Positions 1 through 41,687 of a stretch of DNA of 41,687 bases are shown here, piece after piece. The notes below the pieces were generated by a model. It did not search any database. It was not told where the DNA came from and worked only from the letters and a program-made list of their open reading frames with translations. The stretch lies in the IMG/VR virus record IMGVR_UViG_2585427754_000009, one strand, 5' to 3'. The position numbers were made by a program, and so were the translations under genes. The stretch comes from a virus. Taxonomy: Duplodnaviria > Heunggongvirae > Uroviricota > Caudoviricetes. Every line of letters starts with the position of its first letter. Positions within the stretch are counted from its first letter, which is position 1.

Positions 1-1164
1 TTACACATCATTAGTACCTTCCTTATTTTTTGACTGGGACAAATTTGGGACCGATGGGTTCAGGATCGAGTCTATTTGCCGTGCGTGTTCGGTAAGGTGA
101 TTAGGTGCAAGGTGAGCATATCGACGAACCATTTCGATAGACTCCCAGCCTCCCATTTCCTGTAACACTGACAACGGGACTCCGGCTTGAACCAGCCAAC
201 TTGCCCAGGTGTGTCTCAAGTCGTGAAATCTGAAATCATCAATACCAGCCCGTCTCAGCGCCGCTTTCCAGGCTGTGTTTGCGTCATACCGCATCTTCCT
301 TACTGTTGGCGCTTTCGTTCCGTCTGGTTTGGTACAGCTTTCCTTGTACACAAATACCCAACGGTGATGATTCCCGATTTGTTTTTTCAATACGCGACAT
401 GCAGTATCATTCAGCGCAACGCCAATTGCGCGGTTTGATTTACTCTCTTCCGGGTTTATCCATGCCACCCGGCGCTGCATATCTATTTGTTGCCATTCAA
501 GGTTGATGATGTTCGAGCGTCTTAAGCCTGTTGCCAGTGCAAATTCAACAACAGACTTTAATGGCTCCGGACATTCATCAATCAGCCTTTGTGCTTCATG
601 GGGCTCCAGCCAGCGGATCCGTTTATTCTTTGGTTGAGGCACTTTAATAATTGGTGCCTTATCCAGCATTTTCCATTCACGCTCTGCGGCTCTTAGTAGG
701 GCCTTTATAAATGAAAGATGCGTAGCCTTCGTTGCAACGGACGCTGGTTTTGGCGTGTATTCTGGAACAGGTTTCCCTTTTTTTCTGCATGCTTCTGCCC
801 TGAGTTTCCAGTTTTCCTCATGACGCCGGTTCGTCATTTTCTGCATTGCTGAATAAATTTTTGATTCAGTAATGTCTCTTAGTTGCATTCCTGCGAAATG
901 TTGAAGCCAGAATCCGATCCGGCTTTTGTCATCGTCCAGTGATTTTTTATGTGCTTTCTCTTCAAGCCACCTGACACACGCTTCCTCGAACGTTATATCA
1001 GGTATTTCACCAAGTTTGCTGACCCGCCATGCTTCAGCCTTTAGCTTGTCATGGAGTTCTGTCGCCTGCCTTTTGTCCTTTGTTCCAAGAGACTGTTTAA
1101 ATCTTTTACCGTTCGGCAATGTGAAACTGGCGTACCATATTTCACCTCTGCGGAAGAGTGACAT
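1..1164 (-). CDS. int: Tyrosine integrase, P22/SfV-type
   Basis: 387-aa ORF with stop at 1-3. N-terminus [14 protein letters not shown] and C-terminal HDLRHTWAS...MVRRYAHL (R-H-R-Y recombinase signature). Recognised from memory as P22-type Int. Last gene of the leftward operon; 5' end overlaps xis. Confidence 0.95.
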
Positions 1165-1391
1165 TTTCTTTCCTCTGTTATGCCATCACCCGCGCTCACC
1201 TGGACAGTATGCAGCGGAGACTGAAGAGCCGCAATGCAGGCTTGTCGTGTTGTGAGGTAAGGAGATTTATTCTTAGTGGGATCTTTGCGTGTTGCCTGAA
1301 GACGCCCTGTGCGTATCCAGTTAATGGCAGTCGGTCTGGATATCTTGAGAAAATGACAGGCCTCATCGAGTGTGAGGCTGTATGGCTCCAT
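1041..1391 (-). CDS. xis: Excisionase, P22 Xis-like (116 aa)
   Basis: Internal Met of ORF 1041..1475 gives [31 protein letters not shown] (HTH), matching P22 Xis from memory. ATG at 1389-1391 overlaps the stop of the upstream ORF (TAATG on coding strand). 124-bp out-of-frame overlap with int. Confidence 0.85.
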
Positions 1392-1696
1392 TATTTCACC
1401 TCTTGCTGTGACATTGTTGAAAAATGGATACCAGCTCGTTGCTGCCAGACGATCCAACCGAGAGTCATATCCCATGCCATGTATTCGTTATCGCCGTTTT
1501 TTGCTCTCCGACGATCTACTAAGTCACCGAAACGCTTTTCCATGAATAATTCATAAGCTTCGCGTTCATCTGGTTCTACTTCCAGAGATAGGAGTGCGAT
1601 TTCATAAGCACGGCGCTCAATATCGTCTCGCACGTCAAGGCTGCTGATACGCTCTTTAATTTCTTTAATCAGTTCTTTGTCGGTAAAAGTGGTCAT
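1391..1696 (-). CDS. Hypothetical early protein (YfdT-like, 101 aa)
   Basis: ORF translationally coupled to xis (TAATG) and to the upstream ORF (start at 1696 where that ORF ends). Size and position match the CPS-53 yfdT slot from memory. Confidence 0.7.
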   Translation of the reverse strand: MTTFTDKELIKEIKERISSLDVRDDIERRAYEIALLSLEVEPDEREAYELFMEKRFGDLVDRRRAKNGDNEYMAWDMTLGWIVWQQRAGIHFSTMSQQEVK

Positions 1697-2058
1697 TATG
1701 CTCCAGCCTCCGGTGCTTTTGGCATTACTGCCCAGTGAGTGATATTGACGTTTTCAAGGTCCCCGACCTGAAATGTCCACTGCCATTCTCCGGTTTCTTT
1801 TTGTCCCCAGGTGTACCAGAGAGAACGCCAGCCAATTAGCCAGCCTTCTCCGTTAGCATCGAATAACAAAACACTTTCATTTGCTGGTGGCAGTTCAGTT
1901 GACACTGGTATTACTTTGTTTTCCTGTGCTGCACATTTAGCTTCAAGCGCATCGAATTTACGCACCAGGTATTCAGCATCTGTTTCATTTACTTTCAGAT
2001 CTCGCGGTACACATCTCCCACGAAGAAACCCTTCCATTTCGAAAACATTCATGCGCAT
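1696..2058 (-). CDS. Hypothetical early protein (YfdS-like, 120 aa)
   Basis: ORF in the same leftward operon; overlaps the upstream HD-domain gene by 10 bp. Confidence 0.7.
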   Translation of the reverse strand: MRMNVFEMEGFLRGRCVPRDLKVNETDAEYLVRKFDALEAKCAAQENKVIPVSTELPPANESVLLFDANGEGWLIGWRSLWYTWGQKETGEWQWTFQVGDLENVNITHWAVMPKAPEAGA

Positions 2059-2585
2059 TTGCGTAACTCCGATAACTCGTTAAAGCGTTCCATAAACATC
2101 CCGTAGGCATGGCCCGGTGCCAGTGGAATCACGTTGAACATCTCTGTTGCCGGGATACCTTCCAGTACAGGCCAGAAAGAGCCATCATCAAGCCCGAGAT
2201 CGCGGCGTTCGGTTGCCAGCATGATGAGATCGGCATATTTCACGGGCGTACTCATAACTGGGGGTAACCCGTATTTCTCACGGATTACGGCGTCTATTTT
2301 TTCTTCCATTTGTTTATAGTCAGGAAGAAGGCGTTTCAGTGGTGCGGGAATGTCCTGGCAATACGCTTCTGTTGCATCATGCATTAACGCTTCAAAAGCA
2401 AATTCCTGCGGCACCAGCTGGCTGCAAAGAACCGCATGTTGGGCGACGCTGTAGAAGTGCGAAAGATGACCGGCAAAGCGACAGATATTTGAAAGGGAAA
2501 CCGCGATATCGTTAATATCGATGTCGTCTTTATTTATCCTGTCATAATAAAAATGCTTCCCGGAAAAAGTTTTAATAAATGACAT
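2049..2585 (-). CDS. HD-domain phosphohydrolase (YfdR-like 5'-deoxynucleotidase, 178 aa)
   Basis: Internal start MSFIKTFSG with GGAG 7 nt upstream (longer ORF reaches 2612). H..HD metal-binding motif (LMHDATEAY) and further His/Asp residues typical of the HD superfamily. Confidence 0.8.
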   Translation of the reverse strand: MSFIKTFSGKHFYYDRINKDDIDINDIAVSLSNICRFAGHLSHFYSVAQHAVLCSQLVPQEFAFEALMHDATEAYCQDIPAPLKRLLPDYKQMEEKIDAVIREKYGLPPVMSTPVKYADLIMLATERRDLGLDDGSFWPVLEGIPATEMFNVIPLAPGHAYGMFMERFNELSELRKCA

Positions 2586-2712
2586 TTTGTTCTCCACGTA
2601 TATGCGCTGCACCGCGCTGAATTCTGGTAAAAAGAATCCCTCACCATCCGGCGATTATTGAGTAAATTACGTTTCCATAAATGCCCCCGCAGGGGCATTT
2701 GCAGTAATGAAA

Positions 2713-3537
2713 TCAGGCGGTGAAAGTACCAATAAAGGTTTCTACTTTGCTGTCCTTGAATTTCTCAACAAGCAGATCACGAAATTCGTTAGCCATTTCT
2801 TCCTGCACCGCCTCCAGCTGAATAATGCGCAGAACCAGTACAGGACGATCGCCAGTGATAATACTGAGGCGTAATTTAAACGGACGTTCTTTCAGACCTT
2901 CAAACGGAACGCATTTAAATTCAAATGCCACTGGCATAATGTCTTTGGTCTTCGCTTCGACAGACTCCATCAGGGAGCGTTTGCCGCTGAAGTCATTATC
3001 TTCAAAATCAGCGGTCTGGTTTGCTTCAATCGTGATTTTACGGACAGCCGCAGCCGCTTTTGTTGCCTGAATAGCGTCACCATTAGCATCAAAGCCCACA
3101 AGATAGTCGGCCCAGTCTTCAATCCATTCTGCCAGTGACTTCTGGGAGTTACGCTCGCCGTTAACAGACAACAGAGCAGAGAACGGTGCTGTCTTTTTCA
3201 GTTTGAGTGTGGCGGTGTTATCTGCGTGACCTGGTTCATCAATAGTACCCAGGTTAAGCACACTGACGGCACGCATATTATCAGCATCGATAAAGCAGCG
3301 GGTGCCTTCATCTGCAAGATCTTTAGAATAACGGGTAAAGTCATCGATGCTGGCAGTGGAAAGCGCACCACGGAAACGGAAGCGATTTAAATTAAATTTT
3401 TCCAGATCATGAATGCGGAAATTCTCAGGCAATGCCACAGCATCGGCACCAATCTTACTGATAATTTCATTAACACCCTGAGCAGAAATAAGGGCATGGA
3501 TTTGATTAATTGCGGTTGCGTCTAAGTTCTGAGACAT
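2713..3537 (-). CDS. DUF2303 / YfdQ-like protein (274 aa)
   Basis: 274-aa ORF beginning [14 protein letters not shown]; recognised from memory as the YfdQ family of CPS-53-like prophages. Same leftward operon. Confidence 0.75.
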
Positions 3538-3602
3538 AATAAGTCCTCACTATATAAAGATATTCAGTGATGAGATAAATAATCAGTTAATTAAAAACGA
3601 TA

Positions 3603-3965
3603 TTAACGACCTGCTGCGCGGAGTTTTCCGTCAGGTTCACCGGCAAGAGTCAGTAACTGTCCCTGGTCTTCCTGCAGAATAGTCAGGCGACCACCGCGAT
3701 TGACATACATCGGCGTTTCGGTGGTGTCTTCTTCGGAAATTTTCCCGCGGTTAGTCGGGCGAACATATGAGAGTTTGTGTTTGATTTTCACACGGTTCTC
3801 ATCAAATGGTTCGATTTCCAGGTTGAGTGAGACCTTACCTTTGGTTTTCGTGTTCATCACACCGGAAGCGACTTCACTGAGAACTGCGCCGATTTTGGTT
3901 TCAAATACGCCGCCGTCCAGCTCCCCGATAAATGCCTGCACATCAGTACTGCGTTCGCTAGCCAT
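3603..3965 (-). CDS. Hypothetical early protein (YfdP-like, 120 aa)
   Basis: Start chosen at MASERSTDVQ (ATG at 3963-3965) because AGGAG lies 9 nt upstream; the ORF-track start at 4214 lacks an RBS and runs into structured non-coding DNA. Confidence 0.7.
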   Translation of the reverse strand: MASERSTDVQAFIGELDGGVFETKIGAVLSEVASGVMNTKTKGKVSLNLEIEPFDENRVKIKHKLSYVRPTNRGKISEEDTTETPMYVNRGGRLTILQEDQGQLLTLAGEPDGKLRAAGR

Positions 3966-4433
3966 TTTGCTGCTCCTCATCATATCGACCCTGCAAGGCC
4001 GATTAGTTTCTCCACAAAACAGAGAAGAACACCTGCGGTGGCAGCCGCCCGGATGGATTGGGTTATGAGCCCGTCGTCCGGTGATGCTCTTCTCTGTTTT
4101 GTAAAAAGGACGGTACCAGCCGGAAGCAAGAGTACAAGCTGGTACCGCCAGGACTACACACAGCATAAAGTTGTGGTGCCGGGTGCCTCCCGGTGCCTGG
4201 CGAAGGTTGCACACCAGGCGGGTGGGTATCTACAGAAGGTCGACTGTCAGCCTCAACCTTAACCCGCGTGCGCTGAGCCGCATTCACCACAACGCTAAGA
4301 ATTCTCTCTGGTTGAAAATACTTAGCTGTTATGTGCCTGCTTTTAGCCACATCAGGCGAGGTGGACCTGGTTATTCCCCAACAACAAGGATTCGGTTAAT
4401 CTGGTTATCCCCAACAACGCAAAAGGAAAAGAA

Positions 4434-4868
4434 ATGTCCGGTAATATCTACACGCTGTACAAATCCCACTGTGAAAATGTTGGAAAGTATCGGGGCATTG
4501 AAATCAGTGGGGTAGTGTCATCAGTCGAAATAAGCAAAGTCGAATCAAGGGCAACATTACTTACTCTTCTGGACCTTGTCTTACATGAGCACCGGAAGAA
4601 ATTCGGCACTCCCTATAATCAGTTGAATGGGAAAAAGGCTCTGGTTCACCTTATTCTGATGAAGCATCACTGGATGCCAAAACAGATTAATGAGATGAAA
4701 TTTGATGAACTTCTTCTTTCAATTCAGGATGAACTCACACTTGATAAAATAAGCGTAACCGCCCAGAAATTTTTAGATTATCGAGACTGGAGATCACAAA
4801 TTCATCACTTTGATGATTTTGACGAAAATGAATGGGATCCTAATTTGTCTGCACAATATCTAAAGTAA
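4434..4868 (+). CDS. Hypothetical protein, 144 aa, no family recognised
   Basis: ORF with AAGGAAAAG Shine-Dalgarno-like sequence 5-13 nt upstream of the ATG. Opposite orientation to the surrounding leftward operon. Preceded by two 18-19-bp direct repeats. Confidence 0.5.
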   Translation: MSGNIYTLYKSHCENVGKYRGIEISGVVSSVEISKVESRATLLTLLDLVLHEHRKKFGTPYNQLNGKKALVHLILMKHHWMPKQINEMKFDELLLSIQDELTLDKISVTAQKFLDYRDWRSQIHHFDDFDENEWDPNLSAQYLK

Positions 4869-4983
4869 CATCCTGTGATAAAACCGTGATTTCCTGATCC
4901 AGTTTTTTTAAGGAGTCTATTATTTCCTGTCGATAAGACAGCACTTCACGAAGCTGGTTTATAGCTGCCAGCTTCTTTGCCAT
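4840..4983 (-). CDS. Small ORF (47 aa), possible remnant of a leftward-operon gene
   Basis: In the pre-insertion reading frame a stop lies 2 codons upstream of the IS target site, so only a 47-aa ATG-initiated ORF (MAKKLAAINQLREV...) is possible. Weak RBS. Confidence 0.25.
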   Translation of the reverse strand: MAKKLAAINQLREVLSYRQEIIDSLKKLDQEITVLSQDVTLDIVQTN

Positions 4984-5031
4984 CCACTCGTAAATTTCCT
5001 CATTTGTGTATCCGGGCGCGACGATTTTGGG

Positions 5032-5040
5032 TTCTGTTTT
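5032..5040. repeat. Target-site duplication (TTCTGTTTT), left copy
   Basis: Identical 9-mer at 6097-6105 directly flanks the other IS end. Confidence 0.9.
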
Positions 5041-6096
5041 GGCTTTGTTGAATAAATAAGATTTCGTGCGAACGACCCTGTAGCTGGCTGGATTTTCAGG
5101 CAATACGCACGCTTTCTGGCATCCCAGCCTTTGTCATCCTGTTCAACGCACGCACCATGGCCATAGCTTCCGCTACCTGACCATCGTAGTCACGCAGCGT
5201 CAGTGAATCTCCCAACAACTGCTTCATTCTGTACATTGCCGTTTCCGCTATCGAGCGACGGTTATATTCCGTTGTCCATTTCCACCGTGCATTGCTTCCG
5301 CTCAGCCGCTGATTAGCAACGGCACGGTTGCGGTCTGCGTACTCACCGGGCCAGTAACCTGCTCCTTTTCGGGGAGGAATAAGCGCGCTGATTTTTTTGC
5401 GGCGCAGTTCATCGTGACAGAGCCGGGTATCGTAAGCCCCGTCTGCCGCGGCTGCCCTGATTTTTCTGTGAGTCTGCCGGATAAGGCCCGGGAAGGCTTC
5501 TGAGTCCGTGACGTTATTCAGCGACAGGTCTGCACAGACAACTTCATGTGTGTTGCTGTCAACAGCAAGATGCAACTTTCGCCAGATACGACGGCGCTCT
5601 TTGCCGTGCTTTCTGACTTTCCATTCGCCTTCACCAAAGACCTTCAGCCCGGTGGAATCAATCACCAGGTGTGCGATTTCACCCCGGGTGGACGTTTTGA
5701 AACTGACATTAACCGACTTTGCCCGCTTACTGACACTGGTGTAATCCGGGCAGCGCAACGGAACGTTCATCAGGGCAAAAATGGAATCAATAAAACCCTG
5801 CGCAGCCCGCAGGGTCAGCCGGAATACGCGTTTAATCACCAGAACGGTGGTGATGGCGAGATCAGAATAGCGCTGGGGCCTTCCTCGTGATGAAGGCGTT
5901 GCCGACTCATACCAGGCCTGAATCGCTTCATCATCCAGCCAGAAAGTGAGGGAGCCACGGTTGATGAGAGCTTTGTTGTAGGTGGACCAGTTGGTGATTC
6001 TGAACTTTTGCTTTGCCACGGAATGGTCTGTGTTGTCGGGAGGATGCGTGATCTGATCCTTCAACTCAGCAAAAGTTCGATTTATTCAACAAAGCC
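5041..6096 (-). mobile_element. IS903-like insertion sequence (IS5 family), 1056 bp
   Basis: Terminal inverted repeats GGCTTTGTTGAATAAAT(A/C) at 5041-5058 and 6079-6096 (17 of 18 identical). Single transposase ORF. Flanked by a perfect 9-bp direct repeat. Confidence 0.92.
5096..6064 (-). CDS. IS903-family transposase
   Basis: 322-aa ORF ...QKFRITNWSTYNKALINRGSLTFWLDDEAIQAWY... recognised from memory as IS903/IS102 transposase (DDE). True start may be a few codons inside the ORF. Confidence 0.92.
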   Translation of the reverse strand: MKDQITHPPDNTDHSVAKQKFRITNWSTYNKALINRGSLTFWLDDEAIQAWYESATPSSRGRPQRYSDLAITTVLVIKRVFRLTLRAAQGFIDSIFALMNVPLRCPDYTSVSKRAKSVNVSFKTSTRGEIAHLVIDSTGLKVFGEGEWKVRKHGKERRRIWRKLHLAVDSNTHEVVCADLSLNNVTDSEAFPGLIRQTHRKIRAAAADGAYDTRLCHDELRRKKISALIPPRKGAGYWPGEYADRNRAVANQRLSGSNARWKWTTEYNRRSIAETAMYRMKQLLGDSLTLRDYDGQVAEAMAMVRALNRMTKAGMPESVRIA

Positions 6097-6105
6097 TTCT
6101 GTTTT
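6097..6105. repeat. Target-site duplication (TTCTGTTTT), right copy
   Basis: Identical to 5032-5040. Confidence 0.9.
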
Positions 6106-6359
6106 GTGCATTTCACACCTCCTCAAGTTATCAGTTACTTGTTGATGGGGACCAGATTGTTAAAGAGCTAAGCGTCCTGTAGGGCGCTTTTTTGTTGCTA
6201 ACGAATCATCCTGGACTTCATATGCCCCAGGCGGCTACTTCGTGGGCGTCCTGCCTGTTCGTTTTTGACATTTACTGACTGCTTACGACACATGCACCGT
6301 GTTGCAACCAGATTTTGTTGTAATCCTGTAGTTGGTCTGGAACAAAAGATAAAATTAAA

Positions 6360-6396
6360 TTGCTAGATATGCAAGTGATATTTGCGGGATATGCAA
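6360..6396. promoter_or_regulatory. Putative OL operators (two 15-bp sites)
   Basis: TTGCTAGATATGCAA (6360-6374) and TTGCGGGATATGCAA (6382-6396) match TTGCGTGATAAGCAA in the cI-cro intergenic region at 13 of 15 positions; TTGC...GCAA dyad. Confidence 0.5.
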
Positions 6397-6409
6397 ATTG
6401 ATAGGTAAT

Positions 6410-6430
6410 AAAAAGCCACCTTTCGGTGGC
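6410..6430 (-). terminator. Intrinsic terminator downstream of cI
   Basis: GCCACC-TTTC-GGTGGC hairpin (6415-6430); on the minus strand it is followed by a U5 run (A-run 6410-6414 on plus). Lies 20 bp after the cI stop. Confidence 0.6.
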
Positions 6431-6449
6431 CGATGGAAGGATATTGAGG

Positions 6450-7142
6450 TTAATTATGTCTCTTAAGGGTTTGCGACTGACTGATTAAGACCTTTCCAAA
6501 GACCATGAATCGGTGTTCGTTTTCGCTAGTAATTCCCCATTCACGGTAAATCTGGTTATCAGAAATCACCAGCAGTTTGTCAGGAATCATTTGAAGTCTT
6601 TTAACGTATATTTTGTCATCAAAACCAAAGACATATATACCATCACCATCAAACTGATTGATGCTGACATCAACGAAGATGAGATCTCCTGGCTCAATGG
6701 TTGGACACATACTGTCCCCACGAACGTTGATAACTTTGATGTGATTGGCTGGTCGTCCGCCGAACATTGATACAGCATTATCAGTTCTGTATTCGATGGC
6801 ATGAATCACATCAATGACATCACCGCCCTGGATAAGGCCATTTCCCGCACTGGCACTGATATCCAGCATTTCAATACGGAACACATCCTTCACCTGCGCA
6901 ACATCCTCATCATTACTGTTTTTATATACAGTATTACTTTTGTGGGCAGAGGTAAAGAGATCAGCAATATCAACACCTAAGCTCTTGGCAATATTACTCA
7001 GTGTTTGTTCGGTAAATTGTTTTTGCTTACCCGTTTCTAAGCGCGAGATGTTCGCCGCATCTACTCCTATTGCTTCAGCGAGATCGGCGATTTTCATGTT
7101 CTTCGCTTGGCGAAGTTGTCTGACTCGGTTTCCTATGTTCAT
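6450..7142 (-). CDS. cI: CI-type repressor (HTH_XRE + S24 LexA-like peptidase)
   Basis: N-terminal HTH (KIADLAEAIGVDAANISRLETGK), Ala-Gly cleavage site (SASAGNG), catalytic Ser (VRGDSMCPT) and Lys (VKRL). Divergent from cro. Confidence 0.9.
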   Translation of the reverse strand: MNIGNRVRQLRQAKNMKIADLAEAIGVDAANISRLETGKQKQFTEQTLSNIAKSLGVDIADLFTSAHKSNTVYKNSNDEDVAQVKDVFRIEMLDISASAGNGLIQGGDVIDVIHAIEYRTDNAVSMFGGRPANHIKVINVRGDSMCPTIEPGDLIFVDVSINQFDGDGIYVFGFDDKIYVKRLQMIPDKLLVISDNQIYREWGITSENEHRFMVFGKVLISQSQTLKRHN

Positions 7143-7162
7143 GCGTTTATTACATTTCTTTA

Positions 7163-7225
7163 TTGCGTGATAAGCAAATCAACTTGCGCAAAATAATTGC
7201 GTGAAATAACATGCATAACGCGCAA
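7163..7225. promoter_or_regulatory. OR operator region between cI and cro
   Basis: TTGCGTGATAAGCAA (7163-7177), palindrome TTGCGCAA (7184-7191), TTGCGTGA repeat (7197-7204), and a reverse-strand match TTGCGCGTTATGCAT (7211-7225). Sits between divergent cI and cro starts. Confidence 0.55.
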
Positions 7226-7239
7226 TATTTGGAGGGCGT

Positions 7240-7500
7240 ATGCAATCACCATTACGAAATGTGCGTAAGGCGCATGGTTTCACTTTGCAGCATGTTGCTG
7301 CGGGTGTTCAAGTCAATCCAGCGACGTTGAGTCGTATTGAGAGGCTGGAGCAGATTCCATCTATCGAGCTTGCAGAACGTTTAGCCAATTTTTTTAAGGG
7401 TGAAGTCAGCGAAATGCAGATTCTTTATCCGGCACGTTTTCAATCTAGCCAAAACCAGAATGGGTTTAAACCACAGGAACAGGAGGTGAACCGTGGGTAA
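7240..7500 (+). CDS. cro: Cro-like HTH_XRE regulator
   Basis: 86-aa ORF with HTH (FTLQHVAAGVQVNPATLSRIERLE); GGAGGG 4 nt upstream of the ATG; divergent from cI. Confidence 0.85.
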   Translation: MQSPLRNVRKAHGFTLQHVAAGVQVNPATLSRIERLEQIPSIELAERLANFFKGEVSEMQILYPARFQSSQNQNGFKPQEQEVNRG

Positions 7501-8044
7501 GCATCACTGGAAAGTAGAAAAACAGCCTGAGTGGTACGTGAAAGCTGTCAGAAAAACTATCGCAGCGTTGCCGGGGGGGTACGCTGAAGCTGCTGACTGG
7601 CTGGATGTAACAGAGCACGCATTATTTAACCGCCTTCGTGCCGATGGCGATCAGATTTTCCCGCTGGGATGGGCAATGATTTTGCAACGTGCTGGTGGAA
7701 CTCACTTCATTGCTGACGCTGTGGCGCAGTCTGCAAATGGCGTCTTTGTGTCTCTTCCTGATGTCGAGGATGTGGACAACGCCGATATCAACCAACGCCT
7801 GCTGGAAGTCATTGAACAGATCGGCAGTTATTCAAAACAGATTCGTTCAGCAATTGAAGACGGTGTAGTGGAACCGCATGAGAAGACAGCAATTAACGAT
7901 GAGCTGTACCTCTCAATTTCGAAGCTGCAGGAGCATGCAGCTCTGGTCTACAAAATCTTTTGCGTTTCAGAAAGTAGTGACGCCCGCGAGTGTGCAGCTC
8001 CGGGCGCCGTGGCGTGTCGTGACTGTGGAGAAACTAACGCATGA
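7493..8044 (+). CDS. CII-like regulatory protein (CP76 / YdaT-like family)
   Basis: GTG start with AGGAGGTGA RBS. 183-aa product [21 protein letters not shown]... recalled as the phage CII (CP76)/YdaT-like family found after cro-like genes. Confidence 0.6.
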
Positions 8045-8379
8045 ACAGTTTAACAACACACTACCGTCGCTCGCAACTGATTGCGCTTCCTGTACCGGGT
8101 GGAAAAGCGAAGGTGGAGTATTGCTATGCAGTAAATGTACCAGGTGACAGGGAAATTGTAACCCACAGCTTTGCAGAGTGGGCTGTGGGTGATTTCAACC
8201 GGCAGAAGGAGACAGTCCTTTGCGACAAGTTAACCGCTGGTTCAAAGATCACTACGGAGTGCCCGTCAGAGTCATTCGTTGGGAGCCGGAAACACAACGT
8301 GTTATCTACCTCCGCGAAGGCTATGAGCATGAGTGCTTCAGCCCGCTCGAACAGTTTCGTCGTAAATTCAGGGAAATAG
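8041..8379 (+). CDS. Hypothetical protein (112 aa)
   Basis: ATGA start/stop overlap with the upstream gene suggests translational coupling. No family recognised. Confidence 0.45.
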
Positions 8380-8388
8380 AGGTCGGTC

Positions 8389-9330
8389 ATGAGCACTAAA
8401 TTAACCGGCTATGTATGGGATGGTTGCGCTGCATCAGGCATGAAATTATCCAGCGTGGCAATTATGGCCCGCCTGGCTGATTTCAGTAATGACGAAGGTG
8501 TGTGCTGGCCATCAATTGAAACCATTGCCCGCCAGATTGGCGCGGGAATGAGTACCGTCAGAACGGCTATCGCACGGCTGGAAGCAGAAGGCTGGTTAAC
8601 GCGTAAGGCGCGTCGCCAGGGTAACCGCAATGCGTCGAATGTTTATCAGCTTAACGTTGTGAAGCTTCAGGCAGCGGCATTTTCTCAACTGTCAGATTCT
8701 GACCCGTCAAAATCTGACGCATCAAAATCTGACCCGTCAAAATTTGATGCGTCGAAATCTGGCAAAAAAGCGGGTTTTCACCCGTCAGAATCTGGCGGGG
8801 ATCCGTCAGTAAAATCAAAACATGATCCGTCAGATAAAAAAACTTCTCGTCCGGACGCTTCGCAACCGGACACGCAGACGGCTGAACAGGAGTTTTTAAC
8901 TCGCCATCCTGATGCGGTTGTATTCAGCCCTAAAAAGCGCCAGTGGGGAACGCAGGATGATTTGACCTGCGCACAGTGGCTCTGGAAAAAAATCATCGCC
9001 CTGTACGAGCAGGCCGCCGAATGTGACGGCGAGGTGGTTCGTCCCAAAGAACCGAACTGGACAGCCTGGGCAAACGAAATTCGCCTGATGTGTGTGCAGG
9101 ATGGTCGTACTCATAAACAAATCTGCGAGATGTACAGCCGCGTCAGTCGCGATCCGTTCTGGTGCCGTAACGTGCTCAGCCCGTCGAAGCTGCGGGAAAA
9201 ATGGGATGAGCTTTCCCTGCGCTTATCGCCGTCCGTCAGCACGTACACCGAAAAACGCGAAGACCCGTACTTCAAATCCAGTTACGACAACGTGGACTAC
9301 AGCCAGATCCCGGCAGGATTCAGGGGGTGA
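8389..9330 (+). CDS. Replication initiator, lambda O-like (N-terminal winged helix, internal repeat linker)
   Basis: N-terminal wHTH region (SVAIMARLADFSNDEGVCWPSIETIARQIGAGMSTVRTAIARLEAEGWL); pentapeptide repeats SKSDA/SKSDP/SKFDA encoded by 15-bp iterons; AGAGG RBS. Confidence 0.75.
   Translation: MSTKLTGYVWDGCAASGMKLSSVAIMARLADFSNDEGVCWPSIETIARQIGAGMSTVRTAIARLEAEGWLTRKARRQGNRNASNVYQLNVVKLQAAAFSQLSDSDPSKSDASKSDPSKFDASKSGKKAGFHPSESGGDPSVKSKHDPSDKKTSRPDASQPDTQTAEQEFLTRHPDAVVFSPKKRQWGTQDDLTCAQWLWKKIIALYEQAAECDGEVVRPKEPNWTAWANEIRLMCVQDGRTHKQICEMYSRVSRDPFWCRNVLSPSKLREKWDELSLRLSPSVSTYTEKREDPYFKSSYDNVDYSQIPAGFRG
8691..8845. repeat. Iteron array and AT-rich tract (putative origin) inside the initiator gene
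   Basis: Tandem 15-bp units starting 8706, 8721, 8736, 8751 (GTCAAAATCTGAC-like), related copies at 8784 and 8806, then A-rich tract (CAGATAAAAAAAC). Architecture like ori-lambda within O. Confidence 0.6.
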
Positions 9331-9332
9331 TC

Positions 9333-9821
9333 ATGAGTCTTTTGAATGAAGTTCAGAAATTCATTGAAGCCCATCCGGGATGTACTTCCGGAGACATTGC
9401 GGATGCTTTTGCAGGTTACTCACGGCAGCGCGTTCTGCAGTCAGCAAGCAAGTTACGTCAGAGTGGGCGTGTGGCTCACCGTTGTGAAGGAGATACACGC
9501 AGACATTTCCCGCGCCTGACTGAGAGAGCGCAGGAACCGGAACCACAACCAGTTCGAGAAACCAGACCTGTGCGCAATTTCTATGTCGGCACTAACGATC
9601 CCCAGGTGATTTTGTGCCTGACCCGCCAGGCTGAAGAACTGGAGTCCAGGGGCTTATACCGTCGTGCTGCAACCGTGTGGATGGCGGCATTCCGTGAAAG
9701 CCACTCCCAGCCAGAACGAAACAATTTTCTGGCGCGTCGTGAGCGGTGCTTACGGAAAAGCAGCAAGCGCGCTGCATCGGGTGAAGAGTGGTATCTCTCA
9801 GGGAATTACGTGGGGGCTTAA
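9333..9821 (+). CDS. PerC-like transcriptional activator family protein
   Basis: ATG at 9333 with GGGGGTGA RBS. Central LTRQAEELESRGLYRRAATVWMAAF recalled as PerC-family signature. Low certainty. Confidence 0.45.
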   Translation: MSLLNEVQKFIEAHPGCTSGDIADAFAGYSRQRVLQSASKLRQSGRVAHRCEGDTRRHFPRLTERAQEPEPQPVRETRPVRNFYVGTNDPQVILCLTRQAEELESRGLYRRAATVWMAAFRESHSQPERNNFLARRERCLRKSSKRAASGEEWYLSGNYVGA

Positions 9822-10474
9822 TGAGTAATAAATATTGCCAGGCGCTGGCGGAACTGCGGAACAAACCAGCCCATGAACTGAAGGAAGTGGGCGATCAGTG
9901 GCGCACGCCGGACAACATTTTCTGGGGAATTAACACCCTGTTTGGCCCGTTTGTTCTGGATCTGTTCACTGACGGTGATAACGCCAAATGTGCTGCGTAT
10001 TACACGGCGGAAGACAACGCGCTGGCGCATGACTGGTCAGAACGCCTTGCGGAGCTTAAAGGTGCTGCCTTTGGTAATCCCCCATACAGCCGCGCCAGTC
10101 AGCATGAGGGGCAATACATCACCGGCATGCGTTACATCATGAAGCATGCCAGTGCCATGCGTGATAAAGGCGGGCGCTATGTTTTCCTGATCAAAGCTGC
10201 CACCAGCGAAGTGTGGTGGCCGGAAGATGCAGATCATATTGCTTTTATTCGCGGGCGTATTGGTTTTGAACTGCCTGCCTGGTTTATCCCGAAGGATGAG
10301 AAGCAGGTGCCGACAGGCGCTTTCTTCGCTGGTGCTATTGCTGTTTTCGACAAGACCTGGAAGGGACCGGCAATCAGCTACATCGGGCGCGATGAACTTG
10401 AGGCATGTGGTGAGGCCTTTCTGGCGCAGGTTCGCCAGCAGGCAGAAAAACTGGTCAGGGAGATGGCGGCATGA
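9821..10474 (+). CDS. dam: Phage Dam-type N6-adenine DNA methyltransferase
   Basis: TAATG coupling to the upstream gene. NPPY catalytic motif (AAFGNPPYSR). 217 aa; typical phage orphan Dam family. Confidence 0.85.
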   Translation: MSNKYCQALAELRNKPAHELKEVGDQWRTPDNIFWGINTLFGPFVLDLFTDGDNAKCAAYYTAEDNALAHDWSERLAELKGAAFGNPPYSRASQHEGQYITGMRYIMKHASAMRDKGGRYVFLIKAATSEVWWPEDADHIAFIRGRIGFELPAWFIPKDEKQVPTGAFFAGAIAVFDKTWKGPAISYIGRDELEACGEAFLAQVRQQAEKLVREMAA

Positions 10475-10797
10475 CGACGTTAACTCAATGCCAGCAGCAG
10501 GTGCTGGATATGCTGATTTCTTATCAGAAAGAACGTGGCTTCCCGCCAACCAATCAGGAGGTGGCAACCATGCTGGGATACCGTTCAGTGAATGCAGCGG
10601 TGGAGCATCTTCGCGCACTGGAGAAAAAAGGCGTCATCACGATAAAGCGTGGCGTGGCCCGGGGCATCACGCTTCATATCGCGGTGAAGGACGACGACAG
10701 CGAGGCGGTCGGGATTATCCGCTCACTGCTTGCCGGTGAGGAAAACGCAAGGCTGCGTGCAACCCACTGGTTACATGAGAGGGGCCTGAAAGTATGA
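10471..10797 (+). CDS. LexA-N-terminal-like DNA-binding protein (108 aa)
   Basis: ATGA overlap with dam. QQQVLDMLISYQKERGFPPTNQEVATMLGYRSVNAAVEHLRALEKKGVI resembles the LexA DNA-binding domain; no peptidase domain. Confidence 0.6.
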   Translation: MTTLTQCQQQVLDMLISYQKERGFPPTNQEVATMLGYRSVNAAVEHLRALEKKGVITIKRGVARGITLHIAVKDDDSEAVGIIRSLLAGEENARLRATHWLHERGLKV

Positions 10798-11183
10798 AGC
10801 TGATCCTGCCTTTTCCACCCAGCGTGAACACGTACTGGCGACACCCCAACAAAGGGGCGTTTGCTGGTAAGAGCCTGATAAGCGCGGCGGGGCGAAAATT
10901 CCAGAGCTCGGCGTGCGCAGCAATAGTTGAGCAGTTACGTCGTCTGCCGAAACCAACGTCGGCACCTGCTTCTGTGGAGATCGTGTTGTTTCCTCCGGAT
11001 AACAGGATCCGCGATCTGGACAACTATAACAAGGCGCTGTTTGACGCCCTGACCCACGCGGGGGTGTGGGAAGACGACAGTCAGGTGAAAAGAATGCTGG
11101 TGGAGTGGGGATCGGTTATCCCGGAAGGGAAGGTCGAGATCACTATCAGTAAGTACGAGAAAACGGCGGGTGCAGCCGCCTGA
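10794..11183 (+). CDS. rusA: RusA Holliday-junction resolvase
   Basis: 129-aa ORF with LPFPPSVNTYWRH...DLDNYNKALFDALTHAGVWEDDSQV, the conserved RusA acidic catalytic motif. Confidence 0.85.
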   Translation: MKLILPFPPSVNTYWRHPNKGAFAGKSLISAAGRKFQSSACAAIVEQLRRLPKPTSAPASVEIVLFPPDNRIRDLDNYNKALFDALTHAGVWEDDSQVKRMLVEWGSVIPEGKVEITISKYEKTAGAAA

Positions 11184-11202
11184 TCAAGAGGAGAAACGAA
11201 GT

Positions 11203-12012
11203 ATGAATAATCTGATGGTCATTGATGGTATTGAAGTTCGTTGTGATGCTTATGGGCGTTACAGCCTGAACGATCTGCATCGCGCAGCAGTAGCATCTGG
11301 TGCAAATGCCAGAACCAAGGAGCCAGGAAAGTTTCTTTCCAGCCAACAAACTGTTGAGCTTGTTCATGAATTGACCAACACCCAGAATTTGGGTGTTGAC
11401 CCGGTGAGTGTGATTCATGGGGGCAATGAACGGGGAACGTATGTCTGCAAAGAACTGGTGTATGCCTATGCAATGTGGATCAGCCCGTCATTCCATCTAA
11501 AGGTGATCCGTACTTTCGATATGGTAACCAGCGCACCGGAAAAATTATTCGGGCAGGCTGCTGACAAGATGCAGGCTGGTGTGATTCTGCTGGACTTTAT
11601 GCGCAGGGAGTTAAACCTGTCTAACTCATCTGTGCTTGGTGCCTGTCAGAAACTTCAGGAGGCTGTTGGCTTACCGAATCTGGCACCGCGCTATGCCATT
11701 GATGCTCCTGCTGATGCACACGATGGCTCAAGTCGCCCGACACTGTCACTGAGTGCACTGCTGAAACAGTATGGTATCCGCCTGACGGCTAATCAGGCAT
11801 ATCACCAGATGGTGAAGCTGGGGATCGTCGAGCAGCGCGAACGATACAGCCGTACCGCGATTAACAACATCAAAAAATTCTGGTCGCTGACAGCGAAAGG
11901 CTGCATGTTCGGCAAGAACATCACCAGTCCCGCAAATCCGCGCGAGACGCAGCCGCATTTCTTCGAATCCCGATTCCCAGAGCTGTTAAAGCTGCTCGAT
12001 ACCGTTCATTGA
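11203..12012 (+). CDS. KilA-N domain protein
   Basis: Start at MNNLMVIDGIEVRCDAYGRYSLNDLHRAA with AAGAGGAGA RBS; N-terminal KilA-N/APSES-like DNA-binding fold; divergent C-terminus. Confidence 0.7.
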   Translation: MNNLMVIDGIEVRCDAYGRYSLNDLHRAAVASGANARTKEPGKFLSSQQTVELVHELTNTQNLGVDPVSVIHGGNERGTYVCKELVYAYAMWISPSFHLKVIRTFDMVTSAPEKLFGQAADKMQAGVILLDFMRRELNLSNSSVLGACQKLQEAVGLPNLAPRYAIDAPADAHDGSSRPTLSLSALLKQYGIRLTANQAYHQMVKLGIVEQRERYSRTAINNIKKFWSLTAKGCMFGKNITSPANPRETQPHFFESRFPELLKLLDTVH

Positions 12013-12013
12013 G

Positions 12014-13009
12014 GTGACCGTGAGAGCACTACTGACCCCTGAAATTGCCCCGCGTATGGGGATCGTATTGTTCAGGCCAGGTTCAGAGCTGATGCCCTTG
12101 TTTATGCAGGGGCGTGTCCTGCTGGAGCCTGAGCCGGAACGTTATTCATCTTTCGCCAGTGGTGCCGTTCCCGCGGCATCACAACCGCTGGCGGATGATC
12201 CTGCCGTTCGGGCCGTGTTCCGCAATGAGGCAGTGATCCGTCGTGCTGGTGGCGTGGAATGTCTTGAAAGCTGGTTACTTCGTGAAAAAGGCTGCCAGTG
12301 GCTTCATTCCGACTGGCACAGCGAGAACATGACAACAATGCGACACGCTCCGGGCGCAATCCGTCTGTGCTGGCACTGCGATAACCAGCTGCGCGATCAG
12401 TTCACGGAACGGCTGGAATCAATGGCAACGGATAACTGTGCCCGCTGGGTGTTGTCTGTTGTGCGTCGGGATCTCGGTTTTGATGACAGTCACGTTGTGA
12501 CAATGCCGGAACTGTGCTGGTGGCTGATTCGTAATGACCTTGCGGACGCCTTACCGGAAAGTGCAGCCCGTAAGGCACTGAGATTACCGAAGCCTGTTGT
12601 GCCGTCTGTCACCCGGGAAAGTGACCTTGTGCCTTCGGTTCCTGCCACCAGCATCATCCAGGATAAGGCGAAAAAGGTGCTGGCGCTGAAAGTGGATCCG
12701 GAGTCGCCGGAGTCTTTTATGTTACGCCCAAAACGTCGCCGCTGGGTTAATGAAAAGTACACGCGCTGGGTTAAGACACAGCCGTGTGCATGTTGTGGAA
12801 AGCCTGCTGATGATCCCCACCACCTGATAGGTCACGGTCAGGGTGGAATGGGAACAAAAGCGCATGACCTCTTTGTGTTGCCTTTGTGCAGAAAGCATCA
12901 CGACGAGCTGCATGCGGATACCGTGGCATTTGAAGAGAAGTATGGCTCCCAGCTGGAGCTGATATTTCGTTTTATCGATCGTGCGCTGGCAATAGGTGTA
13001 CTGGCGTAA
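12014..13009 (+). CDS. DUF968-family protein with C-terminal Cys/His (HNH-like) motif
   Basis: GTG start. C-terminal CACCGKPADDPHHLIGHGQGGMGTKAHDLFVLPLCRKHHDELH; position in the nin-like region upstream of Q. Confidence 0.6.
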   Translation: MTVRALLTPEIAPRMGIVLFRPGSELMPLFMQGRVLLEPEPERYSSFASGAVPAASQPLADDPAVRAVFRNEAVIRRAGGVECLESWLLREKGCQWLHSDWHSENMTTMRHAPGAIRLCWHCDNQLRDQFTERLESMATDNCARWVLSVVRRDLGFDDSHVVTMPELCWWLIRNDLADALPESAARKALRLPKPVVPSVTRESDLVPSVPATSIIQDKAKKVLALKVDPESPESFMLRPKRRRWVNEKYTRWVKTQPCACCGKPADDPHHLIGHGQGGMGTKAHDLFVLPLCRKHHDELHADTVAFEEKYGSQLELIFRFIDRALAIGVLA

Positions 13010-13022
13010 GTGGAGAACGAGC

Positions 13023-13775
13023 ATGAACCTTGAAGCCTTACCGAAATATTACTCCCCAAAATCTCCAAAATTGAGCGATGACGCACCGGCGACAGGCTCT
13101 GGTGGTTTAACAATTACGGATGTGATGGCTGCGCAGGGGATGGTGCAGTCGAAAGCACCGCTTGGGTTTGCCTTATTCCTGGCAAAAGTTGGTGTTCAGG
13201 ATCCTCAGTTTGCGATTGAAGGTCTGCTCAATTACGCGATGGCACTGGATAACCCGACATTGAATAAATTGAGTGAAGAAACCCGGCTACAGATTATTCC
13301 TTACCTTGTGAATTTTGCCTTTGCTGATTATTCCAGGTCTGCGGCAAGTAAGGCTCGCTGTGAGCATTGTGCTGGTACTGGATTTCATAATGTATTGCGC
13401 GAAGTGGTGAAACACTCCAGAAGCGGGGAATCTGTTATCAAGGAAGAGTGGGTGAAGGAACTATGTCAGCATTGTCATGGTAAGGGAGAAGTCAGCACAG
13501 CGTGCAGAGGGTGTAAGGGTAAAGGTATTGTCCTGGATGAAAAAAGGACCCGGCTTCATGGCACGCCTGTTTATAAGATTTGTGGGCGTTGCAATGGAAA
13601 TCGGTTTAGCCGTTTACCAACCACACTGGCGCGGCATCATGTCCAGAAGCTGGTACCAGACCTGACGGATTATCAGTGGTACAAAGGATATGCAGATGTC
13701 ATTGATAAACTGGTGACAAAGTGCTGGCAGGAAGAAGCATATGCTGAGACGCAATTAAGAAAAGTGACGAGATAA
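13023..13775 (+). CDS. Q: Late-gene antiterminator Q
   Basis: Start MNLEALPKYY with GGAGA RBS. Paired CxxC zinc-finger motifs (CEHCAGTG, CQHCHGKGE, CRGCKGKG, CGRCNG). Immediately followed by promoter and terminator. Confidence 0.8.
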   Translation: MNLEALPKYYSPKSPKLSDDAPATGSGGLTITDVMAAQGMVQSKAPLGFALFLAKVGVQDPQFAIEGLLNYAMALDNPTLNKLSEETRLQIIPYLVNFAFADYSRSAASKARCEHCAGTGFHNVLREVVKHSRSGESVIKEEWVKELCQHCHGKGEVSTACRGCKGKGIVLDEKRTRLHGTPVYKICGRCNGNRFSRLPTTLARHHVQKLVPDLTDYQWYKGYADVIDKLVTKCWQEEAYAETQLRKVTR

Positions 13776-13806
13776 ATGATTTTCGCCGAAGATGGCGACA
13801 TAATTC

Positions 13807-13835
13807 TTGCATTTTTCAAAAAATATGGATAAGAT
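13807..13835 (+). promoter_or_regulatory. Late promoter pR' (and presumed qut site)
   Basis: TTGCAT (13807-13812), 17-bp spacer, TAAGAT (13830-13835); 32 bp after the Q stop. Confidence 0.6.
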
Positions 13836-13883
13836 TTTCCCAACGATGGGCTTTGTATGTCTACCGTTGATAAGATTTAAGAC

Positions 13884-13906
13884 CCCGCCGCTGAGCGGGT
13901 TTTTTT
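13884..13906 (+). terminator. Intrinsic terminator tR'
   Basis: CCCGC-cgctga-GCGGG hairpin followed by T7; about 50 nt downstream of the pR' -10. Confidence 0.65.
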
Positions 13907-14025
13907 GTGCCTTGATGTTGGCAGTACGGTAAACACGCTGGTGGTCGTGAATACTGACTTTTTATCTTGCTGGCTTTTTAGACAAGAGTTATTGGTATGT
14001 CATGTTAACCAGAAGGAAAAAAGAC

Positions 14026-14220
14026 ATGCTAAAACAGCTAGATATGACAGAAACGGCGAAAGTTGTTTTTAATGAATTAAGCGTCGAACCGGCAACAGTC
14101 GGGGAGATAGCACAAAACACATACCTTTCACGCGAACGCTGTCAGTTAATACTGACCCAGCTGGTTATGGCGGGGCTGGCAGATTACCAGTTCGGCTGTT
14201 ACAGACGCCTTCAGCAATGA
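14026..14220 (+). CDS. Small hypothetical protein (64 aa), possible winged-helix
   Basis: Second in-frame ATG preferred (AAGGA RBS). Sits between tR' and a methyltransferase gene. No family recognised. Confidence 0.45.
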   Translation: MLKQLDMTETAKVVFNELSVEPATVGEIAQNTYLSRERCQLILTQLVMAGLADYQFGCYRRLQQ

Positions 14221-14369
14221 AGGGCTTTTAATTTGTGAAAATGGGCGGCTGGTGGGTGTTGGTAGCACCTGCCAGCCATTCGCTCATGCTTACTGGTCAC
14301 AAGCGAACCATGGCCCACTGCTTTAGCGCAAAAGCAGAGTGAGCCTACCAGAGTTACGCTTACTGATCC

Positions 14370-15422
14370 ATGAAAAATACTGTAAAAATAAACAGTATTG
14401 ATTTAATCAACGCTGATTGCCTGCATTTTATTCAGTCCCTGCCTGATGATTCCATTGACCTGATAGTTACCGATCCGCCGTACTTCAAAGTGAAGCCCAA
14501 CGGTTGGGACAATCAGTGGAAAGGGGACGAAGATTACCTTAAGTGGCTGGACCACTGTCTGGCTCAGTTCTGGCGGGTGTTAAAACCTGCCGGAAGCCTT
14601 TACCTGTTCTGTGGACATCGCCTGGCATCTGATATCGAGATCATGATGCGTGAACGTTTCAACGTGCTTAACCATATCATCTGGGCGAAGCCGTCCGGAC
14701 GATGGAACGGGTGTAATAAAGAAAGCCTGCGGGCATATTTCCCCGCTACAGAGCGCGTTCTGTTTGCTGAACATTACCAGGGGCCATATCGCGGCAAAAG
14801 TGACGGCTATGCGGAAAAAGAAAGGGAACTCAAACAGCACATAATGGCACCGCTGATATCGTATTTCAGGGATGCACGTGCCGAACTGGGTATAACGGCA
14901 AAACAGATTGCCGAAGCCACTGGTAAGAAAAACATGGTTTCCCACTGGTTTGGTGCCAGTCAGTGGCAGTTGCCGAATGAGGCTGACTACCGGAAGTTGC
15001 AGGCACTGTTTTCCCGTATAGCGGCAGAGAAGTTTCAGGAACAACAACTGGAACAGACACACCACCAGCTGGTGGCATCTTATGATTCACTGAATCGCAA
15101 ATATTCTGAATTGCTGGATGAGTTTAAATCTCTCCGGCGCTATTTCTCCGTATCAGTCTCCGTGCCTTATACCGATGTCTGGACGCATAAACCCGTTCAG
15201 TTCTACCCGGGTAAACATCCGTGTGAGAAACCGGCGGATATGCTCCGGCAAATAATCAATGCCAGTAGTCGACCAGGTGATCTGGTTGCTGATTTTTTTA
15301 TGGGATCTGGTTCCACAATAAAAGCAGCAATGGAGCTGGGGCGTCGGGCGTTAGGTGTTGAGCTTGAGTCAGATCGGTTTAACCAGACAGTGAAAGAGGT
15401 AAGTGAACTGGTGGGGAAATAA
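14370..15422 (+). CDS. Orphan DNA methyltransferase (N6A/N4C type, beta-class motif order)
   Basis: DPPY catalytic motif near the N-terminus (DLIVTDPPYF) and AdoMet motif FxGSGST near the C-terminus (FFMGSGSTIKAAMELGR). No adjacent nuclease gene. Confidence 0.8.
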   Translation: MKNTVKINSIDLINADCLHFIQSLPDDSIDLIVTDPPYFKVKPNGWDNQWKGDEDYLKWLDHCLAQFWRVLKPAGSLYLFCGHRLASDIEIMMRERFNVLNHIIWAKPSGRWNGCNKESLRAYFPATERVLFAEHYQGPYRGKSDGYAEKERELKQHIMAPLISYFRDARAELGITAKQIAEATGKKNMVSHWFGASQWQLPNEADYRKLQALFSRIAAEKFQEQQLEQTHHQLVASYDSLNRKYSELLDEFKSLRRYFSVSVSVPYTDVWTHKPVQFYPGKHPCEKPADMLRQIINASSRPGDLVADFFMGSGSTIKAAMELGRRALGVELESDRFNQTVKEVSELVGK

Positions 15423-15499
15423 TTCTGGTGGCCACGTTGCGTGGCCTTTTTATTTCCAACACAGCACCCGCAAATAATCGCGAGGTGAGAGATGACGAA

Positions 15500-15835
15500 A
15501 TGCCTCATAACCCAAATACCTGGCCGGACTGGCTGGAGTTGTTCCAGAGCTGGTGGCGTGGAGATACGCCGCTGGGCGCAGTGATTATGTCGATTGTTAT
15601 GGCTGGTTTGCGTATTGCCTATTTTGGTGGTGGTGGCGGCTGGAAACGAAAAACACTCGAAATTTTGCTCTGTGGCGCTCTGACGCTGACCTTTGCATCC
15701 GCGCTTGAGTATGTCGGATGGCCTAAATCGCTTTCTGTTGCCATTGGTGGTGGGGTGGGGCTGATCGGGGTCGATGCAATTCGTGGGGCTGCAATGAGAG
15801 TAATCGGTAACAAGTTTGGTGGCTCTAAGGAGTAA
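15500..15835 (+). CDS. Holin (three predicted transmembrane segments)
   Basis: ATG at 15500 (MPHNPNTW...). Hydrophobic segments LGAVIMSIVMAGLRIAYF, LEILLCGALTLTFASALEYV, LSVAIGGGVGLIGVDAI. Directly upstream of the endolysin. The GTG at 15428 is an alternative start. Confidence 0.7.
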   Translation: MPHNPNTWPDWLELFQSWWRGDTPLGAVIMSIVMAGLRIAYFGGGGGWKRKTLEILLCGALTLTFASALEYVGWPKSLSVAIGGGVGLIGVDAIRGAAMRVIGNKFGGSKE

Positions 15836-15838
15836 TTT

Positions 15839-16315
15839 ATGCAGGTACTAAATTCCCAGCGTAAAGCTTTCCTCGATATGGTGGCATGGTCAGAAGGAAC
15901 GGATAATGGACGGCAACCGACATGTAACCACGGTTATGACGTTATTGTCGGTGGTGAACTCTTCACTGATTACTCCGACCACCCTCGCAAACTTGTCACG
16001 CTAAACCCAAAACTTAAATCAACGGCTGCTGGACGCTACCAGATTCTTTCCCGATGGTGGGATGCTTACCGTAAACAGCTTGGTCTGAAAGACTTCTCCC
16101 CCAAAAGCCAGGACGCAGTGGCATTGCAGCAGATTAAAGAGCGTGGTGCTTTACCGATGATTGATCGCGGTGATATCCGTCAGGCTATCGATCGTTGCAG
16201 CAATATCTGGGCTTCACTGCCGGGCGCAGGTTACGGTCAGTATGAACATAAAATCGGTGACCTGATTGCCCGATTTAAAGAGGCTGGTGGGGTGGTAAAT
16301 GAAGTTGAGTTATAA
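15839..16315 (+). CDS. R: Endolysin, lambda R-type lytic transglycosylase
   Basis: 158-aa product near-identical to lambda R from memory (NSQRKAFLDMVAWSEGTDNGRQ...GYDVIVGGELFTDYSDHPRK). AAGGAG RBS. Confidence 0.93.
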   Translation: MQVLNSQRKAFLDMVAWSEGTDNGRQPTCNHGYDVIVGGELFTDYSDHPRKLVTLNPKLKSTAAGRYQILSRWWDAYRKQLGLKDFSPKSQDAVALQQIKERGALPMIDRGDIRQAIDRCSNIWASLPGAGYGQYEHKIGDLIARFKEAGGVVNEVEL

Positions 16316-16691
16316 GCTGATTATCGCTGCTTTTTTCGTTACTGCCATTGGTTCTTTCATCTGGTCAGCCAACTACTACTACAGCAAATATCAGTACGAA
16401 AAGAAACGTGCTGATGAGGCTGTACAAAATGCTGAATCAGCAACTGCCATTACCAATAACGTCCTGCAATCAATGCAAATCGTCAATACAGTTTTGGAGG
16501 CTAACCAGCATGCAAAACAGCAGATCGCACTGGAGTCACAGAGAACCCAGGAAGATATCAAAGTGGCTGTTGCGGATGATGATTGCGCTTCACGCCCTGT
16601 GCCTGATGTCGCTGCTGACCGGTTGCGGAAGTACGCGGACAGTATACGTGCAGGTTCCAACGATACCGTTACCGGCGAACCTGCTCGCTGA
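16299..16691 (+). CDS. Rz: Rz i-spanin
   Basis: N-terminal TM (LIIAAFFVTAIGSFIW) then coiled-coil periplasmic domain. Start overlaps the end of R. Contains the Rz1 start in the +1 frame. Confidence 0.8.
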   Translation: MKLSYKLIIAAFFVTAIGSFIWSANYYYSKYQYEKKRADEAVQNAESATAITNNVLQSMQIVNTVLEANQHAKQQIALESQRTQEDIKVAVADDDCASRPVPDVAADRLRKYADSIRAGSNDTVTGEPAR

Positions 16692-16854
16692 AACTCCACA
16701 GCCAGTTATACCCAATCCTCTGACTTATGGGGATAGTCTTAGTTTGAATGTAAGTCTGCTATCAGCACTGGGGCTATGTAACCGTGATAAGTCTGATCTT
16801 CGTAGGTTAGGAGAGCAAAAGTACAATCTGCATTTGAATAATAATATTCATTAG
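16576..16854 (+). CDS. Rz1: Rz1 o-spanin lipoprotein (overlapped architecture)
   Basis: MMIALHALCLMSLLTGCGS: signal peptide with lipobox LTGC. Pro-rich mature region. Starts inside Rz in another frame and extends 163 bp past the Rz stop. Confidence 0.7.
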   Translation: MMIALHALCLMSLLTGCGSTRTVYVQVPTIPLPANLLAETPQPVIPNPLTYGDSLSLNVSLLSALGLCNRDKSDLRRLGEQKYNLHLNNNIH

Positions 16855-16931
16855 GTGAAATATTTTTATTTGACTGTTCTAGTTATTATGCTTTTAGTTA
16901 CAATACTCTCACTATTAACAGTGAGGTAAAA

Positions 16932-17486
16932 ATGAACGAAAATTATATTGCATATGAGACACTTGTAGCAAACCGTGCTGCTGCTGAGTGGGCTTGTTGG
17001 GCAATGATTGCATCTTGGGTGAGTGCTGGAGCTACTATTGTTACTTTGTTTTTGGCGTTCAAGGCATTATTTACGTGGCGGGAACAAGAGAAAACAAAAG
17101 TAAAAATAGATTTTAGGAATGCATTAAAGAAATTAAAGACAGCTCTATTATTTATGCCTGTCAATATTGACCCCGAGCAACTCAATGATGAACGAGAGCA
17201 AGTTATTGCGAAATGGCTATTTAAAGATGTAGATCTTATTAGTCAGCAAATTGAGTTGGGAGAAGAGAATGTTAAAAGATTTGATGAGCTTTTGAGTATT
17301 TTCGATTGTTGCCAATCTTCATGGTTTGCGACAGAGCACTTATTTGATAATACTGAGTTAGAAAAAGTTTGGCATGAGTTCGAGTCTAACTTTAATAAAT
17401 ATATAAATGGTGGTGAGAGTAAGGATTTACTTATGAAAATGCTTGATAAGCTCATCTCTTCTAGATTTGTATTTGAGTCAAGATAA
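16932..17486 (+). CDS. Hypothetical membrane-anchored protein (184 aa) on an AT-rich moron
   Basis: GAGGT RBS. One N-terminal TM segment (AEWACWAMIASWVSAGATIVTLFLAFKALF) then a Lys/Glu-rich helical domain. Local GC visibly far below neighbours. Between lysis cassette and HNH/terminase. Confidence 0.6.
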   Translation: MNENYIAYETLVANRAAAEWACWAMIASWVSAGATIVTLFLAFKALFTWREQEKTKVKIDFRNALKKLKTALLFMPVNIDPEQLNDEREQVIAKWLFKDVDLISQQIELGEENVKRFDELLSIFDCCQSSWFATEHLFDNTELEKVWHEFESNFNKYINGGESKDLLMKMLDKLISSRFVFESR

Positions 17487-17536
17487 TTGCCTTTGAGCAT
17501 TTTTCTTTATTATTTTACTTATTATAAATTTTTTAT

Positions 17537-17887
17537 ATGCCCCCTAGAATCCCAAAAGCCTGCCGCGTTCGCGGCTGCCGCAATACCACGACTGACCCGT
17601 CAGGCTACTGCGAAAGCCACAAAAGCGAAGGCTGGAAACAATACAAGCCAGGACAATCCCGTCACCAGCGCGGCTATGGTTCGAAGTGGGATGTTATCCG
17701 CGCGCGTGTGCTGAAGCGTGATAAAGGTTTATGTCAGTTATGTCTGCGTGCTGGTGTGGTGCGTGAGGCGAAAACCGTTGACCACATCATTCCTAAAGCG
17801 CATGGCGGCTCTGATGCCGACAGTAATCTGCAGAGCCTGTGCTGGCCGTGTCATAAGGCGAAGACGGCCCGTGAACGGCTGAAGTAA
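17537..17887 (+). CDS. HNH endonuclease (terminase-associated)
   Basis: Cys-rich N-terminus (CRVRGCRNTTTDPSGYCESH) and HNH core (VDHIIPKAHGGSDADSNLQSLCWPCHKAK). Immediately upstream of the terminase genes. Confidence 0.85.
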   Translation: MPPRIPKACRVRGCRNTTTDPSGYCESHKSEGWKQYKPGQSRHQRGYGSKWDVIRARVLKRDKGLCQLCLRAGVVREAKTVDHIIPKAHGGSDADSNLQSLCWPCHKAKTARERLK

Positions 17888-18012
17888 GAATCAGTTCCCA
17901 CTGACAGAGGGGAGGGGCGGGTCAAATCCCTGTGACCTGACGTCTTCCGGACTGCCCGCCCCATCGTTTTTTTATACCCGCGAAAAATGAAATTTAACCA
18001 GGAGTGCCGCAT

Positions 18013-18507
18013 ATGGCTGGAACGACGGGGCGTTCCGGGCGTCGCCCCAAGCCAACGGCGCGCAAGGCGCTGGCCGGAAATCCCGGCAAGCGAGCCCTGA
18101 ACAAAGATGAACCTGTTTTTACGCCCATCAAAGGTGTTGAGCCACCGGAGTGGTTCGCTGAAGAAGATCTCCCTCTCGCTACGATCATGTGGCAACTGAC
18201 AACTAAAGAACTCTGCGGTCAGGGCCTGCTGTGCGTGACTGACCTTGCGGTGCTTGAGCGGTGGTGCGTGGCCTACGAGTTCTGGCGACGTGCCGTGAAA
18301 AATATTGCCAGACAGGGCAACACCATCACCGGTGCAATGGGCGGTATGGTCAAAAATCCGGAGCTGACTGCCAAAAAAGAACAGGAGTCCGAGATGAGCA
18401 GTACGGGGGCAATGCTCGGACTCGACCCCAGCAGCCGCCAGCGTCTGATTGGCCTGGCGGGGAAGAAGAAAGCCACTAACCCGTTTCTGAAAATCATCGA
18501 ATCATGA
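18013..18507 (+). CDS. Terminase small subunit (P27 / HK97 gp1-like)
   Basis: ATG 9 nt after [18 protein letters not shown]... N-terminus typical of P27-family TerS. ATGA coupling to the large subunit. Confidence 0.8.
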
Positions 18508-20237
18508 GCCGGAAATCTTACCCCAACGTAAATGCTGCAAATCAGTATGCCCGGGATGTCGTGCGCGGAAAGATTGTTGCCTGCCAGTTTGTGATTCAGG
18601 CCTGCCAGCGCCATCTTGATGACCTGATGGCGGAAAAAAGTAAGTCGTTTCGTTACCGCTTCGACAAGGACCTGGCTGAACGGGCCGCGAAATTTATTCA
18701 GCTGTTGCCGCACACCAAGGGGGAGTGGGCATTCAAACGGATGCCCATCACGCTGGAGCCGTGGCAGCTATTTGTGATCTGCTGTGCGTTTGGCTGGGTC
18801 AATAAAGGCACCCGGTTGCGCCGCTTCCGGGAGGTGTACACCGAAATCCCCCGTAAGAACGGCAAATCAGCAATCTCTGCCGGTGTTGCCCTGTATTGTT
18901 TTGCCTGTGATAACGAGTTTGGCGCGGAAGTGTATTCCGGTGCCACGACAGAGAAACAGGCGTGGGAAGTCTTTCGCCCGGCACGACTGATGTGTAAACG
19001 CACACCCATGCTGACGGAAGCGTTCGGGATTGAGGTTAACGCCTCAAACATGAACCGTCCGGAGGATGGCGCGCGGTTTGAACCGCTGATCGGCAACCCA
19101 GGTGATGGTTCATCACCCCACTGTGCCGTGGTTGATGAATATCACGAGCATGCCACCGATGCGCTTTATACCACAATGCTTACCGGGATGGGGGCGCGAC
19201 GTCAGCCACTGATGTGGGCCATTACTACTGCCGGGTACAACATTGAGGGGCCGTGCTACGACAAACGGCGGGAAGTTATCGAGATGCTCAACGGTTCGGT
19301 ACCCAACGATGAACTGTTCGGGATCATCTATACCGTTGACGAAGGTGACGACTGGACCAACCCACTGGTGCTGGAAAAAGCCAACCCGAATATCGGGGTG
19401 TCGGTTTACCGTGAGTTTTTGTTAAGTCAGCAACAGCGTGCGAAAAATAACGCCCGTCTGGCAAACGTCTTTAAAACAAAACACCTCAATATCTGGGTGT
19501 CGGCGCGTTCGGCGTATTTCAACCTGGTGAGCTGGCAGAGCTGCGAGGATAAATCACTGACTCTTGAGCAATTCGAGGGGCAGCCGTGCATTCTGGCCTT
19601 TGACCTGGCGCGTAAACTGGATATGAACAGCATGGCGCGACTTTATACCCGCGAGATTGACGGTAAAACGCATTACTACAGTGTGGCCCCGCGTTTCTGG
19701 GTACCGTATGACACGGTGTACAGCGTCGAGAAAAATGAAGATCGCCGGACAGCCGAACGCTTTCAGAAATGGGTGGAAATGGGCGTCCTGACCGTTACCG
19801 ATGGTGCAGAGGTGGATTATCGCTACATCCTCGAAGAGGCCAAAGCGGCGAACAAAATCAGCCCGGTCAGCGAGTCACCCATCGACCCCTTCGGGGCGAC
19901 CGGGCTGTCACATGACCTTGCTGATGAAGACCTGAATCCCGTCACTATCTTCCAGAACTTCACCAATATGTCCGATCCGATGAAAGAGCTGGAAGCAGCG
20001 ATTGAATCGGGACGTTTTCATCATGACGGCAATCCCATCATGACCTGGTGTATCGGCAACGTGGTCGGCAAAAACATGCCGGGTAACGATGATGTGGTGA
20101 AACCCGTCAAAGAGCAGGCGGAAAACAAAATTGACGGTGCAGTTGCGCTGATTATGGCGGTTGGCAGAGCCATGCTGTACGAGAAAGAAGACACGCTGTC
20201 TGATCACATTGAGTCCTACGGGATCCGCTCGCTTTAA
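18504..20237 (+). CDS. Terminase large subunit
   Basis: 577-aa ORF with ATPase region ([18 protein letters not shown]... Walker A-like) and C-terminal nuclease region; position after TerS. Confidence 0.9.
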
Positions 20238-20248
20238 CTGAGGTAATT

Positions 20249-20431
20249 ATGATCATGCTGATTCTCGCGCCTCTGGTGGGCGTGCTGGGGGGGCTTTTGC
20301 TGGCGTATGGGGCCTGGCTGATTTATCCCCCTGCGGGGTTTGTTGTTGCCGGGGCGTTGTGCCTGTTCTGGTCGTGGCTGGTGGCGCGATATCTCGACCG
20401 TACACAGATGTCTGTTGGTGGAGGTAAATAG
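20249..20431 (+). CDS. Small hydrophobic protein (60 aa)
   Basis: Two predicted TM segments ([42 protein letters not shown]). Between TerL and portal. Confidence 0.45.
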
Positions 20432-21672
20432 TGTTCTTTTCGGGATTATTTCAACGAAAAAGTGACGCACCGGTGACCACGCCAGCAGAGCTGGCGGATG
20501 CTATCGGGCTGTCATACGACACCTATACCGGAAAGCAGATCAGCAGCCAGAGGGCCATGCGACTGACGGCGGTTTTTTCCTGCGTCAGGGTGCTGGCGGA
20601 GTCGGTCGGGATGTTGCCCTGCAACCTGTATCACCTGAACGGCAGCCTGAAGCAGAGAGCCACTGGCGAACGTCTGCATAAGCTGATCTCCACGCATCCC
20701 AATGGCTATATGACGCCGCAGGAGTTCTGGGAGCTGGTGGTCACCTGTCTGTGCCTGCGGGGAAACTTTTACGCCTACAAAGTGAAAGCATTTGGCGAAG
20801 TGGCTGAACTGCTGCCCGTCGATCCCGGCTGTGTGGTACCGAAGCTTAACAGTAGCTGGGAGCCGATCTATCAGGTCACATTCCCGGATGGCTCCACGGA
20901 TGTACTGAGCCAGGAGGATATCTGGCATGTGCGTACGCTGACGCTGGACGGACTGGTGGGGCTGAATCCCATCGCCTATGCCCGCGAGGCAATATCGCTG
21001 GCAGCTGCGACCGAAGAGCACGGGGCCAGACTGTTCAGCAATGGCGCGGTGACGTCGGGTGTGTTGCGTACAGAGCAGACGCTGTCAGATCAGGCTTATG
21101 AGCGCCTGAAGAAAGATTTTGAGGAGCGTCACACCGGGCTTGGCAATGCTCACCGCCCGATGATCCTTGAGATGGGGCTGGACTGGAAGTCGATGGCGCT
21201 GAACGCCGAGGACAGCCAGTTCCTGGAAACCCGCAAGTTTCAGCTTGAAGAAATCTGTCGTCTGTTCCGTGTGCCATTGCACATGGTGCAGAACACCGAT
21301 CGTGCCACCTTCAACAATATCGAAGAACTGGGGCTGGGATTTATCAACTATTCACTGGTGCCGTATCTGACCCGCATTGAGCAGCGGATCAACACCGGAC
21401 TGGTACGAAAAAGTAAGCAGGGCGTTTATTACGCCAAATTTAACGCCGGGGCGTTACTGCGCGGGGATATGAAGTCCCGTTTTGAAGCCTACGCCACCGG
21501 GATTAACTGGGGAATTTACTCTCCCAATGACTGCCGCGACCTGGAAGATATGAATCCGCGTCCCGGTGGGGATGTCTATCTCACACCGATGAACATGACC
21601 ACGAAACCCTCCGATGGCAGTAAAGCCGGTAAGCAGAAGGATAACGCCAATGCAGACGAAACAACGTCTTGA
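20431..21672 (+). CDS. Portal protein (HK97 family)
   Basis: GTG start with GGAGGT RBS. 413 aa. Position and size between TerL and prohead protease. Confidence 0.85.
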   Translation: MFFSGLFQRKSDAPVTTPAELADAIGLSYDTYTGKQISSQRAMRLTAVFSCVRVLAESVGMLPCNLYHLNGSLKQRATGERLHKLISTHPNGYMTPQEFWELVVTCLCLRGNFYAYKVKAFGEVAELLPVDPGCVVPKLNSSWEPIYQVTFPDGSTDVLSQEDIWHVRTLTLDGLVGLNPIAYAREAISLAAATEEHGARLFSNGAVTSGVLRTEQTLSDQAYERLKKDFEERHTGLGNAHRPMILEMGLDWKSMALNAEDSQFLETRKFQLEEICRLFRVPLHMVQNTDRATFNNIEELGLGFINYSLVPYLTRIEQRINTGLVRKSKQGVYYAKFNAGALLRGDMKSRFEAYATGINWGIYSPNDCRDLEDMNPRPGGDVYLTPMNMTTKPSDGSKAGKQKDNANADETTS

Positions 21673-22300
21673 TGTACCGCTGAGTCTGAAATCTGTCAGT
21701 GACTCCGGTGAGTTTGAAGGGTATGGCTCCGTCTTTGGTGTAAAGGACAGCCACGATGATGTGGTGATGTCCGGGGCATTTGCTGCTTCCCTGCGGGCGT
21801 GGAGTGACAGAAAAGCGTTACCTGCGCTGCTCTGGCAGCACCGCATGGATGAACCCATCGGTGTTTACACTGAAATGAAGGAAGACGATGTCGGACTTTA
21901 CGTCAGGGGACGGTTGCTTATTGATGATGATCCCCTCGCAAAACGCGCACATGCACACATGAAGGCCGGTTCGTTAACCGGCCTTTCTATTGGGTACGTC
22001 CTGAAAGACTGGGAATACGACCGGAGCAAAGAAGCCTTTCTGTTGAAAGAAATCGACCTCTGGGAAGTCAGTCTGGTGACGTTTCCGTCTAACGACGAGG
22101 CGCGGATCAGCGACGTCAAGAACGCGCTGGCCCGCGGGGAAATCCCCGAACAGAAAAAAATCGAAAGAGTCCTGCGTGATGTCGGACTCTCCCGTACCCA
22201 GGCCAAAGCATTCATGGCCGGGGGCTATGGCGCACTGTCCCTGCGCGACGCTGAGGATGTGGGCTCTGCACTGAATGCACTGAAAAATCTGAACTTCTAA
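21650..22300 (+). CDS. Prohead serine protease (HK97 gp4 / S78 family)
   Basis: Internal ATG at 21650 (MQTKQRLD...). Conserved FGVKDSHDDVVMSGAF and downstream Ser/His region. Overlaps the portal 3' end. Confidence 0.8.
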   Translation: MQTKQRLDVPLSLKSVSDSGEFEGYGSVFGVKDSHDDVVMSGAFAASLRAWSDRKALPALLWQHRMDEPIGVYTEMKEDDVGLYVRGRLLIDDDPLAKRAHAHMKAGSLTGLSIGYVLKDWEYDRSKEAFLLKEIDLWEVSLVTFPSNDEARISDVKNALARGEIPEQKKIERVLRDVGLSRTQAKAFMAGGYGALSLRDAEDVGSALNALKNLNF

Positions 22301-22314
22301 TCAGGAGAAATACG

Positions 22315-23520
22315 ATGGCGGTTGATATTAAAGATGTGGAACAGGTCGCGCAGGAGCTGCAGCAGAAGTTTGACGACTTCAAGGCAAAGAACGACAAGCG
22401 CGTGGATGCGATTGAGCAGGAAAAAGGCAAACTTGCCGGGCAGGTGGAAACCCTGAACGGGAAACTCAGCGAGCTGGAAAATCTCAAAAGCGACCTTGAA
22501 AAAGAGCTGCTTGAGCTGAAACGTCCGGCTGGTGGAGCGCAAAATAAACTGGCCACCGAGCATAAAGAGGCGTTTGTGGGCTTCCTGCGTAAAGGCCGTG
22601 AAGACGGTCTGCGCGATCTGGAGCGTAAGGCATTGCAGGTGGGTACCGATGAAGACGGTGGCTACGCCGTGCCGGAAGAACTGGATCGCAACATTCTTAA
22701 CCTGCTGAAAGATGAAGTGGTGATGCGTCAGGAAGCCACGGTGATCACCGTTGGCGGTTCCGACTACAAAAAACTGGTGAATCTGGGCGGTACGGCTTCC
22801 GGATGGGTGGGGGAAACGGATACGCGATCCCAGACTGCCACCTCCAGACTGGAGCTGATTGAACCTCTCATGGGGGAAATTTACGGCAACCCGCAGGCTA
22901 CCCAGAAAATGCTGGACGATGCCTTCTTCAACGTGGAGGCCTGGATCAACAGCGAGCTGGCAACCGAATTTGCCGAACAGGAAGAAATTGCCTTTACCTC
23001 AGGCGATGGCACCAAGAAGCCGAAAGGGTTCCTGGCGTATGAATCCACTGATGAAACCGACAAGGTCCGGGCGTTCGGCAAACTTCAGCATATTGTATCC
23101 GGCGAAGCGACCGCGGTGACCGCAGACGCCATTATCAAACTGATTTACACGCTGCGTAAGGCACACCGCACTGGCGCGAAGTTCATGATGAACAACAACA
23201 GCCTGTTTGCCATCCGTCTGCTGAAAGACACCGAGGGTAACTATCTGTGGCGTCCGGGGCTGGAACTGGGGCAGCCGTCCTCTCTGGCGGGTTACGGTAT
23301 CGCTGAAAACGAACAGATGCCGGATATCGCCGCTGATGCGAAAGCCATTGCATTTGGTAACTTCAAACGGGGTTACACCATCGTTGACCGTATCGGCACC
23401 CGCATTCTGCGTGACCCGTACACCAATAAACCGTTTGTCGGTTTTTATACCACCAAGCGCACCGGCGGGATGCTGGTCGATTCGCAGGCCATCAAACTGC
23501 TGAAGATTGCAGCGGCGTAA
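22315..23520 (+). CDS. Major capsid protein (HK97 fold) with N-terminal coiled-coil delta domain
   Basis: GGAG RBS. 401 aa. N-terminal about 100 residues Lys/Glu-rich coiled coil (scaffold-like delta domain), then HK97-like body. Confidence 0.85.
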   Translation: MAVDIKDVEQVAQELQQKFDDFKAKNDKRVDAIEQEKGKLAGQVETLNGKLSELENLKSDLEKELLELKRPAGGAQNKLATEHKEAFVGFLRKGREDGLRDLERKALQVGTDEDGGYAVPEELDRNILNLLKDEVVMRQEATVITVGGSDYKKLVNLGGTASGWVGETDTRSQTATSRLELIEPLMGEIYGNPQATQKMLDDAFFNVEAWINSELATEFAEQEEIAFTSGDGTKKPKGFLAYESTDETDKVRAFGKLQHIVSGEATAVTADAIIKLIYTLRKAHRTGAKFMMNNNSLFAIRLLKDTEGNYLWRPGLELGQPSSLAGYGIAENEQMPDIAADAKAIAFGNFKRGYTIVDRIGTRILRDPYTNKPFVGFYTTKRTGGMLVDSQAIKLLKIAAA

Positions 23521-23525
23521 TCACT

Positions 23526-23555
23526 CAGGGGGCGTGGAACCGCGCCCCCTGTTCT
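23526..23555 (+). terminator. Stem-loop / attenuator after the capsid gene
   Basis: Perfect 9-bp stem CAGGGGGCG...CGCCCCCTG (23526-23551) followed by TTCT; 6 bp after the capsid stop. Confidence 0.5.
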
Positions 23556-23570
23556 GACGGGTGAAGAATC

Positions 23571-23771
23571 ATGATCCTGAAACAAGATCTGAAATGGTCA
23601 CCGGACGGTATGCGTGTTGAGGTCATTCGGGCCGGTGAGTATGACGACGGGGCGCTTCCTGCCCGGGTGCAGGAGATTGCACTTCAGGCCGGGTTAGCAG
23701 AGCGCGGAACCAGTGCAAAAAGCAGTAAAGCGACAAAAGAGAAAAAAGCCACGACCAGTAAAGAGGGCTGA
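23571..23771 (+). CDS. Small hypothetical head-region protein (66 aa)
   Basis: ORF with Lys-rich C-terminus between capsid and connector genes. Confidence 0.4.
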   Translation: MILKQDLKWSPDGMRVEVIRAGEYDDGALPARVQEIALQAGLAERGTSAKSSKATKEKKATTSKEG

Positions 23772-23773
23772 GT

Positions 23774-24097
23774 ATGCTTCTGACAATGGAAGAGATTAAA
23801 GCCCAACTCCGGCTGGATGAGGATTTCGATGCTGATGACCGCCATCTGCAACTGCTGGCCTGTGCGGCGCAAAAGCGGACGGAAACGTATCTGAACCGGA
23901 AGCTCTATGCTCCGGATGAAACCATTCCGGACAGCGATCCGGACGGGCTGCACCTGCCGGATGATATTCGTCTGGGGATGCTGATGCTTATCAGCCATTT
24001 TTACGAAAACCGCTCGTCGGTTACGGAAGTGGAGAAACTCGACATGCCGCAGAGTTTTGGCTGGCTTGTCGGCCCGTACAGGTACTTTCCGCAATGA
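23774..24097 (+). CDS. Head-tail connector (gp6-like DNA-packaging/adaptor)
   Basis: 107-aa ORF MLLTMEEIKAQLRLDEDFDADD...; typical gp6-like N-terminus and position. Confidence 0.7.
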   Translation: MLLTMEEIKAQLRLDEDFDADDRHLQLLACAAQKRTETYLNRKLYAPDETIPDSDPDGLHLPDDIRLGMLMLISHFYENRSSVTEVEKLDMPQSFGWLVGPYRYFPQ

Positions 24098-24504
24098 AAA
24101 TTCGTCAGGCGCAGACCAGCGCAACCTACATTCTGCCGGACCCCGGTGAACTGAATAAACGCGTCCTGATCCGCCTGCGGGTGGATATGCCCGCGGATAA
24201 CTTTGGCGTGGAGCCTCAATACCCGGTTACGTTCCGGACATGGGCGAAGGTTATCCAGACCAGTGCCACCACCTGGCAGGAAACCGCGCAGACCGGGGAC
24301 GCCATCACCCATTACATCACCATTCGTTACCGCCGGGGGATCACCGCTGATTATGAGGTGGTCTGCGGTGACAGTGTGTACCGGGTGAAACGTCAGCGCG
24401 ATCTGAACGGGGCGCGGCGCTTTCTGCTGCTGGAGTGTACGGAGCTGGGCGAATGTAGGCAGAGTCACGGAGGCAACAATGACGACTTCCTTTTTGCACG
24501 TTGA
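24094..24504 (+). CDS. Head-tail joining / head closure protein
   Basis: ATGA coupling to the connector; 136 aa; position in the head-tail joining cluster. Confidence 0.6.
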   Translation: MKIRQAQTSATYILPDPGELNKRVLIRLRVDMPADNFGVEPQYPVTFRTWAKVIQTSATTWQETAQTGDAITHYITIRYRRGITADYEVVCGDSVYRVKRQRDLNGARRFLLLECTELGECRQSHGGNNDDFLFAR

Positions 24505-24985
24505 TTTTCAGCAGCCCGCGGAGATGCGCTTTAACCGCGCCCGTGTCAGGCGGGCGTTTGTCACGATTGGTCAGCGTCATATGCGTGATGCCCGTCGGCT
24601 GGTGATGCGCCGTGCGCGGTCGGCACCGGGTGAAAACCCCGGTTATCAGACCGGACGCCTGGCTCGTTCGATTGGTTACATGGTACCCAGAGCCAGTAAA
24701 CATCGCCCTGGTTTTATGGCACGTATAGCCCCTAACCAGCGTAATGGAGAGGGAAACCGCCGTATCACCGGTGATTTTTATCCGGCTTTTCTGTTCTATG
24801 GCGTGAGGCGAGGGGCAAAGCGTCGTCGCAGCCATCATCGTGGTGCATCCGGTGGCAGCGGCTGGCGACTGGCTCCACGTAATAACTTTATGGTGGAAAC
24901 TCTTGAAAAGAACCGCAGCTGGACACGCTATTTTCTGGCGCGGGAATTGCGTAAATCACTGAAGCCGGAGCGACGACACAGATGA
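24479..24985 (+). CDS. HK97 gp10-like tail-completion protein
   Basis: 168-aa basic ORF in the head-tail cluster; true start may be the internal Met at 24524. Confidence 0.55.
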   Translation: MTTSFLHVDFQQPAEMRFNRARVRRAFVTIGQRHMRDARRLVMRRARSAPGENPGYQTGRLARSIGYMVPRASKHRPGFMARIAPNQRNGEGNRRITGDFYPAFLFYGVRRGAKRRRSHHRGASGGSGWRLAPRNNFMVETLEKNRSWTRYFLARELRKSLKPERRHR

Positions 24986-25542
24986 AACTGACGCCTGTTA
25001 TTGCTGCGCTGCGTGCCCGCTGCCCGTATTTTGAAAACCGGGTGGCAGGCGCGGCACAGTTCAAAAATCTGCCGGAGGTCGGAAAGCTGAGACTCCCGGC
25101 GGCGTATGTGGTACCGGGTGATGACTCTCCGGGAGAAAACAAAAGCCAGACCGACTACTGGCAGGAGCTGAAAGAGGGCTTCTCCGTGGTTGTCATACTG
25201 AGTAACGGGCGTGATGAGCGCGGTCAGTTTGCTTCGTATGATGTGGTGGACGATGTCCGGCAGATGCTCTTTAAGGCTCTGCTGGGCTGGAACCCGGAGG
25301 CGTGCGGTAACCCGATTACCTATGACGGCGGCACGCTGCTGGATCTGAATCGTCATGAGCTGATTTATCAGTTCGATTTTTCGGTCATCAGCGAGCTGAC
25401 TGAAGACGATACCCGCCAGCAGGATGATCTGAACAGTCTGGATGAACTGCAAACGCTGGCGATTGATGTTGATTATCTCGAGCCCGGTAACGGGCCTGAC
25501 GGCGATATCGAACATCACACCGAAATAACCCTTCCTTCCTGA
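24982..25542 (+). CDS. Tail protein (Mu gp37-like; DUF1834-like)
   Basis: ATGA coupling; 186 aa; precedes the sheath gene as in Mu-type tails. Confidence 0.55.
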   Translation: MKLTPVIAALRARCPYFENRVAGAAQFKNLPEVGKLRLPAAYVVPGDDSPGENKSQTDYWQELKEGFSVVVILSNGRDERGQFASYDVVDDVRQMLFKALLGWNPEACGNPITYDGGTLLDLNRHELIYQFDFSVISELTEDDTRQQDDLNSLDELQTLAIDVDYLEPGNGPDGDIEHHTEITLPS

Positions 25543-25550
25543 GGATCCTC

Positions 25551-25721
25551 ATGTTTGTCAAACCTGTTAAAGGGCGGTCAGTTCCTGACCCTGCCCGCGG
25601 CGACCTTTTGCCCGCCGAAGGGCGAAATGTTGACGAGAACAACTACTGGCTGCGCCGTGAAGCAGCGGGTGATATCCGGCGCGTGAATAAAAAGGTGAAC
25701 ACCGATGACGATAAGCTTTAA
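25551..25721 (+). CDS. Small conserved tail protein (DUF2635-like, 56 aa)
   Basis: ORF MFVKPVKGRSVPDPARGDLLPAEGRNVDENNYWLRREAAGDIRRV, hand-translated (below the 60-aa track cutoff). Overlaps the sheath start. Confidence 0.55.
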   Translation: MFVKPVKGRSVPDPARGDLLPAEGRNVDENNYWLRREAAGDIRRVNKKVNTDDDKL

Positions 25722-27201
25722 CACCATTCCGTCGAATACGCTGGTTCCGCTGTTTTATGCGGAAATGGATAACCAGGCGGCGAATACTGCACAGGACAGC
25801 GGAGCATCGCTGCTGATTGGTCATGCCAATAACGGTGCAGAGATTGTTGCCAACAGTCTGGTACTGATGTCGTCGGCAGACTATGCACGCCAGATTTGTG
25901 GTGCGGGAAGTCAGCTGGCGCGTATGGTCGAGGCTTATCGCCAGACCGACCCGTTTGGCGAGCTGTATGTGATTGCCGTTCCTGAATCCACAGGCGCGGC
26001 GGCAACGGTTACGCTGACGGTGACCGGGGCGGCAACCGAAACCGGCACGGTGAATGTCTATGTGGGACGTACCCGCGTGCAGGCTCCGGTGACCAACGGC
26101 GATAACGTCACGACGATTGCCAGCAGTATCAAAGATGCCATCAATGCCGTTCCGGCCCTGCCGTTTACGGCTTCATCTTCGGCAGGCGTGGTCACACTGA
26201 CCGCGCGTCATAAGGGGCTTTGCGGGAATGAAATTCCTGTCAGCCTCAATTACTACGGCTTTGGTGGGGGCGAAGTGCTGCCAGCGGGCGTACAGATTGC
26301 CGTGGCGACGGGTACCGCCGGAACGGGTGCTCCGGTTCTCACCGGCGCGGTGGCTGCAATGGCGGATGAGCCGTTTGATTATATCGGTCTGCCGTTCAAC
26401 GACACGGCCTCCGTTAACACGCTGGTGACCGAGATGAACGATACCAGCGGTCGCTGGAGCTATGCGCGTCAGCTGTATGGTCATGTGTATACGGCAAAGA
26501 TCGGCACGCTGTCAGAACTGGTGACCGCAGGTGACCAGTTTAACCAGCAGCACATTACCCTGGCGGGGTACGAAAAAGAGACCCAGACGCCTGCCGACGA
26601 ACTGGCGGCAAGCCGTACCGCCCGCGCAGCGGTGTTTATTCGCAACGATCCGGCACGTCCCACGCAGACCGGTGAGCTGGTGGATATGCTGCCTGCGCCG
26701 AAGGGGAAACGGTTCACGATGACCGAACAACAGACCCTGCTGTCTCATGGCGTGGCAACGGCGTATGTCGAAAGCGGGGTACTGCGCATTCAGCGTGATG
26801 TCACCACGTACAGGAAAAACGCTTACGGGGTTGCGGATAACAGCTACCTAGACAGTGAGACTCTGCATACCAGCGCGTATGTACTGCGCAAACTGAAATC
26901 CGTCATTACCAGTAAGTACGGGCGTCACAAGCTTGCCAGTGACGGTACCCGCTTTGGTCCCGGTCAGGCGATTGTCACCCCGGCGGTGATCAAAGGGGAA
27001 CTGCTGGCAACCTACCGTCAGCTTGAGCGTGCGGGGATCGTGGAAAACTACGAACTGTTTAAGCAGTACCTGGTTGTGGAGCGTGATGCCAGCGATCCGA
27101 ACCGCCTGAACACGCTGTTCCCGCCTGACTATGTTAACCAGTTGCGTGTCTTTGCCGTGGTTAACCAGTTCCGTCTTCAGTATTCAGAGGAGTCTGCATA
27201 A
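25705..27201 (+). CDS. Contractile tail sheath protein (Mu gpL-like)
   Basis: 498 aa; followed immediately by tube, chaperone pair and tape measure. Confidence 0.85.
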   Translation: MTISFNTIPSNTLVPLFYAEMDNQAANTAQDSGASLLIGHANNGAEIVANSLVLMSSADYARQICGAGSQLARMVEAYRQTDPFGELYVIAVPESTGAAATVTLTVTGAATETGTVNVYVGRTRVQAPVTNGDNVTTIASSIKDAINAVPALPFTASSSAGVVTLTARHKGLCGNEIPVSLNYYGFGGGEVLPAGVQIAVATGTAGTGAPVLTGAVAAMADEPFDYIGLPFNDTASVNTLVTEMNDTSGRWSYARQLYGHVYTAKIGTLSELVTAGDQFNQQHITLAGYEKETQTPADELAASRTARAAVFIRNDPARPTQTGELVDMLPAPKGKRFTMTEQQTLLSHGVATAYVESGVLRIQRDVTTYRKNAYGVADNSYLDSETLHTSAYVLRKLKSVITSKYGRHKLASDGTRFGPGQAIVTPAVIKGELLATYRQLERAGIVENYELFKQYLVVERDASDPNRLNTLFPPDYVNQLRVFAVVNQFRLQYSEESA

Positions 27202-27557
27202 TGGCCCGTATCGGGGGAACCTGTTATTTCAAAATTGACGGTCAACAGCTATCGCTGACCGGCGGCATTGAGGTGCCCATGAACAGGACGGTCAATGATG
27301 ACATCATCGGCCTGGACGGTTCAGTGGACCGCAAGGAAACTCACCGTGCGCCTTATGTCAAAGGGACTTTCAAGGTGCCGAAGAATTTTCCGGTGAACAA
27401 AATCACCTCGTCTGATGAGATGACCATCACTGCCGAGCTGGCGAACGGTCAGGTCTATGTACTGTCGTCTGCCTGGCTGCACGGCGAAGCGAACCATAAT
27501 GCCGAAGAAGGTACGGTTGATCTTGAGTTCCACGGTGAAGAAGGGGATTACCAGTAA
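27201..27557 (+). CDS. Tail tube protein (Mu gpM-like)
   Basis: 118 aa; TAATG coupling to the sheath gene. Confidence 0.8.
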   Translation: MARIGGTCYFKIDGQQLSLTGGIEVPMNRTVNDDIIGLDGSVDRKETHRAPYVKGTFKVPKNFPVNKITSSDEMTITAELANGQVYVLSSAWLHGEANHNAEEGTVDLEFHGEEGDYQ

Positions 27558-27826
27558 TGAAAGAGCTTGAGTTAAAGAAACCGATTACTGCTCATGGCGA
27601 GACACTCTCCGTACTGGAGTTTGATGAGCCCACCGGGAAGGATGTCCGCGAGCTGGGGTATCCCTACCAGATGAATCAGGATGAGTCAGTCAAACTTCTG
27701 GCGCATGTGGTGTCGAAATACATTGTGCGGCTGGCGAAAGTGCCGCAAAGCTCTGTCGACCAGATGTCTCCGGCAGACCTGAATGCAGCGGCGTGGCTTG
27801 TGGCTGGGTTTTTTCTCCAGGCCTGA
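27557..27826 (+). CDS. Tail assembly chaperone (short form)
   Basis: 89-aa ORF between tube and tape measure; ends at a G3T6 slippery run. Confidence 0.7.
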   Translation: MKELELKKPITAHGETLSVLEFDEPTGKDVRELGYPYQMNQDESVKLLAHVVSKYIVRLAKVPQSSVDQMSPADLNAAAWLVAGFFLQA

Positions 27827-27975
27827 CGGCTGAATACCTCACTGATCGCTTCTTTGACTTCGCCAGCTACTGGCGCATTAATCCTTTCGAATTGCTGAAT
27901 ATGCCGATCAGTGAAATTCCCTTACTGGTCAGTCAGGCAAACAGGATAGAGCAGGAGAAACGCACACATGGCTGA
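27793..27975 (+). CDS. -1 frame extension of the tail assembly chaperone (frameshift product)
   Basis: ORF in the -1 frame overlapping the chaperone 3' end across GGGTTTTTT (27806-27814) and ending as the tape measure begins. Confidence 0.55.
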   Translation: MACGWVFSPGLTAEYLTDRFFDFASYWRINPFELLNMPISEIPLLVSQANRIEQEKRTHG

Positions 27976-29800
27976 ATTTGAGCTTAAGGCGTTGATCACC
28001 GGTGTCGACAGGCTTTCTCCCGCGCTGTCGAAAATGCAAAAGAAAATCCGGGGATTTAAACGCCAGGCGGAAGAAGCGTCACAGGGTGGGCTGGCGCTTG
28101 GTGGCGGACTGGCAGCGGGTCTGACGCTTTCCCTGAAATCTTATGCCGATCAGGAAAACGCCGCCACCGGGCTGAAAGTCGCCATGATGGATGCGAACGG
28201 CGAGGTTGGAAAGAGCTTTCAGGACATCAATAAACTGGCTATTGGCCTGGGTAACCAGCTACCTGGTACAACGGCTGATTTCCAGAACATGATGCAGATG
28301 CTGGTGCGTCAGGGGATCCCGGCAGAAAACATTCTGGGTGGTGTGGGTAAAGCGACAGCTTATCTTGCGGTACAACTGAAAAAAACACCGGAAGCGGCTG
28401 CTGAGTTTGCTGCAAAGATGCAGGATGCTACCGGAACGGCGTCAGAAGACATGATGGGGCTGTTCGACACTATCCAGAAGGCGTTTTATCTGGGCGTTGA
28501 CGATACCAACATGTTGTCCTTCTTCACTAAAACCAGTTCTGTTCTGAAGATGGTGAACAAGGATGGTCTTCAGGCTGCACAGAGCCTTGCCCCCATCAGC
28601 GTCATGATGGATCAGATGGGGATGAACGGGGAGTCGGCAGGTAATGCCCTGCGAAAAGTTATCCAGTCCGGATTAAGCGTTAAGAAAATCAGGGACGTTA
28701 ATAAAGTTATGGCCCGCCAGAAACTCGGGATACAGCTCGATTTTACTGACGGCAAAGGAAGTTTTGGCGGTCTTGATAACATGTTCAGGCAACTGGCAAA
28801 GCTGCGAAAACTGACCGACGTTAAGCGAACAGGTGTACTTAAGGCAATATTTGGTGATGATGCCGAAACCCTTCAGGTGGTCAATGCACTAATCGATAAA
28901 GGAAAGGATGGCTACGATCAGATCCAGCAGAAGATGAATAAACAGGCCAGCCTGAATAAACGTGTTCAGGCACAGCTTGGTACGCTGTCCAACCTGTGGG
29001 AGGCAATGACAGGGACCGCAACTAACGGCCTTGCGGCTATTGGCGGCGCATTTTCTGGTGACGCTAAAAATATCACACAATGGCTGGGGGAGTTGGGGGA
29101 GAAATTCACGAAGTTTGCGGATGAAAATCCCCGGGTTATTCGCGGCGTCGTCGGGCTTGCTGCCGGTCTTGCGATTCTGAAACTGGGATTGATGGGCGTG
29201 GGCAGTGCCATCAGTATTGTCAGCAGGATTATGTCGATGACGCCGATTGGCATGATTGCGACGGCGATTGCTCTGGCTGCGGGATTAATTATCACTAACT
29301 GGGATGTTGTCGGACCTTATTTCAAGAAGCTCTGGGAAACCATTGGTCCTTATTTTGAGGCAGGTTGGGAACTTCTGAAGAAGGTTTTTGCCTGGTCGCC
29401 GCTGGGGATGGTGATCAATAACTGGGGACCGGTTGTTAAGTGGTTTCAGGATATGTGGGATAAGCTGAAGCCGATTATTGAATGGTTTACCGACAGTTCC
29501 GGTGACACGGTCGATGCCATTAACTCGGCGCAGTGGGGCGCGGGTGCTTATGATGCTTATGGGACGGGAATACCGCCACGGGGATACACTCCTTATCCGG
29601 TGGTGGATCCGGCTCAGGCAAACAACGCCTCCGATGCCACAGGCTCGAATCCCTTTATGATTAACAAAGCTATCGCGCCAAAAGTTGATGGCGAGATCAA
29701 GGTTTCATTTATGAATATGCCACCAGGTATGCGGGTTACGGAAACACGTTCCAGTGGCATTGATATTAATCACGATGTTGGGTACACCAGATTTAGGTAA
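27968..29800 (+). CDS. Tail tape measure protein
   Basis: 610 aa, Ala/Gly-rich helical protein with C-terminal hydrophobic/Trp-rich region; canonical position. Confidence 0.85.
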   Translation: MAEFELKALITGVDRLSPALSKMQKKIRGFKRQAEEASQGGLALGGGLAAGLTLSLKSYADQENAATGLKVAMMDANGEVGKSFQDINKLAIGLGNQLPGTTADFQNMMQMLVRQGIPAENILGGVGKATAYLAVQLKKTPEAAAEFAAKMQDATGTASEDMMGLFDTIQKAFYLGVDDTNMLSFFTKTSSVLKMVNKDGLQAAQSLAPISVMMDQMGMNGESAGNALRKVIQSGLSVKKIRDVNKVMARQKLGIQLDFTDGKGSFGGLDNMFRQLAKLRKLTDVKRTGVLKAIFGDDAETLQVVNALIDKGKDGYDQIQQKMNKQASLNKRVQAQLGTLSNLWEAMTGTATNGLAAIGGAFSGDAKNITQWLGELGEKFTKFADENPRVIRGVVGLAAGLAILKLGLMGVGSAISIVSRIMSMTPIGMIATAIALAAGLIITNWDVVGPYFKKLWETIGPYFEAGWELLKKVFAWSPLGMVINNWGPVVKWFQDMWDKLKPIIEWFTDSSGDTVDAINSAQWGAGAYDAYGTGIPPRGYTPYPVVDPAQANNASDATGSNPFMINKAIAPKVDGEIKVSFMNMPPGMRVTETRSSGIDINHDVGYTRFR

Positions 29801-29832
29801 AGACGAACAGGGAGGGCCGCCCCCCCCTGAAC

Positions 29833-30279
29833 TTACTGTGCGAACACGCAATTTCGGCCTGATGGGGAGCCGACAATTCTGGACATTTTTTCGCAAATAA
29901 CAGTTACTTGTTCTCCTTTTTTAAGAGCAGCAGCTGTTGATTTTTCAGAGTCTTGCATCTCCATTCTTGCTGGCATGAATTCATTTTCAGTTCTGAATTT
30001 AATAATTATAGAGTCAGTAAAGTCCTTATCAATGGATTGTACGATACCTCTAACGGCGATTAATTTACCTTTTAACTGTTCATCGGTAGCGACTTCATTT
30101 TCTTCATACTCTTTAAACAGCTGTCGAGCAGTAGTGTTGTAGATTTCTTTTTGCGGTGCCGCAGCTTCCGTATCGGATGAGTATGAAGAATTAGAGCCTT
30201 TATCGTTATTGCCTGCAAAATATCCAATAATCACCAACCCGATGAAAATATATAAAATCCATTTTAATAATTTCTTCAT
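29833..30279 (-). CDS. Hypothetical signal-anchored protein (148 aa) on a reverse-oriented AT-rich moron
   Basis: AAGGTGA RBS. N-terminal hydrophobic anchor (LLKWILYIFIGLVIIGYFAG) then a Ser-rich linker and a small beta-rich domain. Only minus-strand gene inside the plus-strand tail operon. AT-rich. Confidence 0.6.
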   Translation of the reverse strand: MKKLLKWILYIFIGLVIIGYFAGNNDKGSNSSYSSDTEAAAPQKEIYNTTARQLFKEYEENEVATDEQLKGKLIAVRGIVQSIDKDFTDSIIIKFRTENEFMPARMEMQDSEKSTAAALKKGEQVTVICEKMSRIVGSPSGRNCVFAQ

Positions 30280-30389
30280 GTTATCACCTTAATGCTAATA
30301 ATTTATATAGTTACAAATGGTAATGGCTACCACTACAAATTATGGCATTACCAGTAAATATTACTACTGATAATAAATATGGGACTTAT

Positions 30390-31718
30390 ATGACGTGGAA
30401 AGACAGGCTTCAGGATGCGTCATTTCGCAGCGTGCCGTTTAAGGTTGAAGAAGAAAGTGCGGGAACTGGTCGCCGTGTGGAAACACATGAATACCCGAAC
30501 CGCGACAAGCCCTATACCGAAGATCTGGGAAAAGTCACTTTCCGCCCGTCCATCACAGCTTATGTGGTGGGAGATGACTGCTTTGACCAGCGCGATCGCC
30601 TGATTGAAGCGCTGAATAAACCCGGTCCCGGCACGCTTGTCCACCCGACATATGGTGAGCTGAAAGTCTGTGTTGACGGGGAAGTTCGGGTCAGCACATC
30701 GAAAAGTGAAGGGCGTATTGTCCGCTTTGACCTGAAGTTTGTCGAAGCAGGAGAACTCTCTTACCCCACATCAGGTGCGGCGACGGCGCAGACGCTGATG
30801 TCATCCTGTTCTGCACTGGATGACTGCATCAGTGACAGCTTCAGCGGTTTCAGTATCGATGGTGTGGCGGATTTCGTGCAGAACGACGTTATCGGTAATG
30901 CCAGCATGATGCTGGGGTATGTTTCTGATGCGATGAAAGTGGTGGATTCTGCCGTATCGGATGCCGCCAGGCTGTTGCAGGGGGATATCTCGGTACTTCT
31001 GCCGCCGCCATCGTCAGGCAAAAATTTCGTTGAGCAGGTGCAGAAAATGTGGCGGACCGGGAAACGCCTTTATGGTAACGCCAGCGACCTGGTCACCATG
31101 ATCAAAACGCTTTCCGGTGTCAGCCTCGGCAGCGATCTGCAACCGCGCGGCGTCTGGAAAACGGACAGTAAAACCACCGCCACGGCGACGCAGCAGCGTA
31201 ACGTGGTTGCCAGCACCCTTCGTACGACCGCAATCAGCGAAGCGGCGTATGCCGTCACCCGATTGCCTGCGCCAACAATTTCCGCGGTGATGCAGAATTC
31301 CGCAGTGGGGCAGGCAACAACACCCGCGCAGAGCACTGGCTGGCCTTCCGTCACGCATCCGGCACTAAACAATGTACCGGCGGTGAAAAACACGGTTGAC
31401 CTGCCGACGTGGGAAGAACTGACTGACATTCGCGACACACTGAATACGGCAATTGATAAGGAGTTGTCCCGTACAACCAGTGATGCGCTGTTTCTGGCGC
31501 TGCGCCGGGTGAAAGCAGATCTGAATGCGGATATCAACACGCGCCTTGAACAGTCTGCACGGATCATTCAGCGCACACCGGATGAGGTTTTACCCGCGCT
31601 GGTGCTGGCGGCTACCTGGTTTGATAACGCGGCGCGTGACGCGGACATTATCCGGCGTAATGCCATTACGCATCCCGGCTTTGTGCCGGTGATCCCTCTG
31701 AAGGTGCCAGTGCAATGA
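30390..31718 (+). CDS. Mu gp43 (N)-like DNA circularization / baseplate protein
   Basis: N-terminus MTWKDRLQDASFRSVPFKVEEESAGTGRRVETHEYPNRDKPYTEDLG typical of the Mu N family. An alternative ATG at 30342 lies in AT-rich DNA without a clear RBS. Confidence 0.75.
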   Translation: MTWKDRLQDASFRSVPFKVEEESAGTGRRVETHEYPNRDKPYTEDLGKVTFRPSITAYVVGDDCFDQRDRLIEALNKPGPGTLVHPTYGELKVCVDGEVRVSTSKSEGRIVRFDLKFVEAGELSYPTSGAATAQTLMSSCSALDDCISDSFSGFSIDGVADFVQNDVIGNASMMLGYVSDAMKVVDSAVSDAARLLQGDISVLLPPPSSGKNFVEQVQKMWRTGKRLYGNASDLVTMIKTLSGVSLGSDLQPRGVWKTDSKTTATATQQRNVVASTLRTTAISEAAYAVTRLPAPTISAVMQNSAVGQATTPAQSTGWPSVTHPALNNVPAVKNTVDLPTWEELTDIRDTLNTAIDKELSRTTSDALFLALRRVKADLNADINTRLEQSARIIQRTPDEVLPALVLAATWFDNAARDADIIRRNAITHPGFVPVIPLKVPVQ

Positions 31719-32794
31719 ACGACAATGTCACGCTACGGGTAAATGGCCGGGAGTGGAATGGCTGGACATCGGTGCGCATCGGTGCCGGTATTGAACGGCT
31801 GGCGCGGGATTTCAGTGTGGAGATCACTCGCCAGTGGCCGGGAGATGAGGGTATCACCACGCTTCAGCCGCGCATTAAAAACGGTTCAAAAGTGGAAGTG
31901 CTGATTGGTGATGAGCTGGTGATCACCGGCTGGGTGGAGGCGACTCCCGTTCGTTACGATGCCCGTTCGGTCAGCACCGGTATTGCCGGACGCAGTCTGA
32001 CCGCTGACCTGATTGACTGTGCAGCCGAACCGACACAGTTTAACGGACGATCGCTGGTACAGATTGCGCAGGCGCTTGCTGCGCCTTTCGGCATTGAGGT
32101 GGTGAACAGCGGTGCGCCGTCGGGTGTTATTCCTGATGTTCAGCCTGATCACGGTGAAACGGTGATTGAGGTAATCAACAAAATACTCGGTCAGCAGCAG
32201 GCACTGGCTTACGACGACCCGCACGGCAGGCTGGTGATTGGCGGTATTGGCTCAACGCGGGCACATACCGCGCTGGTACTCGGGGAAAACATCCTTTCCT
32301 GCGATACGGAGAAGAGTATCCGGGAGCGGTTTTCTGTTTACCAGGTGGCGGGGCAGCGTGCCGGAAACGACGATGATTTCGGTGAGGCCACCACCACCGC
32401 GCTGCGGGCCCGCACAGAGGACGCATTTATTGCCCGTTACCGTCCGATGTATATCAGGCAGACAGGGCAGGCTACGGGGGCAGGCTGTATTGCGCGTGCT
32501 GACTTTGAAGCCCGGCAACGGGCGGCGCGGACGGATGAAACCACCTATGTGGTGCAGGGCTGGCGACAGGGTAACGGTACGCTGTGGCAGCCCAACCAGC
32601 GGGTGATTGTCTTTGATCCGGTCTGTGGTTTCGACAATACCGAACTGCTTGTTTCGGAAGTCACGTTTACTCAGGACCAGAACGGCACCCTGACGGAAAT
32701 CCGTGTCGGCCCGCCTGATGCTTATCTGCCTGAACCCGAAGATCCCGGCGCGCGGAAAAAGAAAAAAGCCAGAGTACAGGAGGACCCGTTCTGA
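31715..32794 (+). CDS. Baseplate hub protein (Mu gp44/P-like)
   Basis: 359 aa; ATGA coupling; order N-P-Q-V-W as in Mu. Confidence 0.75.
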   Translation: MNDNVTLRVNGREWNGWTSVRIGAGIERLARDFSVEITRQWPGDEGITTLQPRIKNGSKVEVLIGDELVITGWVEATPVRYDARSVSTGIAGRSLTADLIDCAAEPTQFNGRSLVQIAQALAAPFGIEVVNSGAPSGVIPDVQPDHGETVIEVINKILGQQQALAYDDPHGRLVIGGIGSTRAHTALVLGENILSCDTEKSIRERFSVYQVAGQRAGNDDDFGEATTTALRARTEDAFIARYRPMYIRQTGQATGAGCIARADFEARQRAARTDETTYVVQGWRQGNGTLWQPNQRVIVFDPVCGFDNTELLVSEVTFTQDQNGTLTEIRVGPPDAYLPEPEDPGARKKKKARVQEDPF

Positions 32795-33342
32795 TGAGGA
32801 CGATTGAAGCCATGCAGCGACAACTTCTCGGCCTGATTGGGCGGGCAGTGGTGAAAAGCATCAGTGCCGCCACGAAATGTCAGACCGTGGATGTGTCCCT
32901 GATTGCCGGTGAACCCAAAGCCGGGATTGAACATCTTGAACCCTACGGTTTTACCGCAAGGGCAAACAGCGGTGCGGAAGCGGTGGTGTTGTTTCCGGAT
33001 GGAGACCGTTCTCATGCGGTGGTTGTTACGGTGTCGGACCGTCGCTACCGCCTGAAAGGGCTGCAGACTGGGGAGGTGGCTGTCTATGACGATCAGGGGC
33101 AGTCCGTGACGCTGACCCGGGAGGGGATCGTGGTGGACGGTGCAGGTAAAACGATCACGTTTCGCAATGCGCCTAAGGCACGTTTTGAAATGGACCTGGA
33201 AGTGACAGGACAGGTGAAAGACCTGTGCGACTCCAGCGGCACCACCATGTCAGCGATGCGGCTTGCCTATAACGGACATCGTCACAGAGAGAACGGTCAG
33301 GGCAGTAACACCGACAAACCTGATAAAGCGATGGAGGCATGA
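32794..33342 (+). CDS. Baseplate spike / assembly protein V (Mu gp45-like)
   Basis: 182 aa; position after the hub gene. Confidence 0.7.
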   Translation: MRTIEAMQRQLLGLIGRAVVKSISAATKCQTVDVSLIAGEPKAGIEHLEPYGFTARANSGAEAVVLFPDGDRSHAVVVTVSDRRYRLKGLQTGEVAVYDDQGQSVTLTREGIVVDGAGKTITFRNAPKARFEMDLEVTGQVKDLCDSSGTTMSAMRLAYNGHRHRENGQGSNTDKPDKAMEA

Positions 33343-33767
33343 TGGAACTGTGGCTGACGGTGAACGGTAAACGCACCTGCGCCAGCGCACCGCTGGATCC
33401 GCTGACCCGCGCCGTGGTGATTTCCCTGTTTACCTGGCGGCGGGCGGAGCCTGATGACAACGCCGGCGTCCCGATGGGATGGTGGGGGGATACCTGGCCT
33501 GCGGTACAGAATGACCGTTACGGCTCCCGACTGTGGCTGCTTCAGCGCAGCAAACTGACCAATCAGCTGGTGCAGACGGTAAGGGGGTATATCCGCGAAT
33601 GCCTGCAATGGATGATTGATGATGGCGTGGTGTCCCGTATTGATCTGGATATCCGCCGCACCGGGATTAATGAACTGGGTAACAGTATCACTCTCTGGCG
33701 TCGTGACGGACCGGTAATGATTTCTTTTGATGATCTGTGGAGTGCGATAACGCATGGCGGACAGTGA
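33339..33767 (+). CDS. GP46-family baseplate protein
   Basis: 142 aa; ATGA coupling; position. Confidence 0.7.
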   Translation: MMELWLTVNGKRTCASAPLDPLTRAVVISLFTWRRAEPDDNAGVPMGWWGDTWPAVQNDRYGSRLWLLQRSKLTNQLVQTVRGYIRECLQWMIDDGVVSRIDLDIRRTGINELGNSITLWRRDGPVMISFDDLWSAITHGGQ

Positions 33768-34812
33768 ATTTCAGCGCCCGACGCTGGCAGAAAATATCAG
33801 TATGCTCCGTAACGATTTATTCGCCTGGCTGGACGTCAGCGACACGCTCCGGCGCATGGATGAAGACGTGCGGGCAAAGGTGTATGCGGCGGCGCTGCAT
33901 ACGGTTTACGGGTACATCGATTATCTGGCAATGAACATGCTGCCTGACTTGTGCGATGAGTCCTGGCTGGCGCGACATGCTGCGATGAAACGATGTCCGC
34001 GCAAGGGGGCCACGGCTGCCAGCGGGTATATGCGCTGGGAAGGTGTCAGCGATGGCCTGAAGGTGACCGCCGGGAGTGTTATTCAGCGCGATGACCTGGT
34101 GCAGTACACGGCAACTGCCGATGCAACCAGCTCCGGTGGTGTCCTGCGCGTGCCGATCGCCTGCTCAAGTGCAGGCGCGGTCGGTAACGCTGACGACGGT
34201 ACGTCATTAATCCTGGTCACGCCGGTGAATGGTCTGCCGTCTTCCGGCGTGGCAGATACACTGACAGGTGGATTTGATACTGAAGAGCTGGAAACGTGGC
34301 GCGCCCGCGTCATTGAGCGGTATTACTGGACGCCTCAGGGCGGGGCTCACGGGGACTATGTCGTCTGGGCTAAAGAAGTTCCCGGCATTACCCGCGCATG
34401 GACATACCGACACTGGATGGGAACGGGGACTGTCGGTGTGATGATTGCCAGCAGCGACCTGATTAATCCCATTCCGGAAGAATCAACGGAAACGGCGGCA
34501 AGGCTGCATATCGAGCCACTGGCCCCGGTGGCAGGCTCTGATTTGTATGTGTTCAGGCCGGTGGCGCATACGGTGGATTTTCATATCCGTGTGACGCCGG
34601 ATACACCAGAAATACGGGCTGCCATCACCGCCGAGTTGCGTTCGTTCCTGCTGCGTGATGGTTATCCGCAGGGAGAACTGAAGGTGTCGCGTATCAGTGA
34701 AGCGATTTCCGGTGCGAACGGGGAATACAGCCATCAGTTGCTTGCACCGGCAGACAATATCTCCATTGCAAAAAATGAACTGGCGGTACTGGGGACGATT
34801 TCATGGACGTGA
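33754..34812 (+). CDS. Baseplate J-like protein (Mu gp47-like)
   Basis: 352 aa; position between gp46-like and gp48-like genes. Confidence 0.75.
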
Positions 34813-35387
34813 CAAACGATGATTACATCCGTCTGTTGTCGGCACTGTTGCCCCCCGGTCCGGCGTGGTCAGCCAGCGATCCGGCGATTGCCGGTGCGGC
34901 ACCGTCATTAACCCGCGTTCATCAGCGTGCGGATGCCCTGATGCGGGAGCTGGATCCGCGCACCACCACTGAACTGATAAACCGCTGGGAGCGTCTGTGC
35001 GGCCTGCCGGATGAATGTATTCCGGCGGGAACGCAGACCCTTCGCCAGCGTCAGCAACGGCTGGATGCGAAGGTTAATCTGGCGGGCGGCATCAATGAGG
35101 ATTTTTACCTTGCACAGCTTGCTGCCCTGGGCAGACCGGATGCCACCATCACGCGATACGATAAAAGCACTTTCACCTGCTCATCTGCCTGTACTGACGC
35201 GGTGAATGCGCCGGAATGGCGGTATTACTGGCAGGTCAACATGCCAGCCGCCACCAACACCACCTGGATGACATGTGGCGATCCCTGTGATTCCGCGCTG
35301 CGTGTCTGGGGCGACACCGTCGTCGAATGTGTGCTTAACAAACTCTGCCCGTCGCATACCTACGTAATTTTTAAATATCCGGAGTAA
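34803..35387 (+). CDS. Tail protein, YmfQ / Mu gp48-like (DUF2313)
   Basis: 194 aa beginning [22 protein letters not shown], recalled as the e14 YmfQ family; immediately upstream of the tail fibre. Confidence 0.7.
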
Positions 35388-35390
35388 TCC

Positions 35391-36116
35391 ATGCATCGTA
35401 TAGACACGAAAACCGCGCAGAAGGATAAGTTCGGCGCGGGTAAGAACGGTTTTACCCGTGGTAACCCCCAGACAGGCACGCCTGCCACCGATCTGGATGA
35501 TGACTACTTTGACATGTTGCAGGAGGAGCTTTGCAGCGTGGTGGAGGCATCCGGTGCCAGCCTGGAGAAGGGGCGGCACGACCAGTTGCTTACCGCGCTT
35601 CGTGCGCTGCTGTTAAGCCGCAAGAATCCGTTTGGCGATATCAAATCGGATGGCACGGTGAAAACGGCTCTCGAAAACCTTGGTTTGGGAGAAGGCTCAG
35701 CATTACCTGTTGGGGTGCCTGTTCCGTGGCCTTCAGCCACTCCGCCAACAGGCTGGTTGAAATGCAATGGTGCGGCTTTTTCTGCTGAAGAATACCCGGA
35801 ACTGGCAAAGGCTTACCCGACAAATAAATTGCCTGATTTACGCGGTGAATTTATTCGTGGATGGGATGATGGGCGCGGGGTGGATTCCTCTCGTGGTTTG
35901 TTGACATCTCAAGACCATTTATTTGCTTCTCATGGGCACTGGTTTGACAAGTACTATGCGCTAACAGGTTTTGATCCAACGGGAGGTCGGTTCGTAGTTA
36001 CGGCTGATGCTTTCGGGGAACTTATTACGGCAAATTCAATTTCTACGGTATCGGTTGGTGGTTCTGAAACCCGGCCGCGCAACGTCGCATTTAACTATAT
36101 CGTGAGGGCAGCCTGA
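35391..36116 (+). CDS. Tail fibre protein (constant N-terminus joined to the currently expressed variable C-terminus)
   Basis: GGAG RBS. 241 aa. Recombination crossover site lies in codons 93-101. C-terminal collar-like motif [19 protein letters not shown]. Confidence 0.8.
35668..35693. repeat. Invertase crossover site (gix/pix-like), left
   Basis: CTCTCGAAAACCTTGGTTTGGGAGAA; the last 14 bp are a perfect inverted repeat of 37514-37527. Confidence 0.75.
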
Positions 36117-36718
36117 TGAATAAAGCCGTATTAAATAGCGAACTCATTACTACAAAGGCAGGAAACATTACCGTTTATAATTTTGATGCTGAGACGAAGG
36201 AATATCTTTCCACATCAACCGAATATCTTGTTGTGGGTGTCGGTATTCCGGCGTATTCCTGTTTAGATGCTCCTGGTACATATAAGGCTGGTTATACTAT
36301 CTGCCGTTCAGCAGATTTAAAATCATGGGAATATATGCCAGACCATCGCGGTGAAATCGTTTTTAGCACCGAAACAGGGGAATCAAAAGAAATCACAGCT
36401 CCGGGTGATTACCCTGATAATACAACCACTATCGCCCCGTTAACGCCATACGATAAATGGGATGGTGAGAAATGGGTGACGGATACCGAGGCACAGCACG
36501 GCGCAGCAGTAGATGCAGCAGAAGCACAGCGCCAGTCGCTGATTGATACTGCAATGGCCTCCATCAGTCTGATTCAGCTGAAATTGCAGGCCGGACGTAA
36601 ACTGACGCAGGCAGAAACAACCCGCCTTAACGCTGTGCTGGATTACATTGACGCGGTGACGGCAACAGATACCAGCACCGCGCCGGATGTCATCTGGCCT
36701 GAACTGTCGGAGGCGTAG
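36116..36718 (+). CDS. Tail fibre assembly chaperone (Tfa)
   Basis: 200 aa. The C-terminal third (ALTPYDKWDGEKWVTDTEAQ...DVIWPELSEA) is homologous to the C-terminus of the convergent minus-strand Tfa. Confidence 0.8.
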   Translation: MNKAVLNSELITTKAGNITVYNFDAETKEYLSTSTEYLVVGVGIPAYSCLDAPGTYKAGYTICRSADLKSWEYMPDHRGEIVFSTETGESKEITAPGDYPDNTTTIAPLTPYDKWDGEKWVTDTEAQHGAAVDAAEAQRQSLIDTAMASISLIQLKLQAGRKLTQAETTRLNAVLDYIDAVTATDTSTAPDVIWPELSEA

Positions 36719-37133
36719 GCCATTCAATATCTGGCGCACCGGAAGTATCGACCAGCTCCAGTGCGTCCAGATAATCCAGCCACAAATTATATTGCGCCAG
36801 TTCGTCACCTTTCAGACGACCAATAGCGGCTTTACCGGGCCATTGTTTACTGTTCATGTATTCGTTGGCCTGGTTAATTAATAGCTGTCTTTCTGATTCA
36901 GTAATTTCAATAAGCTCTTCATGCGTGGGTGGAGGAATATCTGCCCACGCAGGCAGCCCATCATTTCCGGCAATACGGATCTTTCCTTGTGGCGGTTCAG
37001 CCATAAACTCACTGATAATATTTTGATTCACTTCCTTAGCATCTGATAAATCCCATCCCTCTGATTTATATTTATCAATCATATCCACAGGGAAAAAAGC
37101 ATTATGCCTTGCGCTATAAACATATTCGTTCAT
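36690..37133 (-). CDS. Alternative tail fibre assembly chaperone (Tfa')
   Basis: ATG at 37131-37133 with AGGGTGA RBS. Product MNEYVYSARHNAFFP...DIEWPTPPTVQAR typical of the Tfa family. Convergent with tfa, 29-bp overlap. Confidence 0.8.
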   Translation of the reverse strand: MNEYVYSARHNAFFPVDMIDKYKSEGWDLSDAKEVNQNIISEFMAEPPQGKIRIAGNDGLPAWADIPPPTHEELIEITESERQLLINQANEYMNSKQWPGKAAIGRLKGDELAQYNLWLDYLDALELVDTSGAPDIEWPTPPTVQAR

Positions 37134-37153
37134 ATAAATCACCCTGAATAAAA

Positions 37154-37513
37154 TTACTCACCAACAGCCCACCAACTGTAATTCATCGATACCGTGTCGC
37201 TGGTTGATGACGTTCTGTAAGCAGAATTAAAGCCGGTTAACGTTGGGCCTTCTGCAGTCATCACGAACCCTCGCCCAGCGCCTAAAGGCGCACCGCCATC
37301 ACCAGAATGAGTAAGCATGGCGCAGTCCGCTTTTTTGGGGAAAGGGATGCTGAATGTAATTCTCATTGTTTGCGTCGATAATGTCGGCGTAACCGCACCA
37401 CGACCATATTGCAGGATTTTCCCGTTGGGTAATTTCATCCATCCATCACCACTGGCAAAAGAGGCCATGTCCGGTATCTGATTTTCCCCTGTCCCCACAT
37501 CCCGTTTTGCCGC
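37154..37513 (-). other. Silent alternative tail-fibre C-terminal coding segment
   Basis: Open frame without its own start codon; it begins inside the crossover site in the same codon phase (GLGE) as the expressed fibre gene, so inversion would fuse it in frame to the constant N-terminus. Confidence 0.75.
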
Positions 37514-37539
37514 TTCTCCCAAACCAACGTTTATGAAAA
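37514..37539. repeat. Invertase crossover site (gix/pix-like), right
   Basis: TTCTCCCAAACCAACGTTTATGAAAA; inverted copy of the left site; lies just upstream of the invertase remnant. Confidence 0.75.
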
Positions 37540-37593
37540 TGCAGAAATAACGAGCAAATGGCATCATTCCTGCTTTTGTCAGGGGGAGCTACC

Positions 37594-37722
37594 ATGCTTA
37601 TTGGCTATGTACGCGTATCAACAAATGACCAGAACACCGATCTACAACGTAATGCGTTGAGCTGTGCAGGATGCGAGCTGATTTTTGAAGACAAGATAAG
37701 CGGTACAAAGTCCGAAACCTAG
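37594..37722 (+). pseudogene. pin: Truncated serine DNA invertase (Pin/Gin/Hin family), 42 codons only
   Basis: AGGGGGAG RBS then MLIGYVRVSTNDQNTDLQRNALSCAGCELIFEDKISGTKSE, matching the Pin N-terminus from memory including the catalytic Ser in VRVSTNDQ; then an immediate stop and unrelated AT-rich DNA. Confidence 0.85.
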
Positions 37723-37817
37723 GGCTGACACTGCTGTTCTTGTTGCAAATTAAAGGATTTAATAGTGAGTAGCGGCCTTACTAATGTAAAGCCGCTATAA
37801 TCATTTTATTAATTGCA

Positions 37818-39707
37818 TTAATCGTGTTTTGGCCATACTTTCAATGCAATTTCCCCCAACTTTTTACCCCGCTCCAGGATTTCATCCTCATCCCATTTAT
37901 CCTTAACTATAAGTGGAATGTTCAGTCGTAGATTGGTGTGGACGATGAGAGCATCACGTTTTTTCAGAAATACAGCATTCTGAACAGAACGGTTTACGCT
38001 AAGGTTAAGCAAAGTTAGATTTCCCAACGTAGCTATCGCTTGTTGCCGTTTCCTTACCAGTAGCTGTTCAGGGGTAAGATCGGTTCCAGACAGAACAATT
38101 TGGTTCAATACCGTAGCATCTGAATTTGTCACCATATGACCATTTTCGAGAGGCCAACAGGAATACCAACTTTGAGGCATAAGATGATCGATATCGAGGT
38201 TAGAAAGATTTGGAACATCAGGCTTCTCTGTCTTCACTTGGCGACAAAGTTCTCTTTCAAGTTCCGTTAACATTGAGCGCATTTTCGGTGCGTCGAGCCT
38301 GCCAGGATAAAGTGGAGCATTGATGCAAGCGTTGAGAAATTCTGAGTCCCCAGGCCAACGTGAGGCTTCGCCATTTAAGCTATTGAGGATATTACGTAAC
38401 TCAACACTGGAAATTTCCGTTTTAGACAAGTGCCGCAATACATTCATAAATACATTGTTGTAATTCTTTGGCGTCAGGCCACATACGGCTCTTCGTACTA
38501 CGTAGGAGACAAGATCATTATACATGGCTGCTTTCTCATCATCGGCGATGTTAGCTATCGAAATGAACAAAGCAAGCGGATAAAGTGTCGTCACATCATA
38601 GGCTGCGATGCGATGTCCAAAGTGTGAGATGGGGGTTGTGCCAAAACCACCAACCAATTCTTTATATTGTGATGCATATTGTTTGAGGCGCTTTACTTGC
38701 AGATCTGCTCGTTGTGAAGGCAAGTCCTTACTTACATAATCACGATACTCATTGTAAAGACGAGACAGATCGATTTCACGTTGCCTTTCTGATTGCAATG
38801 TCGCATGCACTAGCCACTCCATGCGTGGTTTATTAATACGACCACGACGTTGTCTTTCTGACCAGTACGTATCTTCAAAGATCTTCCACTCATTCTCATA
38901 TAATTCAACAGCATTAATATTTTCATGTTCAGCGCACATAAAAATATAATTGCGAATAAGATCTGTGGCATGAAGTTCCGCACCTCTGCCATTTAATGTT
39001 TCAAAAATTATTTGAGCGTCATCTTCAGCCTCGAGAAATATGCTTACTAGTTTCAGATCCGTCAAGACAGCCTCAATTAATGCTACAGCATTTTCTCGTG
39101 GTGAGTGATTTTCTATTTTAATCCACTTTATAAAGGCTTCAGTAAAAAAACATAATGCTTCTAGTGATGGCGGGTGATTAAAATGCTTACGCAACGTACC
39201 ATGCTGCGTGAAACTATCAGAGAATACATTCCGGATATCGTCAATATTTTCAACATTAAAACTTTGAATAAAATGAGTTTGATCCCGAAAAGTTGGCCAC
39301 AGTTTGAAGCGCTCTACTTCTTTATTTCGCATTGTGTCTTCGTTTGAGTTTTTCAGGCAAGACGAAATGAGAGGCTCTAAGTTGGAAAGATCTGTCGCAC
39401 GTAATGCTAATCGGATGGATGCCAGAACATATTGAAGAGTGGTCAATCGTTGCTGACCATCAATAATATGTATGGAATCTACACCTAATAATCCTTTTTT
39501 TGGTTGAGGTTCCAGTACCACTGCACCAAGGAAATGGGGAGTTGGTTTTGTACCCGAGAGCCGGGATTGTGCTTTCTCTAGGATATCCTCCAGTAGAGCT
39601 GACCATTGGTTTCGCTGAGTCCATACATAGGCACGTTGATAGAATGGAACGCAGTATTGTCGGCGGTCTTGAAAAAGTTGTTGGACAGTTAGCGTCTCGG
39701 ATTTCAT
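37818..39707 (-). CDS. GmrSD-family type IV restriction endonuclease (DUF262 + DUF1524)
   Basis: N-terminal DUF262 motifs (VPFYQRAYVW and IIDGQQRLTTL). C-terminal DUF1524 His-Me finger region (DIDHLMPQSW...LGNLTLLNLSVNRSV). Start at MKSETLTVQQ (39705-39707) preferred over 39767. AT-rich island. Confidence 0.8.
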   Translation of the reverse strand: MKSETLTVQQLFQDRRQYCVPFYQRAYVWTQRNQWSALLEDILEKAQSRLSGTKPTPHFLGAVVLEPQPKKGLLGVDSIHIIDGQQRLTTLQYVLASIRLALRATDLSNLEPLISSCLKNSNEDTMRNKEVERFKLWPTFRDQTHFIQSFNVENIDDIRNVFSDSFTQHGTLRKHFNHPPSLEALCFFTEAFIKWIKIENHSPRENAVALIEAVLTDLKLVSIFLEAEDDAQIIFETLNGRGAELHATDLIRNYIFMCAEHENINAVELYENEWKIFEDTYWSERQRRGRINKPRMEWLVHATLQSERQREIDLSRLYNEYRDYVSKDLPSQRADLQVKRLKQYASQYKELVGGFGTTPISHFGHRIAAYDVTTLYPLALFISIANIADDEKAAMYNDLVSYVVRRAVCGLTPKNYNNVFMNVLRHLSKTEISSVELRNILNSLNGEASRWPGDSEFLNACINAPLYPGRLDAPKMRSMLTELERELCRQVKTEKPDVPNLSNLDIDHLMPQSWYSCWPLENGHMVTNSDATVLNQIVLSGTDLTPEQLLVRKRQQAIATLGNLTLLNLSVNRSVQNAVFLKKRDALIVHTNLRLNIPLIVKDKWDEDEILERGKKLGEIALKVWPKHD

Positions 39708-40512
39708 GGTATACCTGTAAGCGACATTGTACAAAAGTGAGGAGTTAATCTGATTTAGAACAATCATTTTATGTTGCTATGATACAACGTATTTGTTACC
39801 GGTTAAGTAAAAAACGCGTCTGAACGCTGACGTTTTAGGGCTTTACTAGTTATTCTTTCTTATCTCTTCATCATCCCATCGGCATCCTGTCGAGGTTGTT
39901 GACTTGTTGTTATTTATTTTGTTTAGGCGCTGTTTAATTATTATTGATGGGACTGGTGGTGAGAGGTGATTGAAACCGCAGACAGGTCGTATGCAAGACG
40001 TGCTGCGGTTGGCTGGTAAATGTTAGATAGTGCGAGTATTGAATGATTTCTAGCCGTTATTGATTTTACGTATTTTTGTATGAGAGGATTTGCATCTCCT
40101 GCCACCGACCCTCCATGACTTTACGCCACTGTCTCTAGGGCTGCTATGTGCCAGGAGCAGCCATTGCTAAGTCCATCCTGTATTGTGCAGGTCAGCTCGT
40201 TTTTAAAGAGTCCGGCCATCATCTTACTGGTACAGACACCATATACTTTGTGACGGTCAGGCTACATATGCACAACTCAACTTATTCATCTATTTTTTGC
40301 TTTAGCATGTCAGTGTTGCTTTCTCGTCGGCGGGTGAGCGGTGACCTGACCTGTCGATAAAGGAACGTAGCACGTTTTATGCAACACCCGCATGCGGCAG
40401 AAAATTATTGCCGAACGTTTACCCCTGTCAACAAGCTTTACTTTCTGAGGCGCGCCAGCCCGCGAGGAAAACAATCTGAACATCAAACAATTAATGACAC
40501 AAGAAATACGAT

Positions 40513-40539
40513 TAAAGATTTTTTTGTGCATGCCGATAG
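40513..40539 (+). promoter_or_regulatory. Sigma-28 (FliA) promoter of flxA
   Basis: TAAAGATT, 11 bp, GCCGATAG; near-perfect match to the class 3 flagellar consensus TAAAGTTT-N11-GCCGATAA; 24 bp upstream of the flxA ATG. Confidence 0.75.
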
Positions 40540-40562
40540 TGCTTTTTTAAAAGGAGAAATCT

Positions 40563-40895
40563 ATGTCTGTCACAATTCAGGGAAATACCTCAACCGTTAT
40601 TTCAAACAACTCCGCCCCGGAAGGAACATCAGAAATAGCCAAAATCACAAGACAAATTCAGGTGCTGACTGAAAAGCTTGGGAAAATCTCATCGGAAGAG
40701 GGGATGACGACACAGCAGAAAAAAGAAATGGCTGCATTGGTACAGAAGCAAATTGAAAGCCTCAGGGCTCAACTGGAGCAGTTGTTAAGGCAGCAGGCAG
40801 AGAAAAAGAATGAAGACGCGACAGTTCAGCCTGATAAAAAAGAAGAGAAAAAAGACGATACAAATACCGCTGGCACCATTGATATTTACGTCTAA
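40563..40895 (+). CDS. flxA: FlxA
   Basis: 110-aa product MSVTIQGNTSTVISNNSAPEGTSEIAKITRQIQVLTEKLGK... recognised from memory as E. coli FlxA; AAGGAGA RBS. Confidence 0.85.
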   Translation: MSVTIQGNTSTVISNNSAPEGTSEIAKITRQIQVLTEKLGKISSEEGMTTQQKKEMAALVQKQIESLRAQLEQLLRQQAEKKNEDATVQPDKKEEKKDDTNTAGTIDIYV

Positions 40896-40909
40896 GTGAC
40901 AGCCGTATT

Positions 40910-40932
40910 GTGGCCCTCATCGGGCCACTTTT
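40910..40932 (+). terminator. Intrinsic terminator after flxA
   Basis: GTGGCCC-tcatc-GGGCCAC hairpin followed by TTTT; 15 bp after the flxA stop. Confidence 0.7.
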
Positions 40933-41255
40933 CGCCATCAGTCTTTTCTTTAAAGACATATTATCTTTGTATCATTTCTGATAGTTAACATTACAAGATA
41001 TAAGTAATGGACGCACTCCCAATTAGTCTATTTAAATCGCCACGAGTTTAACTGACAACCCATGATCAATTATGAATTGCAACTATTTCTGTAGTCACTT
41101 TTGTGGGGACAGTCCACAAAACTGCCAACTTCCGCTTCTTGCTCATAGCGGACCTTACAACCACCTGATTGGTCCGCTCCGTGTCAGGAGCGGATACCGT
41201 AAGCATTTTATCCTCTGGAGGGGCATCCCTTTCAAGAAATGCATCCGTTGTGGAT

Positions 41256-41687
41256 TTATGCAACACCTGAAGCTACTAACAAAGAACAATTTGTCTGACC
41301 AAAGGCATTTTTTAGCAGCGGGAAAAGAGGGGGAAGTTCCGTTAGCGATTTTAGAGGCTTGAGGCTCTTAAGTGATTTAAGTGATGGCAAATTAGGTGTG
41401 GTAACCATGTCTTTTACTGCACAGGCAACATAGCCATCGTGATCAATCAACATACCATTAGTAAACCAGCCTAAATGATTCCCATTGAATCCATAAACAT
41501 CAAACTCATTGTTCTGGTTATGTTTAAGGTAGGCGCTTGGTTCACCCTCCCAACTATATAAAGTCAACTCGTCATCAAGTGAAATATAAACGACGGCGTT
41601 GCCTTGATTATCATATAGATCTAGGTCATTACTCGCAGTAACACAAGCTGAGAAAAGAAACATAACTAGCACGAGTGATTTTTTCAT
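41256..41687 (-). CDS. Hypothetical secreted protein (143 aa) with SLK repeats
   Basis: ATG is the last three bases of the window. Signal peptide MKKSLVLVMFLFSACVTA. Internal SLKSLKSLKPLKSL repeat. Confidence 0.6.
   Translation of the reverse strand: MKKSLVLVMFLFSACVTASNDLDLYDNQGNAVVYISLDDELTLYSWEGEPSAYLKHNQNNEFDVYGFNGNHLGWFTNGMLIDHDGYVACAVKDMVTTPNLPSLKSLKSLKPLKSLTELPPLFPLLKNAFGQTNCSLLVASGVA

Follow-up and report, generated by a model that had tools for sequence, protein, structure and literature searches.

[quoted passage not shown]

Organization of the early-left region

The window analysed here, meaning the whole stretch of 41,687 nucleotides of the IMG/VR virus record IMGVR_UViG_2585427754_000009, carries at positions 1391-3965 a run of five leftward genes on the minus strand, from yfdP to yfdT. 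The original prediction had placed yfdP-yfdT-like leftward genes there, and the ORF list contains all five at exactly these positions. The identity of the encoded proteins with YfdP, YfdQ, YfdR, YfdS and YfdT of Escherichia coli K-12, determined by BLASTP over their full lengths, is respectively 98, 99, 98, 96 and 96%. The block is flanked by a cI-like repressor gene and by xis and int. The features of the region are the following.

1-1164, minus strand: int, tyrosine integrase (Pfam Phage_integrase, E 3e-48), closing the leftward gene string
1041-1391, minus strand: xis, excisionase (Pfam HTH_17, phrog_2907)
1391-1696, minus strand: yfdT, 101 aa, 96% identity to K-12 YfdT
1696-2058, minus strand: yfdS, 120 aa, N-terminal phage module and C-terminal DUF551
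1883-1890, plus strand: Chi site inside yfdS, GCTGGTGG, one of the window's 14 on the top strand
2049-2585, minus strand: yfdR, 178 aa, HD-domain phosphohydrolase, orthologue of the K-12 DnaA-binding protein
2679-2700, minus strand: GC-rich 9-bp hairpin, AAATGCCCC-TGCG-GGGGCATTT, immediately 3' of the yfdQ stop codon
2713-3537, minus strand: yfdQ, 274 aa, DUF2303
3603-3965, minus strand: yfdP, 120 aa, family PF27127
4103-4149, minus (coding) strand: terminator-like hairpin with CUUUUU after a 13-bp stem, the yfdP start lying about 135 nt downstream
4840-5041, minus strand: remnant of the first early-left gene (68 aa, phrog_1744), intact in SfIV
5042-6096, no strand assigned: IS903-type element (IS5 family), 1055 bp (Pfam DDE_Tnp_1_5, DDE_Tnp_1)
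6450-7142, minus strand: ORF of a cI-like repressor, marking the immunity region

The five genes had been described as translationally coupled. This holds for yfdR and yfdS, which overlap by 10 nt, and for yfdS and yfdT, which overlap by 1 nt (TAATG), but not for the two other junctions: yfdP and yfdQ are separated by an AT-rich spacer of 65 nt, and yfdQ and yfdR by a spacer of 127 nt that contains the 9-bp GC hairpin. This last spacer folds with a z score of -2.5, and the hairpin at 2679-2700, which has no U-tract, is retained in the centroid structure. The yfdT stop and the xis start share 1 nt as well (TAATG), and Xis aligns over residues 29-144 with positions 2-117 of the 117 of the phrog_2907 excisionase profile. 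For yfdR, the mechanical GTG start at 2612 was rejected in favor of the ATG at 2585, which is preceded by a GGAG ribosome-binding site. All five Yfd proteins are acidic (pI 4.8-5.9), a property that fits protein-protein interactions rather than DNA binding.

The region upstream of the block has been modified by a transposition event. The IS903-type element, bounded by the terminal repeat GGCTTTGTTGAATAAAT and by a 9-bp target duplication, TTCTGTTTT, is revealed by the alignment with phage SfIV as an insertion between the immunity region and the yfdP-yfdT block. The same comparison shows that the phrog_1744 gene was truncated by it, with loss of the promoter side, the ribosome-binding site and the first 4-5 codons; the alignment of the remnant ORF with phrog_1744 begins at residue 22. 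The junction of the insertion was not found among 5426 complete E. coli genomes. The hairpin upstream of yfdP is strongly stable (-23 kcal/mol, z -4.6), none of 200 shuffled sequences being equally so. Together with the insertion, it makes the expression of the block uncertain here. The element separates the operon from the immunity region, presumed site of the early leftward promoter, and expression of this copy from that promoter may have been lost in this way.

Relatives and distribution of the block

The block corresponds to named genes. In K-12, the CPS-53 (KpLE1) cluster yfdP-yfdT (b2359-b2363) has the same gene order and lengths (120, 274, 178, 120 and 101 aa) and agrees also in the 65- and 127-nt spacers and in the overlaps, so that orthology is established for all five proteins. 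The two contexts differ: the K-12 cluster lies in a decayed prophage, with torI adjoining and intS at the far end, whereas the present block belongs to an apparently complete SfIV-like phage and stands directly upstream of xis-int, with the IS903-type insertion on its other side. In Shigella phages SfIV and SfV the same block is annotated as gp30-gp34 and orf28-orf32, with a DNA identity of 100% and 99.4%, respectively, and from int to position 5041 the flanks are 99.8% identical to SfIV. Homology with SfIV ends at 6266 and restarts at 7465; the window thus differs from SfIV-type phages by its immunity region (6267-7464), by the IS insertion and by other accessory genes at the tail-fibre end. 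The block is therefore real, ordinary and previously described, consisting of named K-12 prophage genes in an SfIV/SfV-type Shigella phage.

This gene set is widespread, being present in 3300 of 5426 complete E. coli genomes (about 60%). SfIV/SfV, mEp460 and the Stx2a- and Stx2c-converting phages have in common the layout cI, yfdP-Q-R-S, variable genes, xis and int, and the same cI-block-xis/int arrangement was observed in mEp460, Stx2a_WGPS2 and ST64B. In mEp460 and the Stx phages, yfdT is replaced by Ea22-like or DUF551 genes, the Ea22-like ones of related phages standing at the yfdT position.

The neighborhood of yfdQ was examined on a larger scale in 80 loci from 80 bacterial species, in 79 of which yfdP could be evaluated. 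In all 79, yfdP lies directly upstream of yfdQ. The companionship of the other genes is looser, yfdR being found at 59 of the 80 loci and missing from 21, yfdS being present at 6 and yfdT at 4. Together with small variable genes, a repressor, a DEDD exonuclease and xis/int make up the conserved early-left surroundings. In many of the 80 species, yfdQ has homologous clusters of repressor and integrase genes on its flanks; that of the repressor is located about 2 kb upstream in 57 of the 80 loci. The new element brought by this survey is that yfdP-yfdQ is an obligate pair, with yfdR as a frequent companion and yfdS and yfdT as rare additions; rather than a single coupled five-gene unit, the block combines a conserved P-Q pair with R and a variable S/T part. 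Phages of Enterobacterales, Vibrio, Xanthomonas, Pseudomonas and Burkholderia carry the pair, temperate ones as well as apparently lytic ones, and it occurs without yfdR also in Vibrio, Xanthomonas and Marinobacter elements.

The assignment of YfdQ to DUF2303 (PF10065), already proposed, was borne out by the Pfam profile search, with 309.7 bits for a gathering cut-off of 26.6 bits (E 2e-92, profile positions 2-269 of 269). A DUF2303 homologue has been solved (PDB 9O7M), with 36 chains in a single entry. A fold model of YfdQ (pI 5.0) gave no match to a known fold, and that of YfdP consists of a three-stranded sheet, a long N-terminal helix and a conserved tail modelled at low confidence. The variable genes appear modular. 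Residues 50-117 of YfdS align with positions 3-68 of the 68 of the Pfam DUF551 profile, a marginal pass at 22.2 bits for a cut-off of 22. Separate PHROG matches cover residues 1-50 and 47-117, the N-terminal module being common to other phage proteins. For YfdT, no Pfam family was found, and its N-terminal 50 residues or so are common to several PHROGs.

Recombination functions and Chi sites

None of the five proteins had been thought to resemble a recombinase. Sequence searches with all five, and fold models of YfdP and YfdQ, agree with this view, and they likewise gave no match to a nuclease or a RecBCD inhibitor. A lambdoid Rec module is defined by at least one SSAP, exonuclease, SSB or anti-RecBCD protein, recognized here as Beta/RecT/Erf/Sak4, Exo/RecE/YqaJ, SSB or Gam/Abc2, and the phage contains no such module. 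Pfam and PHROG searches of the early-left and early-right genes detected no SSAP, exonuclease, Gam or Abc2, and the only recombination gene among the early genes encodes a RusA resolvase. Its replication genes are reduced to an O-like one, without helicase loader, as in phage LLS.

The window contains 17 Chi sites where chance predicts 1.76, 14 of the 17 being on the plus strand and 3 on the minus strand, and 9 of the 14 top-strand sites fall in the right-most quarter of a virion map based on SfIV. Phages of class A ("no Rec module, Chi-rich") are defined by the absence of Rec genes, 8 or more actively oriented Chi sites as against at most 6 in the inactive orientation, and clustering toward the right end (PMC12315714); on genes and Chi sites, the present phage belongs with them. 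Class A members (the prototype LLS, ST64B and phiNP) likewise lack genes for SSAP, exonuclease, SSB and anti-RecBCD functions, carry yfdR, yfdQ and yfdP in the early-left region, and combine an O-like replication gene alone with many active-orientation Chi sites clustered to the right end, as here. The proteins of LLS and ST64B are only about 57-59% identical to those of the window, and SfIV/SfV-type phages differ by their Mu-like contractile tails. The absence of a Rec module, the abundance of Chi and its strand bias together characterize phages presumed to use RecBCD, and the present one appears to depend on the host enzyme, acting at its numerous Chi sites of correct orientation.

The original prediction also held that the block replaces a recombination module. 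As regards position this is correct, but replacement in the strict sense is not supported, since in other phages yfdP-yfdQ adjoins a complete Rec module: RecT and an exonuclease in ArgO145; Erf, an exonuclease and SSB in Xanthomonas phage CP2; RecT and YqaJ in Burkholderia phage JC1. A paper of 2025 came to the same view (PMC12315714). In VvAW1, the pair is accompanied by a DEDD exonuclease and SSB.

The HD domain of YfdR

YfdR matches the PHROG 'dNMP phosphatase' family (phrog_318) with an E value of 1e-111 and contains the H...HD...D metal-ligand motif of the HD phosphohydrolase superfamily, in agreement with the HD assignment made beforehand. Its closest solved relative, Atu1052 (2gz4, E 3e-14), is itself uncharacterized; H50, H69-D70 and D119 of YfdR align to its ligands, and H69-D70, E73 and D78 align with the catalytic residues of YfbR. 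The HD motif might have turned out on alignment to be devoid of its metal-binding residues. The ligands are in fact intact, and R36, H50, H69, D70, E73, D78 and D119 are retained by 60-62 of 62 homologues, the identities of which range over 29-98%. Such strict conservation of the catalytic residues indicates selection on an enzymatic activity that is superfluous to the DnaA model discussed below.

The relationship with YfbR, the E. coli 5'-deoxyribonucleotidase (PDB 2PAQ), is limited to the HD fold signature and the aligned HD...E...D segment. The two proteins are very distant (phmmer E 0.88), and DnaA binding has not been reported for YfbR, unlike YfdR. Against the Pfam YfbR-like family (PF12917), YfdR scores 25.0 bits, below the 25.9 cut-off and over profile positions 36-99 only, and it reaches 20.5 bits with the NCBIfam YfbR equivalog NF003009, whose cut-off is 122. 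K-12 YfdR, from which the present protein differs by 4 substitutions in 178 residues (98% identity), hydrolyses nucleotides in vitro, with an affinity much below that of YfbR (Zimmerman 2008, both points as cited in PMC4776307). Since its HD active site is complete and conserved, YfdR is very probably also an active metal-dependent phosphohydrolase, behaving in vitro as a weak 5'-(deoxy)nucleotidase.

Predicted function of the block

The best explanation of these observations, to which about an even chance is given, is an accessory host-takeover module that shuts down host chromosome initiation early, with no disguised recombination system. It is founded on the K-12 genes. K-12 YfdR was pulled down by domains I-II of DnaA, in a Phe46-dependent manner, and is a competitor of DiaA and DnaB; in multicopy, yfdQ and yfdR together with yfdS or yfdT block initiation at oriC in vivo, extracts are inhibitory in vitro, and yfdP is dispensable (PMC4776307). 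The authors of this work also pointed out SfV orf29-31 as homologues. The block was obtained with multicopy or overproduced genes only, an overexpression artefact being conceded as possible by the authors, and deletion of yfdQRST did not change initiation in K-12 (PMC4776307). Moreover, YfdR alone inhibited DiaA and DnaB binding only moderately, YfdQ, YfdS and YfdT did not bind stably to DnaA or YfdR, and extracts containing YfdQRST showed no stable binding to oriC DNA (PMC4776307). The initiation block, demonstrated for the 96-99% identical K-12 proteins, is the likeliest role predicted for the present ones.

According to this model, the block, presumably transcribed from the early leftward promoter, would, soon after induction or infection, stop the host chromosome from initiating replication. 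YfdR would bind the Phe46 patch of DnaA domain I, a surface also used by DiaA and the DnaB helicase, with YfdQ and either YfdS or YfdT required alongside it in vivo, and DnaB could be left free for the O-like initiator of the phage. The pair yfdP-yfdQ would constitute a separate, obligately paired unit; assisting YfdR cannot be its primary job, since yfdR is missing from 21 of the 80 loci. The surface bound by K-12 YfdR is also the target of E. coli DiaA and B. subtilis SirA, and the lambda P protein, which binds domain III of DnaA, inhibits host initiation while serving phage replication. These three proteins have no sequence or fold relationship to YfdR, which in vivo needs YfdQ and YfdS or YfdT.

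A second parallel is provided by the exo-xis region of lambda (orf60a, orf63, orf61, orf73, ea22, ea8.5), which occupies the same map position, in the distal pL operon before xis. It consists of small non-essential genes; when they are expressed, replication of the host DNA is inhibited (Sergueev 2002, cited in PMC3824215) and the cell cycle is affected. An effect of the block on host replication would be the counterpart of this activity. The links at the level of modules are indirect: DUF551, the C-terminal domain of YfdS, also occurs in one Ea22 variant, and the genes that replace yfdT in relatives include Ea22-like ones. On the other hand, no sequence homology was seen between YfdP, YfdQ or YfdR and the exo-xis ORFs, the names of the exo-xis genes are absent from the Pfam and PHROG matches, and in lambda this region sits downstream of a full exo-bet-gam module.

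An enzymatic function of YfdR, which would hydrolyse dNMPs or another phosphorylated nucleotide early, altering pools or destroying a signal with the other genes as passengers, is considered unlikely. The complete YfbR-type constellation (Arg-aromatic, H, HD, E, D, D), conserved down to 29% identity, the in vitro hydrolysis and the dNMP phosphatase label given to the family by PHROGs and RefSeq all speak for it. The low score of YfdR with the YfbR equivalog, the near miss with the Pfam family and a nucleotide affinity much below that of YfbR speak against it, as do the lack of any further nucleotide-metabolism gene in the early-left string and an unchanged CMP yield after deletion of yfdR in an engineered K-12 strain, in which the prophage gene may be silent (PMC10870394). 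An action on nucleotide pools, suggested at the outset, is further weakened because the cluster has been shown to have only one effect in cells, DnaA binding with a block of oriC initiation, a phenotype whose requirement for yfdQ and yfdS or yfdT the enzymatic idea leaves unexplained.

It is also conceivable, if doubtful, that yfdP-yfdQ encodes an early phage protein machine of a novel kind, to which the YfdR/DnaA effect would be a lineage-specific addition. The obligate pairing, a YfdQ fold whose sole solved relative is the recent 36-chain entry, and the detection of the DUF2303 protein of JC1 in purified virions, for which its authors proposed an end-protecting role similar to that of T4 gp2 (PMC9144972), suggest that a large assembly could accompany the incoming or replicating genome or act on it. 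DNA-end handling, host replisome capture and counter-defence could be its jobs.

A function of the block, or of its yfdP-yfdQ core, in counter-defence or host manipulation outside replication control seems rather improbable. It could take the form of an oligomeric decoy or sponge, an inhibitor of an immune nuclease, or a degradation of an immune signalling nucleotide by YfdR. The early accessory location, surrounded by small genes that are rapidly exchanged, the wide spread of the pair, the acidic proteins and the large assembly of the PDB entry suit this idea, and possible virion carriage in JC1 suits a protein required at DNA entry. However, the K-12 phenotype concerns DnaA and not immunity, the literature gave no link from the block genes to any defence system, and PADLOC, whose library models defence rather than anti-defence proteins, returned no match.

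Finally, a yfdP-yfdQ DNA-transaction complex (strand-annealing, end-protecting or RecBCD-modulating) standing in functionally for a Rec module is quite improbable: the pair does hold the position of that module, lies within the replication/recombination gene group in ArgO145, CP2 and VvAW1, and has homologues with the virion location noted for JC1 and with a chain number reminiscent of the large oligomers typical of annealing proteins, but the presence of complete Rec modules beside it speaks against its being redundant with them, both proteins are acidic, the Chi-rich and oriented genome implies use of RecBCD and not its inhibition, the K-12 extracts did not bind oriC DNA stably, hidden recombination proteins were judged unlikely among such genes, and none of the unknown genes is shared by the early-left regions of all Rec-less phages (PMC12315714).

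Significance

As a named, widespread and already known prophage gene set, the block itself adds little. [quoted passage not shown] Phages of the SfIV/SfV type can be induced, lend themselves to genetics and convert Shigella serotypes; they would constitute a reasonable test system for the roles of YfdP-YfdQ and YfdR.

Gene layout and identity of the block

The original prediction of five minus-strand genes at 1391-3965 was confirmed; they lie between a cI-like repressor upstream and the excisionase and integrase genes downstream:

3603-3965, minus strand, yfdP, 120 aa (ORF list)
2713-3537, minus strand, yfdQ, 274 aa (ORF list and Pfam DUF2303)
2049-2585, minus strand, yfdR, 178 aa (ORF list, start corrected)
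1696-2058, minus strand, yfdS, 120 aa (ORF list and marginal Pfam DUF551)
1391-1696, minus strand, yfdT, 101 aa (ORF list)
1041-1391, minus strand, excisionase (xis), downstream of the block
1-1164, minus strand, tyrosine integrase (int), downstream of the block
6450-7142, minus strand, cI-like repressor, upstream of the block
7240-7500, strand not given, cro-like gene, in the immunity region beside the repressor

The start of yfdR was set at ATG 2585, on the basis of a GGAG ribosome-binding site and of the agreement with the K-12 protein, instead of GTG 2612 in the mechanical ORF list. The DUF2303 protein of the prediction is YfdQ (Pfam, E 2e-92), whereas the DUF551 match of YfdS is marginal and YfdR falls just below the threshold of the Pfam YfbR-like/HD profiles. 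In PHROGs, the family of YfdR is "deoxyribonucleoside 5' monophosphate phosphatase" (E 1e-111); those of the four other proteins are of unknown function. The N- and C-terminal halves of YfdS match different PHROGs, and so do those of YfdT. The translational coupling proposed for all five genes holds for the distal ones only: yfdR and yfdS overlap by 10 nt and both yfdS/yfdT and yfdT/xis are joined at TAATG, whereas a 65-nt AT-rich spacer separates yfdP from yfdQ and a 127-nt spacer, of the same length in K-12, separates yfdQ from yfdR. A 9-bp GC hairpin (2679-2700, minus strand) located in this second spacer, directly 3' of the yfdQ stop, could set separate levels of YfdP/Q and YfdR/S/T.

The block exists where the prediction put it, and it has been described and named before. 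Over its 2575 bases it matches Shigella phage SfIV at 100% and SfV (orf28-32) at 99.4% identity. It has matches in 70 phage records and in 3300 of the 5426 complete E. coli genomes; the RefSeq gene names in the latter are yfdP, yfdQ, yfdR and yfdT. The likeness to yfdP-yfdT is close: YfdP, Q, R, S and T share respectively 98, 99, 98, 96 and 96% protein identity with those of the cryptic prophage CPS-53 of E. coli K-12 MG1655, in which gene lengths and intergenic distances are as in the window. Judged by alignment, the window overall is a mosaic SfIV-like phage, with 99.8% identity over 1-5041 and 90-98% in most late genes. The immunity region (6267-7464) shows no DNA similarity to SfIV between flanks that are 97-99.8% identical, a module swap by which immunity specificity is altered.

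YfdR and the initiation of host replication

The assignment of YfdR to the HD-domain hydrolases holds on both the PHROGs match and the active site. Among solved structures, the nearest is that of the uncharacterised Atu1052 (2GZ4, E 3e-14), and YfbR, the HD-domain 5'-deoxyribonucleotidase of E. coli, aligns across the HD...E...D segment only (E 0.88). The metal-binding residues are present on alignment and the catalytic set is complete (R36, an aromatic residue at position 37, H50, H69, D70, E73, D78 and D119); it is kept in 60-62 of 62 homologues of 29-98% identity. Because these residues are conserved across homologues, some enzymatic activity of YfdR is, on this comparison, under selection. 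The suggestion that this activity could bear on nucleotide pools is weakly supported: it gains from the intact HD site, but the NCBIfam YfbR equivalog model gives YfdR 20.5 bits, below the cut-off of 122, and the nucleotide affinity of the K-12 protein was much below that of YfbR (Zimmerman 2008, as cited in PMC4776307). Deletion of yfdR in an engineered strain brought no rise in CMP yield (PMC10870394).

A different function has been reported for the K-12 genes. Noguchi and Katayama found that yfdQRST in multicopy suppresses the over-initiating hda-185 mutant; yfdQ and yfdR with either yfdS or yfdT formed the smallest effective set, yfdP being dispensable, and the multicopy genes blocked oriC initiation in several backgrounds (PMC4776307). 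YfdR alone bound domains I-II of DnaA in a Phe46-dependent manner and was a moderate competitor of DiaA and DnaB, and extracts inhibited initiation in vitro (PMC4776307). Deletion of the genes in K-12 had no effect and the authors allow for an overexpression artefact, while suggesting that the genes had a role when the ancestral phage was active and naming SfV orf29-31 as homologues (PMC4776307). In phage lambda, the exo-xis region, which has the same map position as the block, inhibits host DNA replication (Sergueev 2002, as cited in PMC3824215). Given the 96-99% identity to the tested K-12 proteins and this positional parallel, the best explanation of the block is that YfdR, together with YfdQ and either YfdS or YfdT, would block the initiation of host replication. 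The conserved HD site remains as a second activity of YfdR which an initiation block does not explain.

A defence or anti-defence label for the block was also considered and rejected, PADLOC giving no match for seven early-left proteins.

Recombination genes and Chi sites

The block was originally described as replacing the recombination (Rec) module of lambdoid phages. This is true of its position only, and as a reading it is weakly supported. Elsewhere yfdP-yfdQ coexists with Rec genes: the pair immediately follows RecT and an exonuclease in ArgO145, it adjoins Erf, an exonuclease, an endonuclease and SSB in Xanthomonas phage CP2, and Burkholderia phage JC1 carries RecT and YqaJ alongside a DUF2303 gene. 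The yfdR/yfdQ/yfdP cluster is frequent in early-left operons and was judged an unlikely source of hidden recombination proteins (PMC12315714, Genome Research 2025). In the same study, 22% of the lambdoid phages lacked a Rec module; their genomes have many Chi sites in the correct orientation, presumably as a means to exploit the host RecBCD (PMC12315714).

The window fits this published class as far as its sequence can tell. Of recombination-related genes, the early regions yielded only a RusA-like Holliday-junction resolvase (10794-11183, plus strand), and the replication module consists of an O-like gene only. Chi (GCTGGTGG) occurs 17 times in the whole window against 1.76 expected by chance, an excess of about ten-fold, with 14 sites on the top (plus) strand and 3 on the bottom (minus) strand; on a virion map based on SfIV, 9 of the 14 top-strand sites lie in the right-most quarter. 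Four of the 17 sites serve as examples:

1883, plus strand, Chi site
7691, strand not listed, Chi site
11096, strand not listed, Chi site
26676, strand not listed, Chi site

Expression of the window copy

An IS903-type element (IS5 family, 1055 bp) occupies 5042-6096, with the terminal repeat GGCTTTGTTGAATAAAT, a 9-bp target duplication TTCTGTTTT and junctions at 5033-5041 and 6097-6105. It interrupts the first early-left gene (68 aa) after 4-5 codons and parts yfdP-T, xis and int from the immunity region. Early-left expression and excision of the prophage may both be impaired. A search of 5426 complete E. coli genomes found this junction in none of them. The coding strand also has, some 135 nt 5' of yfdP, a strong terminator-like hairpin (4103-4149, minus strand) with a 13-bp stem followed by CUUUUU (-23 kcal/mol, z -4.6); it could be an early-left terminator requiring antitermination, but none of the genes was recognisable as N-like. 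The interval from the immunity region to yfdP also holds a 144-aa ORF (4434-4868, plus strand; phrog_5286, unknown function), opposed to the early-left genes and annotated in SfIV as gp36, a possible moron under a promoter of its own.

Other genes of the window

No tRNA was found in the whole window, nor any Rfam match at gathering thresholds. Four further genes were recorded:

37818-39767, minus strand, GmrSD-type (DUF262/DUF1524) type IV restriction endonuclease, 649 aa, beyond the tail-fibre genes
14370-15422, plus strand, DNA methyltransferase-like gene (N6/N4 methylase), flanked by the holin and a Q-like antiterminator, where SfIV does not align
9788-10474, plus strand, DNA methyltransferase-like gene (methyltransferase/PAPS-reductase-like), in the nin-type region
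40563-40895, plus strand, FlxA-like ORF near the right end, in the 36.7-41.7 kb stretch without SfIV match

The GmrSD-type gene, which stands where SfIV has instead the gtr O-antigen glucosylation genes, is probably a prophage-borne defence gene.

The YfdP-YfdQ pair

Co-occurrence was scored in 80 yfdQ loci, one genome per species, whose ORFs were searched with the five window proteins; a scan of viral contigs was not used, its 80 yfdQ loci being all 100% identical. YfdP immediately preceded YfdQ in all 79 loci that could be evaluated; the remaining one ends at a contig edge. YfdR was found within 2 kb downstream of yfdQ in 59 of the 80 loci; YfdS occurred in 6 and YfdT in 4. Outside Enterobacterales, in Marinobacter, Photobacterium, Hahella and Kistimonas, the pair stands alone. 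In five distant phages, too, a YfdP homologue (E 1e-17 to 1e-41) immediately precedes YfdQ; among them, only ST64B and Pseudomonas phage pAN have YfdR. Even the close relatives mEp460 and Stx2a_WGPS2 differ from the window, with Ea22-like and DUF551 genes in place of yfdT. The YfdQ family is large: clustering at 50% identity gives 1781 representatives. The best 150 of them are mostly 250-300 aa long, and no fusion to another domain occurs among these 150.

The PDB sequence file contains a single entry for a "YfdQ Protein", 9O7M. It comprises 36 chains of a homologue of 274 residues (E 1e-44), assigned to a CP2-like Xanthomonas phage on its 98.8% identity to the protein of MET23-P3. The entry postdates the fold libraries of April 2026, in which it does not appear, and no publication was found for it. 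A virion structure was considered and rejected, the capsid, portal and ORF36 of CP2 being without match to 9O7M in the PDB sequences. YfdP, searched as sequence and as profile, did not match the entry either; because none of these homologues matches, 9O7M seems to be a YfdQ-only assembly. With "C" as the example chain, A and B may be chains that are not proteins of 20 residues or more.

Mass spectrometry of CsCl-purified JC1 virions revealed the DUF2303 protein gp10 by 5 unique peptides, and the authors speculate on a DNA-end protector like T4 gp2 (PMC9144972). Its presence there was unexpected for a gene of the replication/repair module (PMC9144972). This signal could also reflect the co-purification of a very large oligomer. 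A clamp-binding motif in the tail of YfdP was rejected by eye, the conserved QGQL(F/L)TLAG fitting neither QL[SD]LF nor QLxLxL. The 9O7M and JC1 leads leave open, and do not establish, a DNA-associated or entry-stage role of YfdP-YfdQ. The remaining value of the block lies in these two proteins, strictly paired and very widespread.

Follow-up and report, generated by a model that had tools for sequence, protein, structure and literature searches.

Gene Content and Organization of the Locus

The stretch described here (positions 3966–4433) lies in a window of 41,687 nt, which is the whole stretch of phage DNA that was analyzed (IMG/VR record IMGVR_UViG_2585427754_000009). On the minus strand it is followed by yfdP, which is named "protein YfdP" by PGAP in a near-identical genome and matches phrog_204, and on the plus strand by an ECs1072-family accessory gene that had no match in PADLOC. 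The ~470 bp probably represent two cassettes placed back to back, a DicF-like small-RNA cassette on the minus strand and a promoter/5′UTR cassette on the plus strand (Table 1). The small-RNA cassette sits within the early-left operon, which runs from pL beside cI to yfdP, yfdQ, yfdR, xis, and int, and an IS903-like element lies between pL and the cassette. No tRNA or tmRNA gene was found by ARAGORN in 3800–4600.

Table 1. Features identified in and next to positions 3966–4433 of the window.
Feature	Position	Strand	Evidence or remarks
yfdP	3603..3965	-	First gene downstream of the small-RNA cassette; RBS GAGGAG 3977..3972; ORF list
Small leader hairpin AUCGGCCUUGCAGGGUCGAU	3984..4003	-	Immediately upstream of the yfdP RBS; minimum-energy fold
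89-nt hairpin	4014..4102	-	20-bp basal stem, branched tip; contains the 15-bp inverted repeat
Intrinsic terminator	4103..4149	-	Stem GGCGGUACCAGC / GCUGGUACCGUCC (4149..4108) and UUUUU 4107..4103
Single-stranded linker	4150..4169	-	Candidate seed and candidate RNase E site; conserved UGCUGUGUGUAGUC at 4165..4152
Pseudoknotted core, STnc100 "type B" (~125 nt)	4170..4293	-	Rfam, covariation, minimum-energy fold
P1	4293-4285 with 4178-4170	-	Closing stem of the core
P2, with bulged A	4281..4266	-	
Pseudoknot	4260-4254 (AAGGUUG) with 4209-4203 (CAACCUU)	-	
P4	4218-4212 with 4202-4196	-	
P5	4193-4189 with 4183-4179	-	
P0 hairpin GCUAAGUAUUUUC...GAGAAUUCUUAGC	4294..4326	-	Directly 5′ of P1; minimum-energy fold
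Block C, conserved and promoter-like (GCCTG...CAGGC)	4335..4357	+	-35-like TTAGCC 4343-4348
Two tandem 34-bp units	4360..4427	+	Contain the direct repeats 4367-4385 and 4401-4418
ECs1072-family accessory gene	4434..4868	+	NCBIfam NF033230, 157.8 bits; phrog_5286

An earlier reading of the region, made from the letters and their open reading frames (hereafter the sequence-only reading), had found no convincing ORF here and had allowed that a homology search might reveal a coding gene. The first point holds and no such gene appeared: all six frames are interrupted by stops, substitutions relative to phage ST64B show no codon-phase signal (19/21/21), indels relative to the same phage measure 1, 1, and 20 nt, and the ORFs in the gap matched no family in Pfam or NCBIfam. 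These results argue against a decayed protein-coding gene, as does the finding that changes preserve base pairs rather than codons. Such a gene is therefore extremely improbable, although PGAP places a frameshifted pseudogene ("hypothetical protein, frameshifted") over the equivalent of 3980–4290 on the minus strand in related genomes and hypothetical proteins are annotated there in several phage records.

The repeats described in the sequence-only reading are all present, with coordinates accurate to within one base. The two inverted repeats singled out in that reading are not the heart of the structure; one of them is the intrinsic terminator and the other the hairpin downstream of it. The real core of the structure (P1, P2, P4, P5, and a pseudoknot, 4293..4170) had been missed, together with a perfect 9-bp inverted repeat (4170–4178 with 4285–4293) that forms its closing stem.

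The Pseudoknotted Core

At gathering level (47 bits for STnc100, RF02076), Rfam reported nothing for the region; below it, the minus strand gave a full-length STnc100 match of 41.5 bits (E = 1.7e-7 with 801 nt searched; E = 8.8e-6 over the whole window). An Rfam scan had been proposed with the sequence-only reading, as had a folding and covariance search, which likewise revealed stems that pair and covary in phage relatives. A whole-window Rfam scan at a permissive threshold returned this STnc100-like element and no other; a chance snoRNA match was also returned by that scan. Motif searches found no second core in the window, and no counterpart was found in the pR operon.

P1, P2, P4, and the pseudoknot covary among ~35 phage relatives, with compensatory changes at five pairs in P1 and three in P2. 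In the P1/P2 alignment of 34 sequences, 92% of cells are paired, a level reached by none of 500 shuffles. P4 and the pseudoknot were tested without an alignment because the variable middle region could not be aligned reliably with MAFFT, and the pseudoknot scored 229 compared with 166 ± 6.5 in permutations, none of 5000 being as high. The core helices are reproduced by the minimum-energy fold. A hairpin is present at the place of P0 in ST64B too, with different arm sequences.

The core combines invariant loops with the pseudoknot; viral contigs that carry a 22-nt motif from it number more than 120. A plain base-pairing small RNA would not usually be so tightly folded and so highly conserved. 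A full-text search of the literature for the core sequence gave no match.

Linker, Terminator, and Long Hairpin

The linker motif UGCUGUGUGUAGUC is kept in the window, ST64B, and phiES15 despite divergent flanking hairpins, and the whole linker is exchanged in modular fashion for another allele, AGCCACUGCUU. Potential targets within the prophage did not stand out, as 14-mers complementary to the linker occur at chance level in the window and duplex energies of the linker with 124 start regions were no better than those of shuffled seeds.

The terminator stem corresponds to a perfect 10-bp inverted repeat of the sequence-only reading; its first arm had been placed correctly (4111–4120), and the second arm is at 4138–4147, one base from the position given. 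ST64B carries a hairpin of different sequence followed by a U-run in the same place. Downstream, the perfect 15-bp inverted repeat (4014–4028 with 4088–4102) is present as reported and extends into 25-nt arms (4014–4038 with 4078–4102) that are 84% complementary.

The resulting 89-nt hairpin, placed between the small RNA and yfdP, may be an RNase III site, a second terminator, or both. Comparison of 18 variants shows 98.9% pairing in the stem, where one pair has changed in a compensatory way (G-C to A-U) and single changes are G-U-compatible; as minus-strand RNA 356 of 360 cells pair, compared with 321 of 360 as plus-strand RNA. That the hairpin acts chiefly as a second terminator for both directions, or as a boundary of recombination in the mosaic at the DNA level, and is not an RNase III site, is rather improbable. 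An A-run and a U-run flank the stem on both strands (ACAAAAC...GUUUUGU), the hairpin forms the left edge of a module exchanged between phages, and Stx, cdtI, and mEp460 phages have only 3966–4150 in common, all of which would suit that explanation. However, 89 nt with a branched tip far exceeds the usual size of a terminator hairpin, the variants maintain pairing as minus-strand RNA only, and dicF offers a precedent in which RNase III cuts a long helix immediately past a terminator.

The cassette is modular. Upstream of an identical yfdP there may be a type-B core, a type-C core, or no core, with either linker allele, and the terminator and hairpin stay the same in these combinations of core type and linker allele.

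Folding was much more stable than expected for minus-strand RNA 4110..3966 (z = -6.4, 0/200 shuffles) and also for 4330..4095 (z = -4.2). Judging from the strand of the Rfam match, the U-run after the terminator stem, and the occurrence of G-U pairs, the minus strand is the functional RNA strand. Thus the structured RNA suspected by the sequence-only reading is present, as fold, Rfam, and covariation agree, but it belongs to the minus strand and the yfdP operon and not to the plus-strand ORF. A promoter scan called no sigma-70-like minus-strand promoter directly upstream of the core, so production of the small RNA would depend on pL or on an unrecognized promoter. Weak minus-strand candidates can be seen there by eye (e.g., CTGATG-N18-TAACAG), and a sigma-54 site, also considered by eye, was rejected because the pattern is one base off and conservation is absent.

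The Probable Plus-Strand Promoter Cassette

Block C was found in more than 120 viral contigs. Among 124 unique copies its -35-like hexamer reads TTCACC or TTAACC; 80 copies have TATnCT 16 nt past the hexamer, with a short 5′UTR and varied plus-strand genes thereafter. The hexamer at the corresponding -10 position of the window, ACCTGG (4365–4370), is unlike a -10. The second of the two tandem units carries a -10-like TAATCT (4397–4402) with TTCCCC (4374–4379) 17 nt upstream and the SD AAGGA, and this -10-like hexamer is preserved as TAAnnT in related cassettes. The units are 79% identical between 4360–4378 and 4394–4412. We attribute the direct repeats to tandem duplication of a -10/5′UTR unit; TRF did not call the 34-bp duplication, and a stricter promoter scan did not call a plus-strand promoter. 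The promoter/5′UTR cassette, which is widespread among phages, appears to serve the opposite-strand ECs1072 gene.

The direct repeats at 4367–4385 and 4401–4418 exist as described in the sequence-only reading, except that the second ends 15 nt before the ATG at 4434 instead of 16. An exact 18-mer repeat would be expected 0.01 times in the window. That reading treated the repeats as protein-binding sites, possibly for DnaA, that together with a plus-strand structured RNA control the ORF at 4434, and we consider this very unlikely. The repeats do fall in the promoter/5′UTR region, and thus in the control region, of the downstream ORF, and both are altered jointly in ev207-type cassettes (CCCCTACA), which is compatible with a single recognizing factor. 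A dedicated operator pair is nevertheless a less apt description than tandem duplication, and the repeats are unlike the operators of the prophage. The likeness of the repeat core to a DnaA box is at chance level (36 matches to TTATNCACA with at most one mismatch in the window compared with 32.4 expected) and is confined to the second repeat; the first copy has an additional T within the DnaA-box-like sequence. In addition, the strand evidence given above points to minus-strand RNA, and the inverted repeats travel with yfdP and not with the plus-strand gene.

Other assignments were rejected. The direct repeats are not CI/Cro operators, being absent elsewhere in the window and unlike the TTGC-N7-GCAA-like operators near cI. 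Block C was judged by eye to be unfit in spacing or composition for a CRP site, a nut/boxB-like hairpin, or a terminator; a terminator-like call for block C in L118 is valid for one subclass only.

The tandem duplication, with block C ahead of it, resembles the moron promoter cassettes of lambdoid phages (sieB-type genes opposite the pL operon), which are likewise self-contained, with a promoter and a short 5′UTR, and likewise drive an accessory gene opposite the early-left operon; the same block precedes many unrelated genes, including a putative superinfection-exclusion gene in ev207. Different from those cassettes, the usual -10 position in the window lacks a -10-like sequence and the -10/5′UTR unit is duplicated.

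Relationship to STnc100/PasD and HK022 put

The probable small-RNA cassette is kin to the STnc100/PasD RNAs and laid out like the E. coli dicF locus. It is a variant of already known RNA types and not a novel class, and its RNA architecture, covariation, homology, and modularity are established by the comparisons described here.

STnc100 and PasD1/PasD2 of Salmonella, EHEC, and EPEC prophages share the core architecture, and PasD and STnc100 have been judged related (bioRxiv 10.64898/2026.05.13.724894). All STnc100 core helices are present in the window (P1, P2, P4, and P5, the last as CCGGG-AGGCA-CCCGG adjoining the P1 3′ strand), and P5, CACCGGGAGGCACCCGGCACCA, is identical to the STnc100 consensus. 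As in STnc100/PasD, the core is followed by a linker and an intrinsic terminator, the latter falling within the span of 20–60 nt past the core expected for STnc100, and the elements are likewise prophage-borne and oriented with the surrounding operon. EDL933 has 11 STnc100 copies; for 10 of these the transcriptome reads exceed 300, and one copy has been verified by Northern blot (PMC5331693). In addition, the stability of PasD1 and PasD2 requires Hfq, with targets known from RIL-seq (PMC8550237).

The differences are also clear. The type-B copies tested all scored below the STnc100 gathering level (33–41.5 bits compared with 207.7 for a type-A copy). P2 is rebuilt in the window (GCGGC..GC-CGC compared with CCCCC..GG-GGG of STnc100), which also has one extra helix. 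The window element lies in the early-left operon, whereas STnc100/PasD lie in the late operon after Q or stx. Many type-A copies carry TTGACA-17-TAAATT, which ends ~7 nt before P1; for the window element no promoter of its own can be seen.

The put RNA of HK022, which as a nascent RNA brings about processive antitermination, is also a structured pL-operon RNA upstream of terminators in a lambdoid phage without an evident N protein. An identity with put was rejected: HK022 had no match when searched with the STnc100 model, put is a 70-nt RNA of two stem-loops without a pseudoknot (PMC9378689) and thus different in architecture, and it occurs in two copies (putL and putR) compared with a single copy in the window.

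Relationship to the dicF Locus of Qin

Like the window cassette, the DicF locus (RF00039) of the Qin prophage of E. coli K-12 is embedded in a lambdoid early operon close to the immunity region. In Qin, as in the window, a core with P1, P2, P4, and a pseudoknot precedes a short RNA made of linker plus terminator, and a long helix suited to RNase III follows directly past the terminator; the window thus has a linker-plus-terminator RNA in the early operon, a structured 5′ domain, and a long helix after it. The Qin elements are a sister core (L341, 2251–2365), dicF (2383–2435), and the long helix (2436–2463). From P1 to the U-run (4293..4103), the window RNA measures 191 nt, and a 190-nt RNA ending at the DicF 3′ end would begin at the base of P1 of the sister core. 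In length, the sister core plus DicF agrees with the published DicF species of 190 nt; RNase III forms the 5′ end of that species, and RNase E produces the 53-nt form (bioRxiv 10.1101/2023.04.14.536235).

The gap between dicF and dicB in Qin is filled by a type-B core (34.4 bits). Its closing helix of ~28 bp spans the RNase III site of the 72-nt DicF 3′ end, an RNase III product (PMC5069750), and P1, in its extended form, includes pairing to the dicB SD region.

Aligned with DicF, the linker and terminator of the window correspond to it in position and, in part, in sequence via the mEp460-type allele, through which the terminator 5′ arm and the start of the loop resemble the DicF terminator. 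The DicF model aligned in full at 4162..4108 with 16.7 bits (E = 0.8), short of its gathering score of 48. The linker, as candidate seed, differs from that of DicF, and in a crude duplex-energy test of pairing with the ftsZ start region shuffles did at least as well (fraction 0.93). The core ahead of the small RNA is type B with P5 in the window and type C without P5 in Qin; past the terminator there is a plain hairpin in the window and a second core in Qin; and the downstream gene is yfdP in the window and dicB in Qin.

Proposed Mechanism and a Possible Role of the Core in cis

Based on the analogy with DicF and PasD, transcripts from upstream would end at the terminator and yield a long form of ~191 nt, from P1 at 4293 to ~4103. 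An RNase E cut in the AU-rich linker would then give a short RNA of ~65 nt consisting of linker and terminator, which, again as for DicF and PasD, may bind Hfq and pair in trans with mRNAs via UGCUGUGUGUAGUC. RNase III might cleave read-through transcripts within the long hairpin and so detach the yfdP message from the small RNA.

We regard it as unlikely that the core is instead a cis-acting leader (a put-like antiterminator, or a riboswitch-like or protein-binding attenuator) that controls either the passage of RNA polymerase beyond the tandem terminator and hairpin to yfdP, xis, and int or the translation of the next gene, with the small RNA being just a terminated by-product. The type-B copies examined are all within operons, co-oriented with and just upstream of the next gene, namely yfdP in the window, kil in phiES15, tciA in P1, dicB in Qin, and ORFs in Kp4882 and Enterobacter. 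Those of P1, Kp4882, Qin (upstream of dicB), and Enterobacter stand directly before an RBS without a terminator, and judged by this placement they look more like cis-acting leaders; the pairing of the extended P1 helix with the dicB SD region in Qin agrees with such a role. Moreover, no yfdP promoter was found between the terminator and the gene, and none of the genes from pL to the cassette evidently encodes an N-like protein, so expression of the early-left genes would need read-through, and the invariant loops and pseudoknot are reminiscent of ligand- or protein-binding RNAs.

Several observations nevertheless favor the small RNA over a leader. The type-A relatives lie just upstream of lysis genes, carry a promoter and a terminator of their own, and are abundant as discrete RNAs in lysogens; an efficient antiterminator at that place would be harmful. 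HK022, the put paradigm, has no match, and put lacks a pseudoknot (PMC9378689). The window has one copy, with none in the pR operon. There is no conserved alternative pairing between core and terminator; an anti-terminator pairing of the P4 3′ arm with the 5′ flank of the terminator is possible in the window and, by inspection, absent in ST64B, and was rejected. Finally, the core can be missing or replaced by type C while linker, terminator, and hairpin persist.

There is also a small chance that the core is a self-standing functional RNA domain, not a passive 5′ extension of the small RNA, and that this domain is common to STnc100, PasD, 190-nt DicF, the dicF-dicB spacer, and the P1 tciA leader. 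Such a domain might serve RNase III and RNase E as a place to dock and process the RNA; alternatively, its partner might be RNA polymerase, a ligand, or a host factor, and binding would then set the amount of transcription or translation that reaches the next gene (dicB, tciA, kil, or yfdP). If so, a widespread class of cis-regulatory RNA would be added to enterobacterial phages, and this would explain how early-left operons without N pass their terminators.

Distribution and Significance

The RNA has stayed unannotated because every type-B and type-C copy tested scores under the Rfam thresholds. Recognizing the cassette links STnc100/PasD, the long form of DicF, and the dicF-dicB spacer of K-12; no prior statement joining them was found in the literature examined, and the Pas preprint makes no mention of DicF, pseudoknots, or RNase III, nor of yfdP, ECs1072, thrW, or SfV. 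The swapping of linker alleles on one scaffold suggests a family of DicF-like prophage regulators with different targets, and K-12 provides a ready model for testing the role of the conserved pseudoknotted domain. Part of the 1.3-kb stretch at 3600–4900 is present in about half of complete E. coli genomes (2871/5426), and most of it in 275 genomes only.

Prophage context of the gap

The gene order of the window is that of an SfV/SfIV-like lambdoid prophage (see table), and E. coli DS26-1 carries a near-identical prophage without the IS, adjoining tRNA-Thr and proA. By inspection, operator-like repeats of the form TTGC-N7-GCAA at ~6360-6400 look like OL operators flanking a leftward promoter. 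These repeats place pL just left of cI and directed leftward, so that the minus strand of the gap would belong to the early-left operon, which continues into yfdP.

The IS903-like element (1056 bp; terminal inverted repeats GGCTTTGTTGAATAAAT...; 9-bp target duplication TTCTGTTTT, copied at 5032-5040 and at 6097-6105) interrupts a minus-strand ORF of 68 aa (phrog_1744; ATG at 6111) after codon 5. Because this ORF is located just downstream of pL, the IS lies between pL and the RNA cassette described here; related genomes are without the element. A terminator-like hairpin on the plus strand (AGCGTCCTGTAGGGCGCTTTTTT, 6165-6195) could be where the ECs1072 transcript stops in IS-free prophages.

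Features of the window and of the dicB operon in the K-12 Qin prophage (locus L341)
Locus	Feature	Position	Strand	Remark
Window	integrase	1-1164	-	
Window	yfdR	2049-2612	-	
Window	yfdQ	2713-3537	-	
Window	yfdP	3603-3965	-	
Window	470-bp gap	3966-4433		
Window	ECs1072-family gene	4434-4868	+	
Window	IS903-like element	5041-6096		
Window	cI	6450-7142	-	
Window	cro	7240-7500	+	
L341	ydfC			first in operon order
L341	type-C core	2251-2365		between ydfC and dicF
L341	dicF	2383-2435		
L341	type-B core	~2452-2585		34.4 bits, STnc100 model; fills dicF-dicB gap
L341	dicB			after type-B core

A structured, non-coding RNA on the minus strand

The gap is non-coding, as the sequence-only reading had held: stops interrupt every frame, its ORFs match no protein family, and no codon-phase bias is seen (substitutions relative to ST64B fall 19/21/21 by codon phase, with indels of 1, 1 and 20 nt). 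A PGAP "frameshifted hypothetical protein" pseudogene covers the RNA region in comparison locus L001 (4381-4691, equal to window 3980-4290) and likewise in related genomes, and in several phage records a "hypothetical protein" is called across it; these calls look like mis-annotations of structured RNA.

All repeats reported earlier were recovered by a repeat search. The 15-bp inverted repeat has arms that extend to 25 nt, the 10-bp inverted repeat is real with its second arm at 4138-4147, one base from the earlier position, and the direct repeats (4367-4385 and 4401-4418) form the portion of a 34-bp tandem unit that matches best. A further inverted repeat, 9 bp long and perfect (4170-4178 / 4285-4293), had been overlooked. 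Minus-strand RNAs of the gap fold far better than shuffled sequences (z = -6.4 and z = -4.2). The proposal of a structured RNA plus a control region was right in kind, but the RNA is on the minus strand and the wrong repeats had been singled out.

The Rfam scan and covariance comparison that had been suggested both support such an RNA. Nothing was reported at the gathering level, and in a permissive scan STnc100 (RF02076) matched the minus strand full-length, at 4323..4100 (41.5 bits, E 1.7e-7; gathering score 47). The 22-nt motif CACCGGGAGGCACCCGGCACCA was found in more than 120 IMG/VR contigs, which yielded 111 different extended sequences and 81 different cores. The collected cores share the order P1, AAU, P2, variable insert, P4 and P5, in which P1 is the closing stem (GUUGUGGUG / CACCACAAC in the window), P2 has a bulged A and a UNNGC loop, and P5 reads CCGGG-AGGCA-CCCGG. 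Across a 34-sequence alignment, 92% of cells are paired, changes on both sides occur in five P1 pairs and three P2 pairs, and 0 of 500 shuffles match the observed covariation; the invariance of P5 reflects its use in collecting the sequences.

The P4 loop also forms a pseudoknot with 6-11 nt directly 3' of P2, pairing AAGGUUG (4260-4254) with CAACCUU (4209-4203) in the window and quite different sequences in other lineages (ATCAGCG / TGCTGGT; AGACTGACAAA / TTTGTCAGTCT; GCCAGGTCG / TGACCTGGC). In an alignment-free test, the summed helix length with each sequence's own partner was 229 versus 166 +/- 6.5 after permutation, a value reached in 0 of 5000 permutations. The Rfam STnc100 structure line contains no pseudoknot, and the preprint relating PasD to STnc100 (bioRxiv 10.64898/2026.05.13.724894) makes no mention of one.

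Three core types and their relatives

The window core belongs to a type, here termed B, in which P2 is rebuilt as GCGGC..GC-CGC. Besides the window, type-B cores and their STnc100 scores are those of phiES15 (40.6 bits), ST64B (35.1 bits), Klebsiella phage Kp4882 (35.0 bits), Qin (34.4 bits) and P1 (33.4 bits); the type-A core of Stx2 phage Min27 scores 207.7 bits. Type-C cores, identified in mEp460-type phages, F1055 and Qin, have P1, P2, P4 and the pseudoknot without P5, and were unreported by Rfam at two loci scanned at E <= 0.01 and in Qin at E <= 1.

Ten of the 11 STnc100 copies in EDL933 have more than 300 transcriptome reads, and one copy was verified by Northern blot (PMC5331693). PasD1 and PasD2 are Hfq-stabilised and have RIL-seq targets (PMC8550237), and PasD and STnc100 are regarded as descending from one ancestor (bioRxiv 10.64898/2026.05.13.724894). 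Type-A copies belong to the late operon, where they follow stx or Q in operon orientation, many with a TTGACA-17-TAAATT promoter ending ~7 nt before P1. The canonical copy of Min27 (L131, 3034-3293), just after stx2B, abuts the known opposite-strand anti-sRNA AsxR (88.1 bits), so that both converge on one spot. The related Salmonella phage ST64B (L002) carries the isrK small RNA in its rightward early region (5231-5307, 64.3 bits); the window has no isrK match.

Linker, terminator and long hairpin

Directly 3' of the P1 3' strand follows a single-stranded linker, the centre of which, UGCUGUGUGUAGUC (4165..4152), is conserved among phages of E. coli, Salmonella and Cronobacter while the adjoining hairpins differ. 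As minus-strand RNA, the 10-bp inverted repeat is an intrinsic terminator, a GC-rich stem with UUUUU after it; ST64B shares the U-run at this position and carries another hairpin. The 15-bp inverted repeat is part of an 89-nt hairpin directly after the terminator. Among 18 variants, its 20-bp basal stem is 98.9% paired (356 of 360 cells as minus-strand RNA versus 321 of 360 as plus-strand RNA), with one compensatory change (G-C to A-U) and all single changes keeping pairing via G-U.

Upstream of 80 identical yfdP genes, terminator and hairpin are constant while core B, core C or no core is combined with linker allele 1 or 2, a shuffling compatible with a short small-RNA module whose seeds can be swapped. 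In L187, an IMG/VR locus, and its relatives, the whole core is absent upstream of yfdP and block C, from the right-hand part of the gap, is joined almost directly to linker, terminator and hairpin; such natural variants show that the short module is able to exist without the core.

Relationship to the dicF locus of Qin

The element joins a type-B STnc100/PasD core to a DicF-like module whose linker is new, and is without annotation in current pipelines. The main gain is that STnc100/PasD, the long DicF species and the dicF-dicB spacer become connected, along with a pseudoknot supported by covariation.

Scanning genomes for the P2 motif of type B gave a match in Qin. The K-12 MG1655 dicB operon (NC_000913 1649250-1649585) contains two unannotated members of the RNA superfamily (see table), and the closing helix of its type-B core, ~28 bp, extends to the dicB Shine-Dalgarno region. 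The 5' ends of the 190-nt and 53-nt DicF species are generated by RNase III for the former and RNase E for the latter (bioRxiv 10.1101/2023.04.14.536235). DicF, which binds Hfq and represses ftsZ, xylR and pykA, also has a 72-nt form produced by RNase III cleavage 19 nt beyond the terminator (PMC5069750). From these published lengths we infer two placements: a stretch of 190 nt ending at the DicF 3' end would start at L341 2246-2251, where the type-C P1 has its base, and 19 nt onward lies 2454, within the ~28-bp helix. By length, the type-C core directly upstream of dicF therefore fits the 190-nt species.

The window shares this arrangement: P1 to U-run spans 191 nt (4293..4103), the linker-plus-terminator module occupies the position of DicF, and a long helix follows the terminator. 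The DicF model aligns end to end, weakly (16.7 bits), with the linker-terminator, and an mEp460-type allele, UUUGGCGGUACCAGUUUGUAC, bridges the latter and UUUGGCGGUAUCAGUUUUAC of DicF. Contigs in metagenome bins labelled Veillonella parvula and Collinsella sp. (L333, L336) contain the E. coli dicF-dicB sequence nearly unchanged, most likely through binning contamination by Escherichia DNA.

Possible mode of action

We interpret the element as a small RNA embedded in an operon. Termination would produce a ~190-nt form, RNase E would generate a ~65-nt short form acting in trans, and RNase III would act on the long hairpin of read-through transcripts. This reading has weak points: a promoter scan revealed no minus-strand promoter adjoining the core, the IS903-like element separates the window cassette from pL, searches within the window and against ftsZ found no target, and the strongly conserved pseudoknotted domain is not accounted for. 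That the core is instead a cis-acting leader or attenuator seems unlikely, and is retained because several type-B cores are directly before an RBS without a terminator (P1 tciA, Qin dicB, and ORFs in Kp4882 and Enterobacter).

In phage P1 (L003, NC_005856 ~70071-70206), the type-B core is part of the ban operon and immediately precedes tciA, and a hairpin overlapping the P1-helix end could hide the tciA Shine-Dalgarno; the P1 record lists a "dicF-like region" in this operon, farther upstream. Two Enterobacter loci (L334, L335) have a good promoter-like site, TTAGAT-17-TTAAAT, ending ~7 nt before P1 of the type-B core and an ORF starting ~25 nt after the core, the layout of a 5' leader and not of a small-RNA gene.

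For the family in general, put-like antitermination is unlikely: lysogens contain type-A members as discrete, abundant RNAs, and these are encoded just upstream of lysis genes; HK022 is without a match to the STnc100 model.

A plus-strand promoter cassette

The right-hand 100 bp of the gap is a module of its own. Block C (4335-4357) is present in more than 120 viral contigs, and its 124 distinct copies have a -35-like TTCACC or TTAACC, followed 16 nt later by TATnCT in 80, then by a ~35-nt 5'UTR with a CA-rich hairpin loop, AAGGA and ATG. Many unrelated plus-strand genes are downstream, including a putative superinfection-exclusion gene in ev207. The window subclass has ACCTGG, unlike a -10, at the -10 position and two tandem copies of the -10/5'UTR unit, the second of which keeps TAATCT (4397-4402; TAAnnT in relatives) with TTCCCC (4374-4379) 17 nt upstream. 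This placement implies that the first direct repeat overlaps the -35 region and the second lies at the predicted mRNA start. The promoter assignment was made by inspection, and a stricter promoter-scan rule makes no call.

The direct repeats, previously proposed to control the downstream plus-strand ORF, accordingly appear by inspection to lie in its control region, the block-C promoter/5'UTR module; the suggested DnaA-box resemblance of their core is at chance level. Both repeats read CCCCTACA in ev207-type cassettes, a joint change that fits either within-lineage duplication or recognition by a common factor. An STnc100-like core is present on the other strand within 320 nt in 54 of the 124 block-C copies; the two modules often lie next to each other, back to back.

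Follow-up and report, generated by a model that had tools for sequence, protein, structure and literature searches.

The 144-codon reading frame at 4434-4868 of the prophage analysed here (IMG/VR record IMGVR_UViG_2585427754_000009; "the window" below means this whole stretch of 41,687 nucleotides) is a real gene for a soluble protein with a confidently predicted fold, not a chance ORF. We call it gene A. Together with gene B, a small gene that converges on it and overlaps its 3' end, it very probably constitutes a genuine accessory cassette that is expressed in lysogens. As a tentative model, A would be a lysogen-expressed moron that works by exclusion or abortive infection and is countered by B in the lytic phase.

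Gene A belongs to a widespread Enterobacterales family

The frame is present as the initial annotation described it, on the plus strand from an ATG at 4434 to a stop codon at 4866-4868, and the ribosome-binding site that was thought plausible can be read as AAGGA at 4423-4427, six nucleotides before the start. Its description as an orphan did not survive, since the product is a member of the named and widespread ECs1072 family. It scores 157.8 bits against the NCBIfam model NF033230 ("ECs1072 family phage-associated protein"; cut-off 70), with residues 4-144 aligned to profile positions 2-142 of 142, which makes it a full-length member, and it matches the profile of PHROG 5286 over residues 1-144 of 144 (E 1.5e-90). 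Shigella phage SfIV encodes the identical protein (100%) as gp36, and five further phage records contain ORFs with the same sequence; the exact sequence is present on at least 1000 contigs, and of 5426 complete E. coli genomes, 410, or about one in 13, have a near-identical locus. A contig search with the single protein returned identical copies only. An exhaustive HMMER search gave 65 family representatives at 50% identity clustering, with identities down to about 25% and lengths mostly of about 145-155 residues. The named members are restricted to Enterobacterales and reside, besides E. coli, in prophages of Shigella, Salmonella, Klebsiella, Citrobacter, Enterobacter, Proteus, Edwardsiella and Xenorhabdus. 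In an alignment of 47 sequences, three residues (M1, H72 and W134) never vary, and four more (R54, L64, G66 and A69) reach a conservation of at least 90%. One member with 34% identity lies between a phoX-like and a DUF1275 gene in a chromosomal region that is not prophage, with no B beside it (L007/L008 4001-4438).

AlphaFold2 models A as an all-alpha protein with high confidence (pLDDT 94.4, pTM 0.89). The remote-homology and structure prediction that had been advised for this ORF thus produced a confident model and no relative: searches of PDB and BFVD with the model, a sequence profile search of PDB and a Pfam search were all without a match. It had also been stated that neither a catalytic motif nor a family could be recognised. 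The former still applies, as no catalytic or toxin fold was recognised in A, and neither was a DNA-binding fold; the latter gives way to membership of NF033230 and PHROG 5286. The defence models of PADLOC-DB v2 assigned 0 families to A, to B or to any of the three further cargo proteins described below, and a literature search by accession or family identifier found nothing on gene A. Both family entries were catalogued before this work, under a name that carries no function, and for the member in Salmonella phage ST64B an accessory role had been considered earlier (PMC7067206).

Gene A is antisense to the early-left operon of a lambdoid prophage

The window is a lambdoid prophage of the SfI/SfII/SfIV type, and its nearest phage record is Escherichia phage vB_EcoM-689R6. 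The features that bear on gene A are the following.

1-1164, minus strand: int
left end, together with int, minus strand: xis-like gene
2049-2612, minus strand: yfdR-like gene
2713-3537, minus strand: DUF2303/YfdQ-like gene
about 3603-3968, minus strand: yfdP-like gene
4100-4323, minus strand: STnc100/PasD-like prophage sRNA (Rfam RF02076), adjacent to the leader of gene A and pointing away from it
4334-4418, plus strand: portable leader and putative promoter block, a conserved stretch of about 85 nt with two direct repeats and a probable -10
4423-4427, plus strand: Shine-Dalgarno sequence AAGGA of gene A, 6 nt 5' of the ATG, from sequence reading
4434-4868, plus strand: gene A, encoding a soluble, all-alpha protein of 144 aa from the ECs1072 family, whose fold has no known relative
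4840-5041, minus strand: 3' portion of B, the partner gene (phrog_1744; intact product 68 aa), convergent with A
5041-6096, minus strand: IS903-group (IS5 family) element that splits B (Pfam DDE_Tnp_1_5 and DDE_Tnp_1)
6097-6124, minus strand: displaced 5' end of B, with RBS GAGGAGG at 6118-6124, ATG at 6109-6111 and codons 1-5, from junction mapping
6170-6195, plus strand: intrinsic terminator, from a terminator scan on L001 (6906-6925 there; same sequence in the window)
6360-6396: OL-like operator pair, TTGC-N7-GCAA twice, which marks PL just downstream of cI, from a pattern search
6450-7142, minus strand: cI-like repressor (S24/HTH)
7240-7500, plus strand: cro
beyond cro: ymfL

The pattern TTGC-N7-GCAA occurs only three times in the 41.7-kb window, namely at 6360 and 6382, past the 3' end of cI, and at 7163, the OR between cI and cro. 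Since operators therefore flank cI on both sides, OL and PL lie immediately to its left, so that gene A is antisense to the PL early-left operon and B would be the first PL gene in an intact phage. This agrees well with the initial annotation, which had placed the ORF antisense among minus-strand early-left genes (the yfdP-, yfdQ- and yfdR-like genes, xis, int and cI are all on the minus strand) and in the rex/sieB position left of cI; the sieB gene of a Hafnia phage is likewise antisense to N and cIII. In the IS-free phage L001 the plus-strand terminator lies 59 nt past the start of B, and the A transcript should consequently be antisense to all of B. Occupancy of the slot varies among close relatives: SfIV and vB_EcoM-689R6 carry gene A, and SfV and SfII share the flanking DNA without it. 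Gene A thus shows the presence or absence at one position among close relatives that characterizes a moron.

The sRNA that lies back to back with the leader aligns to RF02076 over the full length of the model (41.5 bits, below the gathering score of 47; E 2.5e-7). No Rfam match at gathering level was obtained anywhere in the window, nor for the homologous sRNA-region DNA in e14 and SfV. The STnc100/PasD-like family is described in bioRxiv 10.64898/2026.05.13.724894. In E. coli K-12 the homologous e14 DNA is annotated as the protein gene ymfH, and it probably specifies an RNA rather than a protein. Phage SfV has matches to isrK and C4 antisense RNA above the Rfam gathering score (L013 5984-6172). 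Between the yfdP-like gene and the sRNA there are long inverted repeats at 4014-4038 and 4078-4102 (25-nt arms, 84%) and at 4111-4120 and 4138-4147 (10-nt arms, 100%); mEp460, cdtI and many Stx2 phages share the segment 3969-4150 at about 95% conservation. A 26-nt stretch at 4169-4194 is 96% identical to L004 3582-3607 in a Klebsiella phage; in both cases it lies upstream of A or its homologue, the two cassettes being located at different genome positions.

The leader of gene A precedes several cargo families

The conserved block upstream of gene A extends from TGCCTG at 4334 to the second of two direct repeats, CTGGTTATTCCCCAACAAC at 4367-4385 and CTGGTTATCCCCAACAAC at 4401-4418, which share the form CTGGTTAT(T)CCCCAACAAC. 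A probable -10 is found at 4395-4402 (GTTAAT/TAATCT), and the hexamer aligned with GTTAAT (4395-4400) reads TATAAT in four leader variants. A pattern scan of IMG/VR for both repeats returned at least 120 stretches, and the block is also present in Kp4884-1 and L011. Among the matches listed, four cargo families follow this leader, with the ATG within 17-21 nt: the A family at 44 loci, phrog_1244 (40 loci; a 171-aa protein with a coiled coil and a zinc ribbon), phrog_6315 (150-164 aa, two-TM; 16 loci, with the first called ATG farther downstream) and phrog_10348 (78 aa; 9 loci). Examples of the latter three are found in the IMG/VR loci L015-L134, in L014 (3001-3627) and in L011 (4711-5278); none of these three families has a Pfam, PADLOC or NCBIfam assignment. 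One leader in front of several unrelated cargo families indicates a variable cargo slot. The advised check on whether the gene is conserved together with the repeats upstream of it showed that the repeats belong to a conserved leader of about 85 nt, which is not exclusive to A and precedes three other cargo families.

A diverged copy of the leader, with TATAAA/TAAAAT at the place of the hexamer, precedes sieB (phrog_1301, E 1e-110) in Hafnia phage Pocitis76, where sieB is antisense to N and cIII. We infer that the block is a sieB-type promoter and leader in which repeat 1 lies near the -35 position and repeat 2, in the 5'UTR, at about +1; the predicted start of the A transcript is at about 4408-4410. 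No candidate upstream of gene A passed a scan for consensus sigma-70 promoters. The sole sigma-70-like site near the locus (4680-4653, minus strand; TTGGCA-16-CAGAAT, 9/12) is internal to gene A, on its complementary strand, and the count of such sites is within chance expectation. Inspection by eye revealed a hairpin or pseudoknot candidate in the leader (GCCTG...CAGGC, CCAC...GTGG), for which one variant has a compensatory-looking change, too little for a claim of structure.

Gene B is interrupted by an IS903-group element

A small ORF at 4840-4983 had been noted to converge with and overlap gene A. The convergence and an overlap of 29 nt (4840-4868) are real; the ORF itself is not a gene of 47 codons and instead represents the 3' remnant of the 68-aa gene B (phrog_1744). 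In the IS-free allele, found in E. coli H2 (L001) and SfIV (L002), a 68-aa B converges on A with the same 29-nt overlap. The window differs by an IS903-group element, bounded by perfect 17-nt inverted repeats and a target-site duplication of 9-10 bp, TTCTGTTTT(G), which has inserted after codon 5 of B; the displaced 5' end, which retains the strong RBS, now reads MHKTEGFVE*. This element is annotated as an IS5 family transposase in E. coli genomes. B is thus destroyed in the window and A is intact. Since xis, int and the other remaining early-left genes are now separated from PL/OL by the insertion, induction or excision of the prophage may be impaired. Among the complete E. coli genomes searched, none covers more than 94% of a query across the left IS junction (4200-5100).

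The AlphaFold2 model of B consists of a 12-residue N-terminal peptide followed by a single long helix at residues 13-65 (pLDDT 87.6), giving a single-helix protein of the coiled-coil type. A Pfam search with B gave no match. A ribbon-helix-helix fold was considered for B and ruled out on account of the one continuous helix in the model and this lack of a Pfam match.

Divergent A-B pairs occupy two moron sites

Unannotated full-length homologues of A with about 30% identity are present in ST64B (NC_004313; L003 3281-3715) and in Klebsiella phage KPP5665-2 (L004 3847-4291), the former matching PHROG 5286 with E 2e-17. Both are located between the Q antiterminator and holin genes, on the strand opposite to the operon, and both converge with a small coiled-coil gene, sb50 (phrog_3501). 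In L006, L010, L011 and the P0045 contig, homologues of A lie left of cI in the same convergent arrangement. The overlap between the two genes measures 29 nt in the window, 56 nt in L011, 71 nt in ST64B, 95 nt in both L006 and the Klebsiella phage, and 185 nt in the P0045 contig. All B proteins have in common the N-terminal motif E-P-x-[IV]-x-x-G-x-T-x-E-E-x-x-x-W followed by a helix; that of L010 is longer and has the same motif. The B protein of L011 matches both phrog_1744 and phrog_3501, and thereby bridges the two B families. The cassette is hence found at two classical moron sites, left of cI and in the Q-holin interval, always antisense to the lytic operon, and the linkage is kept at identities of about 30% and about 20%.

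Among the matches listed, B follows A at 42 of the 42 leader-sharing IMG/VR loci that have enough flank, a figure that overstates the independent support because many of these loci are near-identical; behind the other cargo families B is found at 6 of 33, 0 of 16 and 0 of 8 of the loci listed. Independent support for the linkage comes mainly from the divergent pairs. The two genes also occur apart: A has no recognisable B in L007/L008 and in L009, where it is next to an unrelated convergent ORF, and B is found without A in 6 loci among the matches listed. On balance, we regard a specific functional coupling of A and B as fairly likely. The sources that we could read contained no description of the conserved convergent cassette or of its two insertion sites.

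In ST64B, a PR'-like promoter (10/12 match) immediately follows Q and is directed into B. Two terminators were located there, one on the minus strand between the start of A and the holin gene and one on the plus strand, 45 nt past the stop codon of A and inside B.

A homologue of gene A is expressed in lysogens

The Salmonella gene STMMW_20121 (2090066-2090500) and its neighbours map one to one, with a constant offset, onto the ST64B homologue of A and sb50. This gene of ST64B has its own promoter and its own TSS, is antisense to lytic genes and was considered a candidate accessory gene (PMC7067206). Its transcript amounts to 60-270 TPM in 16 of 17 conditions in lysogens, alongside about 0.1-18 TPM for the holin, lysozyme and Q genes of the same prophage in non-shock conditions (PMC7067206, Table S5). 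The proposal that the ORF might be an accessory gene expressed in lysogens is supported by this homologue. B of ST64B (STMMW_20131) reaches 22-258 TPM (PMC7067206, Table S5), and its level of about 100 TPM in lysogens is probably due to the PR'-like promoter being constitutive. As ST64B B is expressed in lysogens, it is not strictly a lytic-phase gene. From InSPI2 to two shocks that induce ST64B, A goes from 269 to 113 and 105 TPM and B from 108 to 148 and 258 TPM (PMC7067206). For ECs1072 itself, a transcript was weakly detected on an array of uninduced Sakai and responds to growth transition (PMC2241611). In K-12, sieB-ydaF and ymfI-ymfJ are both listed as convergent excludons on the basis of RNA-seq (PMC12288877).

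Discussion

We propose that gene A would be a moron with its own leader/promoter (4334-4418) and terminator, inserted backwards in a PL operon that cI represses, and would thus be made in the lysogen while the lytic genes around it are silent. Together with the convergent, 3'-overlapping B, it may form a mobile two-gene cassette, in which A would be a soluble superinfection-exclusion or abortive-infection effector directed against incoming phages or a host target. B, the first gene after the lytic promoter (PL here, PR' in ST64B), could then serve as the counter-factor. Upon induction, lytic transcription would make B and also run antisense through A, and the lytic growth of the prophage itself would in this way escape A, following the logic of P22 SieB/Esc/sas RNA with unrelated parts. 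Both the exclusion function of A and the role of B as its antagonist are inferred. Several results weigh against this model: no match to a defence family, no catalytic or toxin fold, the solubility of A, the lack of a scoring sigma-70 promoter upstream of it, the lysogenic expression of B in ST64B, the loci with one gene but not the other, and the window itself, where A has stayed intact with B destroyed and no essential need of A for B is apparent. Prophage cargo slots near the immunity region have repeatedly yielded defence genes, such as rexAB, sieB and bstA; an exclusion or defence role of A is conceivable, if somewhat doubtful.

At each site the cassette directly follows a lytic promoter, in antisense to it, and its two genes change reciprocally under stress that induces ST64B. 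Such a pattern could also reflect a module for the control of lysogeny and not for defence, in which A would damp or time lytic development or excision and B would relieve this effect after induction; whether STMMW_20121 is "accessory or regulatory" was left open by Owen et al. (PMC7067206). We nevertheless judge this explanation unlikely, since the slot is variable, with SfV and many relatives lacking A and other cargo standing behind the leader, which is atypical for core regulation. In addition, A has no recognised DNA-binding fold, and it also occurs alone in a chromosomal region that is not prophage (L007/L008). Alternatively, A might be a factor of lysogenic conversion that acts on host physiology (for example surface structures, stress or virulence regulation) and not on phages, and B would be an unrelated early gene that happens to overlap it. 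A small, soluble, helical protein whose homologue is expressed in nearly all growth conditions of the host would suit such a role, as would the response of ECs1072 to growth transition, and ST64B, the Sf phages and the Stx-phage relatives all carry conversion genes. However, the persistence of the A-B linkage at about 30% and 20% identity and at two genome positions argues that B is not incidental, and the leader is common to sieB, which makes a conversion factor improbable as well.

The tight linkage, the overlap and the joint mobility of two small genes are also reminiscent of a prophage-stabilising addiction module of the toxin-antitoxin kind, with A as the toxin and B as the antitoxin or the reverse, and with control at the RNA level through the 3' overlap. 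Control by convergent 3' overlap is known in some type I systems, namely txpA/RatA and bsrG/SR4. We hold this to be very unlikely here, because the window has a fully (100%) intact A beside a destroyed B (MHKTEGFVE*), L007-L009 have A alone, B stands without A in 6 loci among the matches listed, neither protein has a match to a toxin or antitoxin family or fold, and both products are ordinary soluble proteins instead of a membrane peptide and an RNA. A type II toxin-antitoxin system was ruled out by the convergent orientation of the genes, the lack of a family or fold match and the disruption of B with A intact.

An exclusion moron with a counter-factor would have its parallel in the SieB/Esc/sas system of P22 and lambda and in sieB-ydaF of the Rac prophage. 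Like A, sieB occupies the slot left of cI, is antisense to the PL operon and, at the Hafnia phage locus, follows a related leader. Ranade and Poteete are said to have reported in 1993 that sieB is expressed in lysogens and that its self-protection logic is tied to antisense RNA. A small convergent ORF is found in both cases, and sieB-ydaF is listed as an excludon (PMC12288877). In contrast, A and SieB have no sequence similarity: A has no match to PHROG 1301 (SieB), and a tblastn search of the window with the Hafnia SieB returned nothing below E 0.4. Furthermore, A is soluble and SieB resides in the membrane, with maximum hydropathies over 19 residues of 0.84 and 2.92, respectively, and B is a gene of its own on the opposite strand, whereas Esc derives from SieB as an in-frame fragment. 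A resembles a sieB-slot moron but, on these grounds of sequence and membrane features, is not a member of the SieB family. It also differs from RexAB, whose genes are co-transcribed with cI from PRM, in being on the strand opposite to cI and in having no PADLOC or Pfam match.

BstA of the Salmonella prophage BTP1 offers another point of comparison: its gene, likewise accessory, neighbours cI, shows constitutive expression in lysogens at levels like those of cI, and was found in the same transcriptomic study as STMMW_20121. From the work of Owen et al. in 2021, BstA is reportedly an abortive-infection protein with a self-immunity element. Unlike A, it is co-directional with cI, is about 300 aa long and unrelated in sequence, and relies on the DNA element aba for self-immunity.

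Taken together, A and B could represent an unrecognised two-gene prophage system, for defence or for self-restraint, with a fold that lacks known relatives and an antisense coupling to the lytic promoter, and the "sieB-type" leader could mark, in enterobacterial lambdoid prophages, a cargo hotspot of at least four uncharacterised families (PHROGs 5286, 1244, 6315 and 10348), each a candidate for an exclusion function; taken as a whole, we rate this broad interpretation as rather unlikely. The sources accessible to us contained no description of a sieB-type leader shared with three cargo families or of the lack of a fold relative. The A family combines a confidently predicted fold that lacks relatives with, judging by its homologue, expression at repressor-like levels in lysogens. 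The pairing with B and the portable leader turn an anonymous ORF into a small system that is directly testable, and the leader provides a sequence handle for mining further lysogen-expressed cargo.

The cassette may also be an excludon: the ORFs converge with an overlap of 29-227 nt, and the predicted terminators would put the A transcript across B. A comparable layout exists at ymfI/ymfJ of e14, where a plus-strand gene left of the cI-like ymfK overlaps a small convergent minus-strand gene by 63 nt and the flanking STnc100-like DNA ("ymfH") is homologous to that of the window. Homology of A and B to YmfI and YmfJ was ruled out by BLASTP and by their assignment to different PHROGs. Inside the A/B overlaps of ST64B (L003, about 3685-3695) and of the Klebsiella phage (L004, about 4250-4260), we observed the palindrome TGGGATCCCA; read on one strand for A and on the other for B, it specifies W-D-P in each protein, and its W corresponds to the invariant W134 of family A.

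What the first reader, a model, noticed from the sequence alone, without database searches (positions are those of the whole stretch)
5032..6105. IS903-like element inserted between the putative OL/pL and the leftward early operon
The element has intact 18-bp terminal repeats, a full transposase and a perfect 9-bp target duplication, indicating a recent, still mobile insertion. It lies about 260 bp downstream of the OL-like operator pair and upstream of every leftward gene, including xis and int. Such an insertion should be polar on pL-driven transcription and could impair excision, i.e. a domesticating lesion. It may also supply outward promoter activity.
Basis: partly seen in the sequence, partly recalled or inferred. 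Interest (0 to 1): 0.6.

Follow-up and report, generated by a model that had tools for sequence, protein, structure and literature searches.

The report
IS102-like insertion in prophage early gene
An intact, recently arrived copy of a common E. coli jumping gene (an IS102/IS903-type insertion sequence) sits inside the first small gene of a prophage's leftward early operon; this is an ordinary event, and whether it cripples prophage excision is doubtful because termination-resistance signals lie upstream of it.

Summary
The element is real. The IS spans 5041-6096 (1056 bp) and is flanked by a perfect 9-bp duplication, TTCTGTTTT. It has a full 307-aa DDE transposase. Its terminal repeats match at 17 of 18 positions, which is normal for this isoform.

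It is IS102-like: 94.9% identical to IS102 and 87.7% to IS903. It differs by 1 nt from a copy on an E. coli plasmid. The same insertion is 100% identical in an independent E. coli draft assembly. The uninterrupted site occurs in 95 complete E. coli genomes and in isolated phages (SfIV, vB_EcoM-689R6).

- The IS is not intergenic. It lies after codon 5 of a 68-aa gene of unknown function, the first gene downstream of pL, and destroys it.
- The 18th base of the terminal repeats is mismatched.

The claim that the IS is polar and blocks excision cannot be tested here, and I think it is overstated:
- Upstream of the IS, the pL leader carries an exact rrn-type boxA and a widely conserved structured RNA.
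- The native operon already contains a strong terminator-like hairpin and about 875 nt of untranslated RNA.
- Phage HK022 carries IS903 in its pL operon, in the same orientation, and is viable.
- int and xis are 100% identical to those of phage SfIV.

The finding is ordinary. The conserved leader RNA is the more interesting by-product.

The parts
5041..6096 (-). IS102-like insertion sequence (IS903 group, IS5 family), 1056 bp. Strand is that of the transposase, the same direction as pL transcription.
   Evidence: Identity is 94.9% to IS102 of pSC101 and 87.7% to IS903 of HK022. A copy on E. coli plasmid p1290_1 is 1055/1056 identical.
5032..5040 (.). Left copy of the 9-bp target duplication TTCTGTTTT. 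On the minus strand it repeats codons 3-5 (AAA ACA GAA) of the interrupted gene.
6097..6105 (.). Right copy of the 9-bp target duplication TTCTGTTTT.
5041..5058 (+). Terminal inverted repeat at the transposase-distal end, GGCTTTGTTGAATAAATA. Position 18 is mismatched.
   Evidence: The p1290_1 copy has the same end.
6079..6096 (-). Terminal inverted repeat at the transposase-proximal end, GGCTTTGTTGAATAAATC.
5096..6019 (-). Transposase, 307 aa from a GTG start (annotated elsewhere as 322 aa from an upstream TTG).
   Evidence: It is identical in amino acids to the p1290_1 copy (WP_000654811.1), 97.4% to the IS102 transposase and 93% to the IS903 transposase. There are no frameshifts or stops.
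5794..5816 (-). Terminator-like hairpin inside the transposase gene, in the pL direction (9 bp, -16.6 kcal/mol, then UUUUAUU). It is conserved in IS903 of HK022.
6097..6111 (-). 5' stub of the interrupted 68-aa gene (codons 1-5, ATG at 6111-6109, RBS GAGGAGG at 6125-6119). As it stands, it reads MHKTEGFVE and stops inside the IS repeat.
   Evidence: The intact gene is annotated in E. coli H2 as WP_032247027.1.
4840..5031 (-). 3' part of the interrupted 68-aa gene (codons 6-68 plus stop). The family is PHROG 1744, function unknown.
   Evidence: Gene callers find only a 47-aa remnant, P0044.
6360..6396 (.). Two OL-like operator sites, TTGCTAGATATGCAA and TTGCGGGATATGCAA. A -10-like TATCTT lies just downstream on the minus strand.
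   Evidence: The promoter assignment is my own reading of the sequence and was not flagged by the consensus scan.
6201..6262 (-). Conserved structured leader RNA. It has an outer stem, an invariant 22-nt core GGCAGGACGCCCACGAAGUAGC (6255-6234), and a covarying hairpin (6231-6210).
6157..6189 (-). Hairpin (6189-6170) followed by an exact rrn-type boxA, GCUCUUUAACAA (6168-6157). Both lie upstream of the IS on the pL transcript.
4109..4149 (-). Native terminator-like hairpin of the left operon (13 bp, -23 kcal/mol, then a U run). It is part of a very stable fold spanning 4160-3990.
1..1475 (-). int (1-1164) and xis (1041-1475), the distal genes of the left operon.
   Evidence: Both proteins are 100% identical to those of phage SfIV.
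6450..7142 (-). cI-type repressor (HTH plus S24 peptidase), followed by its terminator at 6431-6414.

Best explanation
Shown:
- A complete copy of an IS102-like insertion sequence (IS903 group of the IS5 family) transposed recently into an SfII/SfIV-type myovirus prophage of E. coli.
- It landed after codon 5 of the first gene downstream of pL, a 68-aa protein of unknown function, and duplicated 9 bp.
- That gene is now reduced to a 9-residue stub plus an untranslated remainder.
- The transposase reads in the same direction as pL.
- The repressor, operators, leader, int and xis are untouched.

Inferred:
- The pL transcript picks up termination resistance upstream of the IS, from an exact boxA (which loads NusB/NusE) and a conserved structured leader RNA.
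- Those signals are what the native operon needs to cross its own terminator-like hairpin and about 875 nt of untranslated RNA.
- The IS should therefore lower distal expression (xis, int) only partly, not abolish it. The IS903 of phage HK022 behaves this way.
- Prophage induction would also drive sense transcription through the transposase gene.
For: Anatomy and empty site.

Identity and integrity of the IS.

Independent assembly: L112 from GCA_000713315.1 shows the same junctions and is 100% identical over 6144 bp.

Recency: no complete E. coli genome and no phage record carries the insertion.

Leader signals upstream of the IS:
- boxA is exact and is the only copy in the window.
- A boxA-like motif lies within 260 nt downstream of the conserved RNA core in 18 of 92 genome loci, most often at a fixed offset of about 64-65 nt.
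- The RNA's stems covary: 96.6% of cells are paired against 71% in shuffles, 0 of 500 shuffles reach the observed value, and 9 pairs show changes on both sides.
- The RNA always lies just downstream of a cI-type gene, in phages with different repressors.

The native operon needs read-through: a hairpin of -23 kcal/mol followed by a U run, a fold with z = -6.5, and no translated frame between 4840 and about 3965.

BoxA/Nus complexes protect long untranslated transcripts from Rho (PMC7665894).

IS903 lies between nun and cIII in the left operon of the viable phages HK022 and O276, in the same orientation.

int and xis are identical to those of SfIV.
Against: - No transcript or excision data exist for this prophage.
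- The function of the leader RNA is unproven. It is not a member of the put family, and no N-like protein was found.
- BoxA/Nus antitermination acts on Rho-dependent termination and is only partial, whereas the IS contains an intrinsic-terminator-like hairpin facing pL.
- No promoter-like site above chance lies downstream of the IS to rescue xis/int.
- The HK022 precedent relies on put RNA, a different element.
Confidence: 0.55

Rival explanations
1. The IS is strongly polar: pL transcripts end inside or just beyond it, so xis and int are not induced and the prophage is locked in place. It would be a domesticating lesion.
For: - A terminator-like hairpin faces pL inside the IS.
- Translation stops 63 nt before the transposase start, and again for about 250 nt after it, which invites Rho.
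- No promoter-like site above chance lies between the IS and int.
- No N homologue was found.
- The same gene is interrupted by IS1 at three other codons in other E. coli prophages, once together with a deletion of the adjoining left-arm genes. That fits recurrent inactivation of the left operon.
Against: - BoxA and the conserved leader RNA lie upstream of the IS.
- The native operon already contains a stronger hairpin and a longer untranslated stretch than the IS adds.
- HK022 and O276 tolerate IS903, with the same internal hairpin, at the equivalent place.
- The rest of the prophage looks complete: cro, cII-like, O-like, Q-like, lysis, terminase, head and tail genes, at 96.5% identity to an isolated phage.
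Confidence: 0.3
2. The insertion matters mainly because it inactivates the 68-aa gene itself. If that first pL product harms the host when the prophage leaks or is induced, as kil-type genes in other lambdoid left operons do, then knock-outs would be selected. This is compatible with either level of polarity.
For: - It is the first gene after pL and has a strong RBS.
- The family is confined to Escherichia/Shigella prophages.
- Independent lesions are seen in homologues: IS1 at three sites, frameshifts in an A7 run, and loss of the stop codon.
Against: - The function is unknown: there is no Pfam or PADLOC match, and the only NCBIfam hit is far below its cut-off.
- Most homologues are intact, with clusters seen on 247, 108, 55 and 39 contigs.
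- A7 frameshifts may be sequencing errors.
- The AT-rich target may simply attract IS1 and IS903-type elements.
Confidence: 0.12
3. The junctions are an assembly artefact, with a repeat collapsed or misjoined, so there is no real insertion.
For: IS copies are common causes of misassembly. Two metagenome contigs that carry the remnant gene stop short of the IS.
Against: - A perfect 9-bp duplication flanks precise IS ends.
- Both flanks join into a sequence found uninterrupted in 95 genomes.
- An independent NCBI assembly has the identical 6144 bp spanning both junctions.
Confidence: 0.01

Closest known systems
IS102 of plasmid pSC101 (IS903 group, IS5 family)
   Same: - The window IS is 1056 bp, IS102 1057 bp.
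- The first 17 bases of the terminal repeats are the same.
- There is a single DDE transposase, 97.4% identical over 307 aa.
- Nucleotide identity is 94.9%.
   Different: There are 51 mismatches and 2 gaps. The window element is 1 nt shorter, and position 18 of one terminal repeat is A instead of C. This puts it just under the customary 95% line for calling two elements the same IS (that convention is from my own knowledge).
IS903 (Tn903; copies in phages P7 and HK022)
   Same: It has the same architecture, the same 17-bp repeat core and the same 9-bp target duplication (a family trait, from my own knowledge). The transposase is 93% identical with no gaps. The internal hairpin facing the transposase direction is conserved.
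   Different: Nucleotide identity is only 87.7%, so this is not IS903 proper. 'IS903-like' is correct as a group label only.
The IS903 copy in the pL operon of phage HK022 and the lambda hybrid O276
   Same: An IS of the same group lies a few hundred bp downstream of pL. It follows a leader RNA element, its transposase is co-directional with pL, and it sits upstream of the recombination and int/xis genes. Both phages are viable.
   Different: In HK022 the IS lies between genes (after nun), and read-through is provided by put RNA. Here the IS interrupts the first gene, and the leader element is a different RNA plus boxA whose function is unproven.
IS1 insertions in homologues of the same 68-aa gene in other E. 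coli prophages
   Same: The target gene is the same and lies directly downstream of a cI-type repressor and leader.
   Different: The IS, the insertion sites (codons about 35, 40 and 47) and the immunity types all differ. One case is accompanied by a deletion of left-arm genes.

Membership tests
IS5 family, IS903 group | Single DDE transposase of the IS5 type | tested here: met
   Pfam DDE_Tnp_1_5 (E 9e-39) and DDE_Tnp_1 (E 6e-32) both match. NCBIfam NF033579 scores 354.5 bits against a cut-off of 140. D121, D193 and E259 are present in the gap-free alignment with the IS903 transposase; that these are the catalytic residues is from my memory of the IS903 literature.
IS5 family, IS903 group | Length about 1057 bp with about 18-bp terminal inverted repeats beginning GGCTTTGTTGAATAAATC | tested here: met
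   The element is 1056 bp with 17 of 18 repeat positions matching. The ends align base for base with IS903 of HK022 and IS102 of pSC101.
IS5 family, IS903 group | 9-bp target-site duplication | tested here: met
   TTCTGTTTT is present on both sides, and a single copy is present in the uninterrupted site of 95 genomes. A second copy of the isoform has its own 9-bp duplication, TTCTGGAAG.
IS903 in the strict sense | Near-identity (about 95% or more at nucleotide level) to the reference IS903 | tested here: not met
   927 of 1057 columns are identical to IS903 of HK022, which is 87.7%. Megablast gives 88.0% to IS903 of P7.
IS102 | Near-identity (about 95% or more at nucleotide level) to IS102 of pSC101 | tested here: inconclusive
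   Identity is 94.9% over 1058 aligned columns, and the transposase is 97.4% identical. This is borderline, and ISfinder naming was not available.
Lambdoid OL/pL control region | Repeated operator sites on both sides of the repressor gene, with a leftward promoter overlapping the left set | tested here: inconclusive
   TTGC-N7-GCAA occurs three times in the window, all flanking cI. A -10-like TATCTT follows the left pair, but the consensus promoter scan did not report it. No binding or transcript data are available.
Lambda-type nut site (N-dependent antitermination) | boxA followed by a boxB hairpin, plus an arginine-rich N protein encoded downstream | tested here: not met
   An exact boxA is present. 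However, the hairpin precedes it, no N-like protein is found in the left or right arm, and the first leftward genes of related phages are unrelated and not arginine-rich.
HK022/HK639 put antiterminator RNA | Sequence and structure similarity to putL/putR; copies in both the left and right operons | tested here: not met
   Pairwise alignment is weak. A covariance model of the window's element finds nothing in the HK022 immunity region or at the annotated putL-like RNA of HK639, even at E up to 10. There is only one copy in the window.
Any Rfam family (for the conserved leader RNA) | Match to a curated covariance model | tested here: not met
   No match at gathering thresholds over the whole window. 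Only a chance-level OmrA-B hit inside the IS appears at E up to 5 over 4800-7600.

The most novel reading that the evidence does not exclude
The interesting object is not the IS but what lies just upstream of it: a 62-nt structured RNA at the start of the left operon, with an invariant 22-nt core.
- It is conserved in temperate phages and prophages across Enterobacterales that differ in repressor and in downstream genes.
- It is often followed by boxA.
- It is absent from Rfam and unrelated to put.

It could be a third kind of early antitermination signal, alongside N/nut and put. It would act in cis on RNA polymerase or Nus factors. That would explain why left operons of this phage group tolerate morons, internal terminators and IS insertions such as this one.
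Probability: 0.3. Interest if true: 0.7.

Novelty: already known. Interest (0 to 1): 0.2.

Why it matters
The insertion itself is routine. It shows an active IS102-like element sampling prophage targets in E. coli, and it knocks out one small gene of unknown function.

It would matter only as a natural experiment. An IS-bearing and an IS-free version of one inducible phage type both exist (this prophage versus vB_EcoM-689R6 or SfIV). Comparing them could show whether the left operon of this widespread phage group is transcribed by termination-resistant polymerase.

The repeated IS hits in the same 68-aa gene hint either at a hot target or at selection against that gene or against the left operon.

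Tried and rejected
- Rfam over the whole window, and at a permissive threshold around the site: nothing relevant.
- The idea that the leader element is an HK022-type put RNA: rejected. The pairwise alignment is weak and the covariance model finds nothing in HK022 or HK639.
- The King et al. 2011 paper on new antiterminator RNAs could not be read, so I cannot exclude that it mentions this element. A full-text search for the 18-nt core found no paper.
- N-like antiterminator: none was found among left-arm or early right-arm proteins, nor among the first leftward genes of four related phages.
- A second boxA or second leader copy in the right operon: none.
- Promoters downstream of the IS, or a hybrid outward promoter at the IS exit end: the scan found fewer sites than in shuffled sequence.
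- Function of the 68-aa protein: PHROG 1744 'unknown', no Pfam or PADLOC match, an NCBIfam CheZ hit far below its cut-off, and homologues that are all 'hypothetical'. I did not run a structure prediction, because the family is too shallow for a useful alignment.
- The same insertion in complete E. coli genomes or in phage records: not found. It was found only through the 47-aa remnant protein.

Full report
**What is there**

Reading 4600-6500 shows an element bounded by GGCTTTGTTGAATAAAT at 5041-5057 and its reverse complement at 6080-6096. The 9-bp direct repeat TTCTGTTTT lies immediately outside, at 5032-5040 and 6097-6105. The 17-mer occurs nowhere else in the window; 0.13 matches with up to three mismatches are expected by chance. 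The 18th base of the repeat differs between the ends, A on the left and C on the right.

The element is 1056 bp. Its only long frame is on the minus strand. Counted from the GTG at 6019 it gives a 307-aa protein, with the stop at 5096-5098. That protein matches the two IS5-type DDE transposase Pfam domains and NCBIfam NF033579, far above its cut-off.

**Which IS it is**

- The element is 87.7% identical to the IS903 copy of phage HK022, and 88% to that of P7.
- It is 94.9% identical to IS102 of pSC101.
- The transposase is 93% identical to that of IS903 and 97.4% to that of IS102, without gaps.
- Many copies at 99% identity or more exist in E. coli chromosomes and plasmids, annotated 'IS5 family transposase'.
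- One copy, on plasmid p1290_1, differs at a single silent position over 1056 bp. It has the same 17-of-18 ends and its own 9-bp duplication.

'IS903-like' is therefore right as a group label. The closest named relative is IS102, and the mismatched 18th base is the normal state of an isoform that is evidently transposing.

**The insertion is real and recent**

- Deleting 5041-6105 gives a 686-bp sequence that is uninterrupted at full length in 95 complete E. coli genomes. Two of them match at 99.9% identity.
- The same sequence runs across the insertion point in the isolated phages SfIV, Kati, vB_EcoS-569R4 and vB_EcoM-689R6.
- With the IS plus 300-bp flanks as query, no complete E. coli genome and no phage record covers 80% or more.
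- The 47-aa remnant product that gene callers find next to the IS led to an NCBI draft assembly, GCA_000713315.1. Its contig is 100% identical to window 1840-7983 and spans both junctions.

The window is thus from E. coli. The insertion is present in a handful of assemblies, and it is not an assembly artefact.

**Where exactly it sits**

On the minus strand, the sequence just right of the IS reads GAGGAGG-N7-ATG CAC AAA ACA GAA, and then the IS begins. The left flank continues in frame. The restored gene encodes 68 aa (MHKTEPKIVAPGYTNEE...). It is annotated as a hypothetical protein in E. coli H2, directly downstream of the repressor gene.

The IS is therefore not intergenic. It lies after codon 5 of the first gene of the left operon, and the duplicated 9 bp are codons 3-5. 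What remains is a 9-residue stub that stops inside the IS repeat, plus an untranslated 3' part.

The protein matches PHROG 1744 (unknown function) over its full length. It has no Pfam or PADLOC match. Its homologues are all hypothetical proteins of Escherichia and Shigella.

**The surroundings**

The window is a complete-looking prophage of the SfII/SfIV/vB_EcoM-689R6 myovirus group, which integrates at thrW next to proA.

- Right of the IS lie a cI-type repressor (6450-7142), cro, a cII-like gene, an O-like gene, a Q-like antiterminator, and lysis, terminase, head and tail genes.
- TTGC-N7-GCAA occurs three times in the window: twice at 6360-6396 and once at 7163-7177, on either side of cI.
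- Left of the IS lies a rightward ECs1072-family moron (4434-4868) that overlaps the 3' end of the 68-aa gene.
- Next comes an untranslated, highly structured stretch.
- Then come a yfdP-like gene (real start about 3965), DUF2303, a YfdR-like nucleotidase, two small genes, xis and int.
- Int and Xis are 100% identical to those of the functional phage SfIV.

**Would the IS be polar?**

Nothing here measures transcription, so this part is inference.

For polarity:
- Translation stops 63 nt before the transposase start, and again after the transposase stop.
- The IS contains a 9-bp GC-rich hairpin followed by UUUUAUU in the pL direction (-16.6 kcal/mol).
- No promoter-like site above chance lies between the IS and int.

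Against strong polarity:
1. The pL leader upstream of the IS carries an exact rrn-type boxA, GCUCUUUAACAA, at 6168-6157. It is the only copy in the window. BoxA recruits the Nus complex, which protects long untranslated transcripts from Rho, though only partly (PMC7665894).
2. Just upstream of boxA lies a 62-nt conserved RNA element, described in the next section.
3. The native operon already contains a stronger obstacle than the IS adds. This is a 13-bp hairpin with a U run at 4149-4109 (-23 kcal/mol). It lies within a fold of -76 kcal/mol (z = -6.5) and within about 875 nt that are not translated in the pL direction. Either pL transcription is naturally termination-resistant or the distal genes have another promoter. 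In both cases the IS adds little.
4. Phage HK022 and the hybrid O276 carry IS903 in the left operon, between nun and cIII. It has the same orientation and the same internal hairpin, and both phages are viable.

I therefore rate partial polarity as more likely than a block, with moderate confidence.

**The leader RNA (outside the finding's coordinates)**

Window 6262-6201, on the minus strand, is shared with 50 phage records. These include SfV, SfII, SfIV, phiNP, AH07, YeP1-3, ZF40, ST64B, SPN3UB, SEN34, mEp237 and mEp460. In the annotated records among the 14 inspected, it lies within a few hundred bases downstream of a repressor-type gene (about 100 nt in most), in the same orientation, whatever the repressor.

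Its 22-nt core, GGCAGGACGCCCACGAAGUAGC, occurs exactly in 92 stretches of species-representative genomes, nearly all Enterobacterales.

In a 95-sequence alignment the outer stem and the second hairpin covary strongly. In all, 96.6% of cells are paired against 71% in shuffles, 0 of 500 shuffles reach the observed value, and 9 pairs show changes on both sides. Slid controls give 21-50% paired.

A boxA-like motif follows within 260 nt in 18 of the 92 loci, most often at a fixed offset of about 64-65 nt.

The element matches no Rfam family. A covariance model built from it finds a single copy in the window, and finds nothing in the HK022 immunity region or at the annotated putL-like RNA of HK639. 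The first genes downstream differ between phages and are not N-like. A cis-acting role in left-operon transcription is a reasonable guess but is not shown.

**Recurrent hits in the same gene**

Some homologues of the 68-aa protein run straight into translated IS1 ends, at three different codons. The identification of those ends as IS1 is my reading of the sequences. In one complete genome the truncated gene is followed by IS1 InsAB', and the adjoining left-arm genes are missing. Other variants are frameshifted in an A7 run or have lost the stop codon; some of these may be sequencing errors. Intact forms are far more common.

This pattern is compatible with three readings: a hot AT-rich target, selection against the gene, or selection against left-operon expression. 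I cannot tell them apart.

**Verdict**

The element is a known kind of IS in a known kind of place. The proposed domesticating effect is possible but less likely than a mild one. Interest in the finding itself is low. The leader RNA deserves separate study.

Noticed in passing
window 6201-6262 (minus strand), with boxA at 6157-6168: A 62-nt structured RNA sits in the pL leader, with an invariant 22-nt core (GGCAGGACGCCCACGAAGUAGC) and two covarying stems. It is conserved downstream of repressor genes in 50 phage records and in 92 genome stretches across Enterobacterales. It is often followed by an rrn-type boxA. It matches no Rfam family and is unrelated to HK022/HK639 put RNA.
   Followed up: partly
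window 3990-4160 (minus strand): The untranslated stretch of the left operon folds to -76 kcal/mol (z = -6.5). It has a 13-bp hairpin plus a U run (4149-4109, terminator-like), followed by a 25-bp stem. No Rfam family matches. The ORF listed as 3603-4214 probably starts only at about 3965.
   Followed up: partly
homologues P0040, P0046, P0049; loci L116 and L118: The same 68-aa first pL gene is interrupted by IS1 at three other codons in other E. coli prophages. One case also has a deletion of the ECs1072-to-DUF2303 segment. Further variants are frameshifted in an A7 run or have lost the stop codon.
   Followed up: partly
window 4434-4868 (+): An ECs1072-family 'phage-associated protein' gene is transcribed against the left operon and overlaps the 3' end of the 68-aa gene by 29 nt. 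Its likely terminator (the plus-strand hairpin at 6170-6189) is now separated from it by the IS.
   Followed up: no
window 37818-39767 (-): A 649-aa GmrSD-type type IV (modification-dependent) restriction enzyme (PADLOC mREase_IV at 1440 bits; Pfam GmrSD_N and GmrSD_C) lies next to the tail-fibre genes. The related Shigella Sf phages carry O-antigen modification genes at this position.
   Followed up: partly
window 9788-10474 (+) and 14370-15422 (+): The prophage carries two DNA methyltransferase-like genes. One is in the early right operon. The other lies between the Q-like antiterminator (12996-13775) and the lysis genes.
   Followed up: no
window 29833-30279 (-): A tRNA_anti-like (OB-fold) protein gene lies on the opposite strand, inside the tail gene block. 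It looks like a moron.
   Followed up: no
window 40379-41687: The right end of the window holds a FlxA-like ORF (40563-40895) and a 4-fold beta-flower protein gene (41256-41687, minus strand). The window may therefore extend past the prophage's own genes. The window starts exactly at the int stop codon, so attL is not included.
   Followed up: no

Follow-up and report, generated by a model that had tools for sequence, protein, structure and literature searches.

Four copies of a 15-bp dyad motif flank the cI repressor gene of the window, the whole 41.7-kb stretch of phage DNA that was analyzed, and these sites are very probably the operators of an SfII-type lambdoid immunity region, where they would be bound by the HTH domains of the cI dimer and of Cro. 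The motif, TTGCNNGATANGCAA, had been put forward in the first-pass annotation as an operator sequence present on both sides of cI, and this placement was borne out: exact matches lie at 6360-6374, 6382-6396 and 7163-7177 on the plus strand, and a copy with two mismatches lies at 7211-7225 on the minus strand. Likewise, the two copies described beyond the 3' end of cI were found 22 bp apart, starting at 6360 and 6382. Reading these dyad sites as operators in a lambdoid layout was favored by every computational test, namely gene identity, conservation and the heteroimmune control. Judged by its sequence, the region has a standard lambdoid operator arrangement, in an immunity type that was previously without operator annotation.

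Positions 6100-7600 of the window correspond to a lambdoid prophage immunity region and share 99.1% identity with Shigella phage SfII. The window is assigned to a lambdoid prophage of Shigella SfII immunity. The genes that the first-pass annotation had assumed were recognized by Pfam: a repressor with HTH_3 and Peptidase_S24 domains, an HTH_3 Cro and, next in line, a CP76-type CII. The genes and the terminator of the region are as follows.

6414-6431, minus strand: Rho-independent terminator of cI, GGCCACCGAAAGGTGGC followed by a T run (terminator scan); SfII is annotated with the same feature
6450-7142, minus strand: cI repressor, 230 aa, HTH_3 N-terminal domain and Peptidase_S24 autocleavage domain (Pfam)
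7240-7500, plus strand: cro, 86 aa, HTH_3 (Pfam), annotated as Cro in SfII
7493-8044, plus strand: CII-like gene, the next after cro, Phage_CP76, the phage 186-type CII family (Pfam)

The divergent cI and cro genes are separated by 97 bp. In the cI protein, Pfam places HTH_3/HTH_26 at residues 7-64 and Peptidase_S24 at residues 104-218; the protein is 99.6% identical to SfII CI, and a search of the PDB returned UmuD and the 434 repressor (1per). Direct reading of the recognition helices (AANISRLE in cI, PATLSRIE in Cro) revealed a common SR-E core; a BLASTP comparison of the cI N-terminal domain with Cro gave no alignment. The GenBank record of SfII carries annotations for cI, cro and the cI terminator, its operators being without annotation.

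The individual sites, to which no strand is assigned, are listed with their weight-matrix scores.

6360-6374: putative operator OL1, TTGCTAGATATGCAA, exact match, 15.6 bits; position and outer bases kept in 156 of 159 unique OL sequences
6382-6396: putative operator OL2, TTGCGGGATATGCAA, exact match, 16.9 bits; begins 22 bp after OL1
7163-7177: putative OR site A (OR3-like, cI side), TTGCGTGATAAGCAA, exact match, 18.2 bits, the best-matching site
7184-7198: OR middle element B (OR2-like), TTGCGCAAAATAATT, left half-site only in the window copy, low score
7211-7225: putative OR site C (OR1-like, cro side), ATGCATAACGCGCAA, 17.8 bits; overlaps the -10 of the putative promoter PR and its likely start site
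7261-7275: candidate fifth site D in cro codons 8-12, GTGCGTAAGGCGCAT, fifth-ranked matrix match, 11.7-12.5 bits

OL1 and OL2 lie just beyond the cI terminator, and sites A and C, their centers 48 bp apart, lie with the degenerate element B between the divergent cI and cro genes. Several dyad sites of the same motif are thus found both between cI and cro and past the far end of cI, as is characteristic of lambdoid operators. The lambda/434/P22 paradigm of three sites in both OR and OL is not followed, OL having two sites and OR two canonical sites and a half-site.

The strict pattern TTGC-N7-GCAA has exactly three exact matches in the 41.7 kb (6360, 6382 and 7163), all adjoining cI; the fourth copy, at 7211-7225, reads ATGC-N7-GCAA. 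An independent repeat finder recovered the same family, with the three copies as repeat D1 and the inverted copy at 7211-7225 as I2/I7. The number of strict matches in the whole window is not significant alone (3 observed, 1.6 expected). Their clustering is significant: when scored with the weight matrix, four matches of at least 14 bits were observed, all within 866 bp (6360-7225), against 0.28 expected per shuffled 41.7-kb window. A matrix trained solely on loci with a differing cI N-terminal domain returned the same four sites as the top four of the window. Since a shuffled window reaches up to 17.9 bits, and any single site at 15-18 bits lies within that, the case rests on clustering and conservation.

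Conservation was assessed in 243 loci with the same cI recognition helix (DAANISRLETGKQKQF) and 71-100% cI identity, which fall into four groups: an E. coli/Shigella SfII type, an mEp460/Stx2 type, a Salmonella 118970_sal3 type and a Klebsiella Kp4878 type. Among these loci 159 unique OL sequences and 86 unique OR sequences were distinguished, the latter forming a gap-free alignment. A motif search in related prophages had been proposed in the first-pass annotation as a means of refuting its reading; the search was run, and the motif was present, at the same positions and with essentially invariant outer bases throughout the 243 loci. In OL, exactly two sites were found in 156 of the 159 unique sequences, at a spacing of 22-24 bp; within a site, positions 2-4 (T-G-C) and 12-15 (G-C-A-A) were fixed, position 5 was G or A, position 11 was C or T, and positions 6-10 varied. 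OL1 of the window carries a rare T, a singleton, at its position 5 (6364), a G being present there in 79 of 80 close relatives. The 86 unique OR sequences gave the following pattern, in window coordinates.

7163-7167: TTGCG, invariant, left half of site A
7168-7173: variable, center of site A
7174-7178: GCAAA, invariant, right half of site A
7180-7191: CAACTTGCGCAA, invariant, block holding middle element B and the PR -35
7211-7214: ATGC, invariant, left half of site C
7215-7220: variable, center of site C
7221-7225: CGCAA, invariant, right half of site C

Invariant outer bases and variable centers in both alignments therefore define the true consensus, on sequence comparison, as the 15-bp palindrome TTGCR-N5-YGCAA. 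The central GATA, which the first-pass annotation had included in its motif, does not belong to it; these bases are lineage-specific and are not kept in relatives, even in those with an identical cI protein.

Between cI and cro, one to three copies had been suggested. Two canonical copies (7163-7177 and 7211-7225) stand, and the third is reduced to a half-site element at 7184-7198. Three half-site copies occur between A and C (TTGCG at 7184, CGCAA at 7187 and TTGCG at 7197), and none of them forms a canonical 15-mer. Because Klebsiella lineages show a near-full site in the register 7184-7198, reading TTGCGCAATTCGC(T/C)A with up to 12.4 bits, element B, at a distance of 21 bp from A, is regarded as OR2-like but degenerate. 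Two other candidates were rejected. An everted palindrome, CGCAA-N5-TTGCG (7187-7201), lies exactly midway between A and C, where it could serve as a third OR site; its right half is weakly conserved, and the orientation of its half-sites is at odds with the mode of binding that the other sites imply. The conservation of a 13-bp tandem repeat, TTGCGCAAAATAA / TTGCGTGAAATAA (repeat family D8), is limited to the lineage of the window.

Site D, inside cro, is a plausible operator to judge from its relatives. Its counterpart in the Salmonella and Klebsiella loci is TTGCGnAAATCGCAT, at 13.5-16.1 bits. The amino acids encoded there differ from those of the window, but Leu stays TTG and Ser stays TCG, with variation at neighboring synonymous positions.

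Heteroimmune phages provided a control. No match above 5 bits was found in SfV and SfIV, which have flanking DNA in common with the window, or in PhiR47_2, whose cI is 43% identical and has another recognition helix. In the positions equivalent to OR and OL, SfV has another repeat, GGGTACA, beside homologous flanks, and PhiR47_2 has AACCA/TGGTT dyads instead (read by eye). Farther downstream, the heteroimmune phages still match the window in the region of the YmfL/CII-like gene, while the motif co-varies with the cI/cro cassette. To the extent that sequence comparison can tell, the motif travels with this cassette and is allele-specific. That immunity specificity could be read from the sites, as had been suggested, is supported, because heteroimmune phages with the same flanks are without the motif, SfV having its own repeat in its place. 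The 'putative operator region' of SfV (GenBank U82619 annotation) is a close parallel: a sister serotype-converting Shigella phage has homologous flanks and repeated dyads at the same OR and OL locations. It differs from the window in its cI/cro allele and in its GGGTACA-type motif.

Three putative promoters overlap the sites.

6346-6374, minus strand: PL, leftward; -35 TTGCAT (6374-6369) in OL1, 17-bp spacer, -10 TATCTT (6351-6346)
7149-7177, minus strand: PRM; -35 TTGCTT (7177-7172) in A, 17-bp spacer, -10 TGTAAT (7154-7149), then 6 nt to the cI ATG
7184-7212, plus strand: PR, rightward into cro; -35 TTGCGC (7184-7189) in B, 17-bp spacer, -10 TAACAT (7207-7212)

A consensus sigma-70 promoter scan of 6050-7550 called no promoter at threshold, PL, PR and PRM included; hence, these promoters, read manually, rest on conservation and not on score. 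Their hexamers match 7-8 of 12 consensus positions but keep TTG and TAnnnT, the PRM -10 TGTAAT lacking the A that the scanner requires. The E. coli/Shigella lineages all keep AAGATA, the reverse complement of the PL -10, and the Klebsiella layout is likewise TTGCGT-17-TATCTT. The PR hexamers and their 17-bp spacing are kept in all lineages. For PRM, all 86 unique OR sequences have the same -10 (ATTACA, 7149-7154) between variable flanks, and the sal3 and Kp phages share the layout. The cI ATG is not preceded by a Shine-Dalgarno sequence. Since the PRM -10 ends exactly 6 nt before this ATG and a Shine-Dalgarno sequence is absent, the cI mRNA is probably leaderless.

The promoters suggest a different reading of the motif, in which TTGC is merely the -35 element (TTGnnn) of three promoters, its GCAA partner is incidental and the motif marks promoters. 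The TTGCnn hexamers of OL1, B and A do coincide with the predicted -35 elements, each with a -10 beyond a 17-bp spacer. However, OL2 and C lie off the -35 positions and keep both halves, a GCAA exactly 7 bp away is kept by 156 of 159 OL and 86 of 86 OR sequences although the intervening bases vary, and heteroimmune phages with equivalent promoters are without the motif. We regard this reading as improbable.

With the sites read as operators, all three promoters would have their -35 hexamer in a TTGCnn operator half, PL in OL1, PR in B and PRM in A. In the lysogen, cI on OL1 and OL2 would block PL, and cI on C (-10/+1) and on B (-35) would block PR. PRM would be turned off once A is filled, whether with Cro or with surplus cI, and repression would end when the SOS response triggers self-cleavage of the S24 domain. 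Each half-site would be read directly through its outer 4-5 bp; the central 5 bp would not be read base by base and may tune affinity, as in phage 434. Site A is the best match and overlaps the PRM -35, so the order in which the sites would be occupied in a working switch is not readable from the sequence. Element B is centered at about -49 from the predicted PRM start. In lambda, OR2 is centered at about -42 relative to the PRM start, and lambda-style activation of PRM by cI is thus unsupported for the window.

A regulator other than cI and Cro, for instance the CII-like protein or a host factor, could in principle bind the sites. Lambda and P22 CII recognize TTGC-N6-TTGC, so that the half-site TTGC equals the tetranucleotide of the lambda CII box, and a TTGC-N6-TTGC direct repeat is present inside cro at 7285-7298. 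The sites themselves repeat TTGC in inverted orientation across N7, whereas a CII box repeats it directly across N6. The CII of the window belongs to the 186-type CP76 family and not to the lambda CII family, and conservation of the repeat at 7285-7298 does not extend to the Salmonella or Klebsiella relatives. A lambda-type CII box was accordingly rejected on orientation, spacing and CII family. Moreover, the motif co-varies with cI/cro, whereas the CII-like region matches in heteroimmune phages too. Binding by another regulator is slightly less probable still than a motif made of -35 elements.

That the palindromes work at the RNA level, forming hairpins with a 5-bp stem and a 5-nt loop in the early transcripts, and not as sites in the DNA, is very improbable. 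A short stem-loop is possible at each site, and the copy internal to cro was flagged as a terminator-like hairpin by the terminator scan. On the other hand, A, B and OL2 are located upstream of the predicted transcription starts, folding of the PL leader was no better than that of shuffled sequence (z = 0.38), an Rfam scan of the window gave no matches and, because the stems are invariant, there is no covariation in favor of RNA pairing. Chance similarity of AT-rich intergenic sequence, to which the loose-pattern counts across the window (not above shuffles) would be open, can practically be dismissed, being already refuted by the comparative data: next to the four strong matches in 866 bp where 0.28 would be expected per whole window, site positions are conserved across four lineages.

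The putative operators, cI and Cro resemble the OR/OL-cI-Cro system of lambda in the divergent cI and cro genes, in the operators within the shared intergenic region, in the second cluster past cI at the leftward early promoter and in a distance of about two helical turns between neighboring sites. Both repressors combine a DNA-binding N-terminal domain with an S24 self-cleavage domain. Lambda PRM makes a leaderless cI mRNA, which is probably also the case here. The window differs from lambda in its 15-bp sites (TTGCR-N5-YGCAA; 17 bp in lambda) and in its HTH_3 repressor, which is 434/P22-like and not of the lambda cI fold family. It also has two OL sites, a degenerate middle OR site, an OL only ~0.8 kb from OR, a middle site-PRM geometry of ~-49 (~-42 in lambda) and a CII of the 186/CP76 type.

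The repressor of phage 434 belongs to the same HTH_3 fold family (cI N-terminal domain 32% identical over 62 residues), and its operators likewise have outer 4-5 bp that are invariant and a variable center. This center is uncontacted in 434 and yet tunes affinity. The 434 operators are 14 bp long (ACAA-N6-TTGT), whereas those of the window have another half-site sequence and an odd length. In the 434 repressor Q28, Q29 and Q33 contact bases; the aligned residues of the window cI are A, A and R. Specificity should therefore differ, as would be expected if a common fold recognizes another half-site.

A precedent for a two-site OL is the lambdoid switch of Stx phage 933W, whose OL is without a third site (PMC3317979); its repressor and operator sequences are unrelated to the motif of the window. 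The four operator sequences, of the window and of close relatives, were not found in the literature searched. The SfIV/SfII genome paper mentions only the existence of an operator/promoter switch, and a mention of 'mEp460' in the Qin paper was set aside, as it concerns a different phage module. The immunity type of the window is carried by several Stx2 phages (Stx2a_1447, Stx2a_WGPS2, phiSTEC1575-Stx2k and 1720a-02).

The consensus TTGCR-N5-YGCAA and the site map apply to an immunity type that is common in Shigella/E. coli serotype-converting and Stx2 prophages and has relatives in Salmonella and Klebsiella. With the site map, homoimmunity should be predictable from sequence, and defined EMSA and reporter targets are available for the induction of Stx2 phages with this repressor. 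The natural series of operator-center variants offers a way to ask how uncontacted bases tune a genetic switch. The most interesting loose end is the pattern of polymorphism.

Diversity was measured in a sample of 80 loci with 99-100% identical cI. Nucleotide diversity was ~0-0.003 over cI and cro, 0.05-0.11 across 6356-6414 and 0.09 in 7224-7238, which contains the spacer between the cro Shine-Dalgarno (SD) sequence and its ATG. Segregating columns made up 30 of 60 in the OL stretch, compared with 20 of 693 in cI, and the half-sites formed constant islands within the variable OL stretch. Thirteen loci that were identical over 1,197 bp of flanks displayed nine OL haplotypes and four SD-ATG variants, and among prophages with such identical flanks the many OL variants differ by single bases.

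The OL diversity peak was repeated in the mEp460 type and in the lineages of Klebsiella and Salmonella. Within the immunity region, polymorphism is highest in the OL1-OL2 stretch (centers, spacer and flank) in each of four independent lineages. The SfII lineage is equally polymorphic in the 3-4 nt that separate the cro SD from its ATG; a weaker peak lies near there in Klebsiella, and the mEp460 type has none. SfV-type loci also have peaks at the operators and at the cro SD spacer, a control for OL hypervariability that is not clean because the SfV-type cI is itself patchily diverse.

That the operators are a fast-evolving tuning device as well as conserved sites is a tentative thought, and we consider it rather unlikely. 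One possible source of the OL and SD variation is a recurrent adaptive retuning, both of the affinity of the repressor and of the translation of Cro, by which induction thresholds would be set. A hotspot of mutation or of short-patch recombination where the repressor is bound could also have produced it. In the same vein, D, as a conserved fifth site within cro, might contribute a looping or roadblock element.

Outside the immunity region, positions 1-6200, which make up the left arm of the window, are 99.8% SfIV-like, with an insertion of ~1 kb interrupting them. This insertion encodes a 322-aa open reading frame (5096-6064) that reads as a putative IS5/IS903-type transposase.

The stretch that carries OL1 and OL2, the predicted cI/Cro operators beyond cI (6360-6374 and 6382-6396), is much more polymorphic than cI and cro among otherwise near-identical prophages. 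This variability covers the centres of both sites, their spacer and the right flank (6356-6414). Polymorphism was compared in the immunity loci L007-L086, L090-L129 and L170-L249. Segregating columns made up 30 of 60 in the OL stretch versus 20 of 693 in cI, and nine OL haplotypes were found among 13 loci whose 1.2-kb flanks are identical. The OL peak was reproduced in four lineages. In the SfII lineage, the gap of 3-4 nt between the cro Shine-Dalgarno sequence and its ATG (within 7224-7238) is likewise far more polymorphic than cI and cro. A mutational hotspot, recombination of short patches and selection are all candidate causes of the polymorphism at both places.

Two individual OL variants were observed. 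At 6364 the window carries T at the conserved position 5 of OL1 (TTGCT), whereas G stands there in 79 of 80 close relatives; being a singleton at a conserved half-site base, the T may weaken OL1 in this IS-disrupted prophage. In another relative (L035, IMG/VR UViG 2529293213_000044) a 22-bp deletion between the repeats has merged OL1 and OL2 into a single site.

Between cI and cro, the central sequences of the OR operators A (7163-7177) and C (7211-7225) look as if the SfII and mEp460 lineages had exchanged them. The centre of site A in the window, GTGATAA, resembles that of mEp460 site C in reverse complement (GTGATGA), and the centre of site C in the window, likewise in reverse complement (GCGTTAT), resembles that of mEp460 site A (GCGTTAA).

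An operator-like and a CII-box-like sequence were also seen within cro:

7261-7275, candidate site D, a fifth operator-like palindrome, at cro codons 8-12
7285-7298, plus strand, TTGCAGCATGTTGC, a TTGC-N6-TTGC direct repeat resembling the lambda CII box

In Salmonella and Klebsiella relatives site D is kept as TTGCG-N5-CGCAT although the amino acids change, and the codons TTG (Leu) and TCG (Ser) are fixed. Site D could serve as an intragenic operator, acting via looping or as a roadblock. The direct repeat is not conserved in the Salmonella and Klebsiella relatives and is probably a chance occurrence.

The prophage is a mosaic, as seen over 1-7600 of the window. The arm from the integrase to the leftward promoter PL resembles SfIV (99.8%), and from 6200 onward the immunity cassette resembles SfII (99.1%). 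The two parts join near 6200, immediately left of a stretch common to the window and SfV (6200-6260). The following features were found in the SfIV-like arm:

6170-6195, plus strand, rho-independent terminator with a T run after AAGCGTCCTGTAGGGCGCTT, opposing the leftward PL transcript
from 6112, minus strand, short ORF preceded by a GAGGAGG Shine-Dalgarno sequence and interrupted after 5 codons
about 5050-6097, insertion of approximately 1 kb that separates the PL leader from the early-left genes
5096-6064, minus strand, 322-aa ORF within the insertion

On the minus strand the terminator is followed by AGCTCTTTAACAA, which resembles a boxA element; no N-like gene was identified. Read by eye, the 322-aa ORF encodes a putative IS5/IS903-type transposase, and the right end of the insertion was likewise placed by eye, near 6079-6097. 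Early expression to the left may be defective in this prophage.

Follow-up and report, generated by a model that had tools for sequence, protein, structure and literature searches.

We found that the replication initiator gene of a lambdoid prophage carries, within the stretch that encodes a predicted disordered linker of its product, a repeat element which, judged from patterns of sequence conservation, is almost certainly a cis-acting DNA element, and which very probably acts as a replication origin inside the initiator gene in the manner of lambda. The window (the whole stretch of DNA that was analysed, 41,687 nucleotides) is an SfII/e14-like lambdoid prophage with 98% identity to Shigella phage SfII, and the initiator has 98% identity to its SfII counterpart, for which the annotation reads O family / primosomal protein. 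Features of the initiator gene, of the element within it and of the two following genes are listed in Table 1.

Table 1. Coordinates of the initiator gene, the repeat element and neighbouring genes in the window
Feature	Position	Strand	Evidence or remark
Initiator gene, mosaic O-like replication initiator, 313 aa	8389..9330	+	ORF; phrog_391 'replication initiation O-like' 3e-135
N-terminal winged-helix DNA-binding domain, aa 1-98	8389..8682	+	
Iteron array, five 13-bp dyad units of GTCA-N5-TGAC type, starts 8691, 8706, 8721, 8736, 8751	8691..8763	.	exact 15-bp period
Spacer with A6 and T4 tract, AAAAAAGCGGGTTTTCAC	8764..8783	.	
Proximal (sixth) iteron, GTCAGAATCTGGC	8784..8796	.	
Class-independent block, proposed unwinding region	8800..8847	.	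least stable DNA and frozen synonymous sites
GATC box 1, GATCCGTCAG	8800-8809	.	exact copy
Degenerate unit, ATCAAAACATGAT	8814-8826	.	
GATC box 2, GATCCGTCAG	8824-8833	.	exact copy
Conserved right flank, direct repeat CTTCTCGTCCGGAC / CTTCGCAACCGGAC	8843..8872	.	
Lambda-O-type helical C-terminal domain, aa 172-278	8902..9222	+	BLASTP to lambda O 4e-26
DnaT-type C-terminal tail SSYDNVDYSQIPAGFRG, aa 297-313, predicted disordered	9277..9327	+	8/9 last residues as in E. coli DnaT; pLDDT 45-56
PerC-like/YfdN-like gene, starts just past initiator stop	9333..9821	+	PF06069 7.8e-9; phrog_1324
Phage Dam-family N6-adenine methyltransferase	9788..10474	+	PF05869 1.2e-45; TIGR01712 1.7e-76

In Pfam searches the N-terminal domain of the initiator matches HTH_36 (PF13730) and not Phage_rep_O (PF04492), the family matched by lambda O at 5.7e-36. 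Residues 103-166 are predicted to form a disordered linker that contains the entire repeat element (8691-8872, corresponding to aa 102-161). The C-terminal domain is about 45% identical to that of lambda O over the core at aa 186-277 and is modelled with pLDDT 86-93 across aa 189-278. A profile search of this domain, as suggested in the preliminary description, yielded neither a Pfam family nor a PDB relative, and it was BLASTP that revealed the homology to lambda O; by its sequence, the domain is of ordinary lambda-O type and is not a new loader-like domain. A C-domain of this type is retained even where P is absent, a point against the scheme proposed below.

The preliminary description had reported four tandem 15-bp units with further degenerate copies, followed by an A-rich tract, at 8691-8845. 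The repeats are real and are located where it placed them; their number is five in tandem plus one proximal unit rather than four, and the conserved block extends beyond the end it gave, to about 8872. Tandem Repeats Finder places them at 8698-8761, scoring 81% matches over 4.3 copies of period 15 (88% when treated as period 30), and the 13-bp dyad RTCR-N5-TGRY starts at 8691, 8706, 8721, 8736, 8751, 8784 and 8814; these seven are among 27 matches in the entire 41,687 bases, and are confined to 136 bp. At up to two mismatches, GTCAAAATCTGAC matches the plus strand of the window six times, always within 8691-8796, and no second repeat cluster of iteron type was found elsewhere in it. As had been proposed, the units encode an SKSDx pentapeptide linker (translation LSDSDPSKSDASKSDPSKFDASKSG). 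The spacer after the five tandem units is kept as GGTTTT[CG]ACCC across the class-A loci, with TTT as the Phe codon in 61/61, and the position of the sixth iteron is occupied in other N-domain classes by a class-specific unit, such as GGGGTCAATGGTTGACCCC.

The A-rich tract is likewise real, if modest: 8805-8845 is 71% A+T and 49% A, and includes seven consecutive A at 8837-8843. Within the gene, 8808-8847 is the 40-mer of lowest stability, and the stretch, which also holds the least stable 30-mer, is among the least stable 3% or so of the window. With 71% A+T over 41 bp, the block is much weaker than the A/T-rich region of lambda. Its GATC box, GATCCGTCAG, occurs in exact form just twice in the window, starting at 8800 and at 8824. 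On the right flank, TCTTGTCCGG...CAACC[CG]GAC is kept across N-domain classes. We found no match to the DnaA box TTATCCACA at up to one mismatch between 8025 and 11473, so help from the host initiator is not visible in or near the element, and no IHF sites were found in the origin.

To this anatomy we can add a comparison of 72 loci from different species, with synonymous-site counts made over 71 species-level loci. The 15-bp period is present in all 72: the best self-match of the linker is at a shift of 15 or 30 nt, while that of a control region scatters. The sequence of the units co-varies with the class of the N-terminal domain, of which four were seen, with the unit types GTCAAAATCTGAC, GGGGTCAA-N3-TTGACCCC, GTTCA-N5-TGAAC and CTCAC-N3-GTGA; the GATC-bearing, A-rich block after the units is identical in kind across all of them. 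Codons in this block are frozen at GAT (71/71), TCA (62/62), GTA (65/68), TCA (58/58), GAT (56/56) and TCA (50/50), the first two of these being for Asp and Ser, against a mean synonymous entropy of 1.37 bits at 30 conserved codons of the N-domain. GATC occurs in the block at 2.14 per 130 nt, against 0.44 in the remaining gene; the two sites, a small cluster, are 24 bp apart and are kept in nearly all loci. Clustered GATC sites in the unwinding region characterise Dam/SeqA-controlled origins such as oriC and P1 oriR. A first scan of viral contigs returned only near-identical copies, and is thus informative about the stability of the array and not about its diversity. The combination of frozen synonymous sites, a universal 15-bp period and class-tracking units beside a constant block demonstrates selection at the DNA level.

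Two readings would deny the element its role as origin. According to one, the repeats were made by slippage and serve only as a disordered SKSDx peptide linker, with no function as DNA. The region does encode a low-complexity linker, disordered by prediction, and the number of repeats ranges from 0 to 9 among close homologues; yet synonymous positions are frozen across the 71 species-level loci where amino-acid-conserved codons of the N-domain vary freely, the units are dyad-symmetric, their sequence follows the class of DNA-binding domain, and a non-repetitive GATC block is kept at nucleotide level across classes. We consider this reading largely refuted already, and scarcely credible. According to the other, the units are initiator sites serving chiefly in autoregulation, control of copy number or handcuffing, and the phage starts its replication elsewhere. 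Plasmid iterons do perform both initiation and negative control, and the A-rich block is just moderately unstable. Against this stand a layout that is that of ori-lambda, a C-domain homologous to that of lambda O, the fact that the block adjacent to the iterons is less stable than any other DNA in the gene and is strongly constrained at the nucleotide level, and a window without another such repeat cluster; we regard a mainly regulatory role as very improbable. The likeness to ori-lambda inside O, already drawn in the preliminary description, is borne out by the order of iterons and A/T-rich stretch in an inter-domain linker and by the C-domain match to lambda O (BLASTP 4e-26).

The genes that follow the initiator are PerC-like and dam, as the preliminary description had them, and its statement that no P-like or DnaC-like gene follows also holds: profile scans of early-region ORFs (Pfam, PHROGs and NCBIfam on adjacent ORFs, and Pfam on further early-region ORFs, covering some but not all of those of at least 75 aa) detected no helicase, loader or primase, and tblastn detected no homologue of lambda P, DnaC or DnaB in the whole window. 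In particular, no loader domain, which would have told against the proposal, was seen in an adjacent ORF by any of the three profile collections. The PerC-like protein shows no similarity to lambda ren, and none to loaders by any profile; of 80 loci, only 19 have its gene next after the initiator. The SfII genome, the only fully annotated genome examined, has no loader among its annotated genes, and the same module is present in viable isolated phages (SfII, SfIV, mEp460, Kati and the PhiR series). With no phage homologue of P, DnaC or DnaB detected, the replicative helicase would have to be host-derived, and we think it likely that the host helicase is used without any phage loader. In most related loci, gene families that include a Dam-, MT-A70- or ParB-linked methyltransferase are found one or two genes past the initiator (profile-checked on single representatives); the phage Dam possibly acts on the GATC pair of the origin.

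The end of the initiator offers a clue as to how the host helicase might be reached. The protein ends in ...DYSQIPAGFRG and E. coli DnaT in ...DSQIPPGFRG, with eight of nine residues identical between SQIPAGFRG and SQIPPGFRG. By hhalign only this tail (the last 17 residues) aligns with DnaT (E 1e-4), and Pfam gave no match in the initiator to PF17948, the three-helix DNA-binding domain of DnaT. The motif is kept in the 16 enterobacterial DnaT homologues examined. Among phage loci G-F-R is invariant (49/49), although its codons vary (four for Gly, two for Phe and five for Arg) and the downstream genes differ; the tail is therefore conserved as protein and not as a ribosome-binding site. For the same reasons we rejected the possibility that its conservation is a by-product of a downstream Shine-Dalgarno sequence, the FRG codons overlapping AGGGGG.

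Across 78 loci the initiators carry three exchangeable types of tail. The lambda type (...HWNSPEAWENTL or ...NTDWI.G) goes together with P (PF06992) in 8/8 loci, where it is borne by C-domains of two different families, and is also found in 73/73 lambda-P-linked viral contigs, a scan which returned lambda-like O alleles only. The GFR tail, found in 49 loci and in the window, is never followed by P; this mutual exclusivity comes from related loci of one bacterial order, and represents about 3-6 independent events rather than 57. It occurs on three C-domain families, between which hhalign aligns nothing but the tail (E 3.6e-8). The third type, an extension of about 70 aa, had no PDB or PHROG match. 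A phage DnaC-like gene lies directly after the tailed initiator in locus L072 and in Aeromonas phage pAEv1818, and one also follows in L070, where the tail is reduced to IPEGF; phage SPN1S has a DnaT-type C-domain with the tail and no loader gene.

Lambda O without its last five residues is inactive (PMC6022878). In DnaT the tail has been described as flexible (PMC5778457), and recent structural work proposes that DnaB/DnaC is probably recruited by the N-terminal domain instead of the tail (PMC13377028); we found no mention of a 'PPGFRG' motif in the literature searched. On the sequence comparisons, the tail may be a docking element for DnaB-DnaC, a prediction to which we assign somewhat less than even chances. 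More tentatively still, ...IPxGFRG could be a portable docking peptide for the DnaC-type loader complex, common to DnaT and loader-less phage initiators and swappable with the P-docking tail of lambda. The preliminary description had suggested that the initiator recruits host loading functions directly or through its own C-terminal domain; recruitment through the C-terminus has gained specific support, short of proof, from the finding that the DnaT-type tail and P never occur together.

Two other routes to the helicase have to be weighed. A loader might be supplied after all, by a co-resident lambdoid prophage with a P-type protein or by an unrecognised phage protein such as the PerC-like, YmfM or DUF4222 product. 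Several lambdoid prophages per enterobacterial host are common, the PerC-like gene occupies the position that P has in relatives, just past the initiator stop, and the lambda-O-type C-domain is the P-binding half of O in lambda (PMC6022878). Relatives associated with P, however, all have a different, lambda-like tail that is absent here, the PerC-like gene is neither a regular neighbour nor similar to loaders by profile, and phages with this module plate as isolated viruses on laboratory strains, which argues against dependence on a helper prophage; we judge a hidden loader to be quite improbable. Alternatively, the DnaT-type tail could recruit PriA/PriB, with firing through the restart primosome, or drive self-oligomerisation of the initiator, instead of docking DnaB-DnaC. 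DnaT works in the PriA-PriB-DnaT preprimosome and its C-domain docks PriA (PMC13377028); loss of its residues 162-179 changes the oligomeric state, as DnaT 1-161 is dimeric and the full-length protein trimeric (PMC5778457), and DnaT lacking 154-179 binds ssDNA with lower cooperativity (PMC4132743). Set against these observations are the invariance of the tail on four unrelated C-domains, which is better fitted by a common external partner than by self-contacts, the mutual exclusivity of tail and P, itself a helicase loader, and the occasional pairing of the tail with a phage DnaC gene. We therefore hold this alternative to be rather unlikely, and docking on DnaB-DnaC to be the likeliest route.

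Taken together, the observations are consistent with a scheme, to which we give about even chances as a whole, of a lambda-type origin set in the part of a mosaic O-like initiator gene that codes for the disordered linker. Six 13-bp dyads (GTCA-N5-TGAC), five of them at 15-bp phase, would be bound by the winged-helix N-domain, one dimer per iteron, as lambda O binds its own iterons. The resulting nucleoprotein complex would stress and open the class-independent, GATC-bearing A-rich block at about 8800-8847. The tail ...DYSQIPAGFRG would then dock the host DnaB-DnaC complex, taking the place of the lambda-type tail plus P in lambda; the dnaT gene adjoins dnaC in the host. More speculatively, the methylation state of the two conserved GATC sites, with a phage Dam encoded two genes downstream, might tune firing.

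That a lambdoid replication gene should contain an origin is to be expected. We found no description in the literature of the origin of the SfII/SfV/e14/mEp460 group, to which Stx2-converting and serotype-converting phages belong, and none is given in the genome papers of SfIV and SfI. The module belongs to the O-only lambdoid replicons, 'not yet understood' according to a 2025 survey, and the comparative data suggest that a 17-residue tail decides between a phage's own loader (P) and that of the host. The DnaT route to recruitment of DnaB-DnaC is an acknowledged open question (PMC13377028, PMC11087952). If the proposal is correct, origin firing in O-only lambdoid phages works through imitation of DnaT, the tail peptide is the missing link in recruitment of DnaB-DnaC by the PriA-PriB-DnaT preprimosome, and dnaT-dnaC would resemble an initiator-loader pair domesticated from a phage. 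The frozen synonymous sites also illustrate cleanly how a coding sequence can conceal a cis-acting element, and carry the practical warning that recoding of the initiator gene should be avoided.

The closest known system is lambda ori/O/P, in which the origin is likewise placed inside the initiator gene, where the linker that joins the DNA-binding and C-terminal domains is encoded, with dyad-symmetric iterons followed by an A/T-rich stretch; the annotated lambda iterons are at the equivalent relative position in O, and the C-terminal domains are homologous. The two differ in the N-domain (HTH_36 here, PF04492 in lambda), in the iterons (13-bp units at a strict 15-bp period, against four 18-bp iterons with start spacings of 20-24 bp in the lambda record), in the conserved GATC pair of the unwinding block, in the downstream P gene (PF06992), which was not found here by Pfam, PHROGs or tblastn, and in the DnaT-type tail, where lambda O ends in ...NTDWIYGVDL (...LDLTNTDWIYGVDL). 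Iteron plasmids such as pSC101, R6K, P1 and RK2 also combine a winged-helix initiator with tandem repeats beside an A/T-rich unwinding element and use host DnaB-DnaC. In those plasmids the iterons lie between genes, as direct repeats about 17-22 bp long that are usually accompanied by DnaA boxes, whereas the units described here form part of a coding sequence, have dyad symmetry and keep a 15-bp phase, and a DnaA box was not found.

A review of phage replication modules by Weigel and Seitz reportedly defines an 'initiator-solo' class. A single O-like gene as replication module, without helicase or loader, is shared with phage LLS and 34 of 314 Enterobacterales lambdoid phages, modules called not unique and unstudied (PMC12315714); that paper gives no origin anatomy or mechanism. 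The initiators with DnaT-type C-domains (Salmonella phage SPN1S and epsilon15/phiV10-like phages; PHROGs 1408, 2509, 1032 and 6451) are likewise modular and end in the DnaT tail, but have a DnaT-type C-domain where the one here is of lambda-O type, and in SPN1S the N-domain is different too. DopC also joins HTH_36 to a DnaT C-terminal motif, in the domesticated DopC/DopE pair, but is paired with the P-like DopE and is without iterons (PMC5509034). E. coli DnaT itself has no sequence-specific DNA-binding domain, acts with PriA/PriB at forks and not at an origin, and has a C-domain (PF17948) not detectably related to the lambda-O-type one here; the tail alone aligns. Its flexible tail ends in the identical motif, ...[ST][EQ]PDxxIPxGFRG, and some phages pair a tailed initiator with a dnaC-like gene, mirroring the dnaT-dnaC operon.

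The initiator, a protein that PHROGs assigns as a whole to 'replication initiation O-like', is encoded in an early region whose gene order agrees with the annotation of the Shigella phage SfII. Positions 6400-10500 of the window are 98% identical to that phage and 93-98% identical to many isolated phages of E. coli (mEp460, Kati, the PhiR series and Stx2 phages). Pfam places an HTH_36 winged helix at residues 23-70 of the initiator, and the C-domain has its homologue in the C-terminal half of lambda O (4e-26); as the N-domains of the two proteins belong to different Pfam families, the initiator is a mosaic. Among its neighbours, the overlapping YmfM-like and DUF4222 ORFs may include one spurious call, or may be joined by frameshift. 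Many related loci keep the LexA-DBD-only protein close to the replication gene. The PerC-like gene starts just past the initiator stop, the position of P in relatives, and comes after the initiator at 19 of the 80 loci compared below.

Features of the early region, in gene order, with the repeats inside the initiator gene
Feature	Coordinates	Strand	Remarks
IS5-type transposase-like ORF	5096-6064	minus	322 aa, recognised by eye; between early-left genes and cI-like repressor
cI-like repressor	6450-7142	minus	first in early gene order shared with SfII
cro-like gene			
YmfL/CII-like gene			
YmfM-like ORF	8041-8379	plus	phrog_1170, full length; overlaps DUF4222 ORF by 160 nt in a different frame
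DUF4222 ORF	8220-8399	plus	Pfam match, 8.6e-19
Replication gene (initiator)	8389-9330	plus	313 aa
13-bp dyad units RTCR-N5-TGRY	8691, 8706, 8721, 8736, 8751, 8784, 8814		seven starts
15-bp repeat	8698-8761		Tandem Repeats Finder, 4.3 copies
GATCCGTCAG	8800, 8824		exact copies, found nowhere else in window
Least stable 40-mer of initiator gene	8808-8847		71% A+T
Direct repeat	8843-8872		CTTCTCGTCCGGAC / CTTCGCAACCGGAC; immediately right of A-rich block
PerC-like/YfdN-like gene	9327/9333-9821	plus	winged-helix-like N-terminal part and PerC domain
Phage Dam	9788-10474		PF05869
LexA-DBD protein	10471-10797	plus	108 aa; LexA DNA-binding domain alone, without peptidase domain
RusA			
KilA-N protein			
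DUF968/HNH			
Q-like antiterminator	12996-13775	plus	Q-type, PF03589; DnaJ-type CXXCXGXG zinc-finger match

The preliminary description had reported 15-bp repeats followed by an A-rich tract, and had likened the arrangement to ori-lambda. Both sequence features are recovered: the repeats are found by Tandem Repeats Finder and as dyad units, and after the units come the copies of GATCCGTCAG, with an A7 run next, and a tract of modest A+T content whose stability is in the lowest ~3% of the window. The dyad pattern has 27 matches in 41.7 kb, seven of them the linker copies, and on the plus strand of the whole window GTCAAAATCTGAC matches, at no more than two mismatches, only the six units at 8691-8796. 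The element lies wholly inside the linker coding region, placed as ori-lambda is within O, which together with the homologous C-domain supports the proposed likeness.

We compared the initiator genes of 80 loci, each from a different bacterial species. For the 72 with a standard N-terminus, the linker DNA matches itself best when shifted by 15 nt (66 loci) or 30 nt (six loci), and the best shifts of the control region are scattered. The unit varies by N-domain class, being GTCAAAATCTGAC in the class of the window, GGGGTCAA-N3-TTGACCCC in the MSSKLHG class, and GTTCA-N5-TGAAC and CTCAC-N3-GTGA in loci L018 and L054, which belong to other classes. The block 3' of the last unit is common to all classes (GATCCGTCAGTAAA..TCAA.....GATCCATCAGATAAAA...TCTTGTCCGG), and its synonymous sites are frozen: Asp is GAT (71/71 and 56/56), Ser is TCA (62/62, 58/58 and 50/50) or TCT (60/62), Val is GTA (65/68), Phe is TTT (61/61) and Glu is GAA (56/56). 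By comparison, mean synonymous entropy is 1.37 bits over 30 amino-acid-conserved codons of the N-domain, where Asp codons are near 50:50 GAT/GAC. The block has 2.14 GATC per 130 nt, the remainder of the gene 0.44. Among near-identical viral contigs the array is unchanged in 58/80 and has one additional unit in 2/80, with single-base variants mostly in or beside the 3-bp inter-unit spacers; among closer protein homologues, repeat number ranges from 0 to ~9. Together, these results show that selection acts on the nucleotide sequence of a cis-acting element, the specific part of which varies with the DNA-binding domain.

From the lambda parallel, we infer that this element is the replication origin; as a lambda-type origin lying within the initiator gene of an O-only module, it would be of a kind already known, and we found no description of the element in the SfIV and SfI genome papers. 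The direct repeat beside the block, kept across initiator classes as TCTTGTCCGG...CAACCCGAC, may belong to the origin. One or two genes past the initiator, most related loci have a member of a family including a DNA methyltransferase (single representatives were profile-checked), of Dam type in the window and MT-A70- or ParB-linked in other loci among L002-L081, and the block always holds 2-3 GATC sites. These neighbours and sites hint at methylation control of firing.

The preliminary description had also listed PerC-like and dam as the next genes, as is confirmed here, and had seen no loader nearby. Profile searches of adjacent and further early-region ORFs, covering part of the set of ORFs of at least 75 aa, gave no helicase, loader or primase; tblastn gave no match in the window to lambda P or E. 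coli DnaC or DnaB; and SfII, a viable phage, is annotated without helicase, loader or primase.

The C-domains of 78 initiators (77 loci and the window) are of lambda-O type or Phg_2220_C (PF09524), and the last 15-70 residues form three tail types independent of the C-domain. The lambda-like tail (...HWNSPEAWENTL, ...EWNTAQGWEDVL or ...NTDWIDGIENDL; ...NTDWIYGVDL in lambda O itself) occurs in eight loci, on both C-domain families, with a PF06992 lambda-P gene following in 8/8; it is likewise present in 73/73 readable lambda-P-linked viral contigs. The second type, ...DYSxIPxGFR[GS], is found in 49 loci and in the window initiator, borne by the lambda-O-type C-domain and by two Phg_2220_C-like clusters; P is never next in these, and a DnaC homologue is next in one (L072). 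Its G-F-R never varies, although the codons for it vary freely; the constraint is thus on the peptide and not on the ribosome-binding site that overlaps it. The third, a ~70-residue extension in 19 loci without P (listed as L013, L015-L021, L036, L051, L053, L059, L062, L066, L069, L073-L075, L078 and L081), has the pattern ..ERDxAYxRFI....R.M..F....W..IWKE..QR, often an Ala-Ala end, and no family match in PDB or PHROG. One initiator (L070, 3777-4679) falls outside all three types, retaining only IPEGF and ending ...GGTDDDFI, with a DnaC-like gene (4684-5406, 45% identity to E. coli DnaC) directly next; its end resembles the SSB C-terminal tail. Profile-profile alignment of the two C-domain families is confined to the tail (E 3.6e-8). 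The tails are modular.

The second tail is also found at the end of E. coli DnaT. DnaT ends ...RDVNTVSEPDSQIPPGFRG, the window initiator ...YDNVDYSQIPAGFRG and some relatives ...VNHISEPDTEIPPGFRG; hhalign aligns the window initiator with DnaT in the tail alone, and the tail is kept in 16 enterobacterial DnaT homologues, including a ...GFRGAK variant that phage initiators also show. An earlier study (PMC5509034) noted links between O-like proteins and DnaT at the domain level; the string PPGFRG was not found in the literature searched.

In the likeliest mechanism on these grounds, winged-helix dimers would bind six phased dyad sites, the initiator-DNA complex would open the adjoining GATC/A-rich block, and the DnaT-type tail would dock host DnaB-DnaC, replacing the lambda tail and P; the two GATC sites might, speculatively, be kept methylated by phage Dam. 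This supports the preliminary description, which suggested that the initiator calls on host helicase loading directly or via its own C-terminal domain. The main rivals to docking are that the tail recruits PriA/PriB rather than DnaB-DnaC, that it drives oligomerisation, or that an unrecognised or trans-acting loader is present. The DnaT tail is a flexible ~20-residue segment with no known role (PMC5778457, PMC4132743), and contact between DnaC and DnaT has yet to be demonstrated (PMC11087952); lambda O loses activity when its last five residues are removed (PMC6022878). Docking of DnaB-DnaC by the tail is a hypothesis drawn from correlation within one bacterial order; it is testable and of wider interest.

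The DnaT C-domain is common to other phage initiator families. In Salmonella phage SPN1S, a DnaT-type C-domain and the tail occur without a loader gene; in Aeromonas phage pAEv1818, a DnaC-like loader comes directly after a similar initiator, mirroring the host dnaT-dnaC pair.
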